From IMG/VR virus record IMGVR_UViG_3300025687_000026, positions 43,061 through 107,060 of that record: DNA of 64,000 bases; one strand, given 5' to 3'. This stretch comes from a virus. Within the stretch, counting starts at the first letter, position 1; each line of letters begins with the position of its first letter. Below are positions 1-64,000 of this stretch, in pieces. The translations under genes and the position numbers were made by a program. The notes under the pieces were generated by a model that saw nothing but the letters and a program-made list of their open reading frames with translations, was not told where the DNA came from and made no database searches.

Positions 1-1
1 C

Positions 2-487
2 ATGGACGCCAACTACGAACGCTTCTTCCTGCTTGTGCACGGGAGCGTAGCGAAGCATGTCGCCATGGGCAGCAAGAACGGTAAGCGCCTGACGCACAGT
101 CGAGTGCAGAGTGAACTCACCGGCACCATCGCTCGCATCATGGCTGACTTTGACTGTCAGGTGTTCTACACGCCCAATGTCAGCGAGGCTGCGCTGTTTG
201 TCGTTAAACTCCATGACAAGTTGCACAAGCCAGCCAGCAGCCACGGAGCGAAAGCCGTGCGTCGAGTATCAACCAATGATGTCAGGAAGGATGTCTTGCT
301 CGCTATCCCCGGCATCGGACCCGACCTTGTCGACCGCCTCCTTGAGAAGTGTGGGAACATTGAGGAGATGATGTTCCCCGAGGCACTGAAGCAAGTCAAG
401 GGGCTCGGTGAGCAGCGACGCAAGATGATTCTTGATGTTCTCACCAGTGAAGACCCGGTGCACATTCAACGCACTGTCCGACGGTAG
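2..487 (+). CDS. XPF/ERCC4-family nuclease, C-terminal part with tandem HhH (probably 5'-truncated by the window)
   Basis: HhH motifs LLAIPGIGPDLVDRLL and LKQVKGLGEQR follow an ERCC4-like C-terminal segment (QVFYTPNVSEAALFV). Confidence 0.75.
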   Translation: MDANYERFFLLVHGSVAKHVAMGSKNGKRLTHSRVQSELTGTIARIMADFDCQVFYTPNVSEAALFVVKLHDKLHKPASSHGAKAVRRVSTNDVRKDVLLAIPGIGPDLVDRLLEKCGNIEEMMFPEALKQVKGLGEQRRKMILDVLTSEDPVHIQRTVRR

Positions 488-539
488 GTTATAATGCAGC
501 ATCATATTTGTCAAATGTCTCGGTTGTCTTGCCTTTCGT

Positions 540-570
540 ATAGTTTAAGTAGAGGTAGTTGGTGAGGTAG
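540..570 (+). promoter_or_regulatory. Putative archaeal TATA box (TTTAAGTA) and RBS (GGTGAGG) for the helicase gene
   Basis: TTTAAGTA at 544-551; GGTGAGG about 7 nt before ATG 575. Confidence 0.45.
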
Positions 571-574
571 AATT

Positions 575-1981
575 ATGCGACGAGCCGTGGATTATCAAGC
601 AGTGAAAAAGTTCGACTTCTTCCGAGGGTATGTAGACCAGTTTGGGGAAGTCAGTATTGACAACGACATCCCAGCCATGCTGTCTTTCTTTTTCATTCAA
701 GGGCAGGTGGCTGCACCCTATGTGCGCATCCCGTGGGGTAACACTCACCTTGACCCCCGTGTTCACTGCTTTTGGATTCAACCCTCAAGGACGGGCAAGT
801 CCATCGCTTGGGAGTTTGTCGGGGATGTCCTGAAAGATTGTGACATCGCCTACGACGCATACACCAGTGGTTCGGACGCCGGGCTCATCGGTGGTGTGAC
901 CACTGAAACAGTCGTCAACGACGAGGGTAAGAAAGAGCAGATTACTGTGCAGACCGACGGCATGCTCGGTGGACGCAAGGCTCTCAACTTTGACGAGGGG
1001 TCCATCATCCTCAACCCCGGTAAGCACAGCCAAGAGACGGTGCTTTACCTGCAGTCCGCCTGTAACCCCATCGGGAGCAACAGCAACATCCTCGTGAAGC
1101 ACCTGAGTGGTCGCCGTATCGAAACGGAGTCGCTGGCCTCGCTGTGGATTACCACCTACCCGCCCAAGGGCGTGAAGGAGTATGTGCTGACCAAGGGTAT
1201 CTTCCAGCGTGTGTTGCTTTACTGGTCCCATTGGGACATGGACCGTCGCCAACAGGTTTCACAGATTCGGATGAACCGGGCTTTCACGCAGGGTGAGGAC
1301 ACCGTTGTTTCTTACAAGGACATCGTCGATTACTTCCGAGGGCTTGAGACTCGCCTCCGCTACCGTGTGCTTGACCTAACGGGGACCACGAAGAATGAGT
1401 GGGACAACTGCACTCGTGAGGAGCAGGAGGACCTCGTTCAGTCCTGCATGCACGAGATGTTCACGGCTGATGAGTCGTTTTACGCAGCGTCCTACGATGT
1501 CGTGGATGACTTCTACAGTCTACTCAAAGACTTGAACTTCGCCATCGCCGATGTCGTCGCATCCTTTGTTCCCGCCATGGAGAACTACTCTGTCATCCTC
1601 GCCACGCACCTCGCCATGATGGATGAGTCGTGGGTCATCACGGGTGAGCACCTTGACATGGCGAAAGACATCCTCTACGACTTGTTCAAGAACCTCATTC
1701 AGTGGCTTGAGGGTGAGGTCGAAGTCGGTGCAAAGAAGGTTGAGAAGGAGCAGCACAAGAAGGACTGGATGGCTGCGTTCAACTCTGTCTCCGCTGTTGA
1801 ACTTGACAAGCGTGGCGACGGCTGGCGTAAGAAGTCAGCAGTCATCCAGCAATACTGCACCAACCTCCACATCACCCGAGCCACTGGTTTCAAGAAGTTC
1901 AACGACTGGGCAGCACACATGTTCAACGCAGCAAAGGATGGGGCGACCGTCTACCTCCGCTTGAAGGAGGCCGAGGCATGA
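575..1981 (+). CDS. MCM-like AAA+ helicase/ATPase
   Basis: Walker A QPSRTGKS, MCM-like TSGSDAGLIG, Walker B LNFDEG, arginine-finger-like GIFQR, C-terminal winged-helix-like region. Confidence 0.7.
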   Translation: MRRAVDYQAVKKFDFFRGYVDQFGEVSIDNDIPAMLSFFFIQGQVAAPYVRIPWGNTHLDPRVHCFWIQPSRTGKSIAWEFVGDVLKDCDIAYDAYTSGSDAGLIGGVTTETVVNDEGKKEQITVQTDGMLGGRKALNFDEGSIILNPGKHSQETVLYLQSACNPIGSNSNILVKHLSGRRIETESLASLWITTYPPKGVKEYVLTKGIFQRVLLYWSHWDMDRRQQVSQIRMNRAFTQGEDTVVSYKDIVDYFRGLETRLRYRVLDLTGTTKNEWDNCTREEQEDLVQSCMHEMFTADESFYAASYDVVDDFYSLLKDLNFAIADVVASFVPAMENYSVILATHLAMMDESWVITGEHLDMAKDILYDLFKNLIQWLEGEVEVGAKKVEKEQHKKDWMAAFNSVSAVELDKRGDGWRKKSAVIQQYCTNLHITRATGFKKFNDWAAHMFNAAKDGATVYLRLKEAEA

Positions 1982-2586
1982 CTGAAATAATGGCCCTTGA
2001 CATCGAGACGGGTAACTACTCGTATGAGATTGGAGGTTGGGACAAGCACGCCTTGTTCGAGCCTACCGTTGTCGCTACATGGGACGGAGCCAACGGCGAT
2101 GTCTTCAGCAAACAGAGCATTGACATGGCTACCGCCAAGGTGCACGACCTTCACCCACGCACGCTGGGCGACCACCTGCAAAAGCACATTGACGCTGGAG
2201 GCGTCGTGCTCGGTCACAACATCAAGAAGTTCGACCTCCCAGTGCTCAACGCAGCACTGGACTGCTGGACAGCAGGCGACCTGATGAGCAAGTCTGAGAG
2301 TGTCATTGACACCAAACTACTCGTCAGCAAGGCCGCTGGCGGCAAGGACATCGCTACCAGCCTTGAGATGCTGGCCCGTAACACACTGGACATCGGTAAG
2401 AGCATGACAAGTGCCGATGCCCCTGAAGCATGGCGAGCAGGCCGCTACCTTGAGGTGGCTGAATACTGCTTGAAAGACGCTCAATTGACCTACGACCTCT
2501 ACCAACACGGTCGTGAGAATGGAGTGGTGAAAAGCCGCTCGTTGGAGGACGGGTCAATTGTTGAAATTGAGGTGAACTGGGAATGA
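1978..2586 (+). CDS. DEDD/DnaQ-like (RNase H fold) 3'-5' exonuclease
   Basis: ExoI ALDIETG, ExoII GHNIKKFDLPVL, ExoIII YCLKDAQLT. Confidence 0.85.
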   Translation: MTEIMALDIETGNYSYEIGGWDKHALFEPTVVATWDGANGDVFSKQSIDMATAKVHDLHPRTLGDHLQKHIDAGGVVLGHNIKKFDLPVLNAALDCWTAGDLMSKSESVIDTKLLVSKAAGGKDIATSLEMLARNTLDIGKSMTSADAPEAWRAGRYLEVAEYCLKDAQLTYDLYQHGRENGVVKSRSLEDGSIVEIEVNWE

Positions 2587-4058
2587 CTGAAAACAAAAAT
2601 CACAACGCACAACGACTGAACATCGAGGCTGTCAAGCGCATCGTCGGCACTGTCCGCACCACGCTTGGTCCGATGGGTATGGACAAAATGATGGTTGACG
2701 GTGGCGGAAATGTCATCGTCACCAACGACGGAGCAACCATTCTCCGTGAATTGGATAGCGCCCACCCTGCGGCGAAGATGATTGTCGAGGTGTCCAAGGT
2801 CCAAGAAACGAACTGCTACGACGGAACCACCAGCAGCGTGGTGCTCGCAGGTCAACTGCTAAGCAACGCCGAGGGTCTATTCGACAAGGGCCTTCACCCC
2901 AATGTCGTCAACAAGGGTTACACCAAGGCTCAGGCGATGGTGCTTGAAGAACTTCCGAAACTCTCAGTTGATGGTGAGCGCTCACTGCAAGCCATCGCAC
3001 GCACAGCCATCACAGGAAAGTCATTGGAAGCATCCGAAGACCGCGTTGCTCAACTCTGCGTCGACACCATCCGTGCTGTCGGCGATGCTTCCGATGTCCG
3101 TGTGCTCGCTGCGCCCGGTGGCTCGCTCAATGACTCCTATCTTTTCGAGGGCGTCGTGGTCAACAAGGACTTCGTTACGGCTGATGGTGACTTCGAGAAC
3201 GCCGTTACGCCCATCCTGCTGGTCAACAGTGGGCTGGAGGAGCAGAAGCAAGACGGGAATGTGCAAGTGCAGGTGGACGCTTCGTCCTACAGCACGCTGA
3301 AGAATGCAGGGCGTGAGGAACTGCTGGAAGCAGCCAAGCATATCGAAGCCTCAGGTGCCCGAGTCGTCTTCGTTCGCGACGGGGTGCACGATACGGTCGT
3401 GCAATATCTACACAAGCGTGGTGTCTTTGTCTGCCGCCGTGTGCCCCCGAGCACCATGAAGCGTCTCTGCAACGAGTTCGGTGTCAACGCTTACCACACG
3501 CCCGAGAGCGACATGGAATTGTGCGAGGCTCTCATCGACCGTCGCCGCTACAACGATGTCGACTACCTCTTCGTCAGCAACAACCTCGCCTCAAGCGAGG
3601 CTACACTGGTGCTGTTTGGCGCAACGCAGTCGACGCTGGACGAGGTTCAGCGTGGCTTTGACGACGCATTGGGCGTCGTGTCCCTCGTGGCCAACGGCGA
3701 CAGCGTCTGCTACGGTGGAGGTGCAACTTACCTCGCACTGGCCTCTTGCTTGAGGAGCCGTGCTGCTGAGGTGGGTGGTCGTGCTCAGATGGCGATTGAA
3801 GCCTACGCTGACGCACTGGAGGCTATCCCCGGCACCATCGCTGAAAACGCTGGTCATGATGCACTGGACACTGTGCTCGCTATGCGCCACGCTGGACTGC
3901 CCTTCGGGCCCAATGTGGAGACTGGCGGTATCATGGACATGGGTGAGTCTCAGGTCTTTGAACCGATGTCGCTCATCCGCAGCGCTATCACGAGCGCTAC
4001 TGAGGTCACGACAGCCATCCTACGCATCGACGACATCATTGGTCGGCGTGGTGAGTAA
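2583..4058 (+). CDS. ths: Group II chaperonin (thermosome subunit), virus-encoded
   Basis: TTLGPMGMDKM, VTNDGATIL, DGTTS, GGGA and AILRIDD motifs of the TCP-1/thermosome family. Confidence 0.95.
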   Translation: MTENKNHNAQRLNIEAVKRIVGTVRTTLGPMGMDKMMVDGGGNVIVTNDGATILRELDSAHPAAKMIVEVSKVQETNCYDGTTSSVVLAGQLLSNAEGLFDKGLHPNVVNKGYTKAQAMVLEELPKLSVDGERSLQAIARTAITGKSLEASEDRVAQLCVDTIRAVGDASDVRVLAAPGGSLNDSYLFEGVVVNKDFVTADGDFENAVTPILLVNSGLEEQKQDGNVQVQVDASSYSTLKNAGREELLEAAKHIEASGARVVFVRDGVHDTVVQYLHKRGVFVCRRVPPSTMKRLCNEFGVNAYHTPESDMELCEALIDRRRYNDVDYLFVSNNLASSEATLVLFGATQSTLDEVQRGFDDALGVVSLVANGDSVCYGGGATYLALASCLRSRAAEVGGRAQMAIEAYADALEAIPGTIAENAGHDALDTVLAMRHAGLPFGPNVETGGIMDMGESQVFEPMSLIRSAITSATEVTTAILRIDDIIGRRGE

Positions 4059-4154
4059 GTGGCTACTTGCATCGCATGTCAGCGCTCTTGCCTACAAATA
4101 CATCTTGTAGATGGCGAGTGGTGCCTTGATTGCTGGGAGAGCGAGGAAGAATAA
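4059..4154 (+). CDS. 31-aa CxxC...CxxC zinc-finger microprotein (absent from ORF track)
   Basis: GTG start right after the thermosome stop, with GGTGAG RBS. Reads MATCIACQRSCLQIHLVDGEWCLDCWESEEE; stop overlaps the next ATG (TAATG). Confidence 0.6.
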   Translation: MATCIACQRSCLQIHLVDGEWCLDCWESEEE

Positions 4155-4321
4155 TGGGTCGGCTGCTTGACAAGATGAAAGTCAAGTGCCGTCGCTGCGA
4201 GCACGAGCACATCCCTCGTCGTCTGCAAGCCCGGTTTCTTGACGGTGACAAAGAGCGGGTCAGCCTGTGGTGCTGTAGGGCCTGCGGTCACCTATGGGTT
4301 GACAGTGCCTTCAAGCATTAA
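4154..4321 (+). CDS. Zinc-ribbon protein resembling the TFS/TFIIS C-terminal domain
   Basis: CRRC...LQARFLDGD...CRACGHLW resembles the TFIIS pattern CxxC...QxRxxDE...CxxCGxxW. ATG 4154 preferred to TTG 4130. Confidence 0.65.
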   Translation: MGRLLDKMKVKCRRCEHEHIPRRLQARFLDGDKERVSLWCCRACGHLWVDSAFKH

Positions 4322-4329
4322 CTATCACA

Positions 4330-7300
4330 TCAAGGAATTGGTCCCGGCGTGTAAACCGGATTGTTTGCCCAAGCCGCTATCCTGTCTAACGCTTCGGCTA
4401 CTGTTGTTGGCGGAGGGCCTGCCCAATAAGCAGGGTTTGCCGCATAAACATCCGCCGCCGCATCTGTCGTGTCTGTCGTTGAGTAAGCGGTGTCAGTAAG
4501 GTTGCTTGCGGCAACGAGGTCACCGTTGGAGTCAGCGACAAGAACAGCGTTTGTAGCGTTAGTTTGTCGGATAGTGCCGTCCACATGAAGTTTTTGAGAG
4601 GGTGAAATCGTTCCAATACCGATTCTTCCTGTGGAGGCTTCGTGAGCAATACCATATCCACCGGGGCCACCATCACCCGTTCCGAGGTTTAAGGTTCGGA
4701 AATTGATGTTTTTAGCGTTATAATTGGTGACGACTTGCCCCGTTCCGCCTGTGGTATAACCTTCTAAATACATCATGGTTCTAAGGGTTCCTTCCACATC
4801 GGATTGGATAAACATAGCACCCGATTCCGCACCGCCCGTGGGGTCGTCTAAAACCATTCCAATTCGGCCATAAGGTTCGGGATTTGCACCATCGTTGTTT
4901 CCATACCACCATAGACTTCCGAGATAATCGTTTGTGGTTTGTTTTGCACTTTTAATGATGACATCGGGAGCCGAGTTAGAACCCGGAGTCGGGTCGGTGG
5001 ATTCAATACGGAGGATTTCGTCTAAAGAGTTTTTGGAAATATGAAGGGCAACCTGCGGGGAGGCCGTTCCTAAACCAAGTCTGTTGTTTGCGTTGTCAAA
5101 GTGAAGGTTCGCATTGTCGCTGGCGAAAGCCACACCGTCGCTGAATTGGATAGCACCAGCCGCACCCGATGGCGTTCCAACCGAGCCAAGCGCGGTGTCA
5201 ATTCCAGCAAGGTGACCTTCAACCGTTGATGCGGTAGGAGTGTAGTTTGTTGCACTTGCGGCGGCGGTGATTTCACCATCGTCGTAATCTCCCGATGTAG
5301 CAACAACCGCACCCGTCCTTCCGAACACGGATGATACACTACCAGCAGAAGCAAGTGCGTTGTCAATTCCAACAAGGTGAGCCTCAACATCAGCGGTAGT
5401 GGCGGTGTAGTTGGTCGGAGAGTGTGTGGCGACAGGAACCTCATCGGCATTTTGGTCTGCCGTTGCGCCTGTTTCAATTCCTGTCAGTTTCGTGCGCTCG
5501 GCTGAAGTGATGATGGCTCCGCTTCCAGCGTTGGTCACATCGTTAAGTTCAGTCACGCTGTGCGTTGAGAGGTCGGTCACATCCGTTGGCTTGTTGAGGA
5601 TTTCAGCATCGCCGCTCACGGCATTCCAATCCGCATTGACATTGACTTCTGCGCCCGTAGCGATACCAGCAAGTTTGGTTTGCTCGGCATCCGTAAAGGC
5701 GTTGGTGTCGGCGTTGCTCTCGTAAGCCGTCTTGATTTCACCCGCCGTTTGGTCTGCTGTTGCGCCCACTTCGATACCGTCGAGTTTGGTAGCCTGAGCG
5801 CCTGTCATCAAGCCGGAGTTACCACCGGCTACCACTTCAGTCAGCGTGGCGTTCGTCCCAGTGCTGCTACTCACAGTTTTTGAAGCAGCATCGTAAGCAA
5901 GGTCGGTAGCGGCAGCAGCCGCAGCGCCAGCAGCATCGACAAAGCCAGCGTCGTTGTTGAGTTCGCTGATGTTGTCACCCTCGATAATCACCTTCTTCTC
6001 AGCGTTAGCGTTATTGGTGAACATCGGTCGGTTGGGTGTTTCGTTCTTGACCCAATACAACCCCTTGCCAGCAACCGATGTATGACCAGTGGCCGCTGTG
6101 TCAGCCTTTTCGTCGACGACTAAGCCGGTAGGGTCAATGAGCCCAGTCACGGTCAATTTACCGTTAACGGTGAGTTCGTTGGCTGCTGTGTCGTATGAGA
6201 GCGTTGAGTCACTGGTGAAGCCACCAGCACCATCGGAGAGTTGCACAAGACCGCTGGTCCCGCTTGAGGTGGTAGCCACGGTGCTGCTGAAGAGCACACG
6301 CTTCCAATTGGTGCCGTCGTAAGCGAACATGAGGGCGTTGCCTGCAGTGATGGCTTGGTTGAGCCCCGTGCTGTCAAAAGTGACGGTGCTGCCGCTGGGC
6401 ACTGAGACAAAGACCGTGTGGCCCGGTGGGAAGGTGCCGCTGGGATTGAGCGTGATACCACTGCTTGCTGTTAGAACGAAGACCCGGTTACCGTCAAAGG
6501 TGAAGGTTTGATTCGTGCTTGGACTGGAGACATCAATGTTGGTAGGACCGAGCAAATGAGTGTGTCGGTTGCTGCCGTCTTTGGCGCTATAGTAGAGCAT
6601 CGACTCGCCGTCGCTGTTAAACGATTGCCATACGATGCCGTTGTCGCCAAAAGTAGCGGGTTGACCCGTGTGCACCGTCTGTAGCGCTGTGTGGCTGTTG
6701 ATGCCCGTGGTTGCCGAGATGGTGCCGTCACGCACTGGGGAGAAGTAAAGCGGCGAGGGGCGCACGAAGACGCGCTTGTCGTTGTATTCAGACAGAGATT
6801 CGATGTTCAAGTCACCCGTGGTCGCTCCACCAGCGTTGACAGCACGCACTGTGCCCAGCACGATAGTCTGACGGTTGTCACCAGCCCCGCTACCGGTGGT
6901 GAGATAAGAAGCAGCCGTGCCTGAAATGGAGGGGTAGGCTCCTGCAGCGGTCGTGATGTTGACCGTTTGCGTTATCTTGAGGCCATCAGCCGTAGCAACG
7001 ACTACGAAAAGACACTCTTCGCCGCTATTGAGTGCAACGAAGGAGCCAAGTTTCTCAGCGGTCGTGCTGGTCAGCGTGACCGTGATGTCACTGCCGCCGC
7101 CGATGGCGTAGAGGATGCCGTCAAGAATGACATCGCACGCTTTGACCACGAACTGGTTGGCGCCCGCTCCCGCACTGATAGCGCCGGGAAGGTCGGGTGG
7201 GTCGTTGCGGTCGTTATCGTCGTAAGCCGTATCGTGCGGCAACAAGATACCGTTGCCGTGCACGCCTTCGTAGAGATTTGTCAAGGACGGTGAGAGGATG

Positions 7301-7374
7301 TGACTTCCGTCAGTCAGTCCATCGTTAGCGCCGTCTGTGTGTCCCGAAAGGGGGTTATCTGTAGTCATCGTCAT
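4330..7374 (-). CDS. Tail fibre / receptor-binding protein (1014 aa)
   Basis: T/G/A-rich; repeats TKLxGIxxGAxxxx (x3), TNYTxTxxxVExHLxGIDxAL (x2), G(L/I)GTxSP...LH (x2); last gene of the tail operon. Confidence 0.75.
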   Translation of the reverse strand: MTMTTDNPLSGHTDGANDGLTDGSHILSPSLTNLYEGVHGNGILLPHDTAYDDNDRNDPPDLPGAISAGAGANQFVVKACDVILDGILYAIGGGSDITVTLTSTTAEKLGSFVALNSGEECLFVVVATADGLKITQTVNITTAAGAYPSISGTAASYLTTGSGAGDNRQTIVLGTVRAVNAGGATTGDLNIESLSEYNDKRVFVRPSPLYFSPVRDGTISATTGINSHTALQTVHTGQPATFGDNGIVWQSFNSDGESMLYYSAKDGSNRHTHLLGPTNIDVSSPSTNQTFTFDGNRVFVLTASSGITLNPSGTFPPGHTVFVSVPSGSTVTFDSTGLNQAITAGNALMFAYDGTNWKRVLFSSTVATTSSGTSGLVQLSDGAGGFTSDSTLSYDTAANELTVNGKLTVTGLIDPTGLVVDEKADTAATGHTSVAGKGLYWVKNETPNRPMFTNNANAEKKVIIEGDNISELNNDAGFVDAAGAAAAAATDLAYDAASKTVSSSTGTNATLTEVVAGGNSGLMTGAQATKLDGIEVGATADQTAGEIKTAYESNADTNAFTDAEQTKLAGIATGAEVNVNADWNAVSGDAEILNKPTDVTDLSTHSVTELNDVTNAGSGAIITSAERTKLTGIETGATADQNADEVPVATHSPTNYTATTADVEAHLVGIDNALASAGSVSSVFGRTGAVVATSGDYDDGEITAAASATNYTPTASTVEGHLAGIDTALGSVGTPSGAAGAIQFSDGVAFASDNANLHFDNANNRLGLGTASPQVALHISKNSLDEILRIESTDPTPGSNSAPDVIIKSAKQTTNDYLGSLWWYGNNDGANPEPYGRIGMVLDDPTGGAESGAMFIQSDVEGTLRTMMYLEGYTTGGTGQVVTNYNAKNINFRTLNLGTGDGGPGGYGIAHEASTGRIGIGTISPSQKLHVDGTIRQTNATNAVLVADSNGDLVAASNLTDTAYSTTDTTDAAADVYAANPAYWAGPPPTTVAEALDRIAAWANNPVYTPGPIP

Positions 7375-7375
7375 T

Positions 7376-7720
7376 CTATTTCACCTCAATCAACAATTGA
7401 ATGCGTAGTTCGTTTTGCGTCGTCTTAAGCACAGGAAGAATCGTGTGCCGAGCGACTGGCGTGAAAGAGTTTGAACCACGGAACTGGACATAGACTTCTT
7501 TCAAGGAGTCCGTGAACTCTTCCGATGCTGGTATAAAACCTTCAACGAGGATGGTGTTGTCGTCGACGATGCGCACCGTCGGATTGAGCGTGATGGCTGG
7601 ACGACCAGCGGCCCCATCAGAACTCGTAGATGGGGTTCCATCGAAACCTATAATCATCTCGTTGATGTTGCTCGCTATCGTGTCGAGCAGCGCCCGTTTG
7701 ATGTGGTCGCTTACCGGCAT
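7376..7720 (-). CDS. Hypothetical tail/baseplate protein (114 aa)
   Basis: Tightly coupled ORF in the tail operon with GAGGTGA RBS. Confidence 0.6.
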   Translation of the reverse strand: MPVSDHIKRALLDTIASNINEMIIGFDGTPSTSSDGAAGRPAITLNPTVRIVDDNTILVEGFIPASEEFTDSLKEVYVQFRGSNSFTPVARHTILPVLKTTQNELRIQLLIEVK

Positions 7721-9129
7721 TATGCGTCACCTCTGTATGTGATTGGAGTGGACTTGCTACCACCGAGGGTTTCTTCGTCACTACTTCCACCGAGCACGCC
7801 CCTGTTCATGGCTTTACCGATGATAAACCCTGAGAGGCCGTGATTCTGAATTGTAATGATGGGAACCGTGACAATTTCGATGTCACCAAACAACGAGAAG
7901 TTTTGTTCAATGACCTGCTCGACGACTTCAGGCCGACGGCCGGTGTTCTGAGCACCCTCAAGAATGCCTTGCAGCACGCCTTCAATGCCGCTGTCAACGG
8001 TGAGGAAAACAAGGTCAGCGGTGTTCTCCGAAAGGTTGTGACGCACTTCGGTGAGGATGCGGTTGCGTCCTTCATATTCGATGATTTTACCCGGTCGCAA
8101 GTCCCATGAAGCGGTGTGACCTGAACTGGTCTTGTTACCGGCGAGAAGGTTGTTGGCCTTCAACACGCTGCGTGCAACACGACGGGCCGCCTCGTTGTTT
8201 CGCACCGTGAAGTCTTCAATGACCTGCGGGTCCTGTTGCACATCGCCACCACGACCACTCTGTCGCTCAGCATCGCTGACTTCGGCGTAGGCGGTATCGT
8301 TGACCGAGAGGGGTGTGCCTTGCACGATAACACGGTTGCTGGTGTTGTCGACTGGGTTGGTTCCAGCAGGCCCGGTCCTGTTGTTAGCGTCGACGAAACG
8401 ACCGCTTTCACCGAAGTTGAACGGCACATAGAGCAGGCTACCAAAGCGCTCAAAGTAGATGATGCGATTGTCATGACGCCCAAGGAAACGCAACGCCGTG
8501 ACGAGGTTGACTCCGTAGAAGTCGGTAGCGATAAAGCGGGTGCTGTGACGGCGACGGTCACCGCTGGAGTTGCTGGGAGTGAGCGGAAGTGCGATGTTGA
8601 CCGAGGTGAGCGTATCAGCGATGTCACGACCAAGACGCATGGCCATGTCGGTCGTGCGGAAACCGACATCAATTGGCTGCGCTGCGTAACCTGCCGTGCT
8701 GTTGAAGCCCAGTTCACTGAGCGTTTTGCCTTTCATGTTCCGCACTGCAAAAACAGAACCCTTGTTTCCAGTGGAGTGACTACCGAGTGACAGGCGCTCA
8801 GTCTGCTGGTCTATAGAATACAACATCCTCGGACTATTTGAAGCAGCATCGCTACGCATGTAGAAGATGCGATTTTGTGAAGTGTGACCCGGCGTTGATG
8901 TGTGAGTCAAAACGACACTGTCTTGACGCTCGTCGATGGTGTAAGAGTGCGTTGATGCGACAGCGTAGGTTGAGGTCTTGCGTTGCTTGACGGTGACCTT
9001 AGCCTGCGTTGTGCCCTGCATAGCAATTTCACCAAGGTGCACTGCGTTGTCGACGAAGACTGGCTTGCGCACTTGTTTCATCACGACATCGGTGTCACCG
9101 GTCGTGCGTTGCTGTGCGAGGAAGGTCAC
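7720..9129 (-). CDS. Putative tail tip / baseplate hub protein (469 aa)
   Basis: Position in the tail operon; hub-like segments (NRVIVQG, WDLRPGKIIEY...ILTEVRH). Confidence 0.5.
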   Translation of the reverse strand: MTFLAQQRTTGDTDVVMKQVRKPVFVDNAVHLGEIAMQGTTQAKVTVKQRKTSTYAVASTHSYTIDERQDSVVLTHTSTPGHTSQNRIFYMRSDAASNSPRMLYSIDQQTERLSLGSHSTGNKGSVFAVRNMKGKTLSELGFNSTAGYAAQPIDVGFRTTDMAMRLGRDIADTLTSVNIALPLTPSNSSGDRRRHSTRFIATDFYGVNLVTALRFLGRHDNRIIYFERFGSLLYVPFNFGESGRFVDANNRTGPAGTNPVDNTSNRVIVQGTPLSVNDTAYAEVSDAERQSGRGGDVQQDPQVIEDFTVRNNEAARRVARSVLKANNLLAGNKTSSGHTASWDLRPGKIIEYEGRNRILTEVRHNLSENTADLVFLTVDSGIEGVLQGILEGAQNTGRRPEVVEQVIEQNFSLFGDIEIVTVPIITIQNHGLSGFIIGKAMNRGVLGGSSDEETLGGSKSTPITYRGDA

Positions 9130-12100
9130 GGAGCATCACCACTGTGGTCGGATGTGTTGTAAGTCACATCGGCCTTGTGTCCCTTGCTATGCAGAGACTG
9201 ACTGAAGCGGGGCTTGACTGAGTAGTCCTTACCGCTACCTGTGCGACGAGGAGCGTCGCTGCGATAGTGCTGCAGCGTGTTCTCGCTGATGAGCAAACGA
9301 GTCACTGTGGACTTGAGTGTGCCGGTGTCGAATGTAGGCATCGCCGAACCGGGGAGTTTCGGACCCTTCGACACCGGCACAGTGTCGCTACTGCTTTCCA
9401 TCAAATAAACGGGCTGGTAAGGAGCGTTTCCGTCAGGCACCGTTGCACGCATGTAAGAGCCCGCTGAGGCGTTGGTGGACTCGTAGGTGAAGAGCCCATA
9501 CTTGCCGCCAGCAGTGGCGGTGTAGAAGGTGCTTCCGTATTGAGGTGTGCCGCTGGCGACAGCGCGAACAGGGCGGAAGACTTCGATGTGTTGGTTGTCC
9601 AGCAGACGCACCGGACGCAACATGAATCGCACTGTCGTGTCCGTGAGGTTATGAGGTGTCGTCGTGCTTGTCGTGGTCTGATATGGATTGCTGGTTGTGC
9701 CCGAACCGCTGCGACCCCAACCGGTGTCATCGAATGGGTTGACGAACGAGCGGGACTCAAGGATGTAGGTGCCGCCCATGGGCTTGATGTTACCAGTGTG
9801 GCTAAAACGCATGACCCCGCCTTGAGGTTGAGCAGCGAAGGAGAGGCTCGTTAGGTCATAGTCTTCCAGCGTCTGCGAACCTGACTGCAATCCACCCTGC
9901 AGGACGATACGCTGCCCAACACCACGGTCAGTGTGCAGGCTATGAGCCTCACTGTTGATGGCGACCATGTCGGCATTGATGCCGGTGGAGAAGGACTCAA
10001 GCGTGTCAGCGTCAATACCGATACGGGGCGAGGAGCGAGAGATTGGCTCTTTGTGCACCGAGGTGCCGGTGATGCTCTCGACACGGTCGCTGACTGCAGC
10101 CTCGGGCTTAAGCAAACCGTCCTCAGCAATTTCAAGGCGACCACTGATACCACGCTTGACTTCGTCGGGCTGCAGCACATCATCACGAGGTCGCAGCAAC
10201 CCTTGACCGAAGGTTGGCTCAGCCGTGTGATGCGAGAGAACGACGCCCGAACCTTCGTAGACGGCGCTTAATTCGGTTAGAACATCCTCGTTGAACTGCG
10301 TTGGATAACGCACACCACGCCCACCACCCATGTCGCCGACACGCATGGCGTTGGTTGGGGCAAAGACATCGACAAGGACGAAGGCGTTGTTGTTGTTTGT
10401 GTCATTGAGTCGACCACCAAAGCGTGGAATGACTTCAGTTGGGCTGCTCAACACTTTGCCCGTAAGAGGGTCAACGACACCTTTGAAGTTGACAATCGGC
10501 TTACCTCCGTTCCACAACCGAGCGTAAGGTGAACGACCGTAAGTGCGGTCGTATTCGTATGCGTCGCCTGCGTCCCAAGCAGGACGGATGCCGAAGCCAC
10601 GCACCGGTGCTTTGCGGACATCTTCACCGCGAGTGTTGCCCCACCAGTCGACAAGATAGTAGCCCGCCGCACCTTCAATGGTGCCGATACCAAGACCTTG
10701 GCTATCACCCCACCAGTCACGAGGAGCGTCAGCATTGTTGCGAATGATGCGAACAGGACAGCCAAACGAGCGAGTCATGCGGCGACCGTCGCTGTAGCGC
10801 ACCTGCCATTCAGGTTTGTCGGGCCCGAGCATACCACTAAAGTTGGTCTGCCTTTCCATAACGCCAACATAGGTCGTTGGTAGCGTTTTTGGGGTCAAAC
10901 CAGCACCACCAGCGTAATTCCAATCTTGCGATTCGTATTCGACCAGTGGACCGGGCTTGTAACCGAGGGTCAGGTTGCTGCTACTATAGGAGGATTCAGT
11001 GAAGGCACGCATGCCGTAGTGTCCCCATTGAGGGCGGTTCCACGGTTGACGCAGACCGAATCGGTAGCCGAATGGATAAGAGCGGGTGCTCACAAGACTC
11101 GATGCGATGCCGATGCCGTCGCTCGCAGTATAAGAAGCAGCATCGCCAGTGTCTTCCCAATGCTTACCGCCGCCTGCTTCGTAGAGGGCTGGTAGATTCC
11201 ACGCAGCAGACCAAGCAGCATAGCCGTCAAGACGACTGACGAGTGGTCCGCCACGGCTACCGCTTGGCCAATAGTGACTGAGCATGACAGTGTTGCTGCC
11301 TTGCGCTTGATAACCCGACATAATGTGAATGTTAGCAGCCGTCTCTGCTGTTCCGTCAGCGCCAAAGTAGACCTTGGACCCAACGGCCGGTGTAAAGAGG
11401 ATGTCTGTAGTCAGAACAATGTTCACACCGCTTATTCCACCGCCTGCAATTTTACCCAACACCTTACCTTCGACAAAAATGTAATCGCCTGCTGAAGCCC
11501 CGTCGCTACTGACATCAGCATTCATCGTGATGGTGGAAGGTGAACCGGCCGCTGATTGGAAAGTGCCTGAGAACTGACTGGGTGGCTCGGGCGTCTTGAA
11601 ATCGAGGTGGAACGGACCAAGGCTGGCGGCGTAGTTGACGCCGTGATAATGCACCGTCTCAAAGTGTTCAGGCATGCTGTTGTAGGCCGCTTTGTCTACA
11701 GCCCGGTCATCAGTAGCGTCGCCCCATGTTCGGCTGCTGTCGGAGTAGAAAGTATGGGGTCGACCGAGGTTTGGATGCCATGCGCAAACGAATGCGTCAG
11801 GAGTGTAGAGACTGTTCGTATCTCGTGTCCCACCACGCAACTGGTCGAGATTAAGCGACAAAACACCTTGCGACTTGGTCAATAGCGAAGTCGAAACTTC
11901 ACGACTGTAAGGTCGACTTAAGCGGAGCACGGTGCCCGCACTCGGCAAACTCAAAGCAGTCGTGATGAAACGATAGGGTTGGTTCATTGTTCCGCTACTG
12001 TAAGTCAAGCCTGTGCGTTTGGTGTAAGACAGCGTCTGAGTCACACCGTCATTATCGGTGTAGACCAGTTGTTGACCGTAGTAGGGCACTTCAGGGAACA

Positions 12101-15100
12101 ACGAAGCGTCATCGACCTGAATGTAACCAACGCCCGTGCTCTGCACCGTGGCGACAGGTGAAATGGAGGTGTTAGCCAGCACCTTGGAGTAGATGTCAGG
12201 GCTAATGGAGGGATAGCCACCAAGCGTCAACTGAGCGCCAAGTGCTCCATGAGAGGCACGACAGAACTCGTAGTAGTTGTCAAGACGATAGAGGGCGAGA
12301 TGGCGGAAACCTGTGGCCGTAGCGTCATCGGGGGAGTTTTTGTGCAAAATGCTCCACCATGGGATGTTCAATGTGTAACCGGGTGTGGCGTCAACGAACA
12401 TGCTCGTGTGATAGGGGTGAGAGCGACGAGTGAAAGTGGGCGATTCGCTACCCTGCACACCCAATGCGTTGTAAAGCAGCATCGGTGGGAGATTGCTAAA
12501 CTGACTGCCGTGGTCAGGGTCGTGGTCAAGGATGACCTCGTTGACGAAAATCTCGCAGCCGCGCACATCAGCAAGCGTCGCTTCAGAAAGGATGAGAGTC
12601 GCCGCACCAATCGCCGTCCCTCGCTCGCTGTCATACTTGATGCCGACCACGAGGTGCACTTGTTGACCGGTGAGTTCACGAGCAGTGCCGTCGGGTAAGG
12701 CTGAAGCGTCACTGTTGTTATGATGGAAGCCAGTAAGTTGTTGCTTACGCAGGTTAGGCTGGATGACAATTTGATAGGCACCAACCTCGGCAGGGTCAGG
12801 GAAGTGTCCGTCCTGCGTGTAGTTGGCTCCTGCCTCAAGCACGATGGAGTGGCCACCGGCTTTGTTGATGTCGCCAGCATCGCCCTTGGATGCGAGGACG
12901 CCGTAGCCATCAAAGCGCACCTTTGTTTCAAACATCAGCGTGAAGGCCCCACCATGGATGTCGCTGGGACCGCTCGGCGTAGCGGTCAGACTACCGATGC
13001 GCAGTTGCGGGTTGAGAGGGTGTAGGTAGTCGGTGACGCTGGCCGGTAGGGTTGTCGTGGTTGGGTCCACATTCTCCAGTAGACGGATGAGGTCGGCATC
13101 TTGGAGTGTCGCTCTGCGCTCGGCCTCGTGCTTGCCGTAGAGGCCTTGGTAAGCAGGATGAGCCCAGTGACCGGGTAGCATCGGCATCGTAGCGTTAACG
13201 AAGTGATGTCCCATACGAGGCATCGGCATTGGTGTGAGTTGCGGTTTGCTGTAGCGTGTGTGAGCCAGCAACGCAGTGCCGGTGATGTATTCAGTATGAG
13301 CCATGTCAGGGCTGTTACCGCTCACTTCGGCGTGGTCACGCAAGCGGCGTGCTGCAAAGAAGCGAGTGCTACCAGCAGGGATGTAGTAGGAGGGTGTGAT
13401 GGTGGCGCTTGGATTGGCTGCGATAAACTCGGTGAAGTCAATGTCACCAACCACGCCAGTGAAGGTGTCGCCGCTTATGCCCGTGTAGGACACTACGCAC
13501 GAGTCGCCGCTGCTTGAAAGGCGCAAGAAACGACGGTTGTCGCTAACTTCTTTGGAAGCAAACGCTGCATCAAAAACACGGCTGTTGATGGTGGCTGAAG
13601 CGGTCAACACACCGCTGCTGTAAGAAGACACGGTGAGGCTTTGCGTCTCAACGCCGTTGCTGTGCGTGTAGACGGTTGGGAAGCGGTCCGTGTGGCTGTG
13701 CCCCATCTTTGTGACATGGAAGAAGAGCGTGCGGTCGTGCAATTCGTAAGACGACTGCAGTGGGCGGTTACCGGTAGTTTCAACCCATCCGTTCTTCGTG
13801 CTGTCGGGGAAGGCACTACCTTCAGCGATGTGCTCCCAACCCACTTCGTTCATGGTCGGACCGTAGCGCGGTCCGCTGATGGCGTTGTCAAACAGATGTC
13901 CGAGGTGGCTCGCACCAAGGTCGGGGTGAATCATACCGCCGTCGCCCATTGTCTCGTTTTGATAGGCTTGCAGCCGGTCAAATCCGCTGCGGACAAGGAT
14001 GTTACCGGGGATGGACTCAGGGTCAGGAAGTTGGACCACGAGGTTTGGCGAGGTTGAGGTGTTGGCTACCGAAGGAGCCAAACCGCTGGCGAGGCGCTCA
14101 CCAGCAGCACGGAAGGCACGAATGACCACACCGAGTGGCGAGCCGCCGCTAAGCGTGTGTGTTTGTCCCGTGTCGTCAATGACTTCCATCTCTTCAAACT
14201 GCAGATGCTCGTTGGGAATCTCAAGCACATTCTGTAGTTTGATACGGTGCTTTTCAGCCAGTTGCGGATGCGCCAGTTCCTGCGCTTGCAGGACAGGTAA
14301 CATAGCGCTGTTCGTTGTCTCAAAAGAGAAACGGACATTCCCAAGCAACTTCTCACCCGTAGTGTAGCCTACACCGCCGCTGACACGGTTCACCCAAGGC
14401 ACAGCACCAAGTCCACGAGCGTTGACGGCAGGCATCGAGAGGCTACCACCGTCCATTCGTTTCCACACAACATGCTCAATGTTGAAGTTCTTAGCAGGGG
14501 AGCGAGCATACATCTCGTAAGCGTTGACATCTCCGACCCAAAAGGTGTTTTTTTGCTTCGTCCCACCAAACAGTGTAGAAGGTTGGACAGATGCGGAAGC
14601 ATAGAAGTTAGCAGCAACATTCCGTTGCGCCCCTGCGCTGGCTGAGAAGTGGGAGCCGATGCTCTTGTCAAGGTCAAAAAAGAGGTCGCCGGTTTTCGTA
14701 AAGCAGGGCTCAGCGTTTTCCAAGTCACTCTCAGCAGTAATCGGCGGATGAAGTGAGAACTCTGCGTCAAATGGAGCGCCGTCCAAAGCGTTCGTAACAG
14801 TGTAATCTGAGATAGTTGGACGAGAAGTTGCATTGTGGATGAGTGCCTCGACATTCGGGCCTGCGTGCGCTGGAGCATAGAAGCGGTCTTGACCGTGAAT
14901 GCGGTCGTCCCAGCGCACTGTGCCCGCCTTAGTGACATCAGCAGCGTCGACAAGACGCAGCCAGTCACCAACGCTCTTTTGCCCGTCACGGTCCGTCTTG
15001 GCGACAAGAGCCAATTCTGACTCATGAGAGATAACAAGCATCGCACGGGAGAACACACCTTGCATGTGAGTGAGTTCTTTCTGCATCTCAGGCTCGTTTT

Positions 15101-18100
15101 CCATAATGGGCGGTGTGTTGAAGTCGCTACTGTCGGTAAAGGCGAGGGTGTAGGAACCTGAGTCTGTTCCCATATCGTAGCGGTCTTGCGGCGCATCGGG
15201 GTTGCTATTGGAGGGGAAGGTAGCCAACCCATCTGAACCGTTGTTCGGTGGTGCAGATTCAGGACTGTTCGGCATGGGGGTGATGTTCGGTAGATGGCCG
15301 AGCACGCTGGCGCAGCCCATGCTTCCACCGTAGGGTGAGAAACCAAGCGAAGCGTGCCATGCTCCCAAACCAGCAGCATATTGTCCGCTAAGCCCACCAC
15401 TCAGTGTGTTGAGATAGGAATAGCGCTCACCAGCCCAACCTGCAACACCAACGGGTTTAGTTCGGTCAATAGCGTCAACGAGGCCGTTGAAGTGGACTTG
15501 TCCATAACCGCTCACCCTCGTCGTATTCCTCCATTGGTGGACACCTGCCTTAACCCACACATACAGTTTTAGTCCCGATACACCGGAGCCCAGCGTTGGG
15601 TAGGTCAACGGGTTACCGTCAAGGTAGTTATCCCATGTCGCTACACTCTCAAAAGCACCGTAACCGCTGATTCGATTCTGTCCAAGGAAGAACTTGACTT
15701 TGTAACTACCACCGACATACAGGACGATGCGGCTGTGATAGGGAGCAAAGGCCGGTGAGTTCTCTCCGAGGATAGTTGTAGCAAACGAGTTAGTGGTGCG
15801 AATCCAACCCGTTTCAGGAATGTTGTAACCATCGTCAGGATTGCTACCAATGTCGACGGTGATGAAGGACGAATTGAGAGCGATGCCTCCACCTCCTTGC
15901 GCATAGTCGACAATGTTAGCGCCTTCAAGTTCCCGCCACCCGTAACGGTCTTGCTTCATGGCGTTGCTAAAACTCGGTAAGAAGGTCCCGCCCATGGCTT
16001 TGAGTGCACCGCCGCCGGGATAGGTGTTGATAGCGGCACCGAGTAGAGCGGCTAACTCTTCTCCGTTTTGACAGCGAGTGGCGTCTACAGCGATGTATTC
16101 CATGTCGATGATGTCACGCGTGACTGTTTCAGACACAAAGGCACCCGAAGAGCCGTAAAGAATCTTGGTCGCCAGTGGAGCGGCAACACGGAAAGCACTG
16201 GGATGCAATTCGTTGCCGCTAATGGCGCTCTTTGACACTCGACTGTTGTCATCAGGATGAGGCGGATTGAAAGTAATTTGATTGTCCATCCACGAACCGC
16301 CCGGATGGTAACCGCCATCCATGTGGAAACACCAGTCTGAACTACTCGCCATGGAGAAGCCCATGTAGACCCCGTGACGGTTGGGGTGAGCCATGCGGTA
16401 GTCATGAACATTGGACACCGTGAGGTTAGTCGCTCCTGAAGTGAACACTTCACCATACATACGACCAGCCTCGGGACGCTGGCGCAGAATCTCAACATTG
16501 GGCTTACCCTGAGCAGGTTCCCAGTTGATGGTTTGACGCCAATGGAATCGACCGCGGTTGAGTTGATAGGTGCTGGTCCACGGCATGTAGTGACCGGCGT
16601 CGTTCATGATGTGGTTGGGCATGAATGCCGTGTTGCTACCCGTGTGAGCAGGCACTTTAGACCAAGTGTTACCCACCGTGATAGCCCGTCCGGGCGCAGG
16701 TTCGTAGGTGTTGACGGGCGTCGCCTCCTCTTGCGTAAATGGGAAGGCCTGACCGGGGCCAAAAATGAGGAATGTTGTTTTGTTTTCAACACCATCACGG
16801 TGGTCGTTGTAGCGGGCTGTTGGGTGAGCGAAGCGTAGCACCAAAGGAATGGGCACCTGAATAGCAACGCCTGCCGTGTAGGGGGCGGGATTGGGATGGT
16901 CAGGGTGAACGGTCTGAGTCCCGCCCTTGATGTCAGGACTGAGGAGGCTATCCTGATTGAAGAACGGTGGATTGATGCTTCCACGATGCTGATTCAAAAG
17001 TGCTGTGCCGGGGAAGAAGGCCATGATTGCGTTGCAGTCCACCAATGAGAAGGACGAGAGTGTCTCGTTGGCGTGCTGAATGCCCGCCACACCGGTCGGC
17101 CCGTTTGCATAAGGATGAGTGTATTTTTCGCTGTAGTCGTTAGCGCTACCGTCATTGACATCAATGGTTACACCGCTAAAGCCGCCACCGAAGAACAACG
17201 GAACCCAATGGTCGCTGCTGTCCCGACCCCCACGGAAGAACACTTGCGACCGTGAGTGGAGGCTACCAAGCACACGCACACCGGCAGTCCTGAAGGCTCG
17301 CAGCGCACCGTAGCGCTGAATGGTTGGGTCGGTGGACGGTTTGGCGTCGGGTGGAGTTCCAGTCAATGTTGCTTCATCAATCAAGATGTGGTCAAGTGAA
17401 GTAAAACCGGAAGACGCTGTTCCACCGTTGACAGTAGTTGCGAGAGCGGAAGAGAAGTTTCCAAAATAGACCTCGGATTGACTGCTAAAGGACGCAACTT
17501 TCGCAAGGCTGCTGATGGTGTCTCCTTCGTTACCAGCAGGTCGGAAGAAGTGCCATGGCTTACCGCTACCGGCAGCCAACCCCACTTCAGGGAACTTAGG
17601 TGAGTTGATGTAAGAGTCGTTTGCATCGGTTTCAAGAGTTGGGTTGTTGACCATTGGTAGGATGTGGTCGCCTGAGTAAGCAGTAAAGCGTTGACCGTTG
17701 AGATTTTGTTCCCACACTTCCGTGTCAACAGGTTCGTTGCTTGAGTCGACGAGAACCGGTGAGGCAGTGTTGGCGTTAGAGCCGCGCCCCTTGGTGCTCA
17801 CTTGCACGACAGTGTAGGGAATGTAGCCACACTCTGCTCTTAAGCCAGCATCAATTTGAGCATCGGTGGCTGCCCGGTTGTTGGAACTGGGCAGGGTCAC
17901 ACCATCCTTGGTCATCTTGACAAACTGCACATCCCCGTGCTCAACATGGGCGGCTTGAATCGCCATGTCACGATGTAGCGTGGCGGTGAAAAAGTCAGAG
18001 ATTGGTCGCACTTTACGGGCCGTGTTGTAAGCACGAATGCGAATAGCATCTTCAGCCACGCCCCATTGACCGAGAGTGCGTCCATCAGCAGCGAAAAACT

Positions 18101-21100
18101 CAGTGCAATCAAACGGCACACCCTCCTCAATGTTTGGATTCGGTAGGTTGATGGCCGTCGTGACCACTGCCGCCAACAGTTCGTCGGTGACCAATGTGGT
18201 CCAATTAGCGCAAGACGACACCAATGCACGAATGCTTGTCGTGTTGAGGCCAAAACGCTTAGCACCGACGGTAACGGTCGAAGCCGTAGCGAAAGTGTGT
18301 GAAGTCATGAACTCGGTGCCTTCGACGCCGTAAAAAATGTGGGGGCCTGTGTTATCGTTACGGGTGCGACTCGTGTAGGAAAACATGTGACCCCATGAGC
18401 CAACAGCGGTGGCTGCGTTGAAGGGGTCTGATACCTGAATGACGCCATCTTCAATTGGAAAGCCCATGTAACCCAGCACATCGAAGTGAGGACAGTTGTT
18501 GTAAGGGTCGGTCATCTCCAAGGTCAGCGTCTTGGCTGAACTGTCGTAAGTGGCCTTGCAGTCGTAGGCTGCGTTGACACTCGGAACACCGTTCCACCGG
18601 TTACCTTCCCAACCAATCAGCGTAGCGTTGCTCGGATTTGCACCGAAACGACCAGTAGCGTCACCCAATCCACGCATGTGGCGACCGATGGTCAAGCCGC
18701 CCTGCCCGACATCTCGGTCGTCAATGTAGATGACAATTTCATCCTCAAGCGTGTCAGGCAGTTGCGTTTCATCCAGTGTGAAGTTGTTGTTAATCGCTCG
18801 GTAGACGATGCGAATACCATGACGCCTACCAAGGTGGTCAATGAATTGAAACCCGTAGAGTGGCGAATCACCGATAGCGTCGTGTGAGATTTGAGAAGCA
18901 GGCACATGACCCGTGTAGGTCACCGGGAGAGTGTCGCCCGATGTGTTCTGAATATCACCATATCGCTTATCGAAGCGCTTGTCACCCTTGCGACCAAAGC
19001 CCCACTTCCCGGCATCGGGTGCGAATCCGGGGATTCCGGCAGCAACAAGACCGCCAAAGTTCACACGACCGGTAGCCTGCGAACCTGTGCGGAGCCCTTC
19101 GGTGTAGTTGGTAATGTAGCCTTCAGCCTCCAACGATTCCGTGTTGACGGTGTTGAAGGACTGGCCGGAGCCCGTCACCATCGACATGGCTCGCATAACC
19201 GGGTCCGAGGATTCATCACCACGCTGAGCAAAGTCACCGGTGGACTTGACATCAGCAGATGAAGCATCGGGCAGGGTGTATTGACGCAGCGAAGTAATCG
19301 GTGCAAAGGGTCGCCCGTGCTTGTTTAGAGGCATTGGCGCTGGGTGCATGTTCTCGCCACTGAGTTCATCAGGTTGACACCAAAAAGTCCTGAAGCGACC
19401 ACCGTGACCAATCAAGAACTCAGGTTGGTAAGCCGATTGACCCCGAGCGTTGTCAAGCCACACAGCAAAGTTGCGACCGGTAGCACCGGGCACGGTGCTG
19501 TGAATGACCACGGAGAAACCTTCTCGTCCCTTGGTGTCTTGCACGACACGGCCAAGATGAGCACGGAAGTAACCCATGTGACTGCCTTGGTCTTGCGTGC
19601 TGAACGCCTTGTCTGAGTCCCACCACACGGCAGGGTCGAAAGCAGAGCCCGTCTCACCGTTGGTAAGATTGGTGCGGGCGTTCTTGGCCCCTGCTTGGTT
19701 AATAATTCGCACTACTTCACGAGCAGCAGCCTCAATGTCGGTGACACCGTCACGAGTAGCGACTTCACCGCAGTCAATGGTAAGACGACGGGTGAAGTCC
19801 ATTTCAGTCCAGTGCTTAAGATGCTGCAAACGCTGCTCGTCGTGCGAAGACAGGTCAAGAGCACCTGAGCGAATACCACGCAGAGCAAGGAAGGCAGGGA
19901 CAACACGAGTGCCGTCGGGTGTATCGAACAGGGTAGATGGGTCACGGGTCGTGGCCCCTGCCTTCTCCTCACGATGTAGCGTTAAAGCGACGATAAAGCG
20001 GTCGAGGTTGGAGCGAACCTTGCGAGTGTAAGTGTGTGCCTCATTAGCCCAGTAGGGGATGACTGTAGCGTCGTTGGTTCGAGGCTGAATGCTGTCGCCA
20101 ATCGACCGCTCGCTAAACGGACCGCCGGTGTAATAACCCGTGTGCACCATGTGTCCGTGTGCCTTCCCATACTGCGTGATGCGGTCAAGTGCCGTGAGGT
20201 GGGTTGAAGTGCCCGAAGGAGCGACACTCACGCGGAACCTACCGCTTGTGCCGCCGCTCACGGTGATGACATCGTTGTGCTGATAACCTGTCCCGGCAGA
20301 TGCAATCACCGCTGTAGCAATCGCCCCGCCGCTCACTGTAATGGTGACGGTAAGCCCAGCACCGGTGCCCGTCGTGGTCGTTGCCTTGGTTCCAGCCGTG
20401 TAACCTGAACCGTTTGCACCGCTACTATAGTAAGGAGTGAGAGCAGTGACTTTACCCGTGATAGGTGATTTCATGACGCTCGCAGCATAGTGGTTAGCGA
20501 GGTCATGAGCATAAGCACTCTCCATGAAACGAGAGCGAGTAGTGTTGCGGACGAACTTGTTCTGACTGGGATAACCGGCAGCCGTGTCAATTTGAGTGAT
20601 GTAGCCGTGCTGTCCAGCGCCATTATACTCAATGCCGTATTTACCAAGGTCAATTTGGTCGCTACCGTCAACGATGTTCTGCGCCGTGGTGTGCCGTTGG
20701 AACCCGATTTCAGTTACCTTGGCGCTGGTTTGAACCTGCATGTGAAGGTCTTGGAATGCGACGAACTCACGGTCGTGAGCGACATCGTAGAGAAGGACAC
20801 GAGCGTGGTCATCACCGTTGAGCATGGGGTCGAGATAAGCAACTACTGGCGGATTGCTGATACCCAGTTCAGCGTAGTTGACCTCGATGGTCTTATTGAC
20901 ATGCTGAGCGTAGTTGATGGCCGTTTCACGACAAGTGTTGCCGATGAGGAAGTTTTCAAGCGGTAGACTATCGCGAGCCTCGCCACTGAGAGCACCTTGG
21001 CCGCCGTTGAACTCATTCCACACCAAACCCTCGTTGAAGACTCCACGACTCTTCGCGAAGAGTCCTTCAATAGCGTGCGGATTGTTGTAAGTCATGTTAG

Positions 21101-24100
21101 CCCACACCGTATCACCGTGACGCAAACCACCTTGGGCGTAAGGGAAAAGCCACGAGCGATTGAGAATGGCCTCATCATCGTTCTTCATGACATTGTGACA
21201 ACCCACTCGCAAGTAAGCCGTCAAAGCAGCGTCAGCAGCGATATTCTGCAAGTCAATCAAGACATCGGGCAGCATTGAGCCGTCCAGCGTAATAATTGTG
21301 TCCGTGGTCGGTATGGCTTGAGCCTGACCCTCGTCAATGAGTTGAACTCGACCGAGGTAGAGCACGCTCTCTGTTTTACCCGTAGCGATGACATAACGCT
21401 CAACATAGACCTCATCACCCACCTGCACATCCAACCCGGTCGTGTTGGCTTGCAGTAGACCGTTGTGTGTCGGGTTGGTTACGGTGATGCTAACGGGAGT
21501 TGGAGTAGGCGTGGCTCTGATAATCCAAGGATGTCGACCGGTAGGCGGTCGGTAAGTATCACTAATGTTGAGATTGTCTTCAAGCGCACGACTAAAGCGG
21601 TCGATAGAATAACCGAGGTCAAAACCACGGCGGGTGAGTAGAGCATCTTGGTCAAGAATAAACTCAGGCTGTGTTCGGTCGAGGTAGTTGGGTAGAGCAC
21701 CGCCCTTGTTGAAAATGTCTTCAACAAGGATGGAGTTGCGGAATTGCTCGGGGCTGGTTGGACTACCACTCAATGCAGCGAAAGTCGCCGAGGCGTCACC
21801 CCAGTAGATGAAGCGACGAGTGGTGCCGTCAGGTGAAAATGTCTCAAGGCCGTAGTGGTAATCTCCTGTCTCGTAGACGATGTTACCGTTTGAGTCGAGC
21901 GTAGGTGAGATGTTTGGGAAGAGGTCAGCGTCCTCTTCAGACAAAGAGATGACTGCGAGCCCGGTGAAAGTGCTACCGTTCATGATAGGAGTAACACCAA
22001 GCACCGAGCCCCGTGCACGCCCGCTGAAGACACGAGGAGCGTGAGGGTTTGTAGTCGGCCCTGCTTTGAACTCAACAGCACTGACATACTGACGCAGACC
22101 ATAATCGACATTCCCACCCTGCGTCTTAACGCTGGCCGAGTCATGGTAGTATTCGCTGCGTCGCTCAATGGCGGACGACGGAGAGAGAGGGCTACCTTCA
22201 AGCGGCACCAACGATTCAGATTGGTAGAAACCACCGACGAGAAGCATCATGCCCGGCTCATGCAGTCGCAAGAAGTTTTCAGAGTAGGCCCAAGGTTCAT
22301 CTTCAAACTCCAAATAACCGTCAGCAGCAGGGTCGTTCTCGTAAATAATCCAATCGCCGCTGGGTAAGAAAGCGCGTTGATGGCGTTGCACTTCCTCGAC
22401 ATAGAAGTAGTCAGGCTCAGAGCCGACCACCTTGTTGATGTTAGCAGCGGGGAAGATGTCGGGGTTGCTCACATAGAGTCGGTAGAAACCACTGACGACT
22501 TCTGCTCTGTGTTGAATTGACGCACTGCGGGTATGTTCACTTTGTGAAAGAGCATAGGCATAAGCGGCGTGGGCCGTCCGGTCAGCGGGAGATACCTCAG
22601 GGTAGCGACGCCCGACCGGTGAGGGGTTCCATGTGTGTGCTGTCATGGTTGGGTCGAGATGCAACTTCAGTGAGTTATCAGGACCGGGGAAAATACCTTC
22701 AGCGGCGTTTTCAAAGAACTGTTCGTTGAAGAGTGGGATTTCAACAAGCGCACGAGTGCTGGCGAACTGAGTGCCTAATTGATAATCGTGGGTTACGGTG
22801 TCCATGGATTGGAACATACGGTCGTTGACAGTGGTGCCGTCAGATGCTGCGTTTTCCATGTAGAAGTTACCGTCACCAAGGATAATTTCACCAAGAGAGA
22901 AAGAGCCAGCACTGCCGCTCGCTACAGCACCTGCTTCGGCACTTAGACCGGACGCATCGGCCCATTCGTAGAAGTTAGCGACCTCGGACCCGTCAGGCAA
23001 AACGAAGCGCCCGCTACCTACGGTGGCGTCAGTAAAAAAGAAGCCCACGCCGTTCTTGCTGGTGTATTCGGCGCTTGCACCAGTCTTGAGGTAAAGTCGC
23101 CCCCTTTTGGGGAAGGGATAGGTTCCCCATGCTTTGAGGTCATCTGAACCGTTGTTGAGTGCTCGGACTTCGATAAATTGCACTCGGTCGGCCGCAGTTA
23201 TGTTGCGGTCAACACGAATCGAAGTAGCAAAACATGAGAAGCCTCGTCGAGTGTTATAAGGCAGCCTCGAAAGAGCACTCGGGTCAAAAGACGGATTGGT
23301 GTCGTAGGCACCCTGACCTACACCACCAAGCGTCACGGACACAACAGGAGCGTTTGGGTCAATCTCCTTCACGACATGCGAATCAGGACTACCTGAGCCA
23401 ATCTCGTCGACGCTCCGCTCAACAGCGGCCGAGTTAAGGCCCACACAACGCACCTTGGTGTAACGAGAGCCTCCGTCGTCAGACTCTTCTTCAGCGACGC
23501 TGCGCAAGCGTGCACGAGTCATAAGAAACATAACGGTAGCGTAGTGAGCGTCTTTACCATGACTACTCTCTGTTTTGATGTGCCGCAACTGAGCAGTTCG
23601 ACGACGGTCAGACGGTTGCACGAAGATACGCTGAGCGATGGTCGGCAAAGCGACAGCGTGGTTGTCAACGATGTCAAACATTTCATGCACGGGGCCGCTT
23701 GAAGCAGCGATACCGATGTCAAACTCACCGGCGCTCGGTGACGCAATCTCTTCGCCCGGCGAGCGCACTGGGGGGACGAAGTCTTCCGCCGCATTTGCCT
23801 CAACGATGATGTGATGAAACACGGACTCGTGAGCCGTCTTTGTCGTGTGTGAAGCGGAAATGTTTTGCGGAGGGCGACGAGGTTCATCACGCACTGTCGC
23901 ATAATTTTGCGGTGTGTAACGCTCGTCCAGTTCGTCGTCGCTTTCGTAGCCCTCGCTGTTATCACCCACGAGGGCGTGCGAAAACGAGGCTTGAGCGTAG
24001 CCTCCTTCATGAGCATCAGCGACTTCAAGAATGCCGCCGGGAGCATGAATCGTGGCTGAGCCCAATGCTGCTTCAATAGCGTCGATGACATAGAAGTCCG

Positions 24101-26108
24101 GTCCTGTGCTAAGCAGAAGGTTAGAAGCAGGCACAGTCTTCTCGACCATAAGCATCGGAGCCGTCTTGTTCATACTGACTCCGGTGAAGTCGATAGCGTT
24201 GTAGTGAATCTCGACGAAAGGGGCCATCCCGTAGGACGACAAGTCCACTTCAAGGATGGCGACTCTGCTGGTGGCTGAAGGACGCAAGTGATGCTTTCGC
24301 ATGTTGGCGTCAACTTCACTCACCTTTTGAGGCACCGGCCCTTTGAGCACGAAAGGCATAGGGTCGAAGGTGGTGGACCCAGCACCACCAATCGCAATCA
24401 AGCGGCGTGAGGCACCGGTAAGGCCGTTGTCAACCGCTTCGTGAACGGTGCTGGTGGACACAACATTGACAATACGGGATTGAGCGATGTCACGGTAATA
24501 GTCAACACGACTGTTGATGGGGAATTGCTTCTCAATGCCTTTTGCGCCTTCGTCATAGAGGAGTTCAACGATGTCGGCGTTGCCCACTTGCTGGTCAAGA
24601 ATCTCTTCGTTGGCCCGAGGCATGTTGCGCAAGTAGTGGTGGCCGATGACATGGTTGAGCGTGTGCCGACCTGAGTGACCGATTTGGAAAGACTCGTTGA
24701 GGGTGCTGGGCCAAACAACGGCGAAGGGGTTGTTGGGGTCGTTGCTTGTCGTCGCCATACGACTGGAGAAGACAATGCCGTGCTGCTCCAAGTCACTCTC
24801 GTCAAGCACCATTTGACCCGTGCGGTCAATCAGTTGCGATGCGAGGTGAGGTGGTTGATAAGGACGACCCGTTCCATTGTCAAGGAGAAGGTCTGCAGCA
24901 ACCACCACGAAGTAGTTATCACCAGTTGCAGCGCTGCGAGTGTGTAATACAGGGCGTAGCCCATCTCCGTTGGTGGAACTGCCGAAGTCAAGATGGACGC
25001 TGCTGACGAGTATCGCTCCCGTATCGACATTGATACGGTGGAGTCGAACACGCTCAGGAGGAGACTGATTTGGTTTTTCACTCTCTCGTCGGATAGCCCC
25101 CGGATTGATGAGGAGATTGTAAGGAACATGGGGCACAGCGTGTGTTTGTTTGGTGCCCGGCGTGGTTTTGTAATCGACCACCGCATAGTTGCCGGAGGAG
25201 TAGGGCGACGAAGTGAAGTCAATAATTCCTGCTGTGACTGCGGTTCCCGTCAATTTACTCGCTAATAAAGCAGCATCGCTTGTGCTGATGTTGATAGCCG
25301 AAAGATTGCTGTCTGCTGAGATGGAGTTGATGGTAAAGGTGCCTTCGATGGGGTCAATCGGCTCCTCAAAGCGAAACAACGCCAGCGTATCTTCACCGAC
25401 CAATGCAGCGTTGCGAGTTACCATCTCGTTACTGAATACCGCTGAGATGTGGATGTTTTCAATGACGCCACGAAACTGACCTCCTGAGCCACCAATGTAG
25501 ACATGTTCGTCCGATTCAGGTAATGTGTAGTTGCCGGGAATGGCTTCACGAGCCATAAGTTCGCCGTTGATGTAGAGCACAGCCGCCCCGTTGGTGACAG
25601 CAGCGACGATATGAATGAGTGGTCGCTGATTGATGTTGAGGTTTGTCGCATCGTCCTTGGCGGCGTCGAAGCGGTTGTAGGAGTCCTCAAAGCCACCGTA
25701 GGTTGTGCTGGGGTAGACGGTGCCGTCGTAGCCCGTGGTGAGCGTCGTAGCGGTGCTGAGGATAACCTTGCGCACACCACCCTCACTGATGATGTTGACC
25801 TCAAACACGGCGGGGCCGGGCGTGTCAACGCTGCCGATGCTGAGTTGGAACTGCTTGTCCTTGGACAACACGACGCCGCCACAGTCAGGCGTGACCCACG
25901 CTTCAATAGCAATTTGACCGCCAAGAGCGTCGCTGATAGCGCTGGCTACCCGTGCACCTTGAGAAGAGGTGCTGATGATGTCCGAAGCGCTACGGTCGCC
26001 GTCAGCAGTGTCTCGGCCCAATTTACTGAAGACACCTTGCGGGATGATGACTCCGTCGCTCACGCCATCAAAGAAGAGGGCGTGGTTTGACTGGAGCATA
26101 ATCGGCAT
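9126..26108 (-). CDS. Giant tail-associated structural protein (5660 aa) with N-terminal LamG/concanavalin-A-like domain
   Basis: Uninterrupted 17-kb ORF. N-terminus ALFFDGVSDGV...IEAWV...HIVAAV...LYING...YIGG...FRGVIENIHIS is LamG-like. Lies between TMP and tail-fibre genes. Confidence 0.75.
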   Translation of the reverse strand: MPIMLQSNHALFFDGVSDGVIIPQGVFSKLGRDTADGDRSASDIISTSSQGARVASAISDALGGQIAIEAWVTPDCGGVVLSKDKQFQLSIGSVDTPGPAVFEVNIISEGGVRKVILSTATTLTTGYDGTVYPSTTYGGFEDSYNRFDAAKDDATNLNINQRPLIHIVAAVTNGAAVLYINGELMAREAIPGNYTLPESDEHVYIGGSGGQFRGVIENIHISAVFSNEMVTRNAALVGEDTLALFRFEEPIDPIEGTFTINSISADSNLSAINISTSDAALLASKLTGTAVTAGIIDFTSSPYSSGNYAVVDYKTTPGTKQTHAVPHVPYNLLINPGAIRRESEKPNQSPPERVRLHRINVDTGAILVSSVHLDFGSSTNGDGLRPVLHTRSAATGDNYFVVVAADLLLDNGTGRPYQPPHLASQLIDRTGQMVLDESDLEQHGIVFSSRMATTSNDPNNPFAVVWPSTLNESFQIGHSGRHTLNHVIGHHYLRNMPRANEEILDQQVGNADIVELLYDEGAKGIEKQFPINSRVDYYRDIAQSRIVNVVSTSTVHEAVDNGLTGASRRLIAIGGAGSTTFDPMPFVLKGPVPQKVSEVDANMRKHHLRPSATSRVAILEVDLSSYGMAPFVEIHYNAIDFTGVSMNKTAPMLMVEKTVPASNLLLSTGPDFYVIDAIEAALGSATIHAPGGILEVADAHEGGYAQASFSHALVGDNSEGYESDDELDERYTPQNYATVRDEPRRPPQNISASHTTKTAHESVFHHIIVEANAAEDFVPPVRSPGEEIASPSAGEFDIGIAASSGPVHEMFDIVDNHAVALPTIAQRIFVQPSDRRRTAQLRHIKTESSHGKDAHYATVMFLMTRARLRSVAEEESDDGGSRYTKVRCVGLNSAAVERSVDEIGSGSPDSHVVKEIDPNAPVVSVTLGGVGQGAYDTNPSFDPSALSRLPYNTRRGFSCFATSIRVDRNITAADRVQFIEVRALNNGSDDLKAWGTYPFPKRGRLYLKTGASAEYTSKNGVGFFFTDATVGSGRFVLPDGSEVANFYEWADASGLSAEAGAVASGSAGSFSLGEIILGDGNFYMENAASDGTTVNDRMFQSMDTVTHDYQLGTQFASTRALVEIPLFNEQFFENAAEGIFPGPDNSLKLHLDPTMTAHTWNPSPVGRRYPEVSPADRTAHAAYAYALSQSEHTRSASIQHRAEVVSGFYRLYVSNPDIFPAANINKVVGSEPDYFYVEEVQRHQRAFLPSGDWIIYENDPAADGYLEFEDEPWAYSENFLRLHEPGMMLLVGGFYQSESLVPLEGSPLSPSSAIERRSEYYHDSASVKTQGGNVDYGLRQYVSAVEFKAGPTTNPHAPRVFSGRARGSVLGVTPIMNGSTFTGLAVISLSEEDADLFPNISPTLDSNGNIVYETGDYHYGLETFSPDGTTRRFIYWGDASATFAALSGSPTSPEQFRNSILVEDIFNKGGALPNYLDRTQPEFILDQDALLTRRGFDLGYSIDRFSRALEDNLNISDTYRPPTGRHPWIIRATPTPTPVSITVTNPTHNGLLQANTTGLDVQVGDEVYVERYVIATGKTESVLYLGRVQLIDEGQAQAIPTTDTIITLDGSMLPDVLIDLQNIAADAALTAYLRVGCHNVMKNDDEAILNRSWLFPYAQGGLRHGDTVWANMTYNNPHAIEGLFAKSRGVFNEGLVWNEFNGGQGALSGEARDSLPLENFLIGNTCRETAINYAQHVNKTIEVNYAELGISNPPVVAYLDPMLNGDDHARVLLYDVAHDREFVAFQDLHMQVQTSAKVTEIGFQRHTTAQNIVDGSDQIDLGKYGIEYNGAGQHGYITQIDTAAGYPSQNKFVRNTTRSRFMESAYAHDLANHYAASVMKSPITGKVTALTPYYSSGANGSGYTAGTKATTTTGTGAGLTVTITVSGGAIATAVIASAGTGYQHNDVITVSGGTSGRFRVSVAPSGTSTHLTALDRITQYGKAHGHMVHTGYYTGGPFSERSIGDSIQPRTNDATVIPYWANEAHTYTRKVRSNLDRFIVALTLHREEKAGATTRDPSTLFDTPDGTRVVPAFLALRGIRSGALDLSSHDEQRLQHLKHWTEMDFTRRLTIDCGEVATRDGVTDIEAAAREVVRIINQAGAKNARTNLTNGETGSAFDPAVWWDSDKAFSTQDQGSHMGYFRAHLGRVVQDTKGREGFSVVIHSTVPGATGRNFAVWLDNARGQSAYQPEFLIGHGGRFRTFWCQPDELSGENMHPAPMPLNKHGRPFAPITSLRQYTLPDASSADVKSTGDFAQRGDESSDPVMRAMSMVTGSGQSFNTVNTESLEAEGYITNYTEGLRTGSQATGRVNFGGLVAAGIPGFAPDAGKWGFGRKGDKRFDKRYGDIQNTSGDTLPVTYTGHVPASQISHDAIGDSPLYGFQFIDHLGRRHGIRIVYRAINNNFTLDETQLPDTLEDEIVIYIDDRDVGQGGLTIGRHMRGLGDATGRFGANPSNATLIGWEGNRWNGVPSVNAAYDCKATYDSSAKTLTLEMTDPYNNCPHFDVLGYMGFPIEDGVIQVSDPFNAATAVGSWGHMFSYTSRTRNDNTGPHIFYGVEGTEFMTSHTFATASTVTVGAKRFGLNTTSIRALVSSCANWTTLVTDELLAAVVTTAINLPNPNIEEGVPFDCTEFFAADGRTLGQWGVAEDAIRIRAYNTARKVRPISDFFTATLHRDMAIQAAHVEHGDVQFVKMTKDGVTLPSSNNRAATDAQIDAGLRAECGYIPYTVVQVSTKGRGSNANTASPVLVDSSNEPVDTEVWEQNLNGQRFTAYSGDHILPMVNNPTLETDANDSYINSPKFPEVGLAAGSGKPWHFFRPAGNEGDTISSLAKVASFSSQSEVYFGNFSSALATTVNGGTASSGFTSLDHILIDEATLTGTPPDAKPSTDPTIQRYGALRAFRTAGVRVLGSLHSRSQVFFRGGRDSSDHWVPLFFGGGFSGVTIDVNDGSANDYSEKYTHPYANGPTGVAGIQHANETLSSFSLVDCNAIMAFFPGTALLNQHRGSINPPFFNQDSLLSPDIKGGTQTVHPDHPNPAPYTAGVAIQVPIPLVLRFAHPTARYNDHRDGVENKTTFLIFGPGQAFPFTQEEATPVNTYEPAPGRAITVGNTWSKVPAHTGSNTAFMPNHIMNDAGHYMPWTSTYQLNRGRFHWRQTINWEPAQGKPNVEILRQRPEAGRMYGEVFTSGATNLTVSNVHDYRMAHPNRHGVYMGFSMASSSDWCFHMDGGYHPGGSWMDNQITFNPPHPDDNSRVSKSAISGNELHPSAFRVAAPLATKILYGSSGAFVSETVTRDIIDMEYIAVDATRCQNGEELAALLGAAINTYPGGGALKAMGGTFLPSFSNAMKQDRYGWRELEGANIVDYAQGGGGIALNSSFITVDIGSNPDDGYNIPETGWIRTTNSFATTILGENSPAFAPYHSRIVLYVGGSYKVKFFLGQNRISGYGAFESVATWDNYLDGNPLTYPTLGSGVSGLKLYVWVKAGVHQWRNTTRVSGYGQVHFNGLVDAIDRTKPVGVAGWAGERYSYLNTLSGGLSGQYAAGLGAWHASLGFSPYGGSMGCASVLGHLPNITPMPNSPESAPPNNGSDGLATFPSNSNPDAPQDRYDMGTDSGSYTLAFTDSSDFNTPPIMENEPEMQKELTHMQGVFSRAMLVISHESELALVAKTDRDGQKSVGDWLRLVDAADVTKAGTVRWDDRIHGQDRFYAPAHAGPNVEALIHNATSRPTISDYTVTNALDGAPFDAEFSLHPPITAESDLENAEPCFTKTGDLFFDLDKSIGSHFSASAGAQRNVAANFYASASVQPSTLFGGTKQKNTFWVGDVNAYEMYARSPAKNFNIEHVVWKRMDGGSLSMPAVNARGLGAVPWVNRVSGGVGYTTGEKLLGNVRFSFETTNSAMLPVLQAQELAHPQLAEKHRIKLQNVLEIPNEHLQFEEMEVIDDTGQTHTLSGGSPLGVVIRAFRAAGERLASGLAPSVANTSTSPNLVVQLPDPESIPGNILVRSGFDRLQAYQNETMGDGGMIHPDLGASHLGHLFDNAISGPRYGPTMNEVGWEHIAEGSAFPDSTKNGWVETTGNRPLQSSYELHDRTLFFHVTKMGHSHTDRFPTVYTHSNGVETQSLTVSSYSSGVLTASATINSRVFDAAFASKEVSDNRRFLRLSSSGDSCVVSYTGISGDTFTGVVGDIDFTEFIAANPSATITPSYYIPAGSTRFFAARRLRDHAEVSGNSPDMAHTEYITGTALLAHTRYSKPQLTPMPMPRMGHHFVNATMPMLPGHWAHPAYQGLYGKHEAERRATLQDADLIRLLENVDPTTTTLPASVTDYLHPLNPQLRIGSLTATPSGPSDIHGGAFTLMFETKVRFDGYGVLASKGDAGDINKAGGHSIVLEAGANYTQDGHFPDPAEVGAYQIVIQPNLRKQQLTGFHHNNSDASALPDGTARELTGQQVHLVVGIKYDSERGTAIGAATLILSEATLADVRGCEIFVNEVILDHDPDHGSQFSNLPPMLLYNALGVQGSESPTFTRRSHPYHTSMFVDATPGYTLNIPWWSILHKNSPDDATATGFRHLALYRLDNYYEFCRASHGALGAQLTLGGYPSISPDIYSKVLANTSISPVATVQSTGVGYIQVDDASLFPEVPYYGQQLVYTDNDGVTQTLSYTKRTGLTYSSGTMNQPYRFITTALSLPSAGTVLRLSRPYSREVSTSLLTKSQGVLSLNLDQLRGGTRDTNSLYTPDAFVCAWHPNLGRPHTFYSDSSRTWGDATDDRAVDKAAYNSMPEHFETVHYHGVNYAASLGPFHLDFKTPEPPSQFSGTFQSAAGSPSTITMNADVSSDGASAGDYIFVEGKVLGKIAGGGISGVNIVLTTDILFTPAVGSKVYFGADGTAETAANIHIMSGYQAQGSNTVMLSHYWPSGSRGGPLVSRLDGYAAWSAAWNLPALYEAGGGKHWEDTGDAASYTASDGIGIASSLVSTRSYPFGYRFGLRQPWNRPQWGHYGMRAFTESSYSSSNLTLGYKPGPLVEYESQDWNYAGGAGLTPKTLPTTYVGVMERQTNFSGMLGPDKPEWQVRYSDGRRMTRSFGCPVRIIRNNADAPRDWWGDSQGLGIGTIEGAAGYYLVDWWGNTRGEDVRKAPVRGFGIRPAWDAGDAYEYDRTYGRSPYARLWNGGKPIVNFKGVVDPLTGKVLSSPTEVIPRFGGRLNDTNNNNAFVLVDVFAPTNAMRVGDMGGGRGVRYPTQFNEDVLTELSAVYEGSGVVLSHHTAEPTFGQGLLRPRDDVLQPDEVKRGISGRLEIAEDGLLKPEAAVSDRVESITGTSVHKEPISRSSPRIGIDADTLESFSTGINADMVAINSEAHSLHTDRGVGQRIVLQGGLQSGSQTLEDYDLTSLSFAAQPQGGVMRFSHTGNIKPMGGTYILESRSFVNPFDDTGWGRSGSGTTSNPYQTTTSTTTPHNLTDTTVRFMLRPVRLLDNQHIEVFRPVRAVASGTPQYGSTFYTATAGGKYGLFTYESTNASAGSYMRATVPDGNAPYQPVYLMESSSDTVPVSKGPKLPGSAMPTFDTGTLKSTVTRLLISENTLQHYRSDAPRRTGSGKDYSVKPRFSQSLHSKGHKADVTYNTSDHSGDAP

Positions 26109-26117
26109 CGTATCACC

Positions 26118-27353
26118 TCAAGCGAGCACATCAATAGGAGCGAAAACCATTTGGAAGGTGTAGACCTGTTCACCTGCTGAGTAGCCGACATCGAACTTCT
26201 GAATAGCGCCTTTGATGCCTGTGAACTTATCGTCCTTCAGAAACTCACCACCGGCGGGCTTGTTGTTGTTTTGCGACATCTTATCATTGACATTGAGGCC
26301 CAGCCCAGTAGGCACGAGGAAGTTGCGAGCAGCGTATTTTTGCCCGTCCGGTGCAGTAATCATCGAGTTGTAAGGGATTTGCAGACCAATGGGGTAGTCG
26401 CCGTCTGTAAAGAGGGAAAAGAGTCCGCCAGCAGCAGCAGAACTGCCTCCGACAATAGCAGCACCTGCTATGAGTCCCACACCACCCGTGGCGATGACTG
26501 CTCCTGCTGCAATCAAGCCACCAGCAACTGCTGCTGAGCCCGTTCGCTGCGTGTTGTGCAGAATACCGTAAAGGTCCTGCACTTTGTCACCTGCTGATTT
26601 CAGCGTAGTCGATGCGTCAAAGCCACCCGTGAACTGTGTGTGGTAAGGAATGAACTCAGCGGAGTTGTTGAAGAGGAGGCTCGTGGACCGGTTCATTGGC
26701 CCGCTGTTTATCTGCCTGATGATGAGGCGAGTGTTGCCCGCAGACGGGACCTTTTTGGAAGCCACTACACTTACCGTGAGATAACTGCTGAGCGCAGGCG
26801 CAGTGCTGATGGCCGTGGACACGGCAGTGGCCAGTTGAGGACCGGTGATGGAAGCCCCCGTGCTGGTGTCATAAACACGAATGTTAGTGCCGCTCACATA
26901 GCCCACTGAGCCCGAGGATGACTCGAATTGAATGATAGCAGCGCTTGTTGCACCTGAGGAGAGTTTGAGGTATAACTGCAGCGTCCCAAGTCCAGTTGCT
27001 AAGTTTTGATAGAAAGCAGGGTTGACTGCAGCGAGTGCTCCGTTGCTGAGGGTGAACTTACTCTCGAATGCAAAGTCAATCTCCGCTTGAGCAGCCGTAG
27101 CGGCTTTGGTCGCTCGGCTGAGGTCATCGTCCACGAACACGCCTTCAATGATAATAGTGGAGTTGACACGGTTGAGGTCGATGCCGTAACGACGACCGCC
27201 AGTAAAGGGAGCAGGCATGCCGCCGACTTTACGCTCTACGCTCAAGGCGATGGACTGAGCGCTGAGTTCCATACCACTACTGTAACCTGCAGCAGCCATG
27301 GCTGTCGGATTATCGAAGTGCAGACGGATGGGCGTGCCGTAGCCATCAGCCAT
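26118..27353 (-). CDS. Tail protein downstream of the tape measure (distal-tail-like), 411 aa
   Basis: Position; contains a Gly/Ala-rich hydrophobic stretch. Confidence 0.5.
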   Translation of the reverse strand: MADGYGTPIRLHFDNPTAMAAAGYSSGMELSAQSIALSVERKVGGMPAPFTGGRRYGIDLNRVNSTIIIEGVFVDDDLSRATKAATAAQAEIDFAFESKFTLSNGALAAVNPAFYQNLATGLGTLQLYLKLSSGATSAAIIQFESSSGSVGYVSGTNIRVYDTSTGASITGPQLATAVSTAISTAPALSSYLTVSVVASKKVPSAGNTRLIIRQINSGPMNRSTSLLFNNSAEFIPYHTQFTGGFDASTTLKSAGDKVQDLYGILHNTQRTGSAAVAGGLIAAGAVIATGGVGLIAGAAIVGGSSAAAGGLFSLFTDGDYPIGLQIPYNSMITAPDGQKYAARNFLVPTGLGLNVNDKMSQNNNKPAGGEFLKDDKFTGIKGAIQKFDVGYSAGEQVYTFQMVFAPIDVLA

Positions 27354-27355
27354 GC

Positions 27356-28693
27356 TCAGACCCTCCCTCGCATCGTCGTGCCGCCCAGTGCGCGGGAGAC
27401 TTCTTGCTGAATCATGTTACCCATCTGACGGGCCATCTCACGCTTGTCCGTGCGGTCAGTGATGCCGCTGGGATTGATGCTGATGTTGAAGGTGTTTCCA
27501 CCTCCACCTCCACCGTCCTTCATCTCTACAGGGATGGAGCGTCCGCCGGACAGGGGCACGACTGCCTCAGTGCCGTGGAGCATGACAGGGTAGCCGCCAG
27601 TAGGTCCGCTGGCTACGCCGCCCTCAGAGAAGCCAAGAAGGCCCGCTGCGCCGTCAACAGCACCGCCGATGAAGCCACCTACACCACTGGCTAACTTTCC
27701 GATACCTTCGACGATGGGTCCCAAAATACCCCAAATCGCATCAAGTGCAGGTGAGATGTAACTGTCGTATGCTGATTGCAGCCCGGTAGCAAAAGCGTCA
27801 AAGCCCGCTTTCGCAAGGTCAATGCCTGCGAGGATGCCGTCCCAAGCCAGTTTGAACGGAGCCAAAATAATGCCGAGAGCGGTCTTGATGGGGCTCATGA
27901 ACCTATCAAACGCTACGCCCATGGCCGCCATGATGACATCCCAGTTGTCTTGAATGAGAGCGAAGGAGTCGAATAGAGGGCTGAATACCGCCATAATTGG
28001 ATTTTTGACATAGGTTTCCCAAGCAACGCTGAGTGCAGTAGCCACTTCACCCCATCGCTCCTTGATGCTGGTAAATGCCGCCAACAACGGGTCAATGAAC
28101 GGCTGGAGAATCTTACCGAGACTGTTGTCCCATGCGGCTTTCAGGTTTTCCATAACGCCGTCCCAATTGCCTTTCGCCAGTTCCATACCGACTTTGAAGA
28201 GGTCGACGAAAGGCTGAATGATAGGCATGATAACCGCGTCCCAAACGGTCTTCAATCCTTCCATGACTCCGTCCCAGTCTCCTTTGACAAGCGCCATGCC
28301 CGCCGTAAAGAGGCCAGTAAAGACGCTGATGAGGGGGTCAACAACAGTGTTCCACACCACCTGTAAGGCCGCCATGAGAACCTCCCATGCTGCTTTAAGA
28401 AGGTCAAAAGCCGTGCCGAAGGTGGCTGAAAAGACAGCCCCTATAGCCTCAAGAGCAGGTTGAGCGAACGCCAGCAACTCATCAAACACAGGAGCGATGT
28501 TTTCGTTCCAAAAATCCTTGATGCCTTGAAACTTCTCTTGAACAAATGTCATAGCGCCGCCGATTGCGCCCATGATGGCTGAGCCTGCTCCTGCTACAAT
28601 TCCTCCAATGCTGCTCAAAATACCAGTTAGGCCTCCAGCGCTCGTAAGAGCACCGTTCAGCGCAACCGTCAAAGCAGCAAATGCAACCATCAA
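27356..28693 (-). CDS. Tail tape measure protein (445 aa)
   Basis: Amphipathic W/F-periodic helical repeats (KGxWDGVMExLKxxWD x2); C-terminal FSEGG...LHGTEAVVPL motif; follows the tail chaperones. Confidence 0.8.
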   Translation of the reverse strand: MMVAFAALTVALNGALTSAGGLTGILSSIGGIVAGAGSAIMGAIGGAMTFVQEKFQGIKDFWNENIAPVFDELLAFAQPALEAIGAVFSATFGTAFDLLKAAWEVLMAALQVVWNTVVDPLISVFTGLFTAGMALVKGDWDGVMEGLKTVWDAVIMPIIQPFVDLFKVGMELAKGNWDGVMENLKAAWDNSLGKILQPFIDPLLAAFTSIKERWGEVATALSVAWETYVKNPIMAVFSPLFDSFALIQDNWDVIMAAMGVAFDRFMSPIKTALGIILAPFKLAWDGILAGIDLAKAGFDAFATGLQSAYDSYISPALDAIWGILGPIVEGIGKLASGVGGFIGGAVDGAAGLLGFSEGGVASGPTGGYPVMLHGTEAVVPLSGGRSIPVEMKDGGGGGGNTFNISINPSGITDRTDKREMARQMGNMIQQEVSRALGGTTMRGRV

Positions 28694-28968
28694 AAGTCCT
28701 CCGTCTCAAGCCAAGCATAATCAAGAGACACCGTCTCCTGACCTCCGCTTTTTGCCTCTTGTCGCTGCCTCTTCATTTCCTTTTCCTCTTGACTTCTGCC
28801 GACAAGCGCCCAAACGAGAGATTGCTGGAAAGTTTCGGGCGTCATCTCATGCACTTCCTTCAGTGAAATACCGTAGTGCTTCGCCACGATATACCCCCAC
28901 AGTTCCATTTGCATCCCGACATCGTCGGGGGTGGCGACGGTCTTGCGACTGAGGAAAGCCTCAATCAC
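28690..28968 (-). CDS. Tail assembly chaperone, T-frame (C-terminal part of the G-T fusion)
   Basis: In the -1 frame relative to the upstream ORF and open back to the slippery site; immediately before TMP. Confidence 0.7.
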   Translation of the reverse strand: MIEAFLSRKTVATPDDVGMQMELWGYIVAKHYGISLKEVHEMTPETFQQSLVWALVGRSQEEKEMKRQRQEAKSGGQETVSLDYAWLETEDF

Positions 28969-29336
28969 TGAGCGTCGCCGCTCGTAAAATCCCCCTGCAA
29001 CATCTGCCCGACCTTTTCCGGGCTCGGCAACACGGAAGCAATTCGCTGACCGATGTCGCCTTTTAGGTTGAGAAGTTCCGCAACCGTGAGTTCAGGGTTG
29101 GTTCGCACAAGCCAGTGCGTGAAAGCATGTTTCCAGTAGGATTCGAGGTCAAGAGACATTTCATTGTTCTTACCTACAACAAGCATCTCCTGAGCAGCAC
29201 GCTGAACATCAAAGAAGGAGATGTCCCTGACCCACACTTCCATGACCACTTCGGGGTCATGAGGGTCTACAGGTATCTCGTGCTTCGTTTCATTCGTCTG
29301 TCTCAGTAGTTGGCTCTTGTTCGGTAATCTCGGCAT
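28965..29336 (-). CDS. Tail assembly chaperone (gpG-like), 123 aa
   Basis: Lies between tail tube and TMP; ends with a slippery site. Confidence 0.7.
   Translation of the reverse strand: MPRLPNKSQLLRQTNETKHEIPVDPHDPEVVMEVWVRDISFFDVQRAAQEMLVVGKNNEMSLDLESYWKHAFTHWLVRTNPELTVAELLNLKGDIGQRIASVLPSPEKVGQMLQGDFTSGDAQ
28986..28992 (-). other. Putative -1 programmed ribosomal frameshift site G_GAT_TTT
   Basis: Minus strand CAG GGG GAT TTT ACG; the -1 frame reads TAC GAG CGG CGA CGC TCA GTG into ORF 28690-28968. Confidence 0.65.
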
Positions 29337-29826
29337 TTATCTCCACCTCGGTCGCAGCCGCTTCATCAGCGGGGGCATCCACCTCTTCCTCGGCAGCCGC
29401 TTCTGCGGGGGCCTCCGGCGTCGGTGTGGACTCAGTAATGCCCTCATCGTCTCGCTTGAGACGGAGGGCCAGTTGGGCTTTGGTTCCCGAGACTGGTAGA
29501 CCACGGGAAGCACACTCCTCACGGAGTTCAGTAAGCGTCATAGCATCGTAAGAAAGGTCAGCGGGGAAGTCTTCGCTGTTTGGGATGTCTTCTACTCCAG
29601 CGCTTTCAACTGACTCTTCGACTGACTCTTCAACGACCTCGGCAGGTTCCTCGGAGGGTTTGTCGATGAGAGAGCGCAAAGCCTCCTCAATCAGTTCCCT
29701 TGAACGGTGAGTGCCCATAGGTCGAGCCTCAGCCTCGCTGAGTCCAAGGAGCCCACCGAACCACACAGCGTAGTCTTCGTGGCTTAGGCGTCGATACTTG
29801 CGAACAGATTCGGCTGGTGTAGGCAT
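29290..29826 (-). CDS. Acidic protein with SAP (helix-extension-helix) domain
   Basis: YDAMTLTELREECASRGLPVSGTKAQLALRL matches the SAP consensus. Confidence 0.75.
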   Translation of the reverse strand: MPTPAESVRKYRRLSHEDYAVWFGGLLGLSEAEARPMGTHRSRELIEEALRSLIDKPSEEPAEVVEESVEESVESAGVEDIPNSEDFPADLSYDAMTLTELREECASRGLPVSGTKAQLALRLKRDDEGITESTPTPEAPAEAAAEEEVDAPADEAAATEVEINAEITEQEPTTETDE

Positions 29827-29837
29827 ACTTAGTCACC

Positions 29838-31817
29838 TCAACAATGGAAAAGTGTGTCCGTCGACACAACACGGATGGCTTTCGGCATCACCTTCAAAGG
29901 AGCACGGATAGGTCCCTTGTCCTCAGGAATAGGCAGAGGGGCCTCGGTGATGACATAGTCATCAAGGAGGATGTCGATACGCTCACGAGTAGCGCCGCTA
30001 CCTGCTTTGGTAAAGGAAAGCCGAATCATGTTGTCAGTGCTGGCGCTGAAGTCAACGGCGCGACGCATGTGATGATAGAAGACAGGGTCGTCCACGATAA
30101 TCTCCATGTCCATCGTGTATTCAGTCTTGCCTTCCACGGCGATGGAGGCGTTACGGCTACCAGCGTGCGGGACTTGGTCCGTGATGCTATCGGCGATGGG
30201 GGAGCCGTTGATGGTGTAGAACTGCTGCACGCCCGTATTGCCGTTGAGCGTGAAGGAAACAACTTGCCCGATGCGAACACCAGCAAGGTCAATGGTGCCG
30301 TTGTAGAACATGTAGGGTTTCTGCGTGCCCTTGGCGATGCCGCTGGTCTTGCGATTGGCGTCGCTGTTTGCTGTGTCTTCAAACATGCGATGTGGATTGA
30401 AGCGGTCCCCCGGTGTGCTTTCAAGGCGACCGGTGTCGGTGTAACAGAGAGCGGAGTCAAAGTTGACACTCAGGCGCAGAGCAGCGTCGGTGTCTGCAGT
30501 CAACGAAAAGTCCTTGACTTTGCAGCCACGGAAGACTCGACTCAGTTGCTTGGTGTCGCTGGGGCCGCCGTCAACCACATCGTCGGTGTTACCGTCGCTG
30601 TCACGGCGGCGAATGCTGACTTCCATAGCAAAGGAAGGCACGCTGCTGCGAGAGTAAAGGAGGCGAGTGATTGGGTTCTGAATGTTTCCGCTGGACTCAC
30701 GGTTGGGGCTACCCGTAGCGTTGTCTGCAGCGGGACGGACAAAGCGCAGGACAGTGTTATCAGCGTGAGGGTAAAGTAGAGCATCGTCGAGGAAGATGCG
30801 CGTGCTCGTGATGGCCACGATACGCCGAATCTCAGTTGTCTCGGTCTTGTCAAAGTAGGTGACCTCAGGGTTGGCCACAGCACCAAACTCGGTGCCGTCA
30901 GCACTGTCAGCCTCGTTGTAGGTGATGACATCAGCACGGGTTTCATCAACGACGATAACATAGTCGCCTGCCGCTACAGCAGAAGTCCCAGCGGTGAAAG
31001 TCGGCACTCCGGTGCCGTCGAAGGGGATGACAGTAGCGCCAACTTCAGTTTTGCCATTCAATTGGTAATCGTTGCTGACCAACAACGAATTGAGGCCTGT
31101 GATGTTGCTCACATCCACCGCTTCCATACCGAGACAGTAGTAGAGCCAGCGGGGGTTGTGCATGTTGACCTCAAAAGAGCCGCCTTCGTTGAGGAATCGT
31201 CCCGGCACTTGCACGGCCACATCACGGCCGAGGCCGACGACATGGTAGCGCTTGAGGTCCACCTTTGTTTCCGGTAGCGTCACCGTAGCGGCGAGGCCCA
31301 CGAATTGGTCAGTTAGAACGGATTCGCTGGAGCCCGAAGCACTGTCGCCGTCAGCAGCCATGCTGACATCGACGGAGGGCACAGTAAAGCCGTGAATGAA
31401 CATGATGTCGCCCGATTTGGAGTCCTTGTCCCCAGCAGAATGGTCGGTGGTCAGCGCAGGTGTGATGGTCAGTTCAGTGACATCGCTCGATGTCACAGTA
31501 TGCTGAACAACAGTGAAGGAGCGGCCGCTGATGGTTGCATCGTCATCGGTGCTGAAATTGGGGCTGCTGCTGGCGATGCGGAAGGACACCTTCGCTCCGA
31601 CGAGCATCCCGACGGGGTATTTCAGTTGGCCAGCGTTGACGACTTGCGAGGCTGCTCCGCTGTCAAAAGTAATGACGCTGGTGTCCGCCTTGAGGTCCCT
31701 CCCACCGGTCTTCGCACGGAACAAAAAGGACCCTGCGAAGCCATGGTCAAGTTGAAGTCCTGTCTCGTGACCGAATGAAATCTCGGTCAAGTCCCCTTTA
31801 TACACTGTCGACGGCAT
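29838..31817 (-). CDS. Major tail tube protein with inserted domains (659 aa)
   Basis: Tube-like C-terminus (PYMFYNGTI...VVSFTLNGN...EYTMDMEI...IRLSF). ATG 31817 has a GAGGTGA RBS. Located upstream of chaperones/TMP. Confidence 0.7.
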   Translation of the reverse strand: MPSTVYKGDLTEISFGHETGLQLDHGFAGSFLFRAKTGGRDLKADTSVITFDSGAASQVVNAGQLKYPVGMLVGAKVSFRIASSSPNFSTDDDATISGRSFTVVQHTVTSSDVTELTITPALTTDHSAGDKDSKSGDIMFIHGFTVPSVDVSMAADGDSASGSSESVLTDQFVGLAATVTLPETKVDLKRYHVVGLGRDVAVQVPGRFLNEGGSFEVNMHNPRWLYYCLGMEAVDVSNITGLNSLLVSNDYQLNGKTEVGATVIPFDGTGVPTFTAGTSAVAAGDYVIVVDETRADVITYNEADSADGTEFGAVANPEVTYFDKTETTEIRRIVAITSTRIFLDDALLYPHADNTVLRFVRPAADNATGSPNRESSGNIQNPITRLLYSRSSVPSFAMEVSIRRRDSDGNTDDVVDGGPSDTKQLSRVFRGCKVKDFSLTADTDAALRLSVNFDSALCYTDTGRLESTPGDRFNPHRMFEDTANSDANRKTSGIAKGTQKPYMFYNGTIDLAGVRIGQVVSFTLNGNTGVQQFYTINGSPIADSITDQVPHAGSRNASIAVEGKTEYTMDMEIIVDDPVFYHHMRRAVDFSASTDNMIRLSFTKAGSGATRERIDILLDDYVITEAPLPIPEDKGPIRAPLKVMPKAIRVVSTDTLFHC

Positions 31818-31827
31818 CCGGCTCACC

Positions 31828-32277
31828 TCATGGCACGAGTTCCGCAAAGATAACAACTTCGATTTGGAAGGTCATGCGGAATAGGTTCTTGGTCCGGTCA
31901 GAAAGGTCCGTCCGGGTCTTGAAAACAAGGCGGTCAAAGGCAACACCATCACCCTTGCGCTTGGTGTGAATGAGGCGACGCACCTCGTTTTCCATCGCTT
32001 GCATATGCTTGCGAGACTTGGTGGTGCGAATGTCCACGGTAATGTTGATGCGGGTGGTGACAAAATCGTAGAGAATCTCAGGCGCTTCTTCGTTGTGCGC
32101 CGTCTCGTAACAGAGAACATAGTCCGTCTTTTTCATGTCGATGCGCTTCCCACGCTCAGGACCGACAGTGGCGATGTCGGCGATGACGGGCTTGATGTTG
32201 TTGGTGTTGCCCCGGTTCCAGTCGCCGAGAACAGCGATAACTGAATCCAATCCTTCTGCCCATGTTGCGACCATCAT
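31828..32277 (-). CDS. Putative tail terminator/completion protein (149 aa)
   Basis: Size, position directly before the tail tube, and pattern INITVDIRT...MENEVRRLI...FRMTFQIEV. Confidence 0.5.
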   Translation of the reverse strand: MMVATWAEGLDSVIAVLGDWNRGNTNNIKPVIADIATVGPERGKRIDMKKTDYVLCYETAHNEEAPEILYDFVTTRINITVDIRTTKSRKHMQAMENEVRRLIHTKRKGDGVAFDRLVFKTRTDLSDRTKNLFRMTFQIEVVIFAELVP

Positions 32278-32627
32278 TTCACCTCCCGTTTGTAGGCTGC
32301 GACATCCGGCACGAGTTTTCCACCACTGAGTCGCAACTTGTAGGTCACAAGGGCAGGGGACTCGGACAGCATCCGCTTGTCTACCCTATCCAGTGCTGCT
32401 TTAAGAGTGCTGGGGTCAGGGGCGCTCCCTTTTTGCTCGTATTCACCCGCTTCGTTGCGAGTGATGCCGTCCATCCCCAATTCCTGCTGTTCAACGACAC
32501 GACGGTAAGCCTCCGGCGTCTGTGTCACGACTTGACGCAACGCTTCTTGCTGAGCAGGGTCCAGCATCTCCTCGGTGAGATGTATCATGAGAAACTCATC
32601 GGCTTCGTCTTTCACCATTGTTATCAC
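32274..32627 (-). CDS. Hypothetical neck-region protein (117 aa)
   Basis: Overlapping start/stop coupling with neighbours. Confidence 0.55.
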   Translation of the reverse strand: MITMVKDEADEFLMIHLTEEMLDPAQQEALRQVVTQTPEAYRRVVEQQELGMDGITRNEAGEYEQKGSAPDPSTLKAALDRVDKRMLSESPALVTYKLRLSGGKLVPDVAAYKREVK

Positions 32628-34213
32628 TCGAAGAGAACAATCTCCTGATAGCGTGGGAGAATCTTGTCAATCTCAGCCTGCAGGAGTTGCACCTTGGCGG
32701 TGATGTCAATGTTGCTGGTGCCTTCAGGCAACAGCACGGTGCGGTCGTCAGACATCAACAGGTCAATGACCACCATCTTCGTAGCAACCTCCTCGATGGC
32801 CTTTTCGAGATAGCGTTCCCCATAGATGTAAGACACCTTAACGGCGTTCCACTCAAAGAACGGATAGGAGTTGTTGAAGTAAATGATGCCCATTTCAAAG
32901 TCCATCCACCAATCCTTGAGCCGAGCGTTATCACCACTGGAACTACCGCCTTGTAGGTCGACTTGTAACTGATGCTGCGTGATGGTGCCGCTCATGGATG
33001 CAAGGTCACCGCTTGCGCTAACAACAGCGCAACCGGAAAAAGTAACCCCATCGGGGTCAAGACTGTCATATCGAAAGGCTATTGTCCCATTTGAAGCAAC
33101 ACCGCTTGGCGCAAACCCAGCAGTTGAATCAACAACAACGCTTGACCCACTTGAACTTACGAAGGTCGCCGTGTTGACTTGAGTTTGTGAGATGGAGAGG
33201 TTGTCGTCGGTGCTGGCGATAGTGCAAGTCTCACCTGCTTTGACAGGGCGCATACTGGTGATTTTCACCACACCGCTACCGTAGTCGCTGTTGGCTGTGG
33301 CCAAGAACTCGTTATGAACTGCGACATTGGATGAAGAACCTTCCAACTTGAAGGTGGGTGTGAACTCCACAGCCGCCTTACCCACCCTGTCCTCTTTGTT
33401 GATGAGGTCAGCGAGATTTTGAGCCGTAGTAACATGGTCAAAATCATCTCGCCATTGGTTTGTCGCTGTTCCAATATCAAGACGAGCGGCTGAAGCGTTA
33501 CCCGGACATAGGAAAAGAGCGCTATCGGCGTTGCCGTTGTAGTTTTTCGGGATGCCGATACGAGCCTCAGCAGCACCAATCTCACGATAGTCGTCGCCTT
33601 GCCATAGTTCGAGGCGTAGAATCTGCTGGATATTACGGAACAATAGCGGAGTCGTCCCAACATAGTCGGTGTAGTAACGACGCCGGTAAGGCTTGTAGGT
33701 GTCGAAGTTGATGTATTCAGCGCTCACGAGATAAGGTCGCCAAGCGTTGTGCGTGATGTTGTCAATCTTATCCTGCACTTCACGAATACGAGCCTCAACG
33801 ATGGCCTTGGTCGCTCCACGCTGGCGTCCAACCTTAGCGTTGGTGAATGAAGAGAGGTTCTGCACATAGGTGTTGTCATCAGCCTCGAAGTCACTGGCTG
33901 TAAAATCAGCAGTGCTGAACACCAACTTCACGCCACTACTACCACCGTTGGTGATGTCAATGATTTCTTTTTCAACACCGAGAGGGTTTGCATCACTGTA
34001 GATGAGGATGGTATCGCCAACCTCAGTGCCGCAACGGCGGTAGTCTTCGCCAGTGATGAATACACCGTCGCTCACAGAGTCAGCAGAGGTAGCCACAGGC
34101 TCTTGAGGTCCAATCCCGAGGTAGTCGGCGACTTTCTGCGGTGTCGTGTAGACCGTGGCTGTGGGGTCAAGAGGACGAGTTTCAGCCTCACCGGGGTTGA
34201 AGACCATCGGCAT
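32624..34213 (-). CDS. Putative head-tail adaptor/neck protein with insertions (529 aa)
   Basis: N-terminal YTTPQKVADYLG and C-terminal VKVSYIYG...AIEEVATKMVVIDLL resemble gp15/gp6-like adaptors; lies downstream of MCP. Confidence 0.55.
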   Translation of the reverse strand: MPMVFNPGEAETRPLDPTATVYTTPQKVADYLGIGPQEPVATSADSVSDGVFITGEDYRRCGTEVGDTILIYSDANPLGVEKEIIDITNGGSSGVKLVFSTADFTASDFEADDNTYVQNLSSFTNAKVGRQRGATKAIVEARIREVQDKIDNITHNAWRPYLVSAEYINFDTYKPYRRRYYTDYVGTTPLLFRNIQQILRLELWQGDDYREIGAAEARIGIPKNYNGNADSALFLCPGNASAARLDIGTATNQWRDDFDHVTTAQNLADLINKEDRVGKAAVEFTPTFKLEGSSSNVAVHNEFLATANSDYGSGVVKITSMRPVKAGETCTIASTDDNLSISQTQVNTATFVSSSGSSVVVDSTAGFAPSGVASNGTIAFRYDSLDPDGVTFSGCAVVSASGDLASMSGTITQHQLQVDLQGGSSSGDNARLKDWWMDFEMGIIYFNNSYPFFEWNAVKVSYIYGERYLEKAIEEVATKMVVIDLLMSDDRTVLLPEGTSNIDITAKVQLLQAEIDKILPRYQEIVLFE

Positions 34214-34512
34214 TACTCTCGGGCCTCCTCACTTCTGCTCACAAGGTTGTATTCCATCGGGCGTTGACATGCACCGCATGTCTCACGCCATAGAAAGTGA
34301 AGCATGCCGCAGTGCTTGCAGCGAGTGCCTGAACCGATGTTCATGACATCAGCGGCCTCGCTATTGCGATTACGCTGCTTCTTGACAATGCCCTTCAGTG
34401 GGTTTTCAGGGTCAACGAATGCTGACTGGTCGATGGTGACATCGGAGCGAACGCCTTGCTTCTGAAAACGACTGATGTCGTCAAAGTCGATTTTCGACAA
34501 GTCGAAGCCCAT
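34213..34512 (-). CDS. Zinc-ribbon protein (99 aa)
   Basis: CKHCG...CGAC. Confidence 0.65.
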   Translation of the reverse strand: MGFDLSKIDFDDISRFQKQGVRSDVTIDQSAFVDPENPLKGIVKKQRNRNSEAADVMNIGSGTRCKHCGMLHFLWRETCGACQRPMEYNLVSRSEEARE

Positions 34513-34527
34513 TCATCTCCCTCACGC

Positions 34528-34701
34528 TCATTGAGTAGTCACGAACAAGTAAATGTTACCGAGGATGGTGTGCGGGTCAACAGCCACAGGCGTGTTAGCA
34601 CCGATGGCTGCGACGGCGGCTGCCTCAATGGCTGCACGGTCCGTGGCGTTGTTGAAGTCTTTCGGAGCGTAAGGCCCGAGAATGGTGACTGTTTTCGCCA
34701 T
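34528..34701 (-). CDS. Small hypothetical virion protein (57 aa; absent from ORF track)
   Basis: MAKTVTILGPYAPKDFNNATDRAAIEAAAVAAIGANTPVAVDPHTILGNIYLFVTTQ; GGTGA RBS; fills the gap between neighbouring genes. Confidence 0.65.
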   Translation of the reverse strand: MAKTVTILGPYAPKDFNNATDRAAIEAAAVAAIGANTPVAVDPHTILGNIYLFVTTQ

Positions 34702-34713
34702 TCAATCACCGCC

Positions 34714-34968
34714 TCAGGAGCGGCGACCAACTGCGAAGAACTGACCATTTGCCGTAGCACCAGCACCGGTGAGTGTAACTCCCGTGCCTGCTGCGTTGAT
34801 ATGGTAGGGGTCAGCGGCACCGGGGGCCGCAGTAGGGGTCAAAACGACAGCATCAATGCTTGCGAGAAGACCACTGAGGTCAATGCTCGTGTCACCTAAT
34901 TCGTAGGTTCCAGTCACAATCATTCGGTCGCCCATGTAGGTTGGTCGGGGGTCAATCGTTACAGCCAT
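34714..34968 (-). CDS. Small hypothetical virion protein (84 aa)
   Basis: GGAGATGA RBS; beta-rich; downstream of MCP. Confidence 0.6.
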   Translation of the reverse strand: MAVTIDPRPTYMGDRMIVTGTYELGDTSIDLSGLLASIDAVVLTPTAAPGAADPYHINAAGTGVTLTGAGATANGQFFAVGRRS

Positions 34969-34970
34969 GT

Positions 34971-35366
34971 TTATTCATCTCCTTGTGATTCTTCAGCGAT
35001 TTCAGCCGCTATCTCTTCAGTCTCTTCGACACCGTCGGGACTCATAACAGTTGCGACGATTTCGAGAAGTTGAGATTTGGTAGCGTAGCCTGAAGGCTTG
35101 AGGTTGTAGGATTCCAGCCACTTGCCGATGTCCTTCTTGCTCCATCCAGCGTCAGGGATGCCGTCTCCGCCTTGGTCGACGGTGCGTTCCTCAGCCTCAG
35201 CCTTGGTCCAGCCTTCGATGCGGAAGTTGTCCGAGTCAAGGCGTGGGTGAAAGCGGTCCAACCAAGCCGAGGTTACCTCAACAGGTTGGTTTTGTTCCCA
35301 GTCACGCATGGTTGGGTCGATTGCACGACGGACATGCGAGCGTCCAATGTAGGTTACTACGGGCAC
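34971..35366 (-). CDS. Hypothetical protein with C-terminal HeH/LEM-like motif (131 aa)
   Basis: WSKKDIGKWLESYNLKPSGYATKSQLLEIV. Confidence 0.6.
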   Translation of the reverse strand: MPVVTYIGRSHVRRAIDPTMRDWEQNQPVEVTSAWLDRFHPRLDSDNFRIEGWTKAEAEERTVDQGGDGIPDAGWSKKDIGKWLESYNLKPSGYATKSQLLEIVATVMSPDGVEETEEIAAEIAEESQGDE

Positions 35367-35377
35367 TGAGGTTCACC

Positions 35378-35755
35378 TCAGTTGTAGAGAACTATCAGAC
35401 TGTGGGCTGCCGCTACACCGGTAATGGTGATGGTGAGGCTCGACACTTCGACTTTGAGTGCGCCTGCCGAGCCGCCAGCCTGAGAGGCCGTAGCGAGGAG
35501 GATGCTGTTCACGCCGCCTGCGAGGATGATGGTGCCTGCACCAGTCGTGGTGATGAGAGCCATCTTGGGAGCCGGGTCGTAGCCGTTCGCACCGTCCGAG
35601 TTGGAGGCGTTGAAGGTGCCGGGTCCACCGCCGGGGTAGGACACATCAGCGGCACCGTCGAGCCATTCGGTCGTATCATGCGAGTTTGCACGAAGTTCCC
35701 ATGCACCGACAAGGGTCGGCGTTGCTGTTCCAGTTAGAGTCAATTCTTCTGCCAT
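35378..35755 (-). CDS. Putative capsid decoration/minor structural protein (125 aa)
   Basis: Immediately after MCP; strong RBS (AGGAGATG); A/G/T-rich. Confidence 0.5.
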   Translation of the reverse strand: MAEELTLTGTATPTLVGAWELRANSHDTTEWLDGAADVSYPGGGPGTFNASNSDGANGYDPAPKMALITTTGAGTIILAGGVNSILLATASQAGGSAGALKVEVSSLTITITGVAAAHSLIVLYN

Positions 35756-35786
35756 GTTTTTTCATCTCCTTGTTTTCTTGTTGTCC

Positions 35787-36959
35787 TCACTGCAGGTCAC
35801 GGATGCTACCCTGAGCACGGAAGAAGGTGGTCCACACCTCGCCCATGGTTCGGTAGAGGCCTTCTTGACCGAGGCGGTTGATGGCGAATGGGTCGCCAGT
35901 CTCGATGCCGGACTCGAAGTATTGCGTTGGGATTGCAGTAGAGAAGTAGAGGTAGTCCGTGTCGAGGAAATACATCCGGCTGATGCCGTCCTTCTCAACA
36001 TCCTTTGAGGGGATGATGGGGACGCCGTTGTAGGTAGCCACGATGAAACCAGCCTCGATACCGGGAACACCCTTCACACCGTTGTAGGTGGGGGTGACTC
36101 GCTTTTCTTCCATGAACCGCTGTTGGGCTTGGAGGAGTTGCTGGAGTCGCATGAGGGTGTCGTAGCCCGTCAAGATGACCTTGGGGTTACCACCGAGTTC
36201 CCACATGCGCTGGAAGGTGTCATCCAGTTGGTCGAGGGACATGGTGCGTCGGTTGGCGGCGTCTTGGTCAGAGCCACAGTTGACGACAGCGTTGGACCAA
36301 GCGTTGGCGCTGCGGTCGATGCTGTAGATGTCAAGGTCATCGGTCCCACAGTGGTCAGCAGCAGCGGAACCCGTCTCCATGGAGGTCAGGCCGCCGGAAG
36401 CGCCACCGTCGTTACCGGTGATGCGGTCAATGGACTCGAAGTTGTTGCCTGCGAGAGTGTCAGCGTCCGTGAGGAGCATCTTGTTGACCATCTCAGCGTG
36501 GTGCTTGCCCATCTCTTCCTTAAGGACGGCTCGCATGTCACCCATGCCGTCGTCCTTGTCGGACAAAAAGACAGCGACTTCGCTCACATCGAAGGAGTGT
36601 GCTATGGTCTTGGGTTTTGCAGCGATGTGCTGGAAGGTTGGCTTGATGGTTTCAGGCAAGGTGCCGTTCTCAGCGATACCACCAGTGAGGACGCCGCCGT
36701 TGGGCTTGTCCGTGATGACTCGCCATCCACTGCGCTCCCATGGGCGCTTGGGGAGGATTGAGAAGGCGTTGAACTCTTGGTTCAACTGGGACCACACTTT
36801 GCGTCCGTAGATGGCTTGGTAGGTTCCAGCCGTCGTGGACAGCATAGGGCTGTCGGCCTTGAGAAGTTCAGAGCCACTGTAAGAGTAGCCCATTGCGTTG
36901 CCTGCGCCATAGTAGTAGCGCTCCATGTCGGTTACTGTGCGAACATAATTTCGTGCCAT
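35787..36959 (-). CDS. Major capsid protein (HK97 fold), 390 aa
   Basis: Follows protease/scaffold; HK97-like motifs (IAENGTLP, PKTIAHSFDVS, TYNGVPIIPS, MYFLDTDYL); strong RBS and biased codons. Confidence 0.85.
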   Translation of the reverse strand: MARNYVRTVTDMERYYYGAGNAMGYSYSGSELLKADSPMLSTTAGTYQAIYGRKVWSQLNQEFNAFSILPKRPWERSGWRVITDKPNGGVLTGGIAENGTLPETIKPTFQHIAAKPKTIAHSFDVSEVAVFLSDKDDGMGDMRAVLKEEMGKHHAEMVNKMLLTDADTLAGNNFESIDRITGNDGGASGGLTSMETGSAAADHCGTDDLDIYSIDRSANAWSNAVVNCGSDQDAANRRTMSLDQLDDTFQRMWELGGNPKVILTGYDTLMRLQQLLQAQQRFMEEKRVTPTYNGVKGVPGIEAGFIVATYNGVPIIPSKDVEKDGISRMYFLDTDYLYFSTAIPTQYFESGIETGDPFAINRLGQEGLYRTMGEVWTTFFRAQGSIRDLQ

Positions 36960-36998
36960 GTTTTCATCTCCTTTTGTTTTTTTTCAGTTGTCGAGTGT

Positions 36999-38345
36999 TC
37001 ACTCGCTGCGGAACAAGCCTCCAGCCAGTTGGTGAACTTCTTCCCATGACATGTTGGCCATGTCAGCAGTCGAGGGGACCTCGATAGCGGGGGAAGCGGA
37101 CTTTGCGATGGTCGTGGATTGCACGGAGCCGATGTTGTCGATGCGGTCGTTGAGAGCAGCCAGCGACTTCATGATTTCATCGAGAGGACCACGGGCGTCG
37201 AAGGCCTGAGCCTGAGCCTTGGTAATCTCCTCAGTGCGCTCAGCCTTGTAGCGGGACTCGAAGTTGCCTTCCATGGCCTTGCGGAGTTCCTCTTCTTGCT
37301 TGGCGGCCTTGAAGACCTCGTAAGCGTGCTCAAGAGAGACAGGGTCAACGGAGGTAACGAAGTCAGCCTTGGTAACAGCGCCGCCACGGGAGAGGCCTGC
37401 ACGGGACAGAGCGTTGGTGGAAGGGGAGCCGCCTTCTTGAGCACGACCCTTCACTTGAGCAGCGAAGCGGGTGTCGTAGTCAGACAGTTCCTCAGGGGTA
37501 GAACCAAGGTTGGCCTTGGCGATACCGTCGAAGTGGGCACGGGCACCGTCAGTGTCCACACCAGCGGATTTGAGGGTGTTTTCCATCCAGTCGAGGTATT
37601 CGGCCGTGATGACATCAGAGAACTCGGACTTTTCTTTGTCGTCCTTGTCTTTCATCTCGGTCTTTTCTTCTTTGGAAGGAGCATCAGCACCCTCTTCTTT
37701 CTTTTTCTTCTGAGCAGCGGCCAAGCCCGGTGGGAGTTCGCCTTTTTCCATAGAGTCAAGGCGACCTTCGAGTCGCTCCAACACGCTGTTCATTTGTTCC
37801 ATAACATCGTCGGTCATCTTTTTCATCTCCTTATTGTTGTCTTCTTTTAGGATTTTGAATGTTGCTTCAGGGTTGATTCCTTTTTCACAGATGGTGATTT
37901 CGTGCAGTTCGAGTTTGCTGATTTCTTGGTAGTTGCCGTGGCTGCTATCGTGTTTCCGAACTCGCTTGAATGCTTGTCCTCCGATGCTGAATCCCGCTAA
38001 GTTACCCTTCCTGACTTCGGCCGCCACTTCTCGTGCCTTTTCGATGTCATTTCTGAGTTGAACTACGACGAACATTCCGGCGTCATCAACTTCGCTCTTC
38101 CAAAACCTCCCTTCACTGTCTGTGTATTGTGGAATGACTTCTCCTACCTGAATGTTAGAGTGCGCCAGTTGCACATTCCTGAACTTCGGGTCGGCCATGA
38201 ACTTCTTGAAAGCGTCTTTCAAGGCCGAACGAGTAATCAAATCCCCCTGCTTGTCGACGAGTTCGACACTGGCGTAGCCTGCAACGACGAGGTCGTTGCT
38301 CCCTTTGAGGAGGGAGAGGCTGTCCGGTCGAGTTCTGAGCAACAC
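36999..38345 (-). CDS. Prohead protease (HK97-type) fused to a scaffold region
   Basis: VVAGYASVELVDKQGD, LAH, GFSIGG, LHEITICEKGINPEA motifs; coiled-coil C-terminus. GTG 38345 follows GAGGGGTG RBS (ORF track extends to 38393). Confidence 0.85.
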   Translation of the reverse strand: MLLRTRPDSLSLLKGSNDLVVAGYASVELVDKQGDLITRSALKDAFKKFMADPKFRNVQLAHSNIQVGEVIPQYTDSEGRFWKSEVDDAGMFVVVQLRNDIEKAREVAAEVRKGNLAGFSIGGQAFKRVRKHDSSHGNYQEISKLELHEITICEKGINPEATFKILKEDNNKEMKKMTDDVMEQMNSVLERLEGRLDSMEKGELPPGLAAAQKKKKEEGADAPSKEEKTEMKDKDDKEKSEFSDVITAEYLDWMENTLKSAGVDTDGARAHFDGIAKANLGSTPEELSDYDTRFAAQVKGRAQEGGSPSTNALSRAGLSRGGAVTKADFVTSVDPVSLEHAYEVFKAAKQEEELRKAMEGNFESRYKAERTEEITKAQAQAFDARGPLDEIMKSLAALNDRIDNIGSVQSTTIAKSASPAIEVPSTADMANMSWEEVHQLAGGLFRSE

Positions 38346-38371
38346 ACTAACCACCCCTCTGTTTGCTCTCC

Positions 38372-38384
38372 TACATAAATAAAG
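38372..38384 (-). promoter_or_regulatory. Putative TATA-like promoter for the protease-capsid operon
   Basis: Minus-strand CTTTATTTATG about 30 nt upstream of the proposed GTG start. Confidence 0.4.
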
Positions 38385-38389
38385 CGGCA

Positions 38390-41300
38390 TCATTCATTTT
38401 CCGATTCTGCTTCATAAGCGAATGACTGCGCTCCATTTTTCTCTTTCAGTCTCTTGCTACGGGCGCTCGGGTATTCCGGCTCCGGGTCCTCCGTAGGACG
38501 GTCCAACATGTCCCAGTCAGGAATGGATTGTTCAGATGTGAGGCTTGTAGGGCCACGAGGCGATTCGATACCGGACCCAACATCAATCCCCATACCACGG
38601 GCACCGGGACCACCGGTCATCTTTTCCTTCTCAAGACGGTCAACGATGTCAGCGATGCGTAGTAGGGTCTTGGCCATAACTTCAACTTTCTTCGGCTTGA
38701 GCACTGTTTCTGCATCGTCAGCCTCAATAACGCCTGCTGATTCTTCCTCAGCCTGCTCTCGTTCTTTGGGCTCAGCCATGCTTCTGCCCTCTTCCATCTT
38801 CTCGGGTTTAACGCCCTTCATCATCAGTGAAGCAGCGGGCGACCATAGAGGTCGAACGCTTTCAGCCAGCAACAACGGGTATTCACTACCTTGAAGTTCA
38901 CCAATTGTTGACTTTGGTGAGTGTGCCCAAGTCCCATGGGTGCCCGTTTCCATTTTGTAGACAACAGTGTCGACTTCAGGGAAGGTCAGGATGAGACGGT
39001 CTTCTTCAATGTCTACCGAAAAGTGAACGGGGATAACAGGATGGGACTTGGTCAATAGCGAAAGCGTCTCCAATGAAACAGGAGCGTCATCGCTTTCACC
39101 AGTCACCTTGGAAGCCGTAACATCGTAGATGGTCTTATCGCCACGCTTTTTGGACTTAACACCCGACACTGAGACACTGACAACATCACCTTCGTTGAAT
39201 GGCTTTGGACTGGTGACTGTGCCGACATCGAGGTAGGATTCACCTTCGTATTCTACACCACGGTTACCCAATCCTTCGGCATCCAATGGTCCTGCTCCCA
39301 AGCGGTAGGTGTAGGGACCCTTACCTCGAACATCGAGAATTATCAGGCTGACTTTCTTGTCAGGACGGAGCAAGAACCACTTCGGATGACGACGCTCACC
39401 ACGCATGTAAGTTGAAGTAGCGTCACGCAACAGTATGCGCCCGTCTTCTTTGCTAAGGCTCTCGACCACTGAAGGTAGACCTTCGTCATCGGTCAAGCGT
39501 AGATTATGAGGGCCGGGAACGATGATGTGCTCGTGACTGTCAAACTGTCCTCGCAGGACCTTTAGTCGCTCACGGACATTCATGTCAGCGATGTTGGAAT
39601 CATCGTATTCGATAATGTCCACGATGTGGATTTCATCACCATGGCGCACAGCGTCCAACATCCAGTTCTTTTCACTCATGGCCTTGAACTGTGTTTTGTC
39701 TTCCGAAGACAGCGGAACATCACCTTCGGTGTCGTAGGCTGTAATGTGACCACCCTTGCGGCGAACAATGAAACGCTCGCCTTCAGGCAACATTGACACA
39801 GCCCACTCACCACTAAAACCACGGAGGGCCTCGAAGTCTTTGAGAGAGAAGATACGGTGCATCGGGAGAATCGGCATCGGCTTCTTACCATCGTTCTTGA
39901 TGAGAACATCCGGGTCCATCAAAGCCACGAGAGACTTAGCGACATCCACAGGGATGTCAGACTCCGCTCGACCTCCTTGTTCAATGGAAGGGGTGATGGC
40001 GTTGGGCACGCTCATCACTTGACCGGGCCCAGCAAGTGCTTGATTGACTATCTCTTCACCATGAATCTCGTTGAGCAAAGGTCGCTGAACTGAATGAAGG
40101 AACTGCTGGTTCGGCATGTTTGTTCCACCAACGAACTTCTTACCATCCCATTCCACACCCACCGTCGGTTGCTGTCGATAACCGTGTTCCATACCGCCAC
40201 TGACATAGTAGTCCCCGATGTTGGCCCCCTTAAGAGAGGTAGCGGGGTGAATAGGGCGACCATGTTGACGATTCAGCACTGTCTGTCGAGTCGTGTCGGT
40301 GTCAATTTGAGGTTTGATAAGAAGGTCCTTGTCAATGACAGCAGGGTTCACTGTCACTACATCGTGAATCAGTGACTTCACACTCTCTTTAAGCGCACTA
40401 TTCCGTGGGTCTTTGACAGGGCCCATAGGATGGCGAGTCAGACCATACTTGGCTGCTTCTTCCTCATAACCACGACTGAACAAGCGAGGGATGACGCCGA
40501 GTTTTCCACCGTAAGCAGTCTTTACCCAATCGCTCAATCCTTTCGTGCTCTTCCCCTTCGAGTCCTCAGCCATTCGACCCGTGGCTGCTTTTTGACGCTC
40601 AGCCTCACGGTAGCGTTGAACAACAGGCTCATTGTCATAGACTCGGTCAAACTCCTCAATGTGGTTAATGTGCTTGTCATGCGACAGCGAGATGTCCTGA
40701 CCACGAGGGTGAAATTGCATTCCGGTGCTGAGCAAAGTCCCGTGAGTCATCGCCCGAAGTCCACCGTCTTCAGGTGCAGAGTCACGCACCTGTTCAGCGA
40801 GTCTCTTGTGCTGTTCATGTAGTGGGTCTTCCTCATCAAAGTGGAAGCCAAGCGCCTGCATCACATCTTCAGTGCTCATGTCACGGGTAATGTCAACGCC
40901 ATGTTGCATGACACTGGTGAGCATGTTACGATGAGGAACAATGGTTTCACCGGTTACTTTTGAAGCAACAGCGCTGGCAGATTCACGCTCTTCCTCATCC
41001 AAACCCGGTCCATAGGTAGTCAAACCATGTGTATCATGCGGCACTCGCATCAGCATGCGGTTAGCGTCGTAGAACAGACGAGAGGTGTTTGCGAGAAACT
41101 TCAGTTTATTCGTAGGGTCAAAGGCCGTAGGGTCTGCCTTCTCCATGATTGGTTTGAGCCGCTTCGCCATCTCGGTGATGGCTTGTAGGTCAGCACCCAT
41201 CTTCTCATCAAACTGCTGATGCGCATACTTGTAGGCCCTTCCTGTCTTTTCTCGCATCCCCTCAACTTCTTCGAGGTGACGGAGATTGGACTTTGCTTCA

Positions 41301-43807
41301 GCCAGTCGTTCCATCAAGTCTTCAGGCACCTCCTCTTCGGCACCTGCGAACGACTCAACCAAGTCTTCGAGTTGCGAAACTTCCTCCATGGCTATCTCGA
41401 CTTGCTCTTGGTATTCCTGACTGGCCCGCATCGGGGTTTCAATCACGCTCCGTCCAGTCAAACCATGGAAGTTGGAAAAGACCTGCGGGTTGGTGGGGTC
41501 GTGAGAGCGAGCCTGCTCAAACTTTGGTTGCGACAGTTGGTCGTGACGCAACATGATGAAATCAGCAGGGTCGTGAGGCGGGTGCAATCGACCGAGGCGA
41601 GTTGTGATGTTATGTGTGAGACGGGCATTGTGACGATGTCGAGTTTCACTCCCAACTTCACCAGCGGACATGATAGGGTTGTGAGAAGAGGTTGGATGTT
41701 CTTCCAACCTGTGGGTAGGCCTCTCACTTCCAATCAAACTTTTACGCTCATCAGGTGTGAGAGGTCCGAGTATGTTTGCTGTTTCAGGGTCAAGAGTGGA
41801 GTGGCCGACATACGGTGTGTTTTTCGTATTGCGAGAGCGGTAGCGAATCCCCATCCCGAATCCGTATTTTTGGTGAGTGGAAGCATCCCATAGCGATTGA
41901 GCCCCAGCGTGAGTGTCGCCTTTCATCCCATGGCCACGCACAGGTGGGACATATCGAGCAAACATACCGCTGTTTTTGCGACTGGGAGTAATGATACCGT
42001 CTTGACTGATATGACCAATCAGGCTTTCACCGCTTTTGTCTTTCGGCATCCAATCATGGAGCATCTCAAGATGAGCAAGAGGGTCACGACCACCACCGCC
42101 ACGGATGTAAGGCAGGTGAAAAATTGCACCGTTGCCGACCGTCCCATGAGGCGTGCGCACCCACAGGTCAGCCTCATCCTCAGGAATGGCCTCGTCACGA
42201 GGGCCGTTGAAACCCAAGTAAGAGTGGGAATCTACATTCCGCACACCCTTGTGTTTGAATAATTCATTGAACGCTTCTGCTTTACCCTGCTCAAGTTTCT
42301 TTAAGTCTTCAAGGGAAAGCGGGCTCTCGTCTTCGGAAAAGTGACCCTTACCAGTGAACTCAAAGGAGCCATCCTTGTTTTGTTTGTAACCGAGCAAGTG
42401 TTTCAATGCGGCTTCATTGACGCCTTGCTTTTCTGACTGTTCAGCGTTGCGCATCGAATCGAGTGGAGTGCTACTCGCCAAGTGACCCTTTAACTGGCTA
42501 AAACTCTTCAAGGCACTAAGATGTGTGAGCGGTTCACCCCCATCGTCGTGCTTCTCATTGAGTGCACTGAGAATGGCTTGCGCCATTGTCCCGTGTTCAT
42601 CATGGGGTGTTTCGTTGAGAGCCGTATGGAGGATTTCGTAAGCGTGGTCTTTCATGTCACGAATGTCGTCTTCTCCTTCCATGTGTTTGCGTTGATTCTG
42701 TGAAGTGTGGAGTTGACCGCGCATTTTGTGAAAGAACTCAGGTGTAAAGCGATGAGCGATGTTGCGTTTTATGCGCCCTGTCGAAACCTTGCGACCGTCG
42801 CTAAGAGTAATTTTTTGCACATCGTCACTGCTCCTAAGAGAGCCCTTCTCCTGCAAGTGCTTGACGACGGCGTTTCGGTCCGCTGGCTTAAGCCATTCAA
42901 GGCCAAGGTTGTAACCACCCCATCCAAGGGAAGTGCGTAGACCGTTCATGTCAGGCTCTTTGTTCATCCAACCCTGAATGGCGTCGTCCATGTGCGCTTG
43001 AGCGATGGCGAAGTCATGTTCCTCGGGGTCGGGGTATTGCTCAATGAGTGCCTTTACCGTGCCGGGATTCTCCTGCTTCCAGTCTTCAAGATTATGCAAG
43101 TAGAGGTCGTGGAGATGACTGTCATGTAAAGGACCGGCAAAGGGATGTGTCACCTCTCCGCTGTAGGGGTCTTTGTGTCCCACTATGTTCATGTTACCTT
43201 TCTTGCGATGATGTTCTTCTTGCAGCGATTCTTGTTGCTTTAACTGTTGAGCCAAGGATGGGCGGCCGGGAGCGGGAGGGAGGTATAAGTCACGCAGTGT
43301 TTCGATGTAGGCAGGCAAGCCGTTCACGACATTTTTCTGAAGCAAGGGGTGATGTTCCTCTTGGAAAGGATGGTCGTTAGGGTAAAGCGCATGGGACTGA
43401 AAATCAGCCTTAGGCCACAGCGAAACAAAATCGTGAACGCTGGCCTCATTGAAACGCCCAGTCCAATGATGAGCAGGAATGGTATCAGCAAGGCGACCTG
43501 CACTGTAGTAGGAGACGCGTCCTTGGCGCTCACGACCTCGCTCAACCATGCCTTCGCGCTCAGCACGACGCTGTTCCCGACGAGCCTCTCGCCCTCTATT
43601 AACAGACAACCTATCGAGTTCTTCCTTCGCTACGATGTCACAGATGAAATCATCAGCCCCCTTCATCACCTCGTAGCCGTGACGCTCAAGGTTTTCACTG
43701 GCGAAAACGAAGTTGGCGACTGCGTTCTCGTAGTCGAGTTCATCGAGAATGGACTTCAACAGGTCTGAGCGTGCTCGGAGATACCAGTCAGTAGCATCTT
43801 CTCGCAC
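38390..43807 (-). CDS. Large head-module protein (~1805 aa) with C-terminal degenerate ATP-dependent DNA ligase (adenylation + OB) domain
   Basis: EWAVSMLPEGERF, MLDAV, IHIVDII, RERLKVL and ILLRDATSTYMRGERRHPKWFLLR align with ligase motifs I-V. GTG 43807 preferred because the longer ORF overlaps the upstream gene. Confidence 0.7.
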   Translation of the reverse strand: MREDATDWYLRARSDLLKSILDELDYENAVANFVFASENLERHGYEVMKGADDFICDIVAKEELDRLSVNRGREARREQRRAEREGMVERGRERQGRVSYYSAGRLADTIPAHHWTGRFNEASVHDFVSLWPKADFQSHALYPNDHPFQEEHHPLLQKNVVNGLPAYIETLRDLYLPPAPGRPSLAQQLKQQESLQEEHHRKKGNMNIVGHKDPYSGEVTHPFAGPLHDSHLHDLYLHNLEDWKQENPGTVKALIEQYPDPEEHDFAIAQAHMDDAIQGWMNKEPDMNGLRTSLGWGGYNLGLEWLKPADRNAVVKHLQEKGSLRSSDDVQKITLSDGRKVSTGRIKRNIAHRFTPEFFHKMRGQLHTSQNQRKHMEGEDDIRDMKDHAYEILHTALNETPHDEHGTMAQAILSALNEKHDDGGEPLTHLSALKSFSQLKGHLASSTPLDSMRNAEQSEKQGVNEAALKHLLGYKQNKDGSFEFTGKGHFSEDESPLSLEDLKKLEQGKAEAFNELFKHKGVRNVDSHSYLGFNGPRDEAIPEDEADLWVRTPHGTVGNGAIFHLPYIRGGGGRDPLAHLEMLHDWMPKDKSGESLIGHISQDGIITPSRKNSGMFARYVPPVRGHGMKGDTHAGAQSLWDASTHQKYGFGMGIRYRSRNTKNTPYVGHSTLDPETANILGPLTPDERKSLIGSERPTHRLEEHPTSSHNPIMSAGEVGSETRHRHNARLTHNITTRLGRLHPPHDPADFIMLRHDQLSQPKFEQARSHDPTNPQVFSNFHGLTGRSVIETPMRASQEYQEQVEIAMEEVSQLEDLVESFAGAEEEVPEDLMERLAEAKSNLRHLEEVEGMREKTGRAYKYAHQQFDEKMGADLQAITEMAKRLKPIMEKADPTAFDPTNKLKFLANTSRLFYDANRMLMRVPHDTHGLTTYGPGLDEEERESASAVASKVTGETIVPHRNMLTSVMQHGVDITRDMSTEDVMQALGFHFDEEDPLHEQHKRLAEQVRDSAPEDGGLRAMTHGTLLSTGMQFHPRGQDISLSHDKHINHIEEFDRVYDNEPVVQRYREAERQKAATGRMAEDSKGKSTKGLSDWVKTAYGGKLGVIPRLFSRGYEEEAAKYGLTRHPMGPVKDPRNSALKESVKSLIHDVVTVNPAVIDKDLLIKPQIDTDTTRQTVLNRQHGRPIHPATSLKGANIGDYYVSGGMEHGYRQQPTVGVEWDGKKFVGGTNMPNQQFLHSVQRPLLNEIHGEEIVNQALAGPGQVMSVPNAITPSIEQGGRAESDIPVDVAKSLVALMDPDVLIKNDGKKPMPILPMHRIFSLKDFEALRGFSGEWAVSMLPEGERFIVRRKGGHITAYDTEGDVPLSSEDKTQFKAMSEKNWMLDAVRHGDEIHIVDIIEYDDSNIADMNVRERLKVLRGQFDSHEHIIVPGPHNLRLTDDEGLPSVVESLSKEDGRILLRDATSTYMRGERRHPKWFLLRPDKKVSLIILDVRGKGPYTYRLGAGPLDAEGLGNRGVEYEGESYLDVGTVTSPKPFNEGDVVSVSVSGVKSKKRGDKTIYDVTASKVTGESDDAPVSLETLSLLTKSHPVIPVHFSVDIEEDRLILTFPEVDTVVYKMETGTHGTWAHSPKSTIGELQGSEYPLLLAESVRPLWSPAASLMMKGVKPEKMEEGRSMAEPKEREQAEEESAGVIEADDAETVLKPKKVEVMAKTLLRIADIVDRLEKEKMTGGPGARGMGIDVGSGIESPRGPTSLTSEQSIPDWDMLDRPTEDPEPEYPSARSKRLKEKNGAQSFAYEAESENE

Positions 43808-43820
43808 ATTCACACCACCG

Positions 43821-44459
43821 TCAATAGCGGCTACGCATGTATTCTGACGGATGGTAGTCGTCCCTCTCTCCTTCGCCCATTTCAGTCGTGCCTTCAAGAC
43901 CGGGGCAATCATCACCGAAGCCGAAGCGGCAACCAGTGAACTGGTTACCACCGCACTGTTCACACATGGCTTTTACGAGTTCATCTTTGGCTTTGGCCAA
44001 GGCTTCCTCGGCTTTAGAGAGCGTGCCGTTCTCGACTTGGCGAGGAACGCTGTCGTGATGAGGATTCATCTGTTGACCCAGTGACTCGAAGTTCACGGAT
44101 TCAGAAGTTGCACCTTTGTTGGTAACATCCGTGCCGGTGTATTCATGCTGGTTGGTATTGTAGTAGGCGTTGCGAGTTTGACCACCGCTTTCAGCAGCAA
44201 ACATAATGTTCTGAGGTTCAGAGTTGAAGGTGGTGTTGTAACCGGGCTGGGCCTTGCTAACATTAGAGCAACCTGCTTTCATGCAAGAGCCGCCTGCTTT
44301 CATCTTAGAGCCACACTTAGGACAGTCCTTACACTCACAAGGCTCTTTGCCGCAGTCACACTTGGCCTTTTCCAACTCGTCTGCTTTCTCAAGAAGGCGT
44401 TGGGCTTTGTTCAGGAGGTCTTGGGCTTCACGGCTGCTGGGGGAGGGAATAGGCTTCAT
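43821..44459 (-). CDS. Cys-rich hypothetical protein (212 aa)
   Basis: CDCGKEPCECKDCPKCG...; many hydrophobic-x-K-A motifs. Confidence 0.65.
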   Translation of the reverse strand: MKPIPSPSSREAQDLLNKAQRLLEKADELEKAKCDCGKEPCECKDCPKCGSKMKAGGSCMKAGCSNVSKAQPGYNTTFNSEPQNIMFAAESGGQTRNAYYNTNQHEYTGTDVTNKGATSESVNFESLGQQMNPHHDSVPRQVENGTLSKAEEALAKAKDELVKAMCEQCGGNQFTGCRFGFGDDCPGLEGTTEMGEGERDDYHPSEYMRSRY

Positions 44460-44785
44460 GCGGTCACCTCAGTGTTTTTGGCCTGCTCGGCCATCTCATG
44501 GATTTCATCCCATGTCATTTGATGAATCTGAGAGTTAGAGAACTCGTTGTGGCCCTTGATGATAGCGTCATCGTTGGCTCGGAAAGCATCAACTTCGACA
44601 CCTTCAGTCAACGGAGTAGCGGAAGAGACAAAGCCAGCCTTGCGGAGAAGAGCGGATGGGTCACGAATGGCCTTGCGAAGAAGAGCGTTTTCGTGCTTTA
44701 GAGACTGAAGGTCGCTGTCCATGCTCTCCATTTTAGAGATGAGCGTCGTCATAAGTCGCTCAGTAGCCGAAGTTTCTTCGCTCAT
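44456..44785 (-). CDS. Hypothetical coiled-coil protein (109 aa)
   Basis: GAGGTGA RBS; C-terminus MTWDEIHEMA resembles the scaffold C-terminus MSWEEVHQLA. Confidence 0.65.
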   Translation of the reverse strand: MSEETSATERLMTTLISKMESMDSDLQSLKHENALLRKAIRDPSALLRKAGFVSSATPLTEGVEVDAFRANDDAIIKGHNEFSNSQIHQMTWDEIHEMAEQAKNTEVTA

Positions 44786-44794
44786 CTATTCACC

Positions 44795-45148
44795 TCAAGA
44801 ATCGGGGACGAAGCGACCGAAGGTTCCACGGTGAACGCTCATGTTGCGGTGAGTGCGGGCTGCGATGACGGTGCCGGGGAGAACGGCGTCACGCTGGGTG
44901 ACATCGAACTTCTGACCCGTCTCATTCATTTTTTGCAGCATGGGGTTGACCGTGCCGAAGTCAACGGTTTCACGCTCACTCTTCACGATGGCGCTGTGGA
45001 TGTCCTCAGACAAGTAGCCTGCGAACTTGATGACTTCGTTAATGTGACCTTGGGCCTCGTTAGCGTTTCCTTCTTCCAGTGCCTTAGCGAAAGCCTCGCT
45101 GTGCACAGCCATTTTGCGGGCCATTGGGTGCATCTTCAGTAGGTCCAT
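44795..45148 (-). CDS. Hypothetical protein (117 aa)
   Basis: GAGGGG RBS; upstream TATA-like element. Confidence 0.65.
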   Translation of the reverse strand: MDLLKMHPMARKMAVHSEAFAKALEEGNANEAQGHINEVIKFAGYLSEDIHSAIVKSERETVDFGTVNPMLQKMNETGQKFDVTQRDAVLPGTVIAARTHRNMSVHRGTFGRFVPDS

Positions 45149-45179
45149 CTTTTCCCCTCTCGTCCTTCGTAGTGATGCC

Positions 45180-45194
45180 GCATTAAAAGAGGTT
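45180..45194 (-). promoter_or_regulatory. Putative promoter AACCTCTTTTAAT
   Basis: Similar to AACCCTTTTATT upstream of the AbrB-like gene (61202-61213, minus). Confidence 0.4.
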
Positions 45195-46902
45195 ACTGAC
45201 CCCGAGGCATGCGGGAGTTCAACATCGCATCGCTGTTTTGTTGCTGAATGCCGGGAGGCATTCCACGCTGCTGAACGCTTGACAGCGGCGAACCTGAGCC
45301 TGCTGACGAGCGTGCCTGCGGGCTTGCTGGAGAGCGTGGTGTGCGAATACCCATACCCTCACCGCCGGGTTGCGACGGGGGCATTGGAGGCATACCTTGA
45401 GCACCGGCAACTTGAGGAGGTGCACCTTGCATGGGCATTTGACCGGGCATCTGTTGACCCGCCGCAGCCTGTTCCTCACCTCCGGGCTGCTTACGGTAGA
45501 CGAAACGGATGTCTCGGTCACCTTCTTCAAGCAACTCGGGCTTATAGCCCAGCATCGCCATCCGCTGAGCAAGGTTGACTTCCATCTCGTCACGGCGTAG
45601 GCGAGTGATTTCATCCTCTTCCTCGTTGGGGTAGAGCGTCAGTTTCCAATCGGTGACATCCATCTCTTTGAGCATGCGAGGAAACAGGTTTTCGGTGTAG
45701 ACCTTTTGTCCAAACTCAACAGCACGGTTGGTCACAAGAATCTGCAAACCCTCGTTGTTCAACCCACCGGACTTCCCGTTGTCAATCATGAAAATGCTCG
45801 ACACGCCGTAGAAGGCAGCGATACGGTTACGAATCTCGTCACGCACGGCGATGTATTGCATCTCTTCCAGCGTGTCCATGAACTTGACCCAGTTGACTCC
45901 ACCGCGACCGGAGGATGACTCAATACCGACCTTAGGCACATAGTGGGGGTCACGCTCCATTTTCTCGTCAACGGACTTCCAAAACGACTTCATTGACTCA
46001 AGGTTGTCCGTAGTCACGGAGATGATACCCTTAGGTGTGCGCCGCTTTTGGTAAGCCGTGTAGATGTAGTTGTCCATGGCTGTGAGGCTCATGGCTTGAC
46101 GCCACATGGTGTTGACAGGAGCGCGACCGTAGAGTTTGCTTGGGTTGTATTTGCTCAGATGAATGACTTCACCTTTCGTAAAATACTGGTTCTTACCGCT
46201 TCCCGCCATGTTGACATAATGAGCATCAACGAGGCGAGAGCCGCAAGTTTGACACTTGGGTTCTTGACCGGGATAGGCGACTTGGTCGCGGTGAAGGCGG
46301 CAAATCTTGTAACGCCCGCCACGGACACCGCGCTTGTCGGCGATGATACGCATGAAAACAGGGTCACCTCGAACGATTTCCTTGACGCGGTAAAAGGCAA
46401 TTTCACCCGAGTCAGGGTCGACATAGTATTCCTTGATGAGAAGAAGGAAGGCATCGTCGACGATGTTAAGGTCGTTCTCAATCTCACCGAGCACTTGCAT
46501 GAAGGTCTGCTCCATAGCGTTCTCCTGTTCAAGCAGCCACTTCGGGTAGATGACTTGCTCAGGGTCGGGGGAACGAACCTCTCCACCACAGGTTTTGCAC
46601 ATCTCGATGTCGTGGTGAAACTCCTCTTCGCACTCAACGCACTTCTTACGAAACTTCTTCTCCCAGTGATAACCACGACGGAAAATCTCCTGTCGCAATT
46701 TTGACTGCACCGTTCGCAGAATGAGGTTCTCTTGACTCACAGCGTAGAGGGCTGGGAGAGTGATACCTTGCGCCAACACAGGCTCTTGAATGCCCGTTGT
46801 GTAGAGAGGCATCTGCGGTTGAGGCGTCGTTCGACGGCGGAACGGGTTCGCCAACGCTGAAAGGAATCGGCTAACTGGTCCTTGCTCTTCTTCCGCCATC
46901 AC
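45193..46902 (-). CDS. Portal protein (HK97-family) with zinc-finger insertions, 569 aa
   Basis: EVIHL...LYGRAP, PKGII, MQYIAVRDEIRNRIAAFYGV portal motifs; two Cys clusters; Pro/Gln-rich tail. Confidence 0.85.
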   Translation of the reverse strand: MMAEEEQGPVSRFLSALANPFRRRTTPQPQMPLYTTGIQEPVLAQGITLPALYAVSQENLILRTVQSKLRQEIFRRGYHWEKKFRKKCVECEEEFHHDIEMCKTCGGEVRSPDPEQVIYPKWLLEQENAMEQTFMQVLGEIENDLNIVDDAFLLLIKEYYVDPDSGEIAFYRVKEIVRGDPVFMRIIADKRGVRGGRYKICRLHRDQVAYPGQEPKCQTCGSRLVDAHYVNMAGSGKNQYFTKGEVIHLSKYNPSKLYGRAPVNTMWRQAMSLTAMDNYIYTAYQKRRTPKGIISVTTDNLESMKSFWKSVDEKMERDPHYVPKVGIESSSGRGGVNWVKFMDTLEEMQYIAVRDEIRNRIAAFYGVSSIFMIDNGKSGGLNNEGLQILVTNRAVEFGQKVYTENLFPRMLKEMDVTDWKLTLYPNEEEDEITRLRRDEMEVNLAQRMAMLGYKPELLEEGDRDIRFVYRKQPGGEEQAAAGQQMPGQMPMQGAPPQVAGAQGMPPMPPSQPGGEGMGIRTPRSPASPQARSSAGSGSPLSSVQQRGMPPGIQQQNSDAMLNSRMPRGQ

Positions 46903-48125
46903 AGACCCTCCGCATACTTGCCGATGGTATCGGCGTCAACGCCCCACGAATTAAGCAGTTCGGACGACTTCTTGGCGTCATCTTCCCAATTTTTGAAACG
47001 AACCAAGCGTTTCAGTTCTTCCTTTCTCACGGGGTCTGCCTCGTCAATGAAGGCGAGGACGGCCTTTGCCTGCGTGCCCTTCATTTTGAGATGAGGCAAG
47101 ACCCCGTTCAGAAACTTACGGAGGTCTGCCTTGGAATAGAATTGCAGTCGATGTTGACTACGAGTGGAGTTCTTGTGAACCTTGTTGTCCAGTTGCAGGA
47201 CGCCGCAGTCCATCGTTTTGTAGAGGTCTTCACAGTGAACACGACCCCTCTCCCCTGTCGCAATCATTCCAGCACGAGGCTCCCCACGCTCGGTAATGGT
47301 GATGTAACCGTCTGCGTCAAGGAACCCAGCACCGTAAGCCCACACATCCTTCAAGACAAGACCTTCGTTGGTGACACGGACATACGAGCCACGCTCCGCT
47401 CCTTTGATGATGTCGAACTCTTCACCATACATGTTGAGAAGCGTGGTGAACTTGCGGGTTGTGAATGACTTGCGGATTAGCCCCGCTTCATTCATGTCTT
47501 CTTGCAGGTCGCTGACTTGCATTGGCCCTTTCTTCAGTTGTTCGGCTACGAACTCAAGGTAGGACACTTCGGCCTTGGTGAGTTTGTCAGACTGGAACAA
47601 AGCCGTGCGCCACATTTTTCGTGCGTCGCTGCGGTCACGCATAGCCGACGCCCACGCTTGTTGCTCTTCCTCACCCCACACATCCTCATGCTCATCGAGC
47701 ATCTTCATCGTAGCCTCAGCCTTCTCCCAAAGGCTACAGGCTTTTTGAAGCGACACTGCTCGGGATTCGCCAAATTGACGCAGGTGCTTAAGGGACCTGT
47801 CAGACAGTCCGAGTCCTTTGATGCAGTGCTCCATGCCGTCAGCCCACGAGAGGTTGCGAATGGTAAGTTCGGTTTCCAACGCCTTGATGGTTCGGATGTC
47901 ATCAATAAAAGCGTCAATATCACCACTCGTGTCTTTGTTGTGACGACGAGCCTTGCGTAGTCGCTTTACCAACTGGTCCGCAGTGCAATTCATCTTCGCC
48001 TCAAACCACCCGTCGCCGTTAGGAGCGAAACGGTAGGTCTTACGAATAGCCTCGACAACTTCCTCTTGATAGGGGACTTCAGCCTTGATGACAAAATCAT
48101 CCTCGATAAGTGCCGACCCCCACAT
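46899..48125 (-). CDS. LAGLIDADG-domain protein with long helical N-terminus (408 aa)
   Basis: YGAGFLDADGYITI motif and downstream LPHLKMKGTQA. Confidence 0.8.
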   Translation of the reverse strand: MWGSALIEDDFVIKAEVPYQEEVVEAIRKTYRFAPNGDGWFEAKMNCTADQLVKRLRKARRHNKDTSGDIDAFIDDIRTIKALETELTIRNLSWADGMEHCIKGLGLSDRSLKHLRQFGESRAVSLQKACSLWEKAEATMKMLDEHEDVWGEEEQQAWASAMRDRSDARKMWRTALFQSDKLTKAEVSYLEFVAEQLKKGPMQVSDLQEDMNEAGLIRKSFTTRKFTTLLNMYGEEFDIIKGAERGSYVRVTNEGLVLKDVWAYGAGFLDADGYITITERGEPRAGMIATGERGRVHCEDLYKTMDCGVLQLDNKVHKNSTRSQHRLQFYSKADLRKFLNGVLPHLKMKGTQAKAVLAFIDEADPVRKEELKRLVRFKNWEDDAKKSSELLNSWGVDADTIGKYAEGL

Positions 48126-48147
48126 AATTCTACCTCACGAGATACCT

Positions 48148-49056
48148 CTATTTAACGCCCACCATCTTCACGACGGTCGGCTTACCGCCAACACCTTGCT
48201 TCTTGGCTCGCTTGGCCTCGGGACTGACTGGTCGCTTGAGTAGTCGCCAAGAGAGGTCCATTGGTTCACCTGTCTGTATGGTGTTAAACCACAATTGTTT
48301 CGCTTTTGCCCTATCTTCAGCGGGAACATTAGGGTGTTGGCTCACACGATACAATGCTTGATTGAAAGGAGTTGTTCTTTCTAAATCATAAGGTTCTCGT
48401 CGCCTTTCTGATTTACCTTCTTCTGCCAATCTTTGTGAATACACTTCTTCACCCAAAAATGCAGGGAACTCCGCATGGACGATATTGCTATGACCTACTT
48501 CGGGTAATGTTGCTGTGTGCATATCTTCATGTATTACATCACGGATGAAGTTTTCGGGTTCGTTATGCCTACCATGTTTGGTCGGCATGAGTCTTACTGA
48601 TGAATCTAAAACTTCATTCGTTTCGGGGTCATACACAGTTCTGCCAATTTGAGGATGGTCTTCATCCGGTGATGCGATACGAGTCTTGAGCAACCGCATA
48701 GCGATGTCCATTGGTTCGCCCGTCACGATGCGGTCATCGGTGATGTCGTATTGGTAGTCGGCCTTGACAATCGTCGGTTTACCGCCGACACCCTGCTTCT
48801 TGGCTCGCTTACGCTTAGTCGCCGCACGCTTTTGCCCTTCGCTCATGGAGCCACTGGTCTTTGGTGTCTTGTCGCTGACCTTGACGGATGGGCGACACTT
48901 CGGGTAGCCCTTGCTTGAAGTGTTGGCTTTGGAACGACCGCATGGCGGATGCTTGCCGTCTTTGTCCTTGCGTGAAACATCCACCCACTTTTCCTTGAAC
49001 CAACGGTTCAAATCCTTGATGACAAGGACATCGTGACAAGTGCAGCGGTCGGTCAC
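48148..49056 (-). CDS. Modular protein: basic phage domain (RWFKEKWVD...PCGR...YPKCRP) plus inserted HExxH-containing module
   Basis: Internal duplications GEPMDxxxRLLK (x2) and KRAKKQGVGGKPTxVK (x2); VIHEDMH motif. Confidence 0.7.
   Translation of the reverse strand: MTDRCTCHDVLVIKDLNRWFKEKWVDVSRKDKDGKHPPCGRSKANTSSKGYPKCRPSVKVSDKTPKTSGSMSEGQKRAATKRKRAKKQGVGGKPTIVKADYQYDITDDRIVTGEPMDIAMRLLKTRIASPDEDHPQIGRTVYDPETNEVLDSSVRLMPTKHGRHNEPENFIRDVIHEDMHTATLPEVGHSNIVHAEFPAFLGEEVYSQRLAEEGKSERRREPYDLERTTPFNQALYRVSQHPNVPAEDRAKAKQLWFNTIQTGEPMDLSWRLLKRPVSPEAKRAKKQGVGGKPTVVKMVGVK
48176..48810. repeat. Nested imperfect direct repeats: 38 bp (48176-48213 / 48773-48810, 35/38) and 19 bp (48256-48274 / 48706-48724, 17/19)
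   Basis: gtcgg(c/t)ttaccgcc(a/g)acacc(t/c)tgcttcttggctcgctt and gtccattggttc(a/g)cc(t/c)gtc; spacings 597 and 450 nt, both multiples of 3. Confidence 0.85.
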
Positions 49057-49655
49057 GCAGTCACCCCTACCATTTGAGTGTTAGATGCGCCCATCATAGA
49101 AGAAGGGTCCATTGTCGCCTGACGCACTGATATTGGGGTGTTCATATAATTTTCAAGTCTCGCACCGAGACGACCCATTTTACCAGTAGGGCGAGAGTCT
49201 TCCTGTCCTCCTCTGATACGACTTTCTACAGGCTCAAATGCAAAGGCTTCAGGCATTTGACGCATCCTTCCCTGAAGTGTGCGTAGCGTATTCATCAACA
49301 AAGGACGGTCTGTAGGTCCACCGCGACCCGCTGCCATGTAACGCTCAGGTAAAGCATAACCATCGGGAGTTTTGAACTGACCCGTAAAAGACTCAGCCTC
49401 TTGAGCGGTCATAGGAAAGGGTAGACTACCGTCTTGATACGAACGAGGGTCGGTGACCACTTCTGAAGTAGGCTGAGTGAATTGACCAGTAAGATAAGGA
49501 GTCATCATATCTCCAAGAGTAGAATTGGGGTTATTTTGAAGGAATTGTGAAATTGCATCGTAGTTCATCTCAGTAGGGAGGTGCTGATACCCGATTACAC
49601 TACGAGCGCTCACATCCCCTTTCAATAAAAGCCACGCAAAATCAAACGGGTTCAC
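49053..49655 (-). CDS. Hypothetical protein (200 aa) starting with the FDFAWLLLK motif
   Basis: Coupled by overlaps at both ends; AT-richer than the flanks. Confidence 0.65.
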   Translation of the reverse strand: MNPFDFAWLLLKGDVSARSVIGYQHLPTEMNYDAISQFLQNNPNSTLGDMMTPYLTGQFTQPTSEVVTDPRSYQDGSLPFPMTAQEAESFTGQFKTPDGYALPERYMAAGRGGPTDRPLLMNTLRTLQGRMRQMPEAFAFEPVESRIRGGQEDSRPTGKMGRLGARLENYMNTPISVRQATMDPSSMMGASNTQMVGVTA

Positions 49656-49813
49656 TTCTTCTTCCCCCTGAACTTACCCTTGCAGTATTGCACGGCCCAT
49701 CCGTTGGCGTAGGCTGACGGGTAGACCTTGAACTTCCTCTTGGCCGCTGCCTTGCCTTCAGGACACAACTTCTTGCGAAGGTCGTCAAAAGCAATGTCAA
49801 AGGCTGAGGACAT
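49652..49813 (-). CDS. Small basic protein (53 aa; absent from ORF track)
   Basis: MSSAFDIAFDDLRKKLCPEGKAAAKRKFKVYPSAYANGWAVQYCKGKFRGKKK; GGTGA RBS; stop overlaps the next GTG. Confidence 0.75.
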   Translation of the reverse strand: MSSAFDIAFDDLRKKLCPEGKAAAKRKFKVYPSAYANGWAVQYCKGKFRGKKK

Positions 49814-49819
49814 GCGATT

Positions 49820-51253
49820 TCACCACTTTACTTTATCAGCCCAGTATGCAGCACTCAATTTTCCACGGTTGATGTTTTTGGCGTGACGGGCCTTGAACGA
49901 CTCACGACGCTTGCGGTATGAGGAAGACTCGCCCTGTTTCTTAGGAGAGCCTGAAACACCTTGCTGACCGAAGCGAATAGTTTTGACCTTCCCACCTTCC
50001 CGAGCCACGACAACATGGCTCTTTTTCGGATGCTTGGGCGTTCGCTTGGGTTTGTTGAATCCACTCACACCGGCACGAGCGAGACGAGGGTCACGCTTTT
50101 GCGCTTTCAAAACCACCCATGCGAGGTCAGCCGGTGAAGGATAAGCCCGCTGCACCATGTCTTGGTCAGCAAAGAACTGAGTCGGGTCTTCCTCTCGTAG
50201 TGCTGCAAGTTGCGCTTCTCCCTCAGCACCCATAGAGTCAGCACGATTCTTCTGTCGCTGTATTTGCGACATAAGTCGCATGAACTCACGACGCTGGGCG
50301 GGGTCGTAGAAGTTTGGATTCAGACGCATGTCTTGATAATCAGCACCGGCTTTACCCTCACCATAAAGGAAGCGAGCAAAGGCTTCTTGGTCTTCCTCTT
50401 CAGGGTCGAGGGCTTGAGCAGCCTGCATACCGAGACGACTGATGGTTGACTCAGCAAGGGCTGGACCTCGCTCCATTTGTGAAGCAACATCGCTGAAACG
50501 ACGAGCCTGTCCCTTCTCACCGGCTTCACGCAAGCGTTGTGCTTCTTCCATGAGTTCAGCCGGAGTGGCTTTTGATATGAAGGCGGGAGTAAGGGAGGTT
50601 CCCATTCGTTCTTGAGCGAGGGTGGGTGGTGGTAATCCTGCAGGGTTGCTTTCAGTAGGATGAATCAATCCCTGCTCTTTCATCTCTTTCAGTTTCTGCC
50701 GTGTTCTTTCACGAAAAGCCTCTACATCTGCAGGACTTGAGGAAGCAGGAGGTTCTACATGAAAACCAGCGTAGGGGTCGGTTGCGTCAAAACTGGCTCG
50801 CTTCATACTGTCGAAGATGTTGGCGTAGAGGTCTTCTTCTTCTGTTTGAGGCTTCTTTCTGTCCTCTTCTTCTTGTAGACGCTGCATCAACGGCTTGCCG
50901 CTCTCAAAAGCCTCAGCCTCTTCTTTACTTCCTCGTCGCCCACTGTGACCGATTGAAACATCATCAGCGAGTTTTGGGGCTTCTTCTTCAGGTTCAGCGT
51001 TGGGGTCGTCGAGGTCACCTTGTTGGTAACGAACTTGATTCCTAACTTGTCGCCCAGCGCCCATGCGAGCGTTTGCATTTGACAAAACTTTTCCGCGTCT
51101 TGAGAGTTCGCTGCTAAGTTGGTCCATCTTTTCTTGCTTGTCCGGGTCAGCAGCGTTTGCAGGATTCTTGTCTGAGGGTTTCCCTACAGAGATAACGAGG
51201 ACCATGCCCTTGCCTTTCTTTCCAACTTTTTCTTCCTTCATGGTATCATCCAT
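49820..51253 (-). CDS. Modular low-complexity protein (477 aa) with basic C-terminal phage domain
   Basis: DLAWVVLK precedes the basic domain NKPKRTP...IRFGQQG...RRESFKARH...SAAYWADKVKW. Confidence 0.7.
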   Translation of the reverse strand: MDDTMKEEKVGKKGKGMVLVISVGKPSDKNPANAADPDKQEKMDQLSSELSRRGKVLSNANARMGAGRQVRNQVRYQQGDLDDPNAEPEEEAPKLADDVSIGHSGRRGSKEEAEAFESGKPLMQRLQEEEDRKKPQTEEEDLYANIFDSMKRASFDATDPYAGFHVEPPASSSPADVEAFRERTRQKLKEMKEQGLIHPTESNPAGLPPPTLAQERMGTSLTPAFISKATPAELMEEAQRLREAGEKGQARRFSDVASQMERGPALAESTISRLGMQAAQALDPEEEDQEAFARFLYGEGKAGADYQDMRLNPNFYDPAQRREFMRLMSQIQRQKNRADSMGAEGEAQLAALREEDPTQFFADQDMVQRAYPSPADLAWVVLKAQKRDPRLARAGVSGFNKPKRTPKHPKKSHVVVAREGGKVKTIRFGQQGVSGSPKKQGESSSYRKRRESFKARHAKNINRGKLSAAYWADKVKW

Positions 51254-52722
51254 CCATCATTTTTTCTTGGTTCGCCCGTGAGCCAATCATCGAATCCGGG
51301 CATGTAATCATCAAGCATCACTACGCTTCCTCGGAACTCTTTGGTCGCCCAGTTGGCGAGAGCGAGGGACATGGCGAGGTCATCATGCACACCTACGCTT
51401 TCGAGTCGTCCATTCTTCTGCATACCGAAGCGGGTCAATTCCTCTTCGAGTTTGTGCGTAAAACGACGAGAGCGGTCGTCACCGTAAGGCGTCTTAATTT
51501 GACCCTGTTCAAACGCCATCAAGAGTGACATAAACAAACTCTCCTTGCGGGTGCGAGTCGTCATGAAAGTGCGGATTGGAATATCTTGGCGAATATCCTG
51601 CAGTTCCATAGCGAACATACGCTGGAAGTTGTTACCTTCGAGTTCGATGAGGTCGGGCTGAAACTTGTTGTTGAGAAGGATGATGGCTCGCTTCTGTGCT
51701 GCTGACCCCATACCTTGCTCGTGCACACTGCCCACGATTTGCTTGACATCTTCGTCAGGTAGCGTGCGTAAAACTGTTATGGCTGTGTAGTCAGCGTTCT
51801 TGTCCGATGCGATGGCCGTGTCCCAACCAATGAAATGATGACCGAGCACACCGACTCGCTCACCGTTCTCATCATACTCAGCGTCAGCGACATCGAGAAG
51901 TTTGAGTTCATGGTCACGGGCCTTTTCAAGCAGCGTCATTGGGAACATACTGGCGACATCGTGAATTGGTTCACAGAGATACTCACGAGTGAACTGAATA
52001 GCAGGCATCGACATGCGCCGCTGGTCGAGTGCTTCAAGGTTCCAACGCTCAGGCCACAGAGCCACACCTTCCCTGTTGATAGCAGGGTAGGTTTCAACGA
52101 CAAATGTCTCCGTCTTCTCAAGTTGAGCATACAGGTCGTTGTAACTGAACGGTGTGCCCACCATCATCAAGCGACCCGTGTGGTGGAGAACAGGAAGCAA
52201 AACACCGTAAAACCAGTCTGCAGCACGCTGCAGTTCAGACCCAGTGGTTCCCCACAGAATGTCGTCACACAACACAACATCCGGGTGGAAACCACGAGTT
52301 CCACCACCGACTGACTTGGCCATGATACGGCTACCGTTGGTGAACTCGAAGTAGGTCTTACGCCATGGCTTACCCGAGGGAATCAAATCCTTCAAACACG
52401 GTGAGTTCTGAATGTTCTGTCGGATGAAACGCATGTGCTCAAGCGTCTGCTCCAACGAGTGAGAGAAAATCATGATGTGCGTGCCGGGATTGAAAGCAGC
52501 AATCCACAGGGCGTAGGACATGAAGAACACGGACTTACCGTGGTCACGAGATGCCTTCACGCAGTAGTAGCGGTTGTCAGCCAATCCCTTGTCCCACATG
52601 CCGTGGTGGTTAGCATAGTCGAACTCAAGCACCGTCTCAAAGAAGTATTTGAACGACCGAGCGGACATTTTCTTGTCCATCTCGATGACAAGTTCTTGCA
52701 TCTCAGCAGACTTGTCGCTCAT
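51238..52722 (-). CDS. terL: Terminase large subunit
   Basis: Walker A ASRDHGKS, Walker B VLCDD, motif VGTP, nuclease motifs IGWDTA and HDDLAMSLALA. Confidence 0.92.
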   Translation of the reverse strand: MSDKSAEMQELVIEMDKKMSARSFKYFFETVLEFDYANHHGMWDKGLADNRYYCVKASRDHGKSVFFMSYALWIAAFNPGTHIMIFSHSLEQTLEHMRFIRQNIQNSPCLKDLIPSGKPWRKTYFEFTNGSRIMAKSVGGGTRGFHPDVVLCDDILWGTTGSELQRAADWFYGVLLPVLHHTGRLMMVGTPFSYNDLYAQLEKTETFVVETYPAINREGVALWPERWNLEALDQRRMSMPAIQFTREYLCEPIHDVASMFPMTLLEKARDHELKLLDVADAEYDENGERVGVLGHHFIGWDTAIASDKNADYTAITVLRTLPDEDVKQIVGSVHEQGMGSAAQKRAIILLNNKFQPDLIELEGNNFQRMFAMELQDIRQDIPIRTFMTTRTRKESLFMSLLMAFEQGQIKTPYGDDRSRRFTHKLEEELTRFGMQKNGRLESVGVHDDLAMSLALANWATKEFRGSVVMLDDYMPGFDDWLTGEPRKNDGWMIP

Positions 52723-53993
52723 TCCTCAACCCCCATTGTCGACATGTTTTGCTTCTTCCCACTGAACTTTTCAGCAAGAGCGGCACCTGCTTCAGCAGCG
52801 TCTTTACCAGTCGTTGGCTCAGCAATTCCATCTGACGGGTCAGCAGCAGTTGATTGAGGAAACGCAGCAGCCATACCTTCCGCCGTCTTGGGGGGTATGG
52901 GGAGTTTGCTTTGCTCCGTCGATGAAGCGGTGGTTGGCGATGCCGTGACAGGTGCACCGGGTAGTTGTGTTTGATTTGGGTCATTGGGCGCTCGTGATGC
53001 TGGGTTAAATTGAGGCACGGGCTCGAAAACATCGGTGTTGTAAGCGCCTCCTCGCATGTCAAACGGTTGCCTCGCTGTGGTTGGGTTGAGGAGTCGTTCA
53101 ACACCAATCAAACGCTGCTCTGCCCCTCGTAGCGTGCCGGGCAGGTTGTATTGAAGAGCCCTTTGCAGTCGGGCTCGCTCAGCCTCAAGACCGGCTCGGT
53201 ATTCGGCGTAAGGAGGGGGAGTAGGACCTGACGGGACAGGTGCAGGTGTGGGTTGAGCCACGGTGGGCTGAGCGACGGCTACACGATTTGCACGACGGTT
53301 TTCCAAAGCCTGACGCCCTCGCTCCAAACCTTGCTGGGCTCTGCGTTGAACACCAACTGAACCAGCGCCAAGGCGTGCTCCCGCTGCACCAGCAGCGCTT
53401 TCAAGATGAGGGCGAGCAGCACTGGTGGTTGTCATCCCCCGAATAGCAGCCGAGCCAAGACCCTGTTCAAGACCTGCACCTGACGCCCCGGCCTGCTCAA
53501 GCGCAGTGACAGCCGAGAGGCCACCGAGTGCTCCGGCAAGACCAGCACCAAGCCTTCGCCCAAAGACGCCGACCTTACCTGCCCGTTGACCAGCAGTGCG
53601 AGCGTCACCTATCTGCTGTTCAGTCATCGGTCCTTGTCGTCCTCTCCTACCCCCTTCAACAACGCCAGCGAAGCCCTGATGTCCGTAGCGCTCTTGATGA
53701 CTACGAAACTCACCGGCTTTGACCTTGCGCTTCATTTCAGCAAGTTCCCGCCGCTGCTGAGCGGCGAGGTCAGGGTCTTCAAACTCAGAAGGCGAAGCAG
53801 CACCTTCCAAGTTAGGAGCGGTGAGTGCCGCATCTCGCCTTGCGACATAGACTTCTTCGGGCGTTCGCTGCGTCTGCGCTTCCAGCGGCAACCCTTTCGG
53901 AGCAGGGCCGCCAATTAGTTGCTGCTGAGTCAAGTTTCCCGCAGGGTCAGCGTAGAGTTCAAACGATTTCAGCACGAGGACTTTACTCATCAA
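52719..53993 (-). CDS. Hypothetical Gly/Ala/Pro-rich protein (424 aa), possible internal/ejection protein
   Basis: N-terminal VLVLKS; glycine-zipper-like LGAGLAGALGGLSAVTAL. Confidence 0.6.
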   Translation of the reverse strand: MMSKVLVLKSFELYADPAGNLTQQQLIGGPAPKGLPLEAQTQRTPEEVYVARRDAALTAPNLEGAASPSEFEDPDLAAQQRRELAEMKRKVKAGEFRSHQERYGHQGFAGVVEGGRRGRQGPMTEQQIGDARTAGQRAGKVGVFGRRLGAGLAGALGGLSAVTALEQAGASGAGLEQGLGSAAIRGMTTTSAARPHLESAAGAAGARLGAGSVGVQRRAQQGLERGRQALENRRANRVAVAQPTVAQPTPAPVPSGPTPPPYAEYRAGLEAERARLQRALQYNLPGTLRGAEQRLIGVERLLNPTTARQPFDMRGGAYNTDVFEPVPQFNPASRAPNDPNQTQLPGAPVTASPTTASSTEQSKLPIPPKTAEGMAAAFPQSTAADPSDGIAEPTTGKDAAEAGAALAEKFSGKKQNMSTMGVEE

Positions 53994-56329
53994 ATCCCCC
54001 CTACACTGATTTTGACAACCTTGACCACATCCGATGAGATGTTGAGGCGCTTGGCTATGCGCTCCCAGTCACCCATTTGATGGGCGATGGAGCGAATATC
54101 GACAGGTGTGAGATTGAGGTGCTTAGCAAGATGGCGGACACCGTGCTCATCAGCGATGTTAACTGGACGAGTCAAAGCGTGCTTCATGACGCGGTCACTC
54201 TTCATGGCGTCATCGCGCTGCATCTGCTCCATGGCCTTCATCAACCGGTCCGCTTCAGGCAACATGTTGTCCTGACTTTTCATGTATTCTGTAAGAAGAC
54301 GCTGCCGTGGGTCACCAAAAGTCTGCTGGAATTGTCGCTCTTGCTCAGTGAGTTCACCTGTGCCGGGCTTTGGACCAATGCCGCTCAATTCCATGAATTG
54401 ACGCAAGGTCGCTGGGTCAGCCTGACCCACACCCATACGGGCAGCCTGCTGTTCAGGCGACAATTGCCCAATTGGGATGCCCCCGGTGCGGCGAACGGCC
54501 ACAGGTGCAGGTGCTGCCACAGGTGCAGGTGCTGCCTCAGGTGCAGGTGCTGGTGCTGGCGCAGCCATCGGAGGCGTAGCGGCAGGCGGAGCCACCACTC
54601 CTTCAGTCACAGGACGACGAGGTGCAGGTTCAGGACGAGGTGCGGCTGTAGGTGCTACCGATGCTGCTCCCATGGACAAGTCAGTAAAGAGTGGGACATG
54701 CTCAGGGACGGACGGGATAAGTTCCTCAGGGTAACCCATCACCGTTCGCCCAGCAAGACCGGTCGTCGGTAGTTCATCGGGAACAGCACGACGCTCTTCA
54801 TGCCCAAACGCACGAGCCATCATGTCGGCGATACCTTCGATAGCCTGACGGCGAGCGTTGACTTGCTCTTCCTTAATACCCTCGTGACTCACGCCCAAGG
54901 CTTGAAGCGTCTGAGCATCCGGCTGGTAATCTCTCAACTGAGGAAGGGATTCATTGTGATGAGCCAACATGGCCTTGACATACATCTGAGCCATGTTCTT
55001 GTGTGTGCTCCCGTTCTTCGTCGGATGCTTTGTGCCCGACATGAACTCAGGCTCAAGTGGAATGTGCTCACCTTGAAGAGCATGCTCCATCAAATTATCA
55101 AACTGAGTTCGCTTGCCTTCTTCGTCAGGGTCGCCACCGAACGCATCCAACAAGTGACTGAAAATACGAGCACCTGAACTGGGACGCTTCTGACCACCTG
55201 ACTTAAGTCGACCGAATAAGGCCGTGAGGGCCGAAGTTGAGCCCAATTCATTCAGGAGATTTTTCAGCATCTCTTCATTGGACAAGACCGTCTTAAGAGG
55301 CTGCATCGTGTAGTTGGTCCCGCCAGCAGTTTGAGCCGTGTTGATAGGCACCTGCACATCAGGGATAATATCGGGATTTTCAGCAGCCCGCTTCAAAGCC
55401 TCCTTGATATGACCACGAGCACTGCGCATGGTTTCAGACGGTGGCGTTTTTTGCGAAGCCAACTTGTAGTGCATCAAATCAGGCATGTGGTGCGCAACCG
55501 ACCACGACTGCACTGAGTCAAATGCGGGATTAAAGTTGACACCGCCGGGAGCGTTGGTGATGTGTGAATCAGGAAGTTGTCCACCCTGACCAATGACATC
55601 TCCACCGCGACCTTTCAAACGCCGACCGGCTGGATGAAGGTCGTCGATTGAGATGTGGCCTCGTGTCGTCCACTCCATGTTAGCAATGTCGTCGAGTCCG
55701 TATTCTCGGACAATGGCCGCCAGTTGTTTCCAGTAAGGAATCGAATAGGATTCAACAAAGTGACCGACCTTTTCGTTTCGGTTCGGTCGATTGGTAAAAG
55801 TCGTAACAAAATGTCCATCAACGCTACGGTTAGGACGACGGGTCGGTTCCATGTTTGCGTTGTAAGGAGTGGCCTTGAGTTTTCGCCACTCCATGGAGTC
55901 AACATCAGGTAGATGGTGCGCTCCGCTTCGGTCCTTATGCGTGTCATTGTATTCGTTAATGGCTCGCTGTAGGAGTTCCTTAGCCAAGCGTGGGTCGTAA
56001 CCGGCTCGCTCAAGTGCCTCACCGAGATGATGCCATACACCGTCGTGCCCGTGGTGATGGTCGAAGCCGTCAGTGTGATAGGTCATCTCCCCGTGTTTGC
56101 CTCGTTGAAACTCACCCTCAAGCAATTCACCCATGCCCGCATGACCGGAAGGGTGAGGTCGAGAGTTACCGTAGTGAGCAAAAAGTGGGACATCCGGCCC
56201 TTCGGGGTCCGGGTTAATCGCTTCGGGAGGGGGGTTCGTCAAAAGATGCGGCACACCGTTGAAAAAAGCGTAGTTACCGTGCCCTTTCAGCAGAATGTCC
56301 GCTGACTTCAACACGAACACGGGCCTCAT
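53990..56329 (-). CDS. Hypothetical protein (779 aa), His-rich N-terminus, Pro/Ala linker, C-terminal HTH-like end
   Basis: N-terminal FVLKS/ILLKG motifs; WERIAKRLNISSDVVKVVK at the end. Confidence 0.65.
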   Translation of the reverse strand: MRPVFVLKSADILLKGHGNYAFFNGVPHLLTNPPPEAINPDPEGPDVPLFAHYGNSRPHPSGHAGMGELLEGEFQRGKHGEMTYHTDGFDHHHGHDGVWHHLGEALERAGYDPRLAKELLQRAINEYNDTHKDRSGAHHLPDVDSMEWRKLKATPYNANMEPTRRPNRSVDGHFVTTFTNRPNRNEKVGHFVESYSIPYWKQLAAIVREYGLDDIANMEWTTRGHISIDDLHPAGRRLKGRGGDVIGQGGQLPDSHITNAPGGVNFNPAFDSVQSWSVAHHMPDLMHYKLASQKTPPSETMRSARGHIKEALKRAAENPDIIPDVQVPINTAQTAGGTNYTMQPLKTVLSNEEMLKNLLNELGSTSALTALFGRLKSGGQKRPSSGARIFSHLLDAFGGDPDEEGKRTQFDNLMEHALQGEHIPLEPEFMSGTKHPTKNGSTHKNMAQMYVKAMLAHHNESLPQLRDYQPDAQTLQALGVSHEGIKEEQVNARRQAIEGIADMMARAFGHEERRAVPDELPTTGLAGRTVMGYPEELIPSVPEHVPLFTDLSMGAASVAPTAAPRPEPAPRRPVTEGVVAPPAATPPMAAPAPAPAPEAAPAPVAAPAPVAVRRTGGIPIGQLSPEQQAARMGVGQADPATLRQFMELSGIGPKPGTGELTEQERQFQQTFGDPRQRLLTEYMKSQDNMLPEADRLMKAMEQMQRDDAMKSDRVMKHALTRPVNIADEHGVRHLAKHLNLTPVDIRSIAHQMGDWERIAKRLNISSDVVKVVKISVGGI

Positions 56330-57759
56330 GCTCGGTTACCCCCTCGTCCGACGAGTTGTCCAATGGGGTCAAGTCCCCATGTTCGAGGGTCGTTTTCGTC
56401 TTCCGTCCCTCCTTCACCACGAGTGGTTTGCTTTGGATTGTTACCGGGGTATTTTGGTAGCGTTGACGCCGCACCAGCGGTGTCAGGCGCACCCATGTTT
56501 TTCTTTTTGTCATCCTTGTCTTTCATGCGACGCATGAGTTGTCGCATTTCACGGAGAGCAGTGCGGGCTTCAGCAAGAAGGTAGTGATTTGTGCCCGCTT
56601 TCAGGAGGTCACCTTCAGGCACAGGGTCTTCGCTCATGGTCACCATACCCGGCATACTTGGTCGGTTTAAGTGAGGCATGCGCATCTTAGGCGGCTGAAT
56701 TGGGGGAGCACGAACAGGATGAAGACGAGGTCGAGGGGCGCTGGGCATCCGAACCTGCCCAAAGGGCAGTGCCGCTCCGCTTTGAGGAGCAATTTGACCA
56801 CGAATGCTCTGCTGCTCTTGGTAGCCTCGCCACTGTCCGTAGGCCTGAGGGTCCTTGGACATTGGCTGCTTACTGGCGATACCGCGGTGAGACATCTCAA
56901 CTGACAAGTGAGGTTGCATCAACCCCGTCTTGCGACCCATGGGGAGGTTGCGAGACAACAATTTAGCCCGAGCCGAGGTGCCTGAGCGACCGGTGTAGCC
57001 GCCACGAGGACGCTTGAACTTACCAGTGGAGGGCCGCCACTTGGCTCGCTCTTCAGTCTTACGACGCTTCTCTTGCTTACGCTTGGACTTCAACAATTCA
57101 GACCAAGCGTAGACCATCGGCTCACTGGCGTTCTTCTGTTGGAACTGGGGGTCAAACTCAGGGTCAGGAATGGAATCATCGAGTTCGGGTGGTAAAGGCA
57201 TACGAGCAGTCAACTCAGCCTCTTCTTCAGCGATTTTGTAAGCATCCTCCAAATTATCAGCATAACCCAAAGCCATGGCTTCCATAGCAAGTTCATACAA
57301 CTCATCCGAACGGTCGAACTTGAGAATATCAGACCAAGCGTAAGCCATCGACTCACTCATCTGAATCATTTCACCACCGGCAGCACCGGGGCCCTTAGCC
57401 TGAGCAGCGAGGCTGGTCAAGAATCCACCGGCACCAGCAGGTTGCGTTGGTTCAGTGGGTGACTCACGAGGTTTGAACAAAGACTCTTCTTCTTCCATTC
57501 CCTCTTCGGGTTTGTCACCAAGACCCATGTGATGACGACGCACCTTGATGTGTCGAATCTGACGGTCCTCCTTTTCTTCCCGCTCCTGCTTTTTCTGCTT
57601 GCGGTCCATCCGTGCTTCTTTGTCACGAGCATCTTCCAAGCCAGTAGGGGTTTCCTCGTCTTCGTGGTTTGCACGGAACATGTGCGAAGACTCGGAGCGT
57701 GGAGCGTAGATGCGGGTGTCCGAGCCACGACCCATCATGCCCTCAGTCATCCATGTCAC
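56326..57759 (-). CDS. Modular low-complexity protein (477 aa) with an acidic insert between duplicated motifs
   Basis: SESMAYAWSDILK ... SEPMVYAWSELLK; basic/Pro-rich C-terminal half. Confidence 0.65.
   Translation of the reverse strand: MTWMTEGMMGRGSDTRIYAPRSESSHMFRANHEDEETPTGLEDARDKEARMDRKQKKQEREEKEDRQIRHIKVRRHHMGLGDKPEEGMEEEESLFKPRESPTEPTQPAGAGGFLTSLAAQAKGPGAAGGEMIQMSESMAYAWSDILKFDRSDELYELAMEAMALGYADNLEDAYKIAEEEAELTARMPLPPELDDSIPDPEFDPQFQQKNASEPMVYAWSELLKSKRKQEKRRKTEERAKWRPSTGKFKRPRGGYTGRSGTSARAKLLSRNLPMGRKTGLMQPHLSVEMSHRGIASKQPMSKDPQAYGQWRGYQEQQSIRGQIAPQSGAALPFGQVRMPSAPRPRLHPVRAPPIQPPKMRMPHLNRPSMPGMVTMSEDPVPEGDLLKAGTNHYLLAEARTALREMRQLMRRMKDKDDKKKNMGAPDTAGAASTLPKYPGNNPKQTTRGEGGTEDENDPRTWGLDPIGQLVGRGGNRA
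57098..57357. repeat. 29-bp imperfect direct repeat (57098-57126 / 57329-57357, 26/29), spacing 231 nt
   Basis: tcagaccaagcgta(ga/ag)ccatcg(g/a)ctcact. Confidence 0.85.
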
Positions 57760-58147
57760 CTCCAGTTAGTGAATCGAAGGCGTCGAAGAGCACTTCGCTG
57801 AGGTCAGTATAGACGCCTTTAACGACCGGGTTGACTGGGAAGGCCCGGACCATGTTGTTCGTCATGTGTTCGTGTTCTTGAAGCAAACGGGCTGTAAGTT
57901 CACGCACCGGGATTACAACTGAAGGGTCATCGTTGTTGAGCAAAGTGTGGAAACTCTCCTTCAGCATTTCAAACAAAAAGGGTGCTGTCACCACGATTTG
58001 ACCGTAGTGCTCAAAACGCTCGGCCATTCGCTGAGCATAGTCGACAACGCTCATGATGTCTTCATCGTTGAGATGAGGTCGAGCGATAACGAGGCGGTAG
58101 CCGGGATGAGCCACCTGCAACAAGTCGGGAACAGGGACTTCCATCAA
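57743..58147 (-). CDS. Hypothetical protein (134 aa)
   Basis: Coupled ORF with GAGGAG RBS. Confidence 0.6.
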   Translation of the reverse strand: MMEVPVPDLLQVAHPGYRLVIARPHLNDEDIMSVVDYAQRMAERFEHYGQIVVTAPFLFEMLKESFHTLLNNDDPSVVIPVRELTARLLQEHEHMTNNMVRAFPVNPVVKGVYTDLSEVLFDAFDSLTGGDMDD

Positions 58148-58857
58148 ACGAACTCCTCCTCGACATGCCCAATGAGTTTCTCACGAATACGAGCCCACGA
58201 CTCGGGGCTTTCTTTGCCCAGTTCAACCTTGAGGATGTTGATGGTGTTGTGAATCTCGCCGTTTTCTGAAGTCGGGCCCCAGTTTTCTTGCATTTTCACG
58301 AGGTCCTTGATGGACTCCCTGACTTCCTTGTGCAGCATCACAGCGTCACGAACGAAGCCGTCTTCATGCACGCTGCCTTCGTTAAGCAGTTCAGACAATT
58401 TGTGATTAAGCAATTCAACATTCGAGCGCAGTGTATCAACCTCTTGACCGACAACCATGGCCACCTCAGCCACGGCTGCGCGTTGCACCAGCGGTTGAAA
58501 GTGATGCTTCATGTGGTGGTAGACGCTTTCTTCACGGATGCCCAACTCTTCTGCGATGGCGTCCGATTCAGAGCCGTCAGCAAAGTAACGCTGCTCAAAC
58601 TCAGAGCGTCGTGGGTCGGCGCACACCTTGCACTGGGGATTAGACGCCATGTGGAACTGACCCATGTGGTTGCGGTAATGGCGGTCGCTGGTGTTAAAGC
58701 GCCAACCCATGTCCTCATCGAGTTGCTTGGCTGCTATTTCACCCAGCAACATGCCCTGTTCAAGTTCTTCACGAGACGGATGTTGACAAAAAGGGCAGGA
58801 CCGCTTTGTGACACGCTCCGCACCCCCCATGCGTCCTTCTAAAGCAGCATCGGACAT
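58144..58857 (-). CDS. Tandem CxxC...HxxxH zinc/HTH protein with coiled coil; candidate terminase small subunit
   Basis: CPFCQHP...RHYRNH and CKVCADP...IAEELGI...HHMKHH repeats, then a coiled coil; upstream of terL. Start is 58857 or 58830. Confidence 0.55.
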   Translation of the reverse strand: MSDAALEGRMGGAERVTKRSCPFCQHPSREELEQGMLLGEIAAKQLDEDMGWRFNTSDRHYRNHMGQFHMASNPQCKVCADPRRSEFEQRYFADGSESDAIAEELGIREESVYHHMKHHFQPLVQRAAVAEVAMVVGQEVDTLRSNVELLNHKLSELLNEGSVHEDGFVRDAVMLHKEVRESIKDLVKMQENWGPTSENGEIHNTINILKVELGKESPESWARIREKLIGHVEEEFV

Positions 58858-58890
58858 AACCCTTTTCTCAAGAAACGCTCTCCCCGTTGC

Positions 58891-59160
58891 ATGTTCAGGA
58901 AGGTGCCTCGGGTCCCGAAACAAGTCACTGAACTAAAGAATGCAGGCAAAGACATCATAAAACGCCGCCGAGTTAGCAAAGAAGAGTTCATCCGCCGTTT
59001 AGAAGTCTGCATGGATTGCGAGTATCTGCTCAAAGCGGTGAATGTCTGCCGTCAGTGTGGGTGCTTTACCAAAGTGAAGGCTGCGTTACCTTCAGGTGAC
59101 TGCCCACTCGGGCGCTGGTCATTGAGTGAGTCGAGTGTAGATGCGCCCAAGAATGAGTGA
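58891..59160 (+). CDS. Small Cys-rich protein
   Basis: RRLEVCMDC...CRQCGCF..VK......CPLGRW, a conserved-looking pattern common in marine viruses. Confidence 0.7.
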   Translation: MFRKVPRVPKQVTELKNAGKDIIKRRRVSKEEFIRRLEVCMDCEYLLKAVNVCRQCGCFTKVKAALPSGDCPLGRWSLSESSVDAPKNE

Positions 59161-59376
59161 GGACACCATGATACCAATGAGGTAGGCGCTGACTGCGTCA
59201 GCGCTCAGCGTGTTGCCCTTGAGCATGAGAATCAAACCAAAAATCAGAATCATGCTGATGAACTGCACCATAATCATGTCTGTGATAACGCTGCGTGAAG
59301 GAGCGAAAACCTGCATACTACTTTGTGAAAACGAAGTAATGGCTTGCTGCGAATAGTTCGGTGGGTTTCTCTGCAT
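59119..59376 (-). CDS. Small membrane protein, 2 TM (85 aa); holin-like size and topology
   Basis: Hydrophobic segments MIMVQFISMILIFGLILML and AVSAYLIGIMVSSLILG. Confidence 0.65.
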   Translation of the reverse strand: MQRNPPNYSQQAITSFSQSSMQVFAPSRSVITDMIMVQFISMILIFGLILMLKGNTLSADAVSAYLIGIMVSSLILGRIYTRLTQ

Positions 59377-59385
59377 GTTTATCCC

Positions 59386-60057
59386 TCACTGTTTAGGTAG
59401 TCCCATGAAGGACCGTGCGACGCTTCCAATGCCTCCGCCCACTCGTTCCATCATGCCCTCGTCAGCCAATGCTGCTTGAAGAGCACCGCCCATCATGGAC
59501 TGTTGACTCATGGTGAGAATCTGTTGACGCTGCATCTCAGCCTGCTGAATTGTCTGCTGGCTGTTGTTCACGATTTGATTGAGAACCATAGCGACATTCT
59601 CAGCACTGAGCGTTTTGAGTGAGTCGGGCAACGAAGCGATATTGAGTTTCATCGTTCCTTCATCATCATCAATGACGAAAGTAGCGTCCTTCAGGATGTT
59701 GAGCAACGAAAGTGAGGTAGCCGTAGCCACGAGGTCAATGACTGCAGCAAGACCGCCAGTAGCAATAAAGCGATGGATAGGGTTCTGCGATTGAAGCAGA
59801 GCGTTGAGAATCTCCATTTCACTGGGAGGAGCAATCGGTTGTTGAGCATATTGTTGCATTTGACCATACTGCTGTTGCATTCCCATACCACCGACCATGC
59901 CGGACATGAAGGTGTTCTGCTGAGGTTGCATGGTGTTCACACCAAGGCCTATACCACCCTGCTGCATGGCGTTCATCCCACTCATTGGGGCTCCAGTGGC
60001 CGAAAGATTCAATCCACTGCTGGGTTGGGGCTGGCTGAAGTTAAACATCTGACTCAC
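59386..60057 (-). CDS. Gln/Met/Gly-rich protein with hydrophobic segment (223 aa)
   Basis: Low-complexity N-terminus; FIATGGLAAVIDLVATATSLSLL. Confidence 0.65.
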   Translation of the reverse strand: MSQMFNFSQPQPSSGLNLSATGAPMSGMNAMQQGGIGLGVNTMQPQQNTFMSGMVGGMGMQQQYGQMQQYAQQPIAPPSEMEILNALLQSQNPIHRFIATGGLAAVIDLVATATSLSLLNILKDATFVIDDDEGTMKLNIASLPDSLKTLSAENVAMVLNQIVNNSQQTIQQAEMQRQQILTMSQQSMMGGALQAALADEGMMERVGGGIGSVARSFMGLPKQ

Positions 60058-60995
60058 ACCTGCCCAGCGACTCCTTCGCCATCAAGGTTCTGTTGAGGCA
60101 TCAACATGGCCTGTTGTTGTGCAAGCAAGGCTTGGAACTCCGCTGTAGGCATGTTCATCTGCTGCATTTCATGCTGGAAAATGCGCAGGTCGAAGACAAT
60201 CATCGTGACATCGTTGATGCCTGTCTCGGGGTTTTTGTAATGAAGGATGCTGATGCCCTTTGTTTTGCCTTGGTCACGCTCAAGTTCAGCAAAGAAGGGT
60301 TCATACTTTTGCAGCATCGCAGGTTGCGGGTCCTTTTGCCTCACTGAAGACACAGGCACGGTCACGATAGACACGCCTCGCTTAACTTTGTCACGCAAAC
60401 GGTTCGGGTTCATCTCGCTCTGCTTGTCCTCTTCGGACTCCCACTTGGTCAGAAGATGGAAAAGATGGAGGTGCTCAGGACAGTAAGTCCCTCGCATCTT
60501 TTTACCGCTGGTGACGCGGTCACGAGCGATAAACGCCTCGGGCTGACCGGTAACGGGGTTCGACCAATACATCTCCCACAGACTACGACCGCTATCTTCG
60601 TCGCAAATGCGCATGTAGAGGTTGTCATGCTGAATCAACGCAGCACAGTTACAACCATCAATGACGCAGGTCCCAGTGTCCTTGTCGTAACGGAACTTGT
60701 TACCAAGCCAGCGCAGCGGTGAAATACGACTCCGTTTAGCGGGACGCAGTAATTTGTAAGCCTGCTTAATGTCACGACGGCGAGCCTTGCGAGGGTCGGG
60801 GTGAGTGCTGGGATAGAAGTTGACCTTCGGCACCTCGATGTTTTGAGCAGCAGCAATTCGCTGCATGCCTTGTTGAGCAGCCATCATTTCAGCAAGTGCG
60901 GCTTGAGTCAATTGCTCGTTGCCCTGTGCAGCCAACATCGCAAGATGCGCTTCGTTGGTTTGATACAAAGATGGATTATTCGGTCGCAGCATCAT
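60054..60995 (-). CDS. Hypothetical protein (313 aa) with Cys/His cluster
   Basis: CVIDGC...C...YCPEH; ATG 60995 follows a GGAGGGTG RBS. Confidence 0.65.
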   Translation of the reverse strand: MMLRPNNPSLYQTNEAHLAMLAAQGNEQLTQAALAEMMAAQQGMQRIAAAQNIEVPKVNFYPSTHPDPRKARRRDIKQAYKLLRPAKRSRISPLRWLGNKFRYDKDTGTCVIDGCNCAALIQHDNLYMRICDEDSGRSLWEMYWSNPVTGQPEAFIARDRVTSGKKMRGTYCPEHLHLFHLLTKWESEEDKQSEMNPNRLRDKVKRGVSIVTVPVSSVRQKDPQPAMLQKYEPFFAELERDQGKTKGISILHYKNPETGINDVTMIVFDLRIFQHEMQQMNMPTAEFQALLAQQQAMLMPQQNLDGEGVAGQV

Positions 60996-61182
60996 GAGAA
61001 GCACCCTCCACAGGAGCCATGACAACGACCATCTTCCCGTCCTGCACATGGAAGCGCCAATCCACATCGTCTCCGGCTGATAGGTTGAAGTGATTGATAA
61101 TCCACATGGGAACAGTGGTCCGCAGGCTACCGGTCTTAGACGACGCAGCGTGCAGCGTGGTCGTGGTCACATTCCTGCCCAT
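60976..61182 (-). CDS. AbrB/MazE/SpoVT-like DNA-binding protein
   Basis: GSLRTTVPMWIINHFNLSAGDDVDW matches the swapped-hairpin consensus. Confidence 0.75.
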   Translation of the reverse strand: MGRNVTTTTLHAASSKTGSLRTTVPMWIINHFNLSAGDDVDWRFHVQDGKMVVVMAPVEGASHDAATE

Positions 61183-61228
61183 GCTTTCACCAAGTGTGCT
61201 TCAAATAAAAGGGTTCCCCACAGGTCAA

Positions 61229-61954
61229 TCATGAGGTCAACAGGTCAACCATCGTTTTTTCAACATTCCAACCGATGCGCGTCGCCATGAAAGAGCGCTT
61301 TGACGGTATGCCTGCTTTTTGCAGACGAATGAGGTCATCACGAAAGGGGTCGAAGACTTTGTGTTCACCGATACGACCGTCGTGCCATAACTTGGACGCT
61401 GTCTCATCGAAGAAGCGGTCAGCCTTATTGGCCACCAACATGACAACCCGAGGAGCGTAGCGGCGTCCTTTAAGTCGAGAGCGTAGCGAACGATAGCGGT
61501 AATCACGGGTGATAAGACGGTCGACAAGAAAACGGAAGCCTGCAATCTGTTGCAGACCCTCATCGCCTCCTTTGAAGGCCCGCTCGTCAAACATGTAGAC
61601 CACAGCCTCCACTCCACGCGTAACCATATCCTCAATCCACAGGTTCCAAAACCGCTCTTGCCCACCGACATCGGCCGAATAAACGACTCGCTTCTGCCCG
61701 TCCCAGCCGATGCGTTTGCGTGTCGGCGTGGGCATGCTGTAAGCCCCGATGATTTTGAACATTTTTTCGTGCGTGGTCCGCTCCTCGTCAGGAATGGCTT
61801 CCATCTCACCGGGCGTGGTCATGAATCGGTCAAGGGTTGTTTTTCCGACTTTGGGGGCTCCGTAGATGCCGACTCGTCGTGGTCGCCACGAATTGTAGAG
61901 GGACTGTCCCCACACGGCAGCGCCAACCAGTGCCGTCCCTGCAGGTTCAACCAT
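61229..61954 (-). CDS. Arf/Ras-superfamily small GTPase (241 aa)
   Basis: G1 GAPKVGKT, G2 Thr (ERTT), G3 DVGGQ followed by W, AVVYMFD, G4 NKAD, G5-like MATR. Confidence 0.85.
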   Translation of the reverse strand: MVEPAGTALVGAAVWGQSLYNSWRPRRVGIYGAPKVGKTTLDRFMTTPGEMEAIPDEERTTHEKMFKIIGAYSMPTPTRKRIGWDGQKRVVYSADVGGQERFWNLWIEDMVTRGVEAVVYMFDERAFKGGDEGLQQIAGFRFLVDRLITRDYRYRSLRSRLKGRRYAPRVVMLVANKADRFFDETASKLWHDGRIGEHKVFDPFRDDLIRLQKAGIPSKRSFMATRIGWNVEKTMVDLLTS

Positions 61955-61964
61955 CGACTCACCT

Positions 61965-62228
61965 CTACCACCACTTCAACCAGTTGGTGAAGTCTTTGAG
62001 TTTTTCAACTGTCCAATCAATCGTTGATTCATAGACGCTGAACTCGGTGTTATGAAACTCGATGCCGCTTACGACGAGAGCGGTTAGAAAAGATGCGATG
62101 AGCGCTTTGACCCATCCCAATGTTCGTTCATATGCCGTATCAACCGTGTTAGCAAGATGAATCGCTCGAAGGGTTTCTTCAGTTGCATTGTCCGACACCG
62201 TCTTGAAAATACGACCCATGCACTTCAC
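61965..62228 (-). CDS. Small single-pass membrane protein (~87 aa)
   Basis: WVKALIASFLTALVVSGI. Confidence 0.65.
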   Translation of the reverse strand: MKCMGRIFKTVSDNATEETLRAIHLANTVDTAYERTLGWVKALIASFLTALVVSGIEFHNTEFSVYESTIDWTVEKLKDFTNWLKWW

Positions 62229-62794
62229 TCACCCTTCTTGGCGAATGTGCCGTCCTTTTTTCGAGGAACATCTGACTTTACCTCTTCTTCGACGCCGAGG
62301 CTAAGTGGAGCGGGGGCTTGAGCGGCATGAGTGGGAATGCGCATGTTGTCAGCACGCTGCTGGTCGTAGGTTCCAACCAGTGAAGGTGAGCCACCTTGGA
62401 CGCCCCAACTCGGAGGCATTTGACCGGGATTGGCTTCCATCCACCGCAACTCCTTTTCGAGTTGGGCTTCCTGCATTCGCAGTTCCATTTCAGCACGGCG
62501 CTGGTCGAAGGAATACTGCATGGTGCGATACTTGCTGTTGCGTTCTCGGTCAATCTGTGACATACGAGCACGCTCTCGCATGCCTTGCTCAAAAAAGACC
62601 TTGAACATGTAGTAAGCGATGCCTTGGATGAAGAACGCCCCCATGGCGTAGGTAAATCCATTCAACATCGGTGTTTCGTTCTTTAGCCATATGTCAGCAT
62701 CAAAGAGTCCGATGCCGACTCCAACCAGCGTTGACTGTGCGAGAATCAAGCCAAGAAGGCGGATTTCTGCTTCGTGCTGCGTGTCATCATCCAT
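62225..62794 (-). CDS. Membrane protein with 2 TM and coiled coil (~189 aa)
   Basis: LLGLILAQSTLVGVGIGLF, FTYAMGAFFIQGIAYYMF, then an R/E/Q-rich coiled coil. Confidence 0.7.
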   Translation of the reverse strand: MDDDTQHEAEIRLLGLILAQSTLVGVGIGLFDADIWLKNETPMLNGFTYAMGAFFIQGIAYYMFKVFFEQGMRERARMSQIDRERNSKYRTMQYSFDQRRAEMELRMQEAQLEKELRWMEANPGQMPPSWGVQGGSPSLVGTYDQQRADNMRIPTHAAQAPAPLSLGVEEEVKSDVPRKKDGTFAKKGE

Positions 62795-62829
62795 AGCGAC
62801 CACTGGTGAGGGCACTGAGCAGGTAGAGA

Positions 62830-62950
62830 TAAACCTTCCTCGGCTGGTTGTCGCTGGTTGTTCAGGTTGTCTTGAAAAAAGTCCTTACAACATATTATAC
62901 TACTACTATTGTAAATAATATAAACTATACAACATGGACAACCTTCCTCT
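62830..62950. repeat. AT-rich non-coding element with short direct and inverted repeats
   Basis: GGTTGT x3 at 10-bp spacing (62843-62871); TACAACAT x2; inverted GACAACC (62937-62943); AACCTTCCTC x2 (62832, 62940) around an AT-rich core. Confidence 0.6.
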
Positions 62951-62972
62951 TTATGCGTATGCGTATAGGGGC

Positions 62973-63998
62973 TCAGAGGAAGAGGTCGCCACCGCCAAAC
63001 ATCGGGCGGGTCAGGTCATCCTTATCGTCTTCGTCTTCACCGTGGCGCTCTTCGAGCATGCCGACCATGGCCGTAGCGATTTTCTTGTCTTGCTCATCCA
63101 TTGGACCCTGCATCAAGTTGCGTAGGAGTTCAAGGTCCTCTTTCATTGATTTCACCACACGCAGTGTGCCCTTTTCCCTGAAGTGGCGAGCCCGATTGGA
63201 ATGCTCAGGCTCAAGGGTCAAGCGATGGCCTTGTGTGTGACTGACATCCATGTGATTGTGACTTCCCATGATTCCACGGCGTCGTCGCTCTTGGTTCAAT
63301 TCTTCACGATACTTGACTTGGTCAGGACGCTTGTTGTAAGCAGCGTCGTATTCCCGCTTGTGACGCATGGCCTCAGGTGATTTGCGCTCTTTAACAAGCA
63401 CTTCCGAGCGAAGGAAGCCGCCGGACGCCATGCGAGACGCAAGCCCCCCTTGAGATTTATTATAGCGTTCCCAAAAGGCTTCATGGGGATTTTCGACATC
63501 CCATTCAGGAAACTCCTCAGCCATTCGAGCAAGAGCGATGTTGTCGGGATGTTCAGGGTGCGATTTAGCCCCTTGTGACATCAAGAAAAACTGCTTTTCA
63601 CGAGGTAGAGCAGCGGTGTTTTTTGCAGCATCAAAGTAATGCTGCAGGTAGCGATGATATTGGTCATACGCTTCATCAGGGTAAAGATGGTGTTTGTCCG
63701 ACCGAAACATGCCGCTGTAGTATTCAGTTTCATATTCACCACTGGCCGGGTCAGTCCAGTAAGATGGAACATGCTGCCCATCTTTGTTGGAGATAAAGTC
63801 AACGATGGCTCGTTGCTTGTCATGCAGTTCGTCGTAAGGAATGAGGGGATAACCCATGTCAAACGCTGCATCTATAAACTCATCTGATTTTCCAAAGAGG
63901 TCGAACGGATTCGTCATGGATTGCCGGTTGTAGACTTGCTCCATGAAAGGTTGAGTAACGGCGACTGCGTTCTCAAGCGGTTGACCAAAGATACGCTT
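62973..63998 (-). CDS. Modular protein (5' end probably beyond window) with AT-richer module and C-terminal HNH-like basic domain
   Basis: Frame is open to the window end. VLVK|ERKSPEA...DVSH...NRARH...VVK|S. Confidence 0.6.
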   Translation of the reverse strand, partial: KRIFGQPLENAVAVTQPFMEQVYNRQSMTNPFDLFGKSDEFIDAAFDMGYPLIPYDELHDKQRAIVDFISNKDGQHVPSYWTDPASGEYETEYYSGMFRSDKHHLYPDEAYDQYHRYLQHYFDAAKNTAALPREKQFFLMSQGAKSHPEHPDNIALARMAEEFPEWDVENPHEAFWERYNKSQGGLASRMASGGFLRSEVLVKERKSPEAMRHKREYDAAYNKRPDQVKYREELNQERRRRGIMGSHNHMDVSHTQGHRLTLEPEHSNRARHFREKGTLRVVKSMKEDLELLRNLMQGPMDEQDKKIATAMVGMLEERHGEDEDDKDDLTRPMFGGGDLFL

Positions 63999-64000
63999 GT

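Follow-up and report, generated by a model that had tools for sequence, protein, structure and literature searches.

Tagged genes and the repeated peptide

The analysed stretch of 64,000 nucleotides (the window) is part of the genome of a 107-kb magrovirus-like archaeal tailed virus. Magroviruses have Marine Group II archaea as hosts, which rank with the most abundant surface-ocean microbes (PMC5434244). The adjoining genes of an S78 protease and an HK97-fold capsid protein were found at 35787-38393, outside the interval 43821-57759 covered by the original prediction. At 48148-57759, five proteins carried seven copies of a strong tag, [S/G]-E-P-M-[D/E]-x-A-W-(S)-x-L-L-K, while about 0.5 copies were expected by chance. 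The tagged genes were situated between terL and portal, directly upstream of terL, and in one further same-strand cluster; this second cluster, beyond the window at genome positions 3033-8950, does not adjoin head genes and contains an HMGL-like enzyme gene. Every feature given with coordinates below lies on the minus strand.

The 302-aa protein (48148..49056) was composed of a leader ending in VLVIK14, a DUF5872 module, a tag, an HExxH module, a further tag and a basic tail, and both DUF5872 and phrog_23735 matched it from residue 15 on. Copy 1 (TGEPMDIAMRLLK, residues 112-124, 48685..48723) and copy 2 (QTGEPMDLSWRLLK, residues 261-274, 48235..48276) scored 19.9 and 23.0 bits with a profile HMM trained on copies from relatives, and their DNA was 78% identical (repeat D4). 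N-terminal tags were present in a 200-aa protein (NPFDFAWLLLK|G, residues 2-12, 49620..49652, 12.8 bits) and in a 53-aa protein (MSSAFDIAFDDLRK|K, 49772..49813, 12.2 bits); in the latter a known module starts directly past the tag, because phrog_27331 matches residues 14-53. The 477-aa protein at 49820-51253 contained a divergent internal tag, SPADLAWVVLK|A (K383, 50105..50137), which was recognized by regular expression and weakly by HMM. Phrog_7595 matched residues 385-477 of this protein, and a stand-alone 89-aa homologue in Celeribacter phage P12053L begins 2 residues before the aligned A384. Another 477-aa protein (56326-57759) had copy a (QMSESMAYAWSDILK|F, residues 133-147, 57319..57363, 7.3 bits) and copy b (NASEPMVYAWSELLK|S, residues 210-224, 57088..57132, 17.9 bits), the latter followed by a conserved basic C-terminal domain. 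Its orthologues showed SEPMxxAWSxLLK where copy a stands, and had one to four tags in this region with hypervariable inserts between them.

A regular expression for the strict tag, [AS][WFM]x(1-2)[LIV][LR]K, gave nine matches in the 44 ORFs of the window against 0.52 in residue shuffles (maximum of four in 2000 shuffles), and seven of the nine fell within the five proteins at 48148-57759. The shared motif ending in Lys that had been predicted on unrelated ORFs near terL and portal was thereby confirmed; all peptides listed in that prediction were present in their ORFs, and the phenomenon was larger than first described. Six copies in the window were scored at 7-23 bits by the HMM, with the DLAWVVLK copy merely marginal. 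Among IMG/VR relatives, 270 distinct copies were collected by regular expression, placed N-terminally, internally or C-terminally (83 N-terminal and 187 internal), and 17 tags were at most 10 aa away from a C-terminus; by HMM, 45 of 238 scored copies ended inside the first 20 residues. Nine proteins of this genome begin with the tag, seven at genome positions 3033-8950 and two in the window.

Eleven residues of the tag were conserved; their pattern was amphipathic and the Trp invariant. The Lys was invariant too, and conservation collapsed directly after it: in copies of relatives the information content was about 4 bits at L-L-K and at most 1 bit from +1 onward. When EPM was used as an unbiased anchor for testing the invariance of Lys, all contexts with an A-W core (140 of 208 distinct contexts) had K at +10 or +11, the remaining 68 being without the core. 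Ser within tags was encoded by both TCT and AGT, and the codons of Leu and Pro varied while the peptide was constant. Since both Ser codons were used and tag copies inside one gene were 74-78% identical in DNA, selection acts on the tag peptide. Codon usage was skewed, with GCT making up 81-96% of Ala and CGG 51% of Arg (six-residue type), against 38% and 5% in the background.

No Pfam or PHROG family was matched by the tag, and no paper mentioning it was found in the literature searched. The AF2 model of the 302-aa protein, made without alignment, had a pLDDT of 41.7 and was too poor to judge the tags as free helices. Several known elements were rejected as candidates: a Sec, Tat or pilin-type signal, as no hydrophobic stretch or RR motif lies behind the tag; a 2A-like ribosome-skipping peptide, as there is no NPGP-type end; and the first helix of one conserved domain, as the following modules are unrelated and known families begin past the tag.

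The tag is portable, standing before, between or behind unrelated modules, and PHROG and Pfam families defined on other phages begin directly past its Lys. Its existence, portability, invariant Lys, boundary position and lineage restriction were established. In relatives, ORFs with unrelated modules contained up to seven tags per 1000-1200 aa (seven in L170:43-3615, five in each of two L181 ORFs). The layout is that of a polyprotein with sites as linkers, several unrelated modules in one ORF being split by a repeated site. The pieces between tags were modules of 67-380 aa, including GNAT-like (weakly by Pfam), HExxH and ParB-like ones (both read from the sequences). Of the predicted polyproteins releasing small peptides, the multi-tag layout was therefore upheld and the small peptides were not seen. 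Inserts between tags differed even among close relatives, and one module was 60-82% identical to roseophage and cyanophage genes, which shows that genes pass between viruses of bacteria and of archaea and enter the tag system.

Lysine junctions in the head proteins

A candidate maturation site of the capsid protein (35787-36959), SELLK34|A35 (36855..36872), was indicated by conservation in homologues and by an AF2 model. Across 122 homologues (30-56% identity), position 34 was K in 95, R in 13 and Q in 6, P3 before it was hydrophobic in 97, and the N-terminal prefix was 16-108 aa long. These distant homologues were drawn from a 50%-cluster library, since the direct homologue listing gave only sequences of at least 83% identity, which were uninformative on the site. 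In the AF2 model (pLDDT 86), which matched the capsid proteins of Mic1, SU10 and HK97, with encapsulin shells also among the structural matches, Lys34 lies between disordered residues 20-31 and the ordered HK97-fold body. No match was obtained for the capsid protein in the PDB by phmmer; a profile search of the PDB found 6j3q, whose capsid protein begins at about residue 40. A conserved D-[LM]-E-x-x-Y-Y-G element lies upstream of K34, so that residues 1-34 might be retained after maturation of the capsid protein.

The protease with its C-terminal scaffold domain (36999..38303) was assigned to S78 by Pfam (PF04586, E 4e-9) and to head maturation protease by PHROG. Its leader, ending in SLSLLK30|G (38304..38393), was hypervariable in sequence and length across 76 matching ORFs, while the junction [LIV]-x-[LIV]-[LI]-K-[GAS] was kept, K30 being 100% conserved and its surroundings 60%. 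K-[ASG] sites were located at residues 217, 275, 293, 315, 342, 362, 392, 409 and 431, and these site lysines were over-conserved compared with their surroundings (+0.23, other lysines +0.03; Mann-Whitney p 0.016). Endings of this kind at capsid protein residue 34 and in the protease/scaffold had been noticed in the original prediction, and both stand on these homologue comparisons. The phi-phi-K ending of the tag (phi, a hydrophobic residue) marks, besides conserved scaffold sites, leader/body junctions of the capsid protein, the protease and a 779-aa protein. The leader of the last (MRPVFVLK|SADILLK|G, 56285..56329) varied among orthologues, with [IL][IL]K|[GA] kept right ahead of the conserved body. 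A 424-aa protein may be a weaker case, its leader MSKVLVLK|S (53967..53993) being read from the sequence, with VLVRK|S in the single orthologue recovered. The site of the LAGLIDADG protein, DFVIK|A, which had been given as another example, was not kept in orthologues and so is probably due to chance.

In head-region proteins, the looser pattern phi-phi-K-[ASG] had 23 occurrences where 5.5 were expected (z 7.5), and in other proteins 10 where 7.5 were expected. Leader/body junctions no further than 35 residues from the N-terminus held many of the sites. No excess was detected in head proteins with R, E, D, Q, N, T, S, A or G at P1, with reversed order, or with other P1' classes. When the whole genome was compared by function, as suggested together with the prediction, the enrichment was again found in head proteins (21 observed against 5.5 expected; tail 7 against 5.1; replication 16 against 8.8). 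Behind the Lys of strict tags the residue is not restricted to the predicted A, S or G: internal copies are followed by E, R, S, A or M, and E, R or M are frequent there, unlike the A, S, G or T at the sites of the capsid protein, protease and scaffold.

The pattern was defined on this window, and its replication came from relatives and not from an unrelated system. A second magrovirus lineage, found via related loci and having a capsid protein that matches the 50%-identity homologue P0125 at 43-48%, repeated the excess, with a pooled ratio of 4.1 in head proteins, 1.9 in tail proteins and 0.9 for R at P1; its protease leader ended in FILK|[AS]. Loci retrieved with P0144 were halovirus-like and acidic, and were left out. 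No K-[ASG] excess existed in the head proteins of the related halovirus HVTV-1 (46 against 43 expected); as an outgroup it shared only the K|AD site of the capsid protein (MSK|ADN at residue 102). For the head proteins of this virus, an excess of phi-phi-K-[ASG] that is specific for K and for orientation is established against a null based on composition only, not on secondary structure.

Proposed role of the tag

The tag would be an amphipathic helix about 12 residues long, N-capped and portable, with an internal form, (S/G)-E-P-M-(D/E)-x-A-W-x-L-L-K, and an N-terminal form, M-x-(P/A)-F-(D/E)-x-A-W-x-(V/L)-L-K. It may mark the accessory proteins of this lineage for incorporation into the assembling prohead, and its docking partner would probably be the scaffold, the protease or the inside of the capsid. 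Its end is a phi-phi-Lys bond, which would fit the specificity deduced for the virus's own HK97-type S78 prohead protease. This protease would have three substrates: the capsid protein, shortened behind Lys34; its own leader, cut off behind Lys30; and its own scaffold domain, broken up at the conserved K-[A/S/G] sites. The multi-tag ORFs would be cargo polyproteins, which are loaded as one unit, cut into modules inside the head and travel with the DNA. Docking, packaging, cleavage and delivery of the tagged proteins are what we infer from these patterns, and for the core of the proposal, loading into the prohead with cutting by the S78 protease after Lys, we see roughly even chances. Speaking against it are the tags close to C-termini, the E, R or M often found behind the Lys of tags, the conserved element upstream of K34 and the lack of a K-[ASG] excess in the head proteins of HVTV-1. 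The interpretation first attached to this region is in this way partly supported.

Part of the same evidence could be read as docking without any cutting, the tag being a position-independent short linear motif that binds one hub (scaffold, capsid interior, portal or another) with the Lys as a binding residue. Nothing would be set free by cutting a tag at the very C-terminus, and such tags speak for docking rather than release. The occurrence of tags at N-termini and internal positions as well, the unconstrained residue behind the Lys, and eleven conserved residues with Trp and amphipathic pattern, more than a protease subsite needs, would all suit such a motif. However, conservation ends exactly at the Lys, the last three residues match those at the phi-phi-K sites in the capsid protein, the protease and the scaffold, and stand-alone homologues start at, or within 2 residues of, the position after Lys, which makes a purely binding role unlikely, though it is the strongest of the competitors. 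It is quite improbable that the tag is just a linker with a cleavage site for a cytoplasmic viral or host protease, whose products act unpackaged in the infected cell. Polyproteins with up to seven tags, modules that look enzymatic and the second cluster away from head genes, with its HMGL-like gene, could be explained in that way, but cutting the N-terminal tags of single-module proteins would remove just the tag, terL and portal lie among the tagged genes on the late strand, and the phi-phi-K code is enriched specifically in head proteins.

The skewed codons of the tag and the variation of inserts among close relatives would also be expected if the tag DNA were a homology patch for cassette exchange and the peptide a passenger. 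This is the least probable of the readings and we give it very little weight, as copies in the same gene share only 74-78% of their DNA, Ser, Leu and Pro codons vary under a fixed peptide, and N-terminal tags on single genes require no cassette logic. Cassette exchange at tags could instead be a side effect of a tag with another function. As for the loose sites, K, A and E abound in the scaffold and in several head proteins, which are also helical, and only composition was controlled in the excess test, so the excess might be a by-product of Lys/Ala-rich coiled coils without any link to a protease. In the same proteins, though, neither phi-phi-R, -E or -Q before [ASG] nor the reversed order was in excess, the site lysines were over-conserved and many sites sat at leader/body junctions within the first 35 residues, and a by-product is therefore held to be highly improbable.

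The proposal of prohead loading and cutting after Lys could be extended into a general programmable cargo system. Helix-tagged modules would be docked singly or in strings of up to seven, cut after Lys and injected as fast-evolving effectors of host takeover or anti-defence, and new modules, including bacteriophage genes, would be recruited by landing behind a tag. This extension is put forward tentatively, the balance being somewhat against it. To our knowledge neither magroviruses nor their hosts are in culture, and a tag readable from sequence would allow probable capsid-carried, host-delivered magrovirus proteins to be listed from metagenomes alone. Most of these tagged modules are unknown, and they differ from one close relative to the next. 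With the candidate code, an archaeal maturation system of the HK97 type would have a concrete protease specificity, and a short portable tag could be a loading handle for HK97-type particles.

Comparison with known systems

In phage T4, the capsid targeting sequence (CTS) is cut off at its C-terminal end by the prohead protease gp21, which is of a type that cleaves after Glu, and the cargo is injected with the DNA. This CTS is an N-terminal peptide of about 10 residues on unrelated, non-essential head-internal proteins, conserved in IPII and IPIII, and it sends internal proteins into the scaffold core, as it does GFP and other foreign proteins (PMC9958956). The magrovirus tag likewise is a short N-terminal peptide common to unrelated proteins of one virus (83 distinct copies). 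It differs in having no sequence similarity, an S78 (HK97-type) instead of a gp21-type protease, a candidate site after Lys and an archaeal host; it is also internal or C-terminal, punctuating polyproteins with up to seven copies. In the giant phages phiKZ, 201phi2-1 and SPN3US, an A/S/G-x-E protease motif recurs in the capsid protein and in numerous ejection or inner-body proteins, and incorporation requires the propeptides (PMC7411985, PMC10052503). A simple candidate protease motif is similarly shared by capsid and other head proteins here, with a different motif and protease family, and a conserved helical tag upstream of the site is not described there for the giant phages.

The variable effectors of MuF-type polymorphic toxins and head-internal effector fusions are encoded beside portal and delivered with the DNA. 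No MuF (Phage_Mu_F) domain was found when the tagged proteins and polyproteins were scanned against Pfam, and modularity in the magrovirus comes from a tag of 12 residues instead of a carrier domain. At the equivalent position, HVTV-1 has a 1313-aa 'zeta toxin' protein.

In HK97, the delta domain of gp5 is removed by gp4 after Lys103, so the N-terminal extension ends in Lys before the N-arm; no tagged cargo is known from that phage. The magrovirus likewise combines an S78-type protease with an HK97-fold capsid protein; the candidate N-terminal extension of the latter would also end in Lys but be only 34 residues long, and the scaffold is fused to the protease. The cargo-loading peptides of encapsulins are short, possibly terminal, and direct unrelated cargo into an HK97-fold shell, being uncleaved and usually one per cargo. 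Compared with those motifs, the magrovirus tag has another consensus, E-P-M-D-x-A-W-x-L-L-K, and occurs in internal as well as terminal copies. If true, the programmable cargo system would be the first address tag with a protease code described for an archaeal virus, and would make the HK97 fold the common ground of capsid targeting in phages and cargo loading in encapsulins.

Genome context and head genes

All genes of the window from 4.3 kb to 64 kb were carried by the minus strand. By Pfam and PHROGs, terL (51238-52722), the portal gene (45193-46902), an S78 (HK97-type) prohead protease that carries a fused helical scaffold domain (36999-38393) and an SU10/HK97-type capsid protein (35787-36959) were identified, with the tape measure and tail genes downstream. 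The portal and capsid proteins shared 27-34% identity with those of the Haloarcula siphoviruses HVTV-1, HCTV-1 and HCTV-5, and nothing bacterial was matched in the same comparison. The whole record is a single contig of 107,060 bp (the window being bases 43061-107060), and its marine relatives number hundreds in IMG/VR, with contigs reaching about 110 kb. This genome and its relatives fit the description of the magroviruses of Marine Group II archaea (PMC5434244).

A LAGLIDADG-type ORF (46899-48125, minus strand) resembled its positional counterparts in relatives over the first 7-11 residues alone (MWGSA[LF][IV]...), and the bodies of those ORFs were different proteins. The pattern points to a homing endonuclease that displaced or inserted into a variable gene immediately upstream of the portal gene. 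Two small conserved proteins (44456-44785 and 44795-45148, minus strand) lay between the portal and a 1857-aa protein. The former carried ...[L/M]LRK↓AG[F/M] at about residue 48 and the latter MDL[L/K/Q]K↓M at its start (arrows mark the supposed cut), both kept in all relatives; they may represent further protease sites or scaffold-like adaptors.

The tag and its carriers

The original prediction had quoted Lys-ended peptides from unrelated proteins around terL and the portal, and every one was found in the window ORFs. A regular expression for the core of the strict tag, a putative helix of about 12 residues of the E-P-M-D-x-A-W-x-L-L-K type, matched nine times in the window ORFs versus 0.52 times per shuffle (maximum 4 in 2000 shuffles), and seven of the nine matches fell in five proteins at 48148-57759. 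On 80 related loci retrieved with terL, there were 138 matches on the coding strand and 23 on the opposite strand; the P-M/F context lay upstream in 118 of the 138, which comprised 74 distinct versions. With a profile made from such copies of relatives, six window copies were recovered at 7-23 bits, while the DLAWVVLK copy scored marginally.

Adding the genome and 201 loci to the window brought the number of distinct copies to 270. The internal consensus was x-[T/M/A/K]-[S/G]-E-P-M-[D/E]-x-A-W-[S/R/Q]-(x)-L-L-K and the N-terminal one M-x-[P/A]-[F/M/I]-[D/E]-x-A-W-x-[L/V/I]-L-K. Positions P, M, A, W, L, L and K each carried 3-4 bits, and from the first residue past K the information content was at most 1 bit. 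When EPM was the only anchor, all contexts with the A-W core reached their K at +10 or +11. M, A/W and L-L are spaced such that the hydrophobic residues would lie on one helix face, with an S/T-x-P cap beginning the helix.

By HMM count (238 copies), the tag ended within the first 20 residues in 45 copies and lay no more than 10 residues from the C-terminus in 17, with one to seven tags per protein. Three ORFs of 1000-1200 aa in relatives (L170:43-3615, L181:5260-8493 and L181:1094-4174) were strings of unrelated modules of 67-380 aa with a tag after every module, the last included; Pfam gave only weak GNAT hits, and HExxH and ParB-like GHxxRHR motifs were seen by eye. Orthologues of the 477-aa protein at 56326-57759 had a conserved 130-aa head, a basic tail and 1-4 tags separated by hypervariable, often acidic, inserts. 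Outside the window, on the same strand, a cluster of seven proteins (genome G000:C1:3033-8950, locus L202) had a tag at every start, including MRAFDAAWAVLK, MSGAFDAAWAVLK and MVRPFDAAWSIIK, and none of the seven matched Pfam or PHROGs.

An untagged HMGL-like gene (HMG-CoA lyase family, PF00682, E 2e-24) stood in the middle of this cluster, and one of the tagged proteins contained a ParB-like GHEGRHR motif. In a second magrovirus lineage (L233:18020-18472 and L250:17816-18359), small proteins within the tail-gene block had tag-like N-termini (…ALSRGWSILK↓N, MTEAFHVAFGVLK↓E and MSEAFERAFGTIRK↓A), so tagged genes extend beyond the terL/portal neighbourhood. In the tail region here, one 5660-aa ORF (9126-26108, minus strand) lay between tape-measure-like and fibre-like genes, and no tag was detected in it by the tag HMM.

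The exact back-translated E-P-M-D-x-A-W-x-L-L-K pattern, expected by chance well under once per collection, was found in 41 IMG/VR stretches, every one from a contig of 5-110 kb, and matched twice in 596 Gb of prokaryotic genomes. One of the two (L260, NZQM01000026.1, 16.4 kb), labelled as a Parvibaculum sp. MAG, encoded an orthologue of the 56326-57759 protein with the tag QMSEPMDIAWQLLK; it is clearly a piece of a magrovirus that was put in a bacterial MAG by a binning error. The other was rejected as chance, since its frame was full of stops. In these collections the strict tag is lineage-specific, and the magrovirus literature searched made no mention of motif, polyprotein or cargo.

Junctions ending in lysine

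By family matches, the tag Lys is a domain boundary, past which families defined on other phages begin. In the 53-aa protein, the tag (49772-49813) takes up residues 1-14 and phrog_27331 covered 14-53; phrog_7595 covered 385-477 of the 477-aa protein at 49820-51253 whose tag ends at K383, and DUF5872 and phrog_23735 matched the 302-aa protein (48148-49056) from residue 15, past VLVIK14. The phrog_7595 module, a C-terminal basic module of 94 aa (49823-50104, minus strand), had 60-82% identity to hypothetical proteins that stand alone in roseophages (CRP-9, SIO1), Lentibacter/Celeribacter phages and cyanophages. For genes shared between archaeal and bacterial viruses, this similarity is unusually high. 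The 89-aa homologue of Celeribacter phage P12053L started two residues ahead of the position aligned with A384, so a cut past K383 would free exactly the stand-alone protein of those phages.

Among 122 capsid protein homologues (30-56% identity, from a 50%-cluster library), 95 had K in the K34 column, against 13 with R and 6 with Q; P3 was hydrophobic in 97, and [A/S/T]-D-[A/D]-P-[V/L]-L-T-T-T-G followed; the HVTV-1 equivalent was MSK↓ADN at residue 102. Just ahead of K34 was a low-occupancy, unconserved loop, and the whole prefix was anywhere between 16 and 108 residues long. It is not junk, since residues 11-18 form a conserved D-[L/M]-E-x-x-Y-Y-G element. The AF2 model (homologue alignment, pLDDT 86) predicted a short helix at 9-17, disorder at 20-31 and, from about residue 35 on, a confidently modelled body. 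It matched the capsid proteins of Mic1, SU10, A-1(L) and HK97, and the Mic1 protein (6j3q) starts at about residue 40 of the capsid protein here.

The protease leader varied in length and sequence across 76 matching ORFs, with [L/I/V]-x-[L/I/V]-[L/I]-K-[G/A/S] always ahead of the conserved D-L-V-V-A-G-Y-A-S start of the S78 domain; in the second lineage it ended ...FILK↓[A/S]. The 779-aa protein (leader at 56285-56329) had the same pattern, variable with the junction kept. In the scaffold domain, lysines in phi..K-[ASG] sites were conserved 23 points above their surroundings versus 3 for other lysines (Mann-Whitney p 0.016).

The loose code phi-phi-K-[A/S/G] (two hydrophobic residues, Lys, then A, S or G) is real. 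It occurred 23 times in the proteins at 35.8-57.8 kb versus 5.5 expected from composition (z 7.5), only three of these sites being tags, and 10 times versus 7.5 in the other window proteins. No excess was observed with R, E, D, Q, N, T, S, A or G replacing K, with reversed order or with other residue classes past K. By region of the genome, the loose code was counted 21 times versus 5.5 expected in head proteins, 7 versus 5.1 in tail proteins and 16 versus 8.8 in replication proteins, and the second tag cluster had 4 versus 0.8. Phi-phi-K lay within the first 40 residues of 9/17 head proteins and 7/9 in the second cluster, versus 8/55 replication and 2/17 tail ORFs.

The second lineage was found via P0125, a homologue 50% identical to the capsid protein here, and its capsid proteins were 43-48% identical to P0125. 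Its portal-to-capsid-protein block had 9-15 sites versus about 2.9 expected in each of 13 loci, which are mutually related and make one sister-lineage replication instead of 13 independent tests. Pooled ratios were 4.1 in the head block versus 1.9 in the tail block, and control ratios were 0.9 for R, 0.6 for E and 0.3 for reversed order. HVTV-1 head proteins had no K-[ASG] excess, and the code may therefore be confined to the marine lineage. The LAGLIDADG example of the original prediction, DFVIK↓A, was not conserved and is probably chance.

Possible roles of the tag and known systems

We give an even chance to a two-part signal, in which the tag helix would dock the protein in the assembling prohead and the phi-phi-K end would be a substrate of the S78 protease, which would also trim the capsid protein, itself and its scaffold. 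Docking, packaging, cutting and injection are proposed steps that fit the sequence data. A tag that only docks would agree with the existence of C-terminal tags and with the unrestricted residue past the Lys, and is a distinctly weaker candidate, at perhaps one chance in five. Less likely than both are processing of the polyproteins in the cytoplasm, which we consider improbable, and a primary role of the tag DNA as a recombination patch, which seems more improbable still.

The tag copies of the 302-aa gene were 78% identical in DNA and the two of the 477-aa gene at 56326-57759 were 74% identical; over all copies, TCT and AGT were both used for Ser, and the codons for Leu and Pro varied too. 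On this evidence, selection on the tag is at the peptide level. A partial skew in codon use, towards GCT for Ala and CGG for Arg, hints that copies also share descent or have exchanged sequence. A 48-nt direct repeat (48166-48213 and 48763-48810, 85% identical) encoded KRAKKQGVGGKPT[I/V]VK twice in the 302-aa protein, outside both tag copies, so that nested repeats bracket its HExxH segment.

The two-part signal would work on the same principle as the capsid targeting sequence of T4 (PMC9958956) and the propeptide systems of giant phages. Compared with these systems, the protease family and the predicted cleavage residue here are different and the host is archaeal, and what would be new is that the tag punctuates long polyproteins of predicted cargo.

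Follow-up and report, generated by a model that had tools for sequence, protein, structure and literature searches.

The window analysed here, a 64,000-nucleotide stretch, belongs to the complete 107-kb genome of a tailed virus of the magrovirus type. The presumed hosts of magroviruses are marine group II archaea, which are abundant. Between positions 62794 and 59119 lies a cassette of seven genes, encoding in order a 2-TM hairpin protein, a 1-TM protein, a small GTPase, an AbrB/MazE-like protein, a Cys/His protein, a Gln/Met-rich protein, and a second 2-TM protein (Table 1). The preliminary description had reported co-oriented, tightly spaced genes here, and all seven ORFs were indeed found on the minus strand, with junctions of -4, +10, +46, -17, -4, and +9 nt in gene order; genes 1 and 2 thus overlap by 4 nt, stop to start. 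The non-coding gap upstream of gene 1 is the longest of the neighbourhood and contains a TATA-like A/T run ca. 100 nt upstream of the likely start codon of gene 1 (ATG at 62794); we infer that this gap carries the promoter. At the other end, the DUF6171 gene on the opposite strand, kept in 52 of the 80 related loci, appears to mark the 3' end of the cassette transcription unit. With the AT-rich gap upstream and this convergent gene downstream, the cassette appears to be a discrete unit. No published description of the GTPase cassette was found in the literature searched.

Table 1 Features of the GTPase cassette and its borders (positions in the window).
Feature	Coordinates	Strand	Size	Description
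Upstream gap	62795..62972	-	178 bp	AT-rich, non-coding; candidate archaeal promoter region
Gene 1	62225..62794	-	189 aa	Membrane protein; N-terminal two-TM hairpin (second TM by eye)
Gene 2	61965..62228	-	87 aa	Single-TM protein; TM at 36-58
Gene 3	61229..61954	-	241 aa	Divergent Arf-leaning small GTPase
N-terminal helix of gene 3 product	61886..61939	-		Residues 6-23; Gly/Ala-rich, hydrophobic
G1 / P-loop	61838..61861	-		GAPKVGKT
G3 / switch II	61637..61672	-		DVGGQERFWNLW
G4	61418..61429	-		NKAD; guanine specificity
G5-like	61277..61291	-		FMATR
Accessory gene	60976..61182	-	68 aa	AbrB/MazE-like protein (sub-threshold match)
Gene 4	60054..60992	-	312 aa	Orphan Cys/His protein
Gene 5	59386..60057	-	223 aa	Gln/Met/Gly-rich low-complexity ends
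Sixth gene	59119..59376	-	85 aa	Two-TM protein (Kyte-Doolittle)
Convergent gene	58891..59160	+	89 aa	Cys-rich DUF6171 protein; PF19668, E 1.4e-8, above cut-off

TM segments were called by the Kyte-Doolittle method with a 19-residue window and a threshold of 1.6. Gene 1 had been described as encoding a 2-TM protein; one clear TM was computed (residues 18-39 of a 196-aa reading), whereas the second is an aromatic-rich hydrophobic segment seen by eye only. C-terminally, the protein carries a long, basic and highly charged tail of helical character, and its very end is of low complexity. Homologues of gene 1 occupy the same position in all four viral lineages that carry the cassette (27% identity and E 6e-10 with the lineage-3 protein), and the gene had no family match in Pfam, PHROG, NCBIfam, or PADLOC. 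Their products range from 137 to 272 aa; this 2-TM protein is larger than typical holins, a point against egress. The single TM of gene 2 and the two TMs of the sixth gene were both computed as previously described. Gene 2 was found in all 80 loci of the window's lineage, in 80 of the 84 loci of lineages 2 and 3, and in L081, L084, and L210. The sixth gene was also present in 80 of 80 window-lineage loci (median identity, 43%) and was not evident in L092 or L081; in L210 (lineage 4), a 103-aa 2-TM gene corresponds to it by position.

Gene 3 is a genuine, strongly conserved small GTPase, as had been proposed from its motifs. In conservation it ranks first among the genes of the neighbourhood (median identity of 75% over 80 loci), and it has a Ras-like fold (Foldseek probability 1.0), with VIA-align 2 Z scores of 12-13 to Arl2, LokiRagO, SR-beta, Arl8, and Arf6. 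Of the G1-G4 motifs reported as intact, G1, G3, and G4 hold, whereas G2 could not be assigned with certainty, T60 in ERTTH being the candidate. G32, G37, and K38 of G1 and D95, G98, and W106 of switch II are invariant in the family, and N176, K177, and D179 of G4 are invariant in the alignment of the cassette-linked family. W106 is the Trp that closes DVGGQ...W, and this switch II aligns to DIGGQPRFRSMW of Arl8. Q99 varies among relatives (Q/H/D/E/A), and the catalytic Gln is not kept across the family. In the AF2 model the N-terminal helix covers residues 4-22, with low pLDDT. It is moderately hydrophobic and weakly amphipathic (mean hydrophobicity, 0.24; hydrophobic moment, 0.29), its character is conserved in all lineages, and the HMM alignment to 8OUN extends over it, pairing it with the stretch of GerdArfR1 that includes the N-terminal amphipathic helix. 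The N-terminal segment TALVGAAVWGQSLY, previously suggested as a membrane anchor, is present but lies below the TM threshold; an anchor is not demonstrable. The variable catalytic Gln, the modest hydrophobicity and amphipathicity of the helix, and its low confidence in the model are observations against egress.

In a search with the profile of the cassette-linked GTPases, the first match was GerdArfR1 (Asgard ArfR, PDB 8OUN; E 1.3e-5), followed by Arl8A/B (2e-4), ahead of Rab33B (0.025) and SR-beta (0.034). A leaning towards the Arf/Arl/Sar type named in the preliminary description is supported by the nearest solved relatives by profile, by the top VIA-align 2 rows (Arl2, SR-beta, Arl8, and Arf6), and by the invariant W106. 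Membership is not, however: no cassette-linked GTPase reached the 22.3 bits that Pfam sets as its Arf cut-off, the highest score being 16.8, and the phylogeny that had been suggested as a check did not resolve the placement of the viral clade, whose stem measures ca. 2.8 substitutions per site, relative to the Arf and Rab/Ras groups. A topology uniting the viral GTPases with the Arf group was not rejected (p-AU 0.56). An exhaustive profile search of 1.84 billion representative proteins returned only 84 matches and no clear cellular homologue; P0204 (E 4.7e-4) is the sole match that may be cellular. Among the genomes of 185,579 species, only three contigs carried the family, all of them mis-binned. 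These distributions indicate that the family is restricted to viruses, and the viral GTPase is best called a separate, virus-restricted, Arf-leaning family.

The remaining genes are the accessory gene and genes 4 and 5, the last two encoding soluble orphan proteins. The accessory gene product had been called AbrB-like, which is reflected in a weak match to PF04014 (E 9.4e-4) that stays sub-threshold (19.5 bits; cut-off, 24.7). This gene occurs in 71 of the 80 window-lineage loci, and the cassettes of L084, L081, L092, and L210 lack it; since it is specific to the window's lineage, it lies outside the cassette core. For gene 4, homologues of 305-317 aa place the start near 60992 rather than 61067. 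Its product combines a basic N-terminal region with a C...C / GTYCPEH Zn-knuckle-like motif, and all 557 homologues are without annotation. The description as a Cys/His protein holds for the cross-lineage alignment, in which C109 and C171 are kept and H174 nearly so, but not for lineage 4, where the ligands are missing. The AF2 model has a pLDDT of 67; Foldseek gave no fold match, and VIA Z scores were below 6. Gene 5 encodes a moderately hydrophobic middle domain between its low-complexity ends and had no family match in Pfam, PHROG, or NCBIfam. All four lineages have it in this place, although the proteins resemble each other only weakly between lineages (21-26% identity, E 0.007 to 3e-7).

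Synteny among magrovirus genomes is high over their whole length; therefore, within a lineage it weighs little, and only conservation across lineages counts. The arrangement was found in all 80 related IMG/VR loci and recurs in three more lineages, where the GTPase shares 32-37% identity with that of the window. The order of a five-gene core (2-TM, 1-TM, GTPase, Cys/His, and Gln/Met-rich) is kept in all four lineages, including L210, while its surroundings differ. In the window's lineage, the cassette is upstream of the genes for an HTH protein and TerL. In lineage 2, it directly follows the protease and MCP genes (76-80 of 84 loci), with head genes on one side and later structural genes on the other, and in L084 it follows a thermosome gene. 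Stop and start codons overlap inside the cassette in the window and in L084 and L081; in both of the latter, the start of gene 4 overlaps the GTPase stop. The neighbours are late (structural or packaging) genes, a position that suits an assembly role and an egress role equally well. Synteny of the GTPase with the membrane-protein genes, set in advance by the preliminary description as a test of its proposal, survives far beyond close relatives and is the strongest finding of the analysis. The gene order is more than chance, and its retention in four lineages with differing genomic contexts suggests that the five genes are functionally linked.

Judged from sequence and gene order, the cassette probably encodes a membrane-acting GTPase switch expressed with the late genes, with virion release as the leading guess. 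Our preferred reading, held tentatively and at somewhat less than an even chance, is that this virus-encoded, membrane-directed switch serves a change of the host membrane late in infection, likeliest for virion release. The GTP-bound GTPase would insert its conserved N-terminal hydrophobic helix into the host cytoplasmic membrane, as do Arf, Sar1, and Arl8, and would there meet the two co-encoded integral membrane proteins, with the two soluble orphan proteins acting as its regulator and/or effector. Jointly, these products would alter the membrane late in infection, most likely opening or weakening it and so releasing tailed virions. The GTP-timed lysis or egress of the preliminary description is purely conjectural. 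Its statement that no endolysin is recognisable agrees with our Pfam scans of ca. 30 of the larger ORFs of the window, in which no lysis enzyme appeared, a point in favour of an egress role for the cassette. The cassette itself includes no membrane-disrupting or wall-degrading enzyme, which counts against that role. We know of no egress system for magroviruses or for archaeal tailed viruses generally. Egress of archaeal tailed viruses has been called 'completely uncharacterized' (PMC10791045), and the only putative holin system put forward concerns the non-magrovirus Adrikavirales (PMC11706807). The cassette is a candidate means by which magrovirus-type viruses act on, or exit through, the host membrane.

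The Arf-leaning features and the N-terminal helix would apply equally to membrane remodelling without lysis, in which the cassette builds or organises a site at the membrane (a platform for assembly or replication, vesicles, or invaginations), much as Arf/Sar1 recruit coats. The lack of a lytic enzyme in the cassette, the Gln/Met-rich low-complexity protein as a possible scaffold, the position between head and later structural genes in lineage 2, and the precedent of OapA-driven vesicle formation in Haloferax (PMC10791045) are in line with this. However, tailed virus assembly requires no membrane, and no coat-like, ESCRT-like, or lipid-modifying gene was seen nearby in the ORFs scanned; we regard such remodelling as rather unlikely. 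The constant adjacency to genes for virion structure or packaging (before TerL here, behind MCP in lineage 2) would also fit a GTPase acting as a chaperone or checkpoint for the head, tail, or DNA packaging, with gene 4 binding nucleic acid through its basic N-terminal region and Zn-knuckle and the membrane proteins serving as tethers or being separate. Against this, all four lineages keep both membrane-protein genes directly upstream, the junctions overlapping or nearly abutting, and no PHROG phage morphogenesis family matched any cassette protein. No small GTPase is known to be required for tailed-phage assembly, which also counts against this role, and we consider it improbable.

Membrane proteins with a switch protein would suit host takeover or exclusion as well, the envelope being modified so that superinfection is blocked, transport or signalling altered, or a host defence countered, and in the window's lineage the cassette comes first in a block of leftward genes that an intergenic region precedes. 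Yet no PADLOC defence model was matched, and exclusion genes are usually variable, whereas the GTPase is the neighbourhood's most conserved gene and the cassette is kept in four lineages, making this role very unlikely. Least credible, and already disfavoured, is that the genes form no functional unit and are adjacent only through the collinearity of magrovirus genomes. The whole 12-kb neighbourhood, including genes outside the cassette, is syntenic in the window's lineage; nevertheless, the order of the five-gene core survives where all surroundings differ, and the junctions are overlapping or shorter than 50 nt.

Like the Arf family (Arl8, Arf1/Arf6, Arl2/Arl3, Sar1, and the Asgard proteins GerdArfR1 [8OUN/8OUM] and HodArfR1 [8OUL]), the viral GTPase has a Ras-like G domain, a DxGGQ...W switch II with an invariant Trp, and a hydrophobic N-terminal helix of ca. 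20 residues before beta-1. On the other hand, it is longer (241 aa against ca. 180), has a conserved insert of ca. 35 residues in the region of switch I, plus others following beta-4 and separating G4 from G5, lacks the aromatic residue before DVGGQ, has a variable catalytic Gln, and comes from a virus of Euryarchaeota-type hosts rather than from a eukaryote or an Asgard archaeon. SR-beta, a GTPase related to Arf whose N-terminus holds a hydrophobic membrane segment, is structurally close (2fh5_B; Z 12.3, rmsd 3.0, 155 aligned residues). However, no SR-alpha/SRX-like partner was recognised, the cassette partners are orphan proteins, and a TM-grade N-terminus is clear in only one distant sequence of the viral family (P0201). 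The haloarchaeal small GTPase OapA/ArvA is required for extracellular vesicle formation (PMC10791045) and provides an example from prokaryotes, namely Euryarchaeota, of a Ras-superfamily GTPase that deforms membranes. By its description, it is a possible functional analogue, although it is cellular and the cassette GTPase is viral.

The holin-based S-R-Rz lysis cassette of phage lambda lies just upstream of the terminase genes. The GTPase cassette resembles phage holin cassettes in its small 1-2 TM proteins, charged cytoplasmic tail, tight packing, and location upstream of packaging genes, and, judged from gene position, in late expression. In contrast, its GTPase and two soluble orphans have no counterpart there, no cassette protein matched an endolysin, spanin, or holin family in Pfam or PHROG, and magrovirus hosts lack murein. 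A precedent for a virus-borne Ras-superfamily GTPase is the mimivirus Rab (PDB 5xc5; structural match, Z 10.9). That protein is a recognisable Rab from a eukaryotic host, whereas the GTPase described here, for which no cellular counterpart was found, is part of a dedicated cassette with membrane proteins in a tailed virus of archaea.

The seven co-oriented cassette ORFs listed in the preliminary description were all found on the minus strand, in the order gene 1 (2-TM protein), gene 2 (1-TM protein), gene 3 (GTPase), an AbrB-like ORF, gene 4 (Cys/His protein), gene 5 (Q/M-rich protein), and an 85-aa 2-TM protein. The junctions between them, in gene order, were −4, +10, +46, −17, −4, and +9 nt. 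Position 62794, previously given as the end of the cluster, proved to be an ATG and is the probable start of gene 1, and gene 4 probably starts at 60992 because its homologues span 305–317 aa. The gap upstream of the cassette is 178 bp long and AT-rich, and contains a TATA-like run; downstream, a convergent gene for a Cys-rich DUF6171 protein, wedged between minus-strand genes and overlapping the ends of both, closes the unit. On account of these ORF junctions, the AT-rich gap, and the convergent gene, the cassette looks like one discrete transcription unit.

Features of the cassette, the rest of the viral contig, and the compared loci (window positions unless a contig or locus is named)
Feature	Coordinates	Strand	Remarks
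Gene 1, 2-TM protein	62225-62794	-	ATG at 62794
Gene 2, 1-TM protein		-	87 aa
Gene 3, GTPase	61229-61954	-	241 aa
AbrB-like ORF	60976-61182	-	lead, not family membership
Gene 4, Cys/His protein	60054-60992	-	312 aa; probable start
Gene 5, Q/M-rich protein		-	
2-TM protein	59119-59376	-	85 aa
Cys-rich protein	58891-59160	+	89 aa; Pfam DUF6171 match 1.4e-8 (significant); conserved in 52/80 related loci
Giant ORF	9126-26108	-	5,660 aa; structural region
Giant ORF	38390-43963	-	1,857 aa; structural region
Protein upstream of terminase gene	53990-56329	-	779 aa
Repeat of contig start	63299-64000		matches G000:C1:1-702
HMGL-like protein	G000:C1:4660-5505	-	281 aa; outside the window, locus L165
SNF2-family helicase	L165:12130-14742		
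SAP-domain protein, lineage 2	L092:5487-5981		164 aa
Hyper-acidic protein, lineage 4	L210:7217-7999		260 aa
Gene 4 homologue, lineage 4	L210:8802-9533		

In the lineage of the window, the cassette arrangement was kept in all 80 loci compared; the whole neighborhood is collinear there, so synteny within this lineage alone is little proof. The preliminary description had made conservation of the GTPase beside the membrane-protein genes a test of its reading, and the same five-gene order was found in lineages 2, 3, and 4 as well. In lineage 2 (P0146 type, GTPase 33% identical), the five genes directly follow the protease and capsid genes in 76–80 of 84 loci, those without the full cassette being contig ends. 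The GTPase of lineage 3 (P0126 type) was 32% identical to that of L084 (BLASTP), a locus in which the cassette lies after the thermosome gene and the stop codon of the GTPase gene overlaps the start of the next one. The gene order was kept again in lineage 4 (P0130 type, an 81-kb metagenome contig), in which a 2-TM gene follows that of the Q/M-rich protein, as in the window, and a hyper-acidic protein whose C-terminal half is extremely Asp/Glu-rich is encoded between the 1-TM gene and the GTPase. With cross-lineage E-values of 6e-10 for the 2-TM protein and 3e-25 and 1.6e-6 for the Cys/His protein, the partner proteins are, by sequence comparison, true homologues. Since the five-gene order persists in distant lineages, which is the decisive evidence, we take the five-gene cassette to be the real unit. 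The AbrB-like gene is limited to the window's lineage, and the GTYCPEH motif has lost its conserved Cys and His in the gene 4 homologue of lineage 4; therefore, neither the AbrB-like gene nor the gene 4 Cys/His ligands are essential to the core. In lineage 2, a SAP DNA-binding domain (4.4e-10) forms the C-terminal part of a protein encoded between the capsid gene and the cassette.

The contig is 107,060 bp long, and the window covers its right-hand 64 kb. Since the first ~700 contig bases recur at its end (at least one mismatch within the last 100), which indicates circular assembly or terminal redundancy, the genome is probably complete. The window encodes a thermosome-type chaperonin (PF00118, 1.6e-122), an HK97-type capsid protein, a prohead protease, a tail tube protein, a portal protein, and a large terminase, and no tRNAs were found in it. 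This gene content agrees with what has been published on magroviruses, which are tailed and have been assigned to marine group II archaea; the host assignment used here is that of the literature. Two giant ORFs lie in the structural region. A weak match of the 779-aa protein, encoded upstream of the terminase gene, to the eukaryotic Death domain (E 3.3e-4) fell below the cut-off (21.2 versus 22.6 bits) and is probably due to chance. Elsewhere on the contig, the HMGL-like (pyruvate carboxyltransferase type) domain (E 2e-24) probably marks the auxiliary metabolic gene known from magrovirus group A, for which pyruvate carboxylase genes have been reported (PMC11706807). An SNF2-family helicase is encoded at the same locus.

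Of the motifs G1–G4, earlier described as intact, G1, G3, and G4 were located exactly, and G2 is represented by a candidate residue only. The G1 P-loop, GAPKVGKT (residues 32–39), fits GxxxxGK[ST] and its G, G, and K are invariant across the family; G3 (DxxG) is DVGG at 95–98 and G4 ([NT]KxD) is NKAD at 176–179, with D95, G98, N176, K177, and D179 invariant. The G2 (switch I) candidate T60 (ERTTH) is conserved in most members and lies inside a long insert modeled at pLDDT <50. The AlphaFold model had a mean pLDDT of 66, with 73–91 in the core and <50 for residues 1–22 and 37–77, and is predicted to have the six-stranded Ras-like α/β fold. Foldseek matched it to Rab, Ras, Rap, and Rho of the Ras superfamily with a probability of 1.0, and the top rows of VIA-align 2 against representatives were Arl2, a Lokiarchaeal Rag-like GTPase, SR-beta, Arl8, and Arf6 (Z 12–13, 152–162 residues aligned), rows that were effectively tied and only slightly above other GTPases. 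By its G1, G3, and G4 motifs and this fold, the cassette GTPase belongs to the Ras-like small GTPase superfamily (TRAFAC P-loop GTPases). Among other family members, P0164 has NKAL in place of NKxD, and in the distant P0161 a Cys-rich insert (YCYKCKE...GGCGC) lies between G4 and G5, pointing to an added Zn-binding module.

How far the GTPase is Arf-like was judged from several comparisons. The Arf-type switch II pointed out before, DVGGQ followed by Trp, is present, with the Trp seven residues after the Gln; W106 is invariant in members confirmed beside cassette genes (cassette-linked members), and switch II DVGGQERFWNLW aligned with DIGGQPRFRSMW of Arl8. The catalytic Gln (Q99) varies among relatives (Q, H, D, E, A). 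Searched alone, the window GTPase was scarcely recognizable by sequence: it matched Roc (0.013) and MMR_HSR1 (0.05) and nothing else in Pfam, with no Arf (PF00025) match at E ≤0.1, and matched TIGR00231 small_GTP (6.5e-4) in NCBIfam. No cassette-linked member reached the PF00025 gathering cut-off of 22.3 bits (best, P0146 with 16.8 bits); P0204, a doubtful outlier, alone passed it (36.5 bits). The first profile used against the PDB took in P0204 and P0201, which are perhaps not true members, and the search was repeated with cassette-linked members only. The ranking of the Arf family was unchanged by their removal and the E-values were weaker: GerdArfR1 (8OUN) 1.3e-5, Arl8A/B 2e-4, then Rab33B 0.025 and SR-beta 0.034. 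RecA concatemer matches in the profile search were rejected as artefacts of repeated P-loops. 8OUN is a full-length Asgard Arf-related protein, and an N-terminal amphipathic helix before β1 has been named as the defining feature of the Arf family (bioRxiv 10.1101/2024.02.28.582541). The HMM alignment of the viral family to 8OUN starts within this helix. An N-terminal extension of ~20 residues, predicted to be helical and aligned with the GerdArfR1 helix, is conserved in the viral family; its amphipathicity is modest (muH 0.25–0.5) and the model confidence there low.

In a maximum-likelihood tree that combined the viral family with small GTPases from a single Asgard genome (26 sequences, the sole references), the viral GTPases were monophyletic (100/100) on a stem of ~2.8 substitutions/site that joined between the Arf group and the Rab/Ras-like group. 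In this comparison, of the kind that had been proposed, the viral GTPases and Arf shared one side of the tree in 22% of the bootstrap replicates. A tree forcing the viral and Arf groups together was marginally better and not rejected (p-AU 0.56), and long-branch effects on the position of the viral clade are likely. Compared with Arf, the viral GTPase is 60 residues longer, with conserved inserts. Given the PF00025 scores, the tree placement, the extra length and inserts, and the variable catalytic Gln, we do not file the GTPase as Arf.

An exhaustive profile search of 1.84 billion representative proteins gave only 84 matches at E ≤0.001, for the most part fragments of this family, and tblastn against the INPHARED phage collection gave none. 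The family is abundant all the same, with several hundred loci in IMG/VR and 467 clusters (90% identity); no locus was found for P0130 and P0161 in the IMG/VR scan, nor for P0161 in the JGI metagenome scan, and the divergence among distant members in their alignment precluded a pattern search. Among the genomes of 185,579 species (GTDB), three short contigs carried the GTPase. These magrovirus-type contigs of 8–16 kb (L168, L169, and L170) contain the cassette and were binned to Maricaulis, Parvibaculum, and an Asgard MAG; their GTPases are 71–80% identical to the window protein, and they are therefore mis-binned viral DNA, their placement in cellular MAGs being almost certainly a binning error. 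On these searches, the GTPase family appears virus-restricted. Recent capture from a host was rejected since protein and genome searches yielded no clear cellular relative. No GTPase is mentioned in the searchable papers on magroviruses and on tailed viruses of archaea; JGI automatic annotation labels some members 'GTPase SAR1 family protein'.

The four core partners gave no recognizable family or fold in Pfam, PHROGs, NCBIfam, PADLOC, or the fold and Atlas searches; TIGR00231, for the GTPase, was the only informative match to any cassette protein in PHROGs, NCBIfam, and PADLOC. Hydropathy agreed with the membrane proteins described earlier: the gene 1 protein had one clear TM and a second aromatic-rich segment, the 87-aa protein a single TM, and the 85-aa protein two. 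In the gene 1 protein the 2-TM hairpin precedes a long, basic, helical tail, and by the positive-inside rule both ends of the protein would be cytoplasmic; it matched only unnamed viral clusters in the ESM Atlas. The gene 4 protein is basic in its N-terminal region and carries a C...C / GTYCPEH motif. It had no Foldseek match at E ≤0.001, no usable ESM Atlas match, a best PDB profile E of 0.85, and a best VIA-align 2 Z of 5.8, to unrelated helical membrane proteins; these searches chiefly covered the protein outside its C-terminal domain (residues 220–300). For the predicted complex of the GTPase and the gene 4 protein the score was 0.42, and replacing chain 1 as a control gave 0.44, values that weigh neither for nor against binding. 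The ends of the gene 5 protein are of low complexity and rich in Gln/Met, and its center is weakly conserved. The ORF described as an AbrB-like regulator exists, and its family membership did not hold (PF04014 MazE_antitoxin, 19.5 bits, E 9.4e-4, cut-off 24.7; NCBIfam PrlF antitoxin, E 0.036; no PDB sequence match); its SpoVT/AbrB-like identity may serve as a lead.

The GTPase, which has nucleotide-binding motifs and a conserved, hydrophobic N-terminal segment predicted to be helical, is co-encoded obligatorily with a pair of integral membrane proteins and two orphan soluble proteins among late genes. It may cycle on and off the host membrane and act with the co-encoded membrane proteins, and the host membrane would be altered late in infection. 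The location of the cassette upstream of the packaging genes recalls the lysis cassettes of phages. As noted before for endolysins, no lytic enzyme was recognizable in the scanned ORFs. Class II holins are small, pair two TM segments with a charged cytoplasmic C-terminus, lie beside an endolysin, and form lethal membrane lesions. For gene 1 and the 85-aa protein, a TM hairpin and a charged tail were observed; neither matched a holin family in Pfam or PHROGs, and no endolysin was found. Egress of archaeal tailed viruses has been described as completely uncharacterised (PMC10791045), and no egress system is known for these viruses (PMC10791045, PMC11706807). Because of this, the negative scan for lytic enzymes, and the cassette position, virion release is the leading candidate for its purpose. 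We consider it possible, if short of probable, that the cassette is a membrane-acting switch with egress as its role. The fuller version, an egress machine of a major archaeal tailed virus group in which an Arf-like GTPase would gate two viral membrane proteins and these would open the membrane of the host as infection ends, is doubtful. Non-lytic membrane remodeling by the cassette is rather unlikely, and a role in assembly or exclusion is less likely still.

The egress question now gains a concrete set of five expressible genes from a deeply conserved, virus-restricted cassette, which matters because the presumed hosts are uncultivated. Should the cassette do something else, an ecologically dominant group of viruses would still prove to carry a conserved module that has gone unstudied. 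In addition, a virus-borne lineage joins the small set of prokaryote-side Arf-like GTPases, which bears on the origin of GTPase-controlled membrane association. If the fuller egress version holds, the cassette would represent a lysis mechanism without counterpart in bacteriophages and, beyond eukaryotes and Asgard archaea, an independent, virus-borne case of Arf-type membrane switching.
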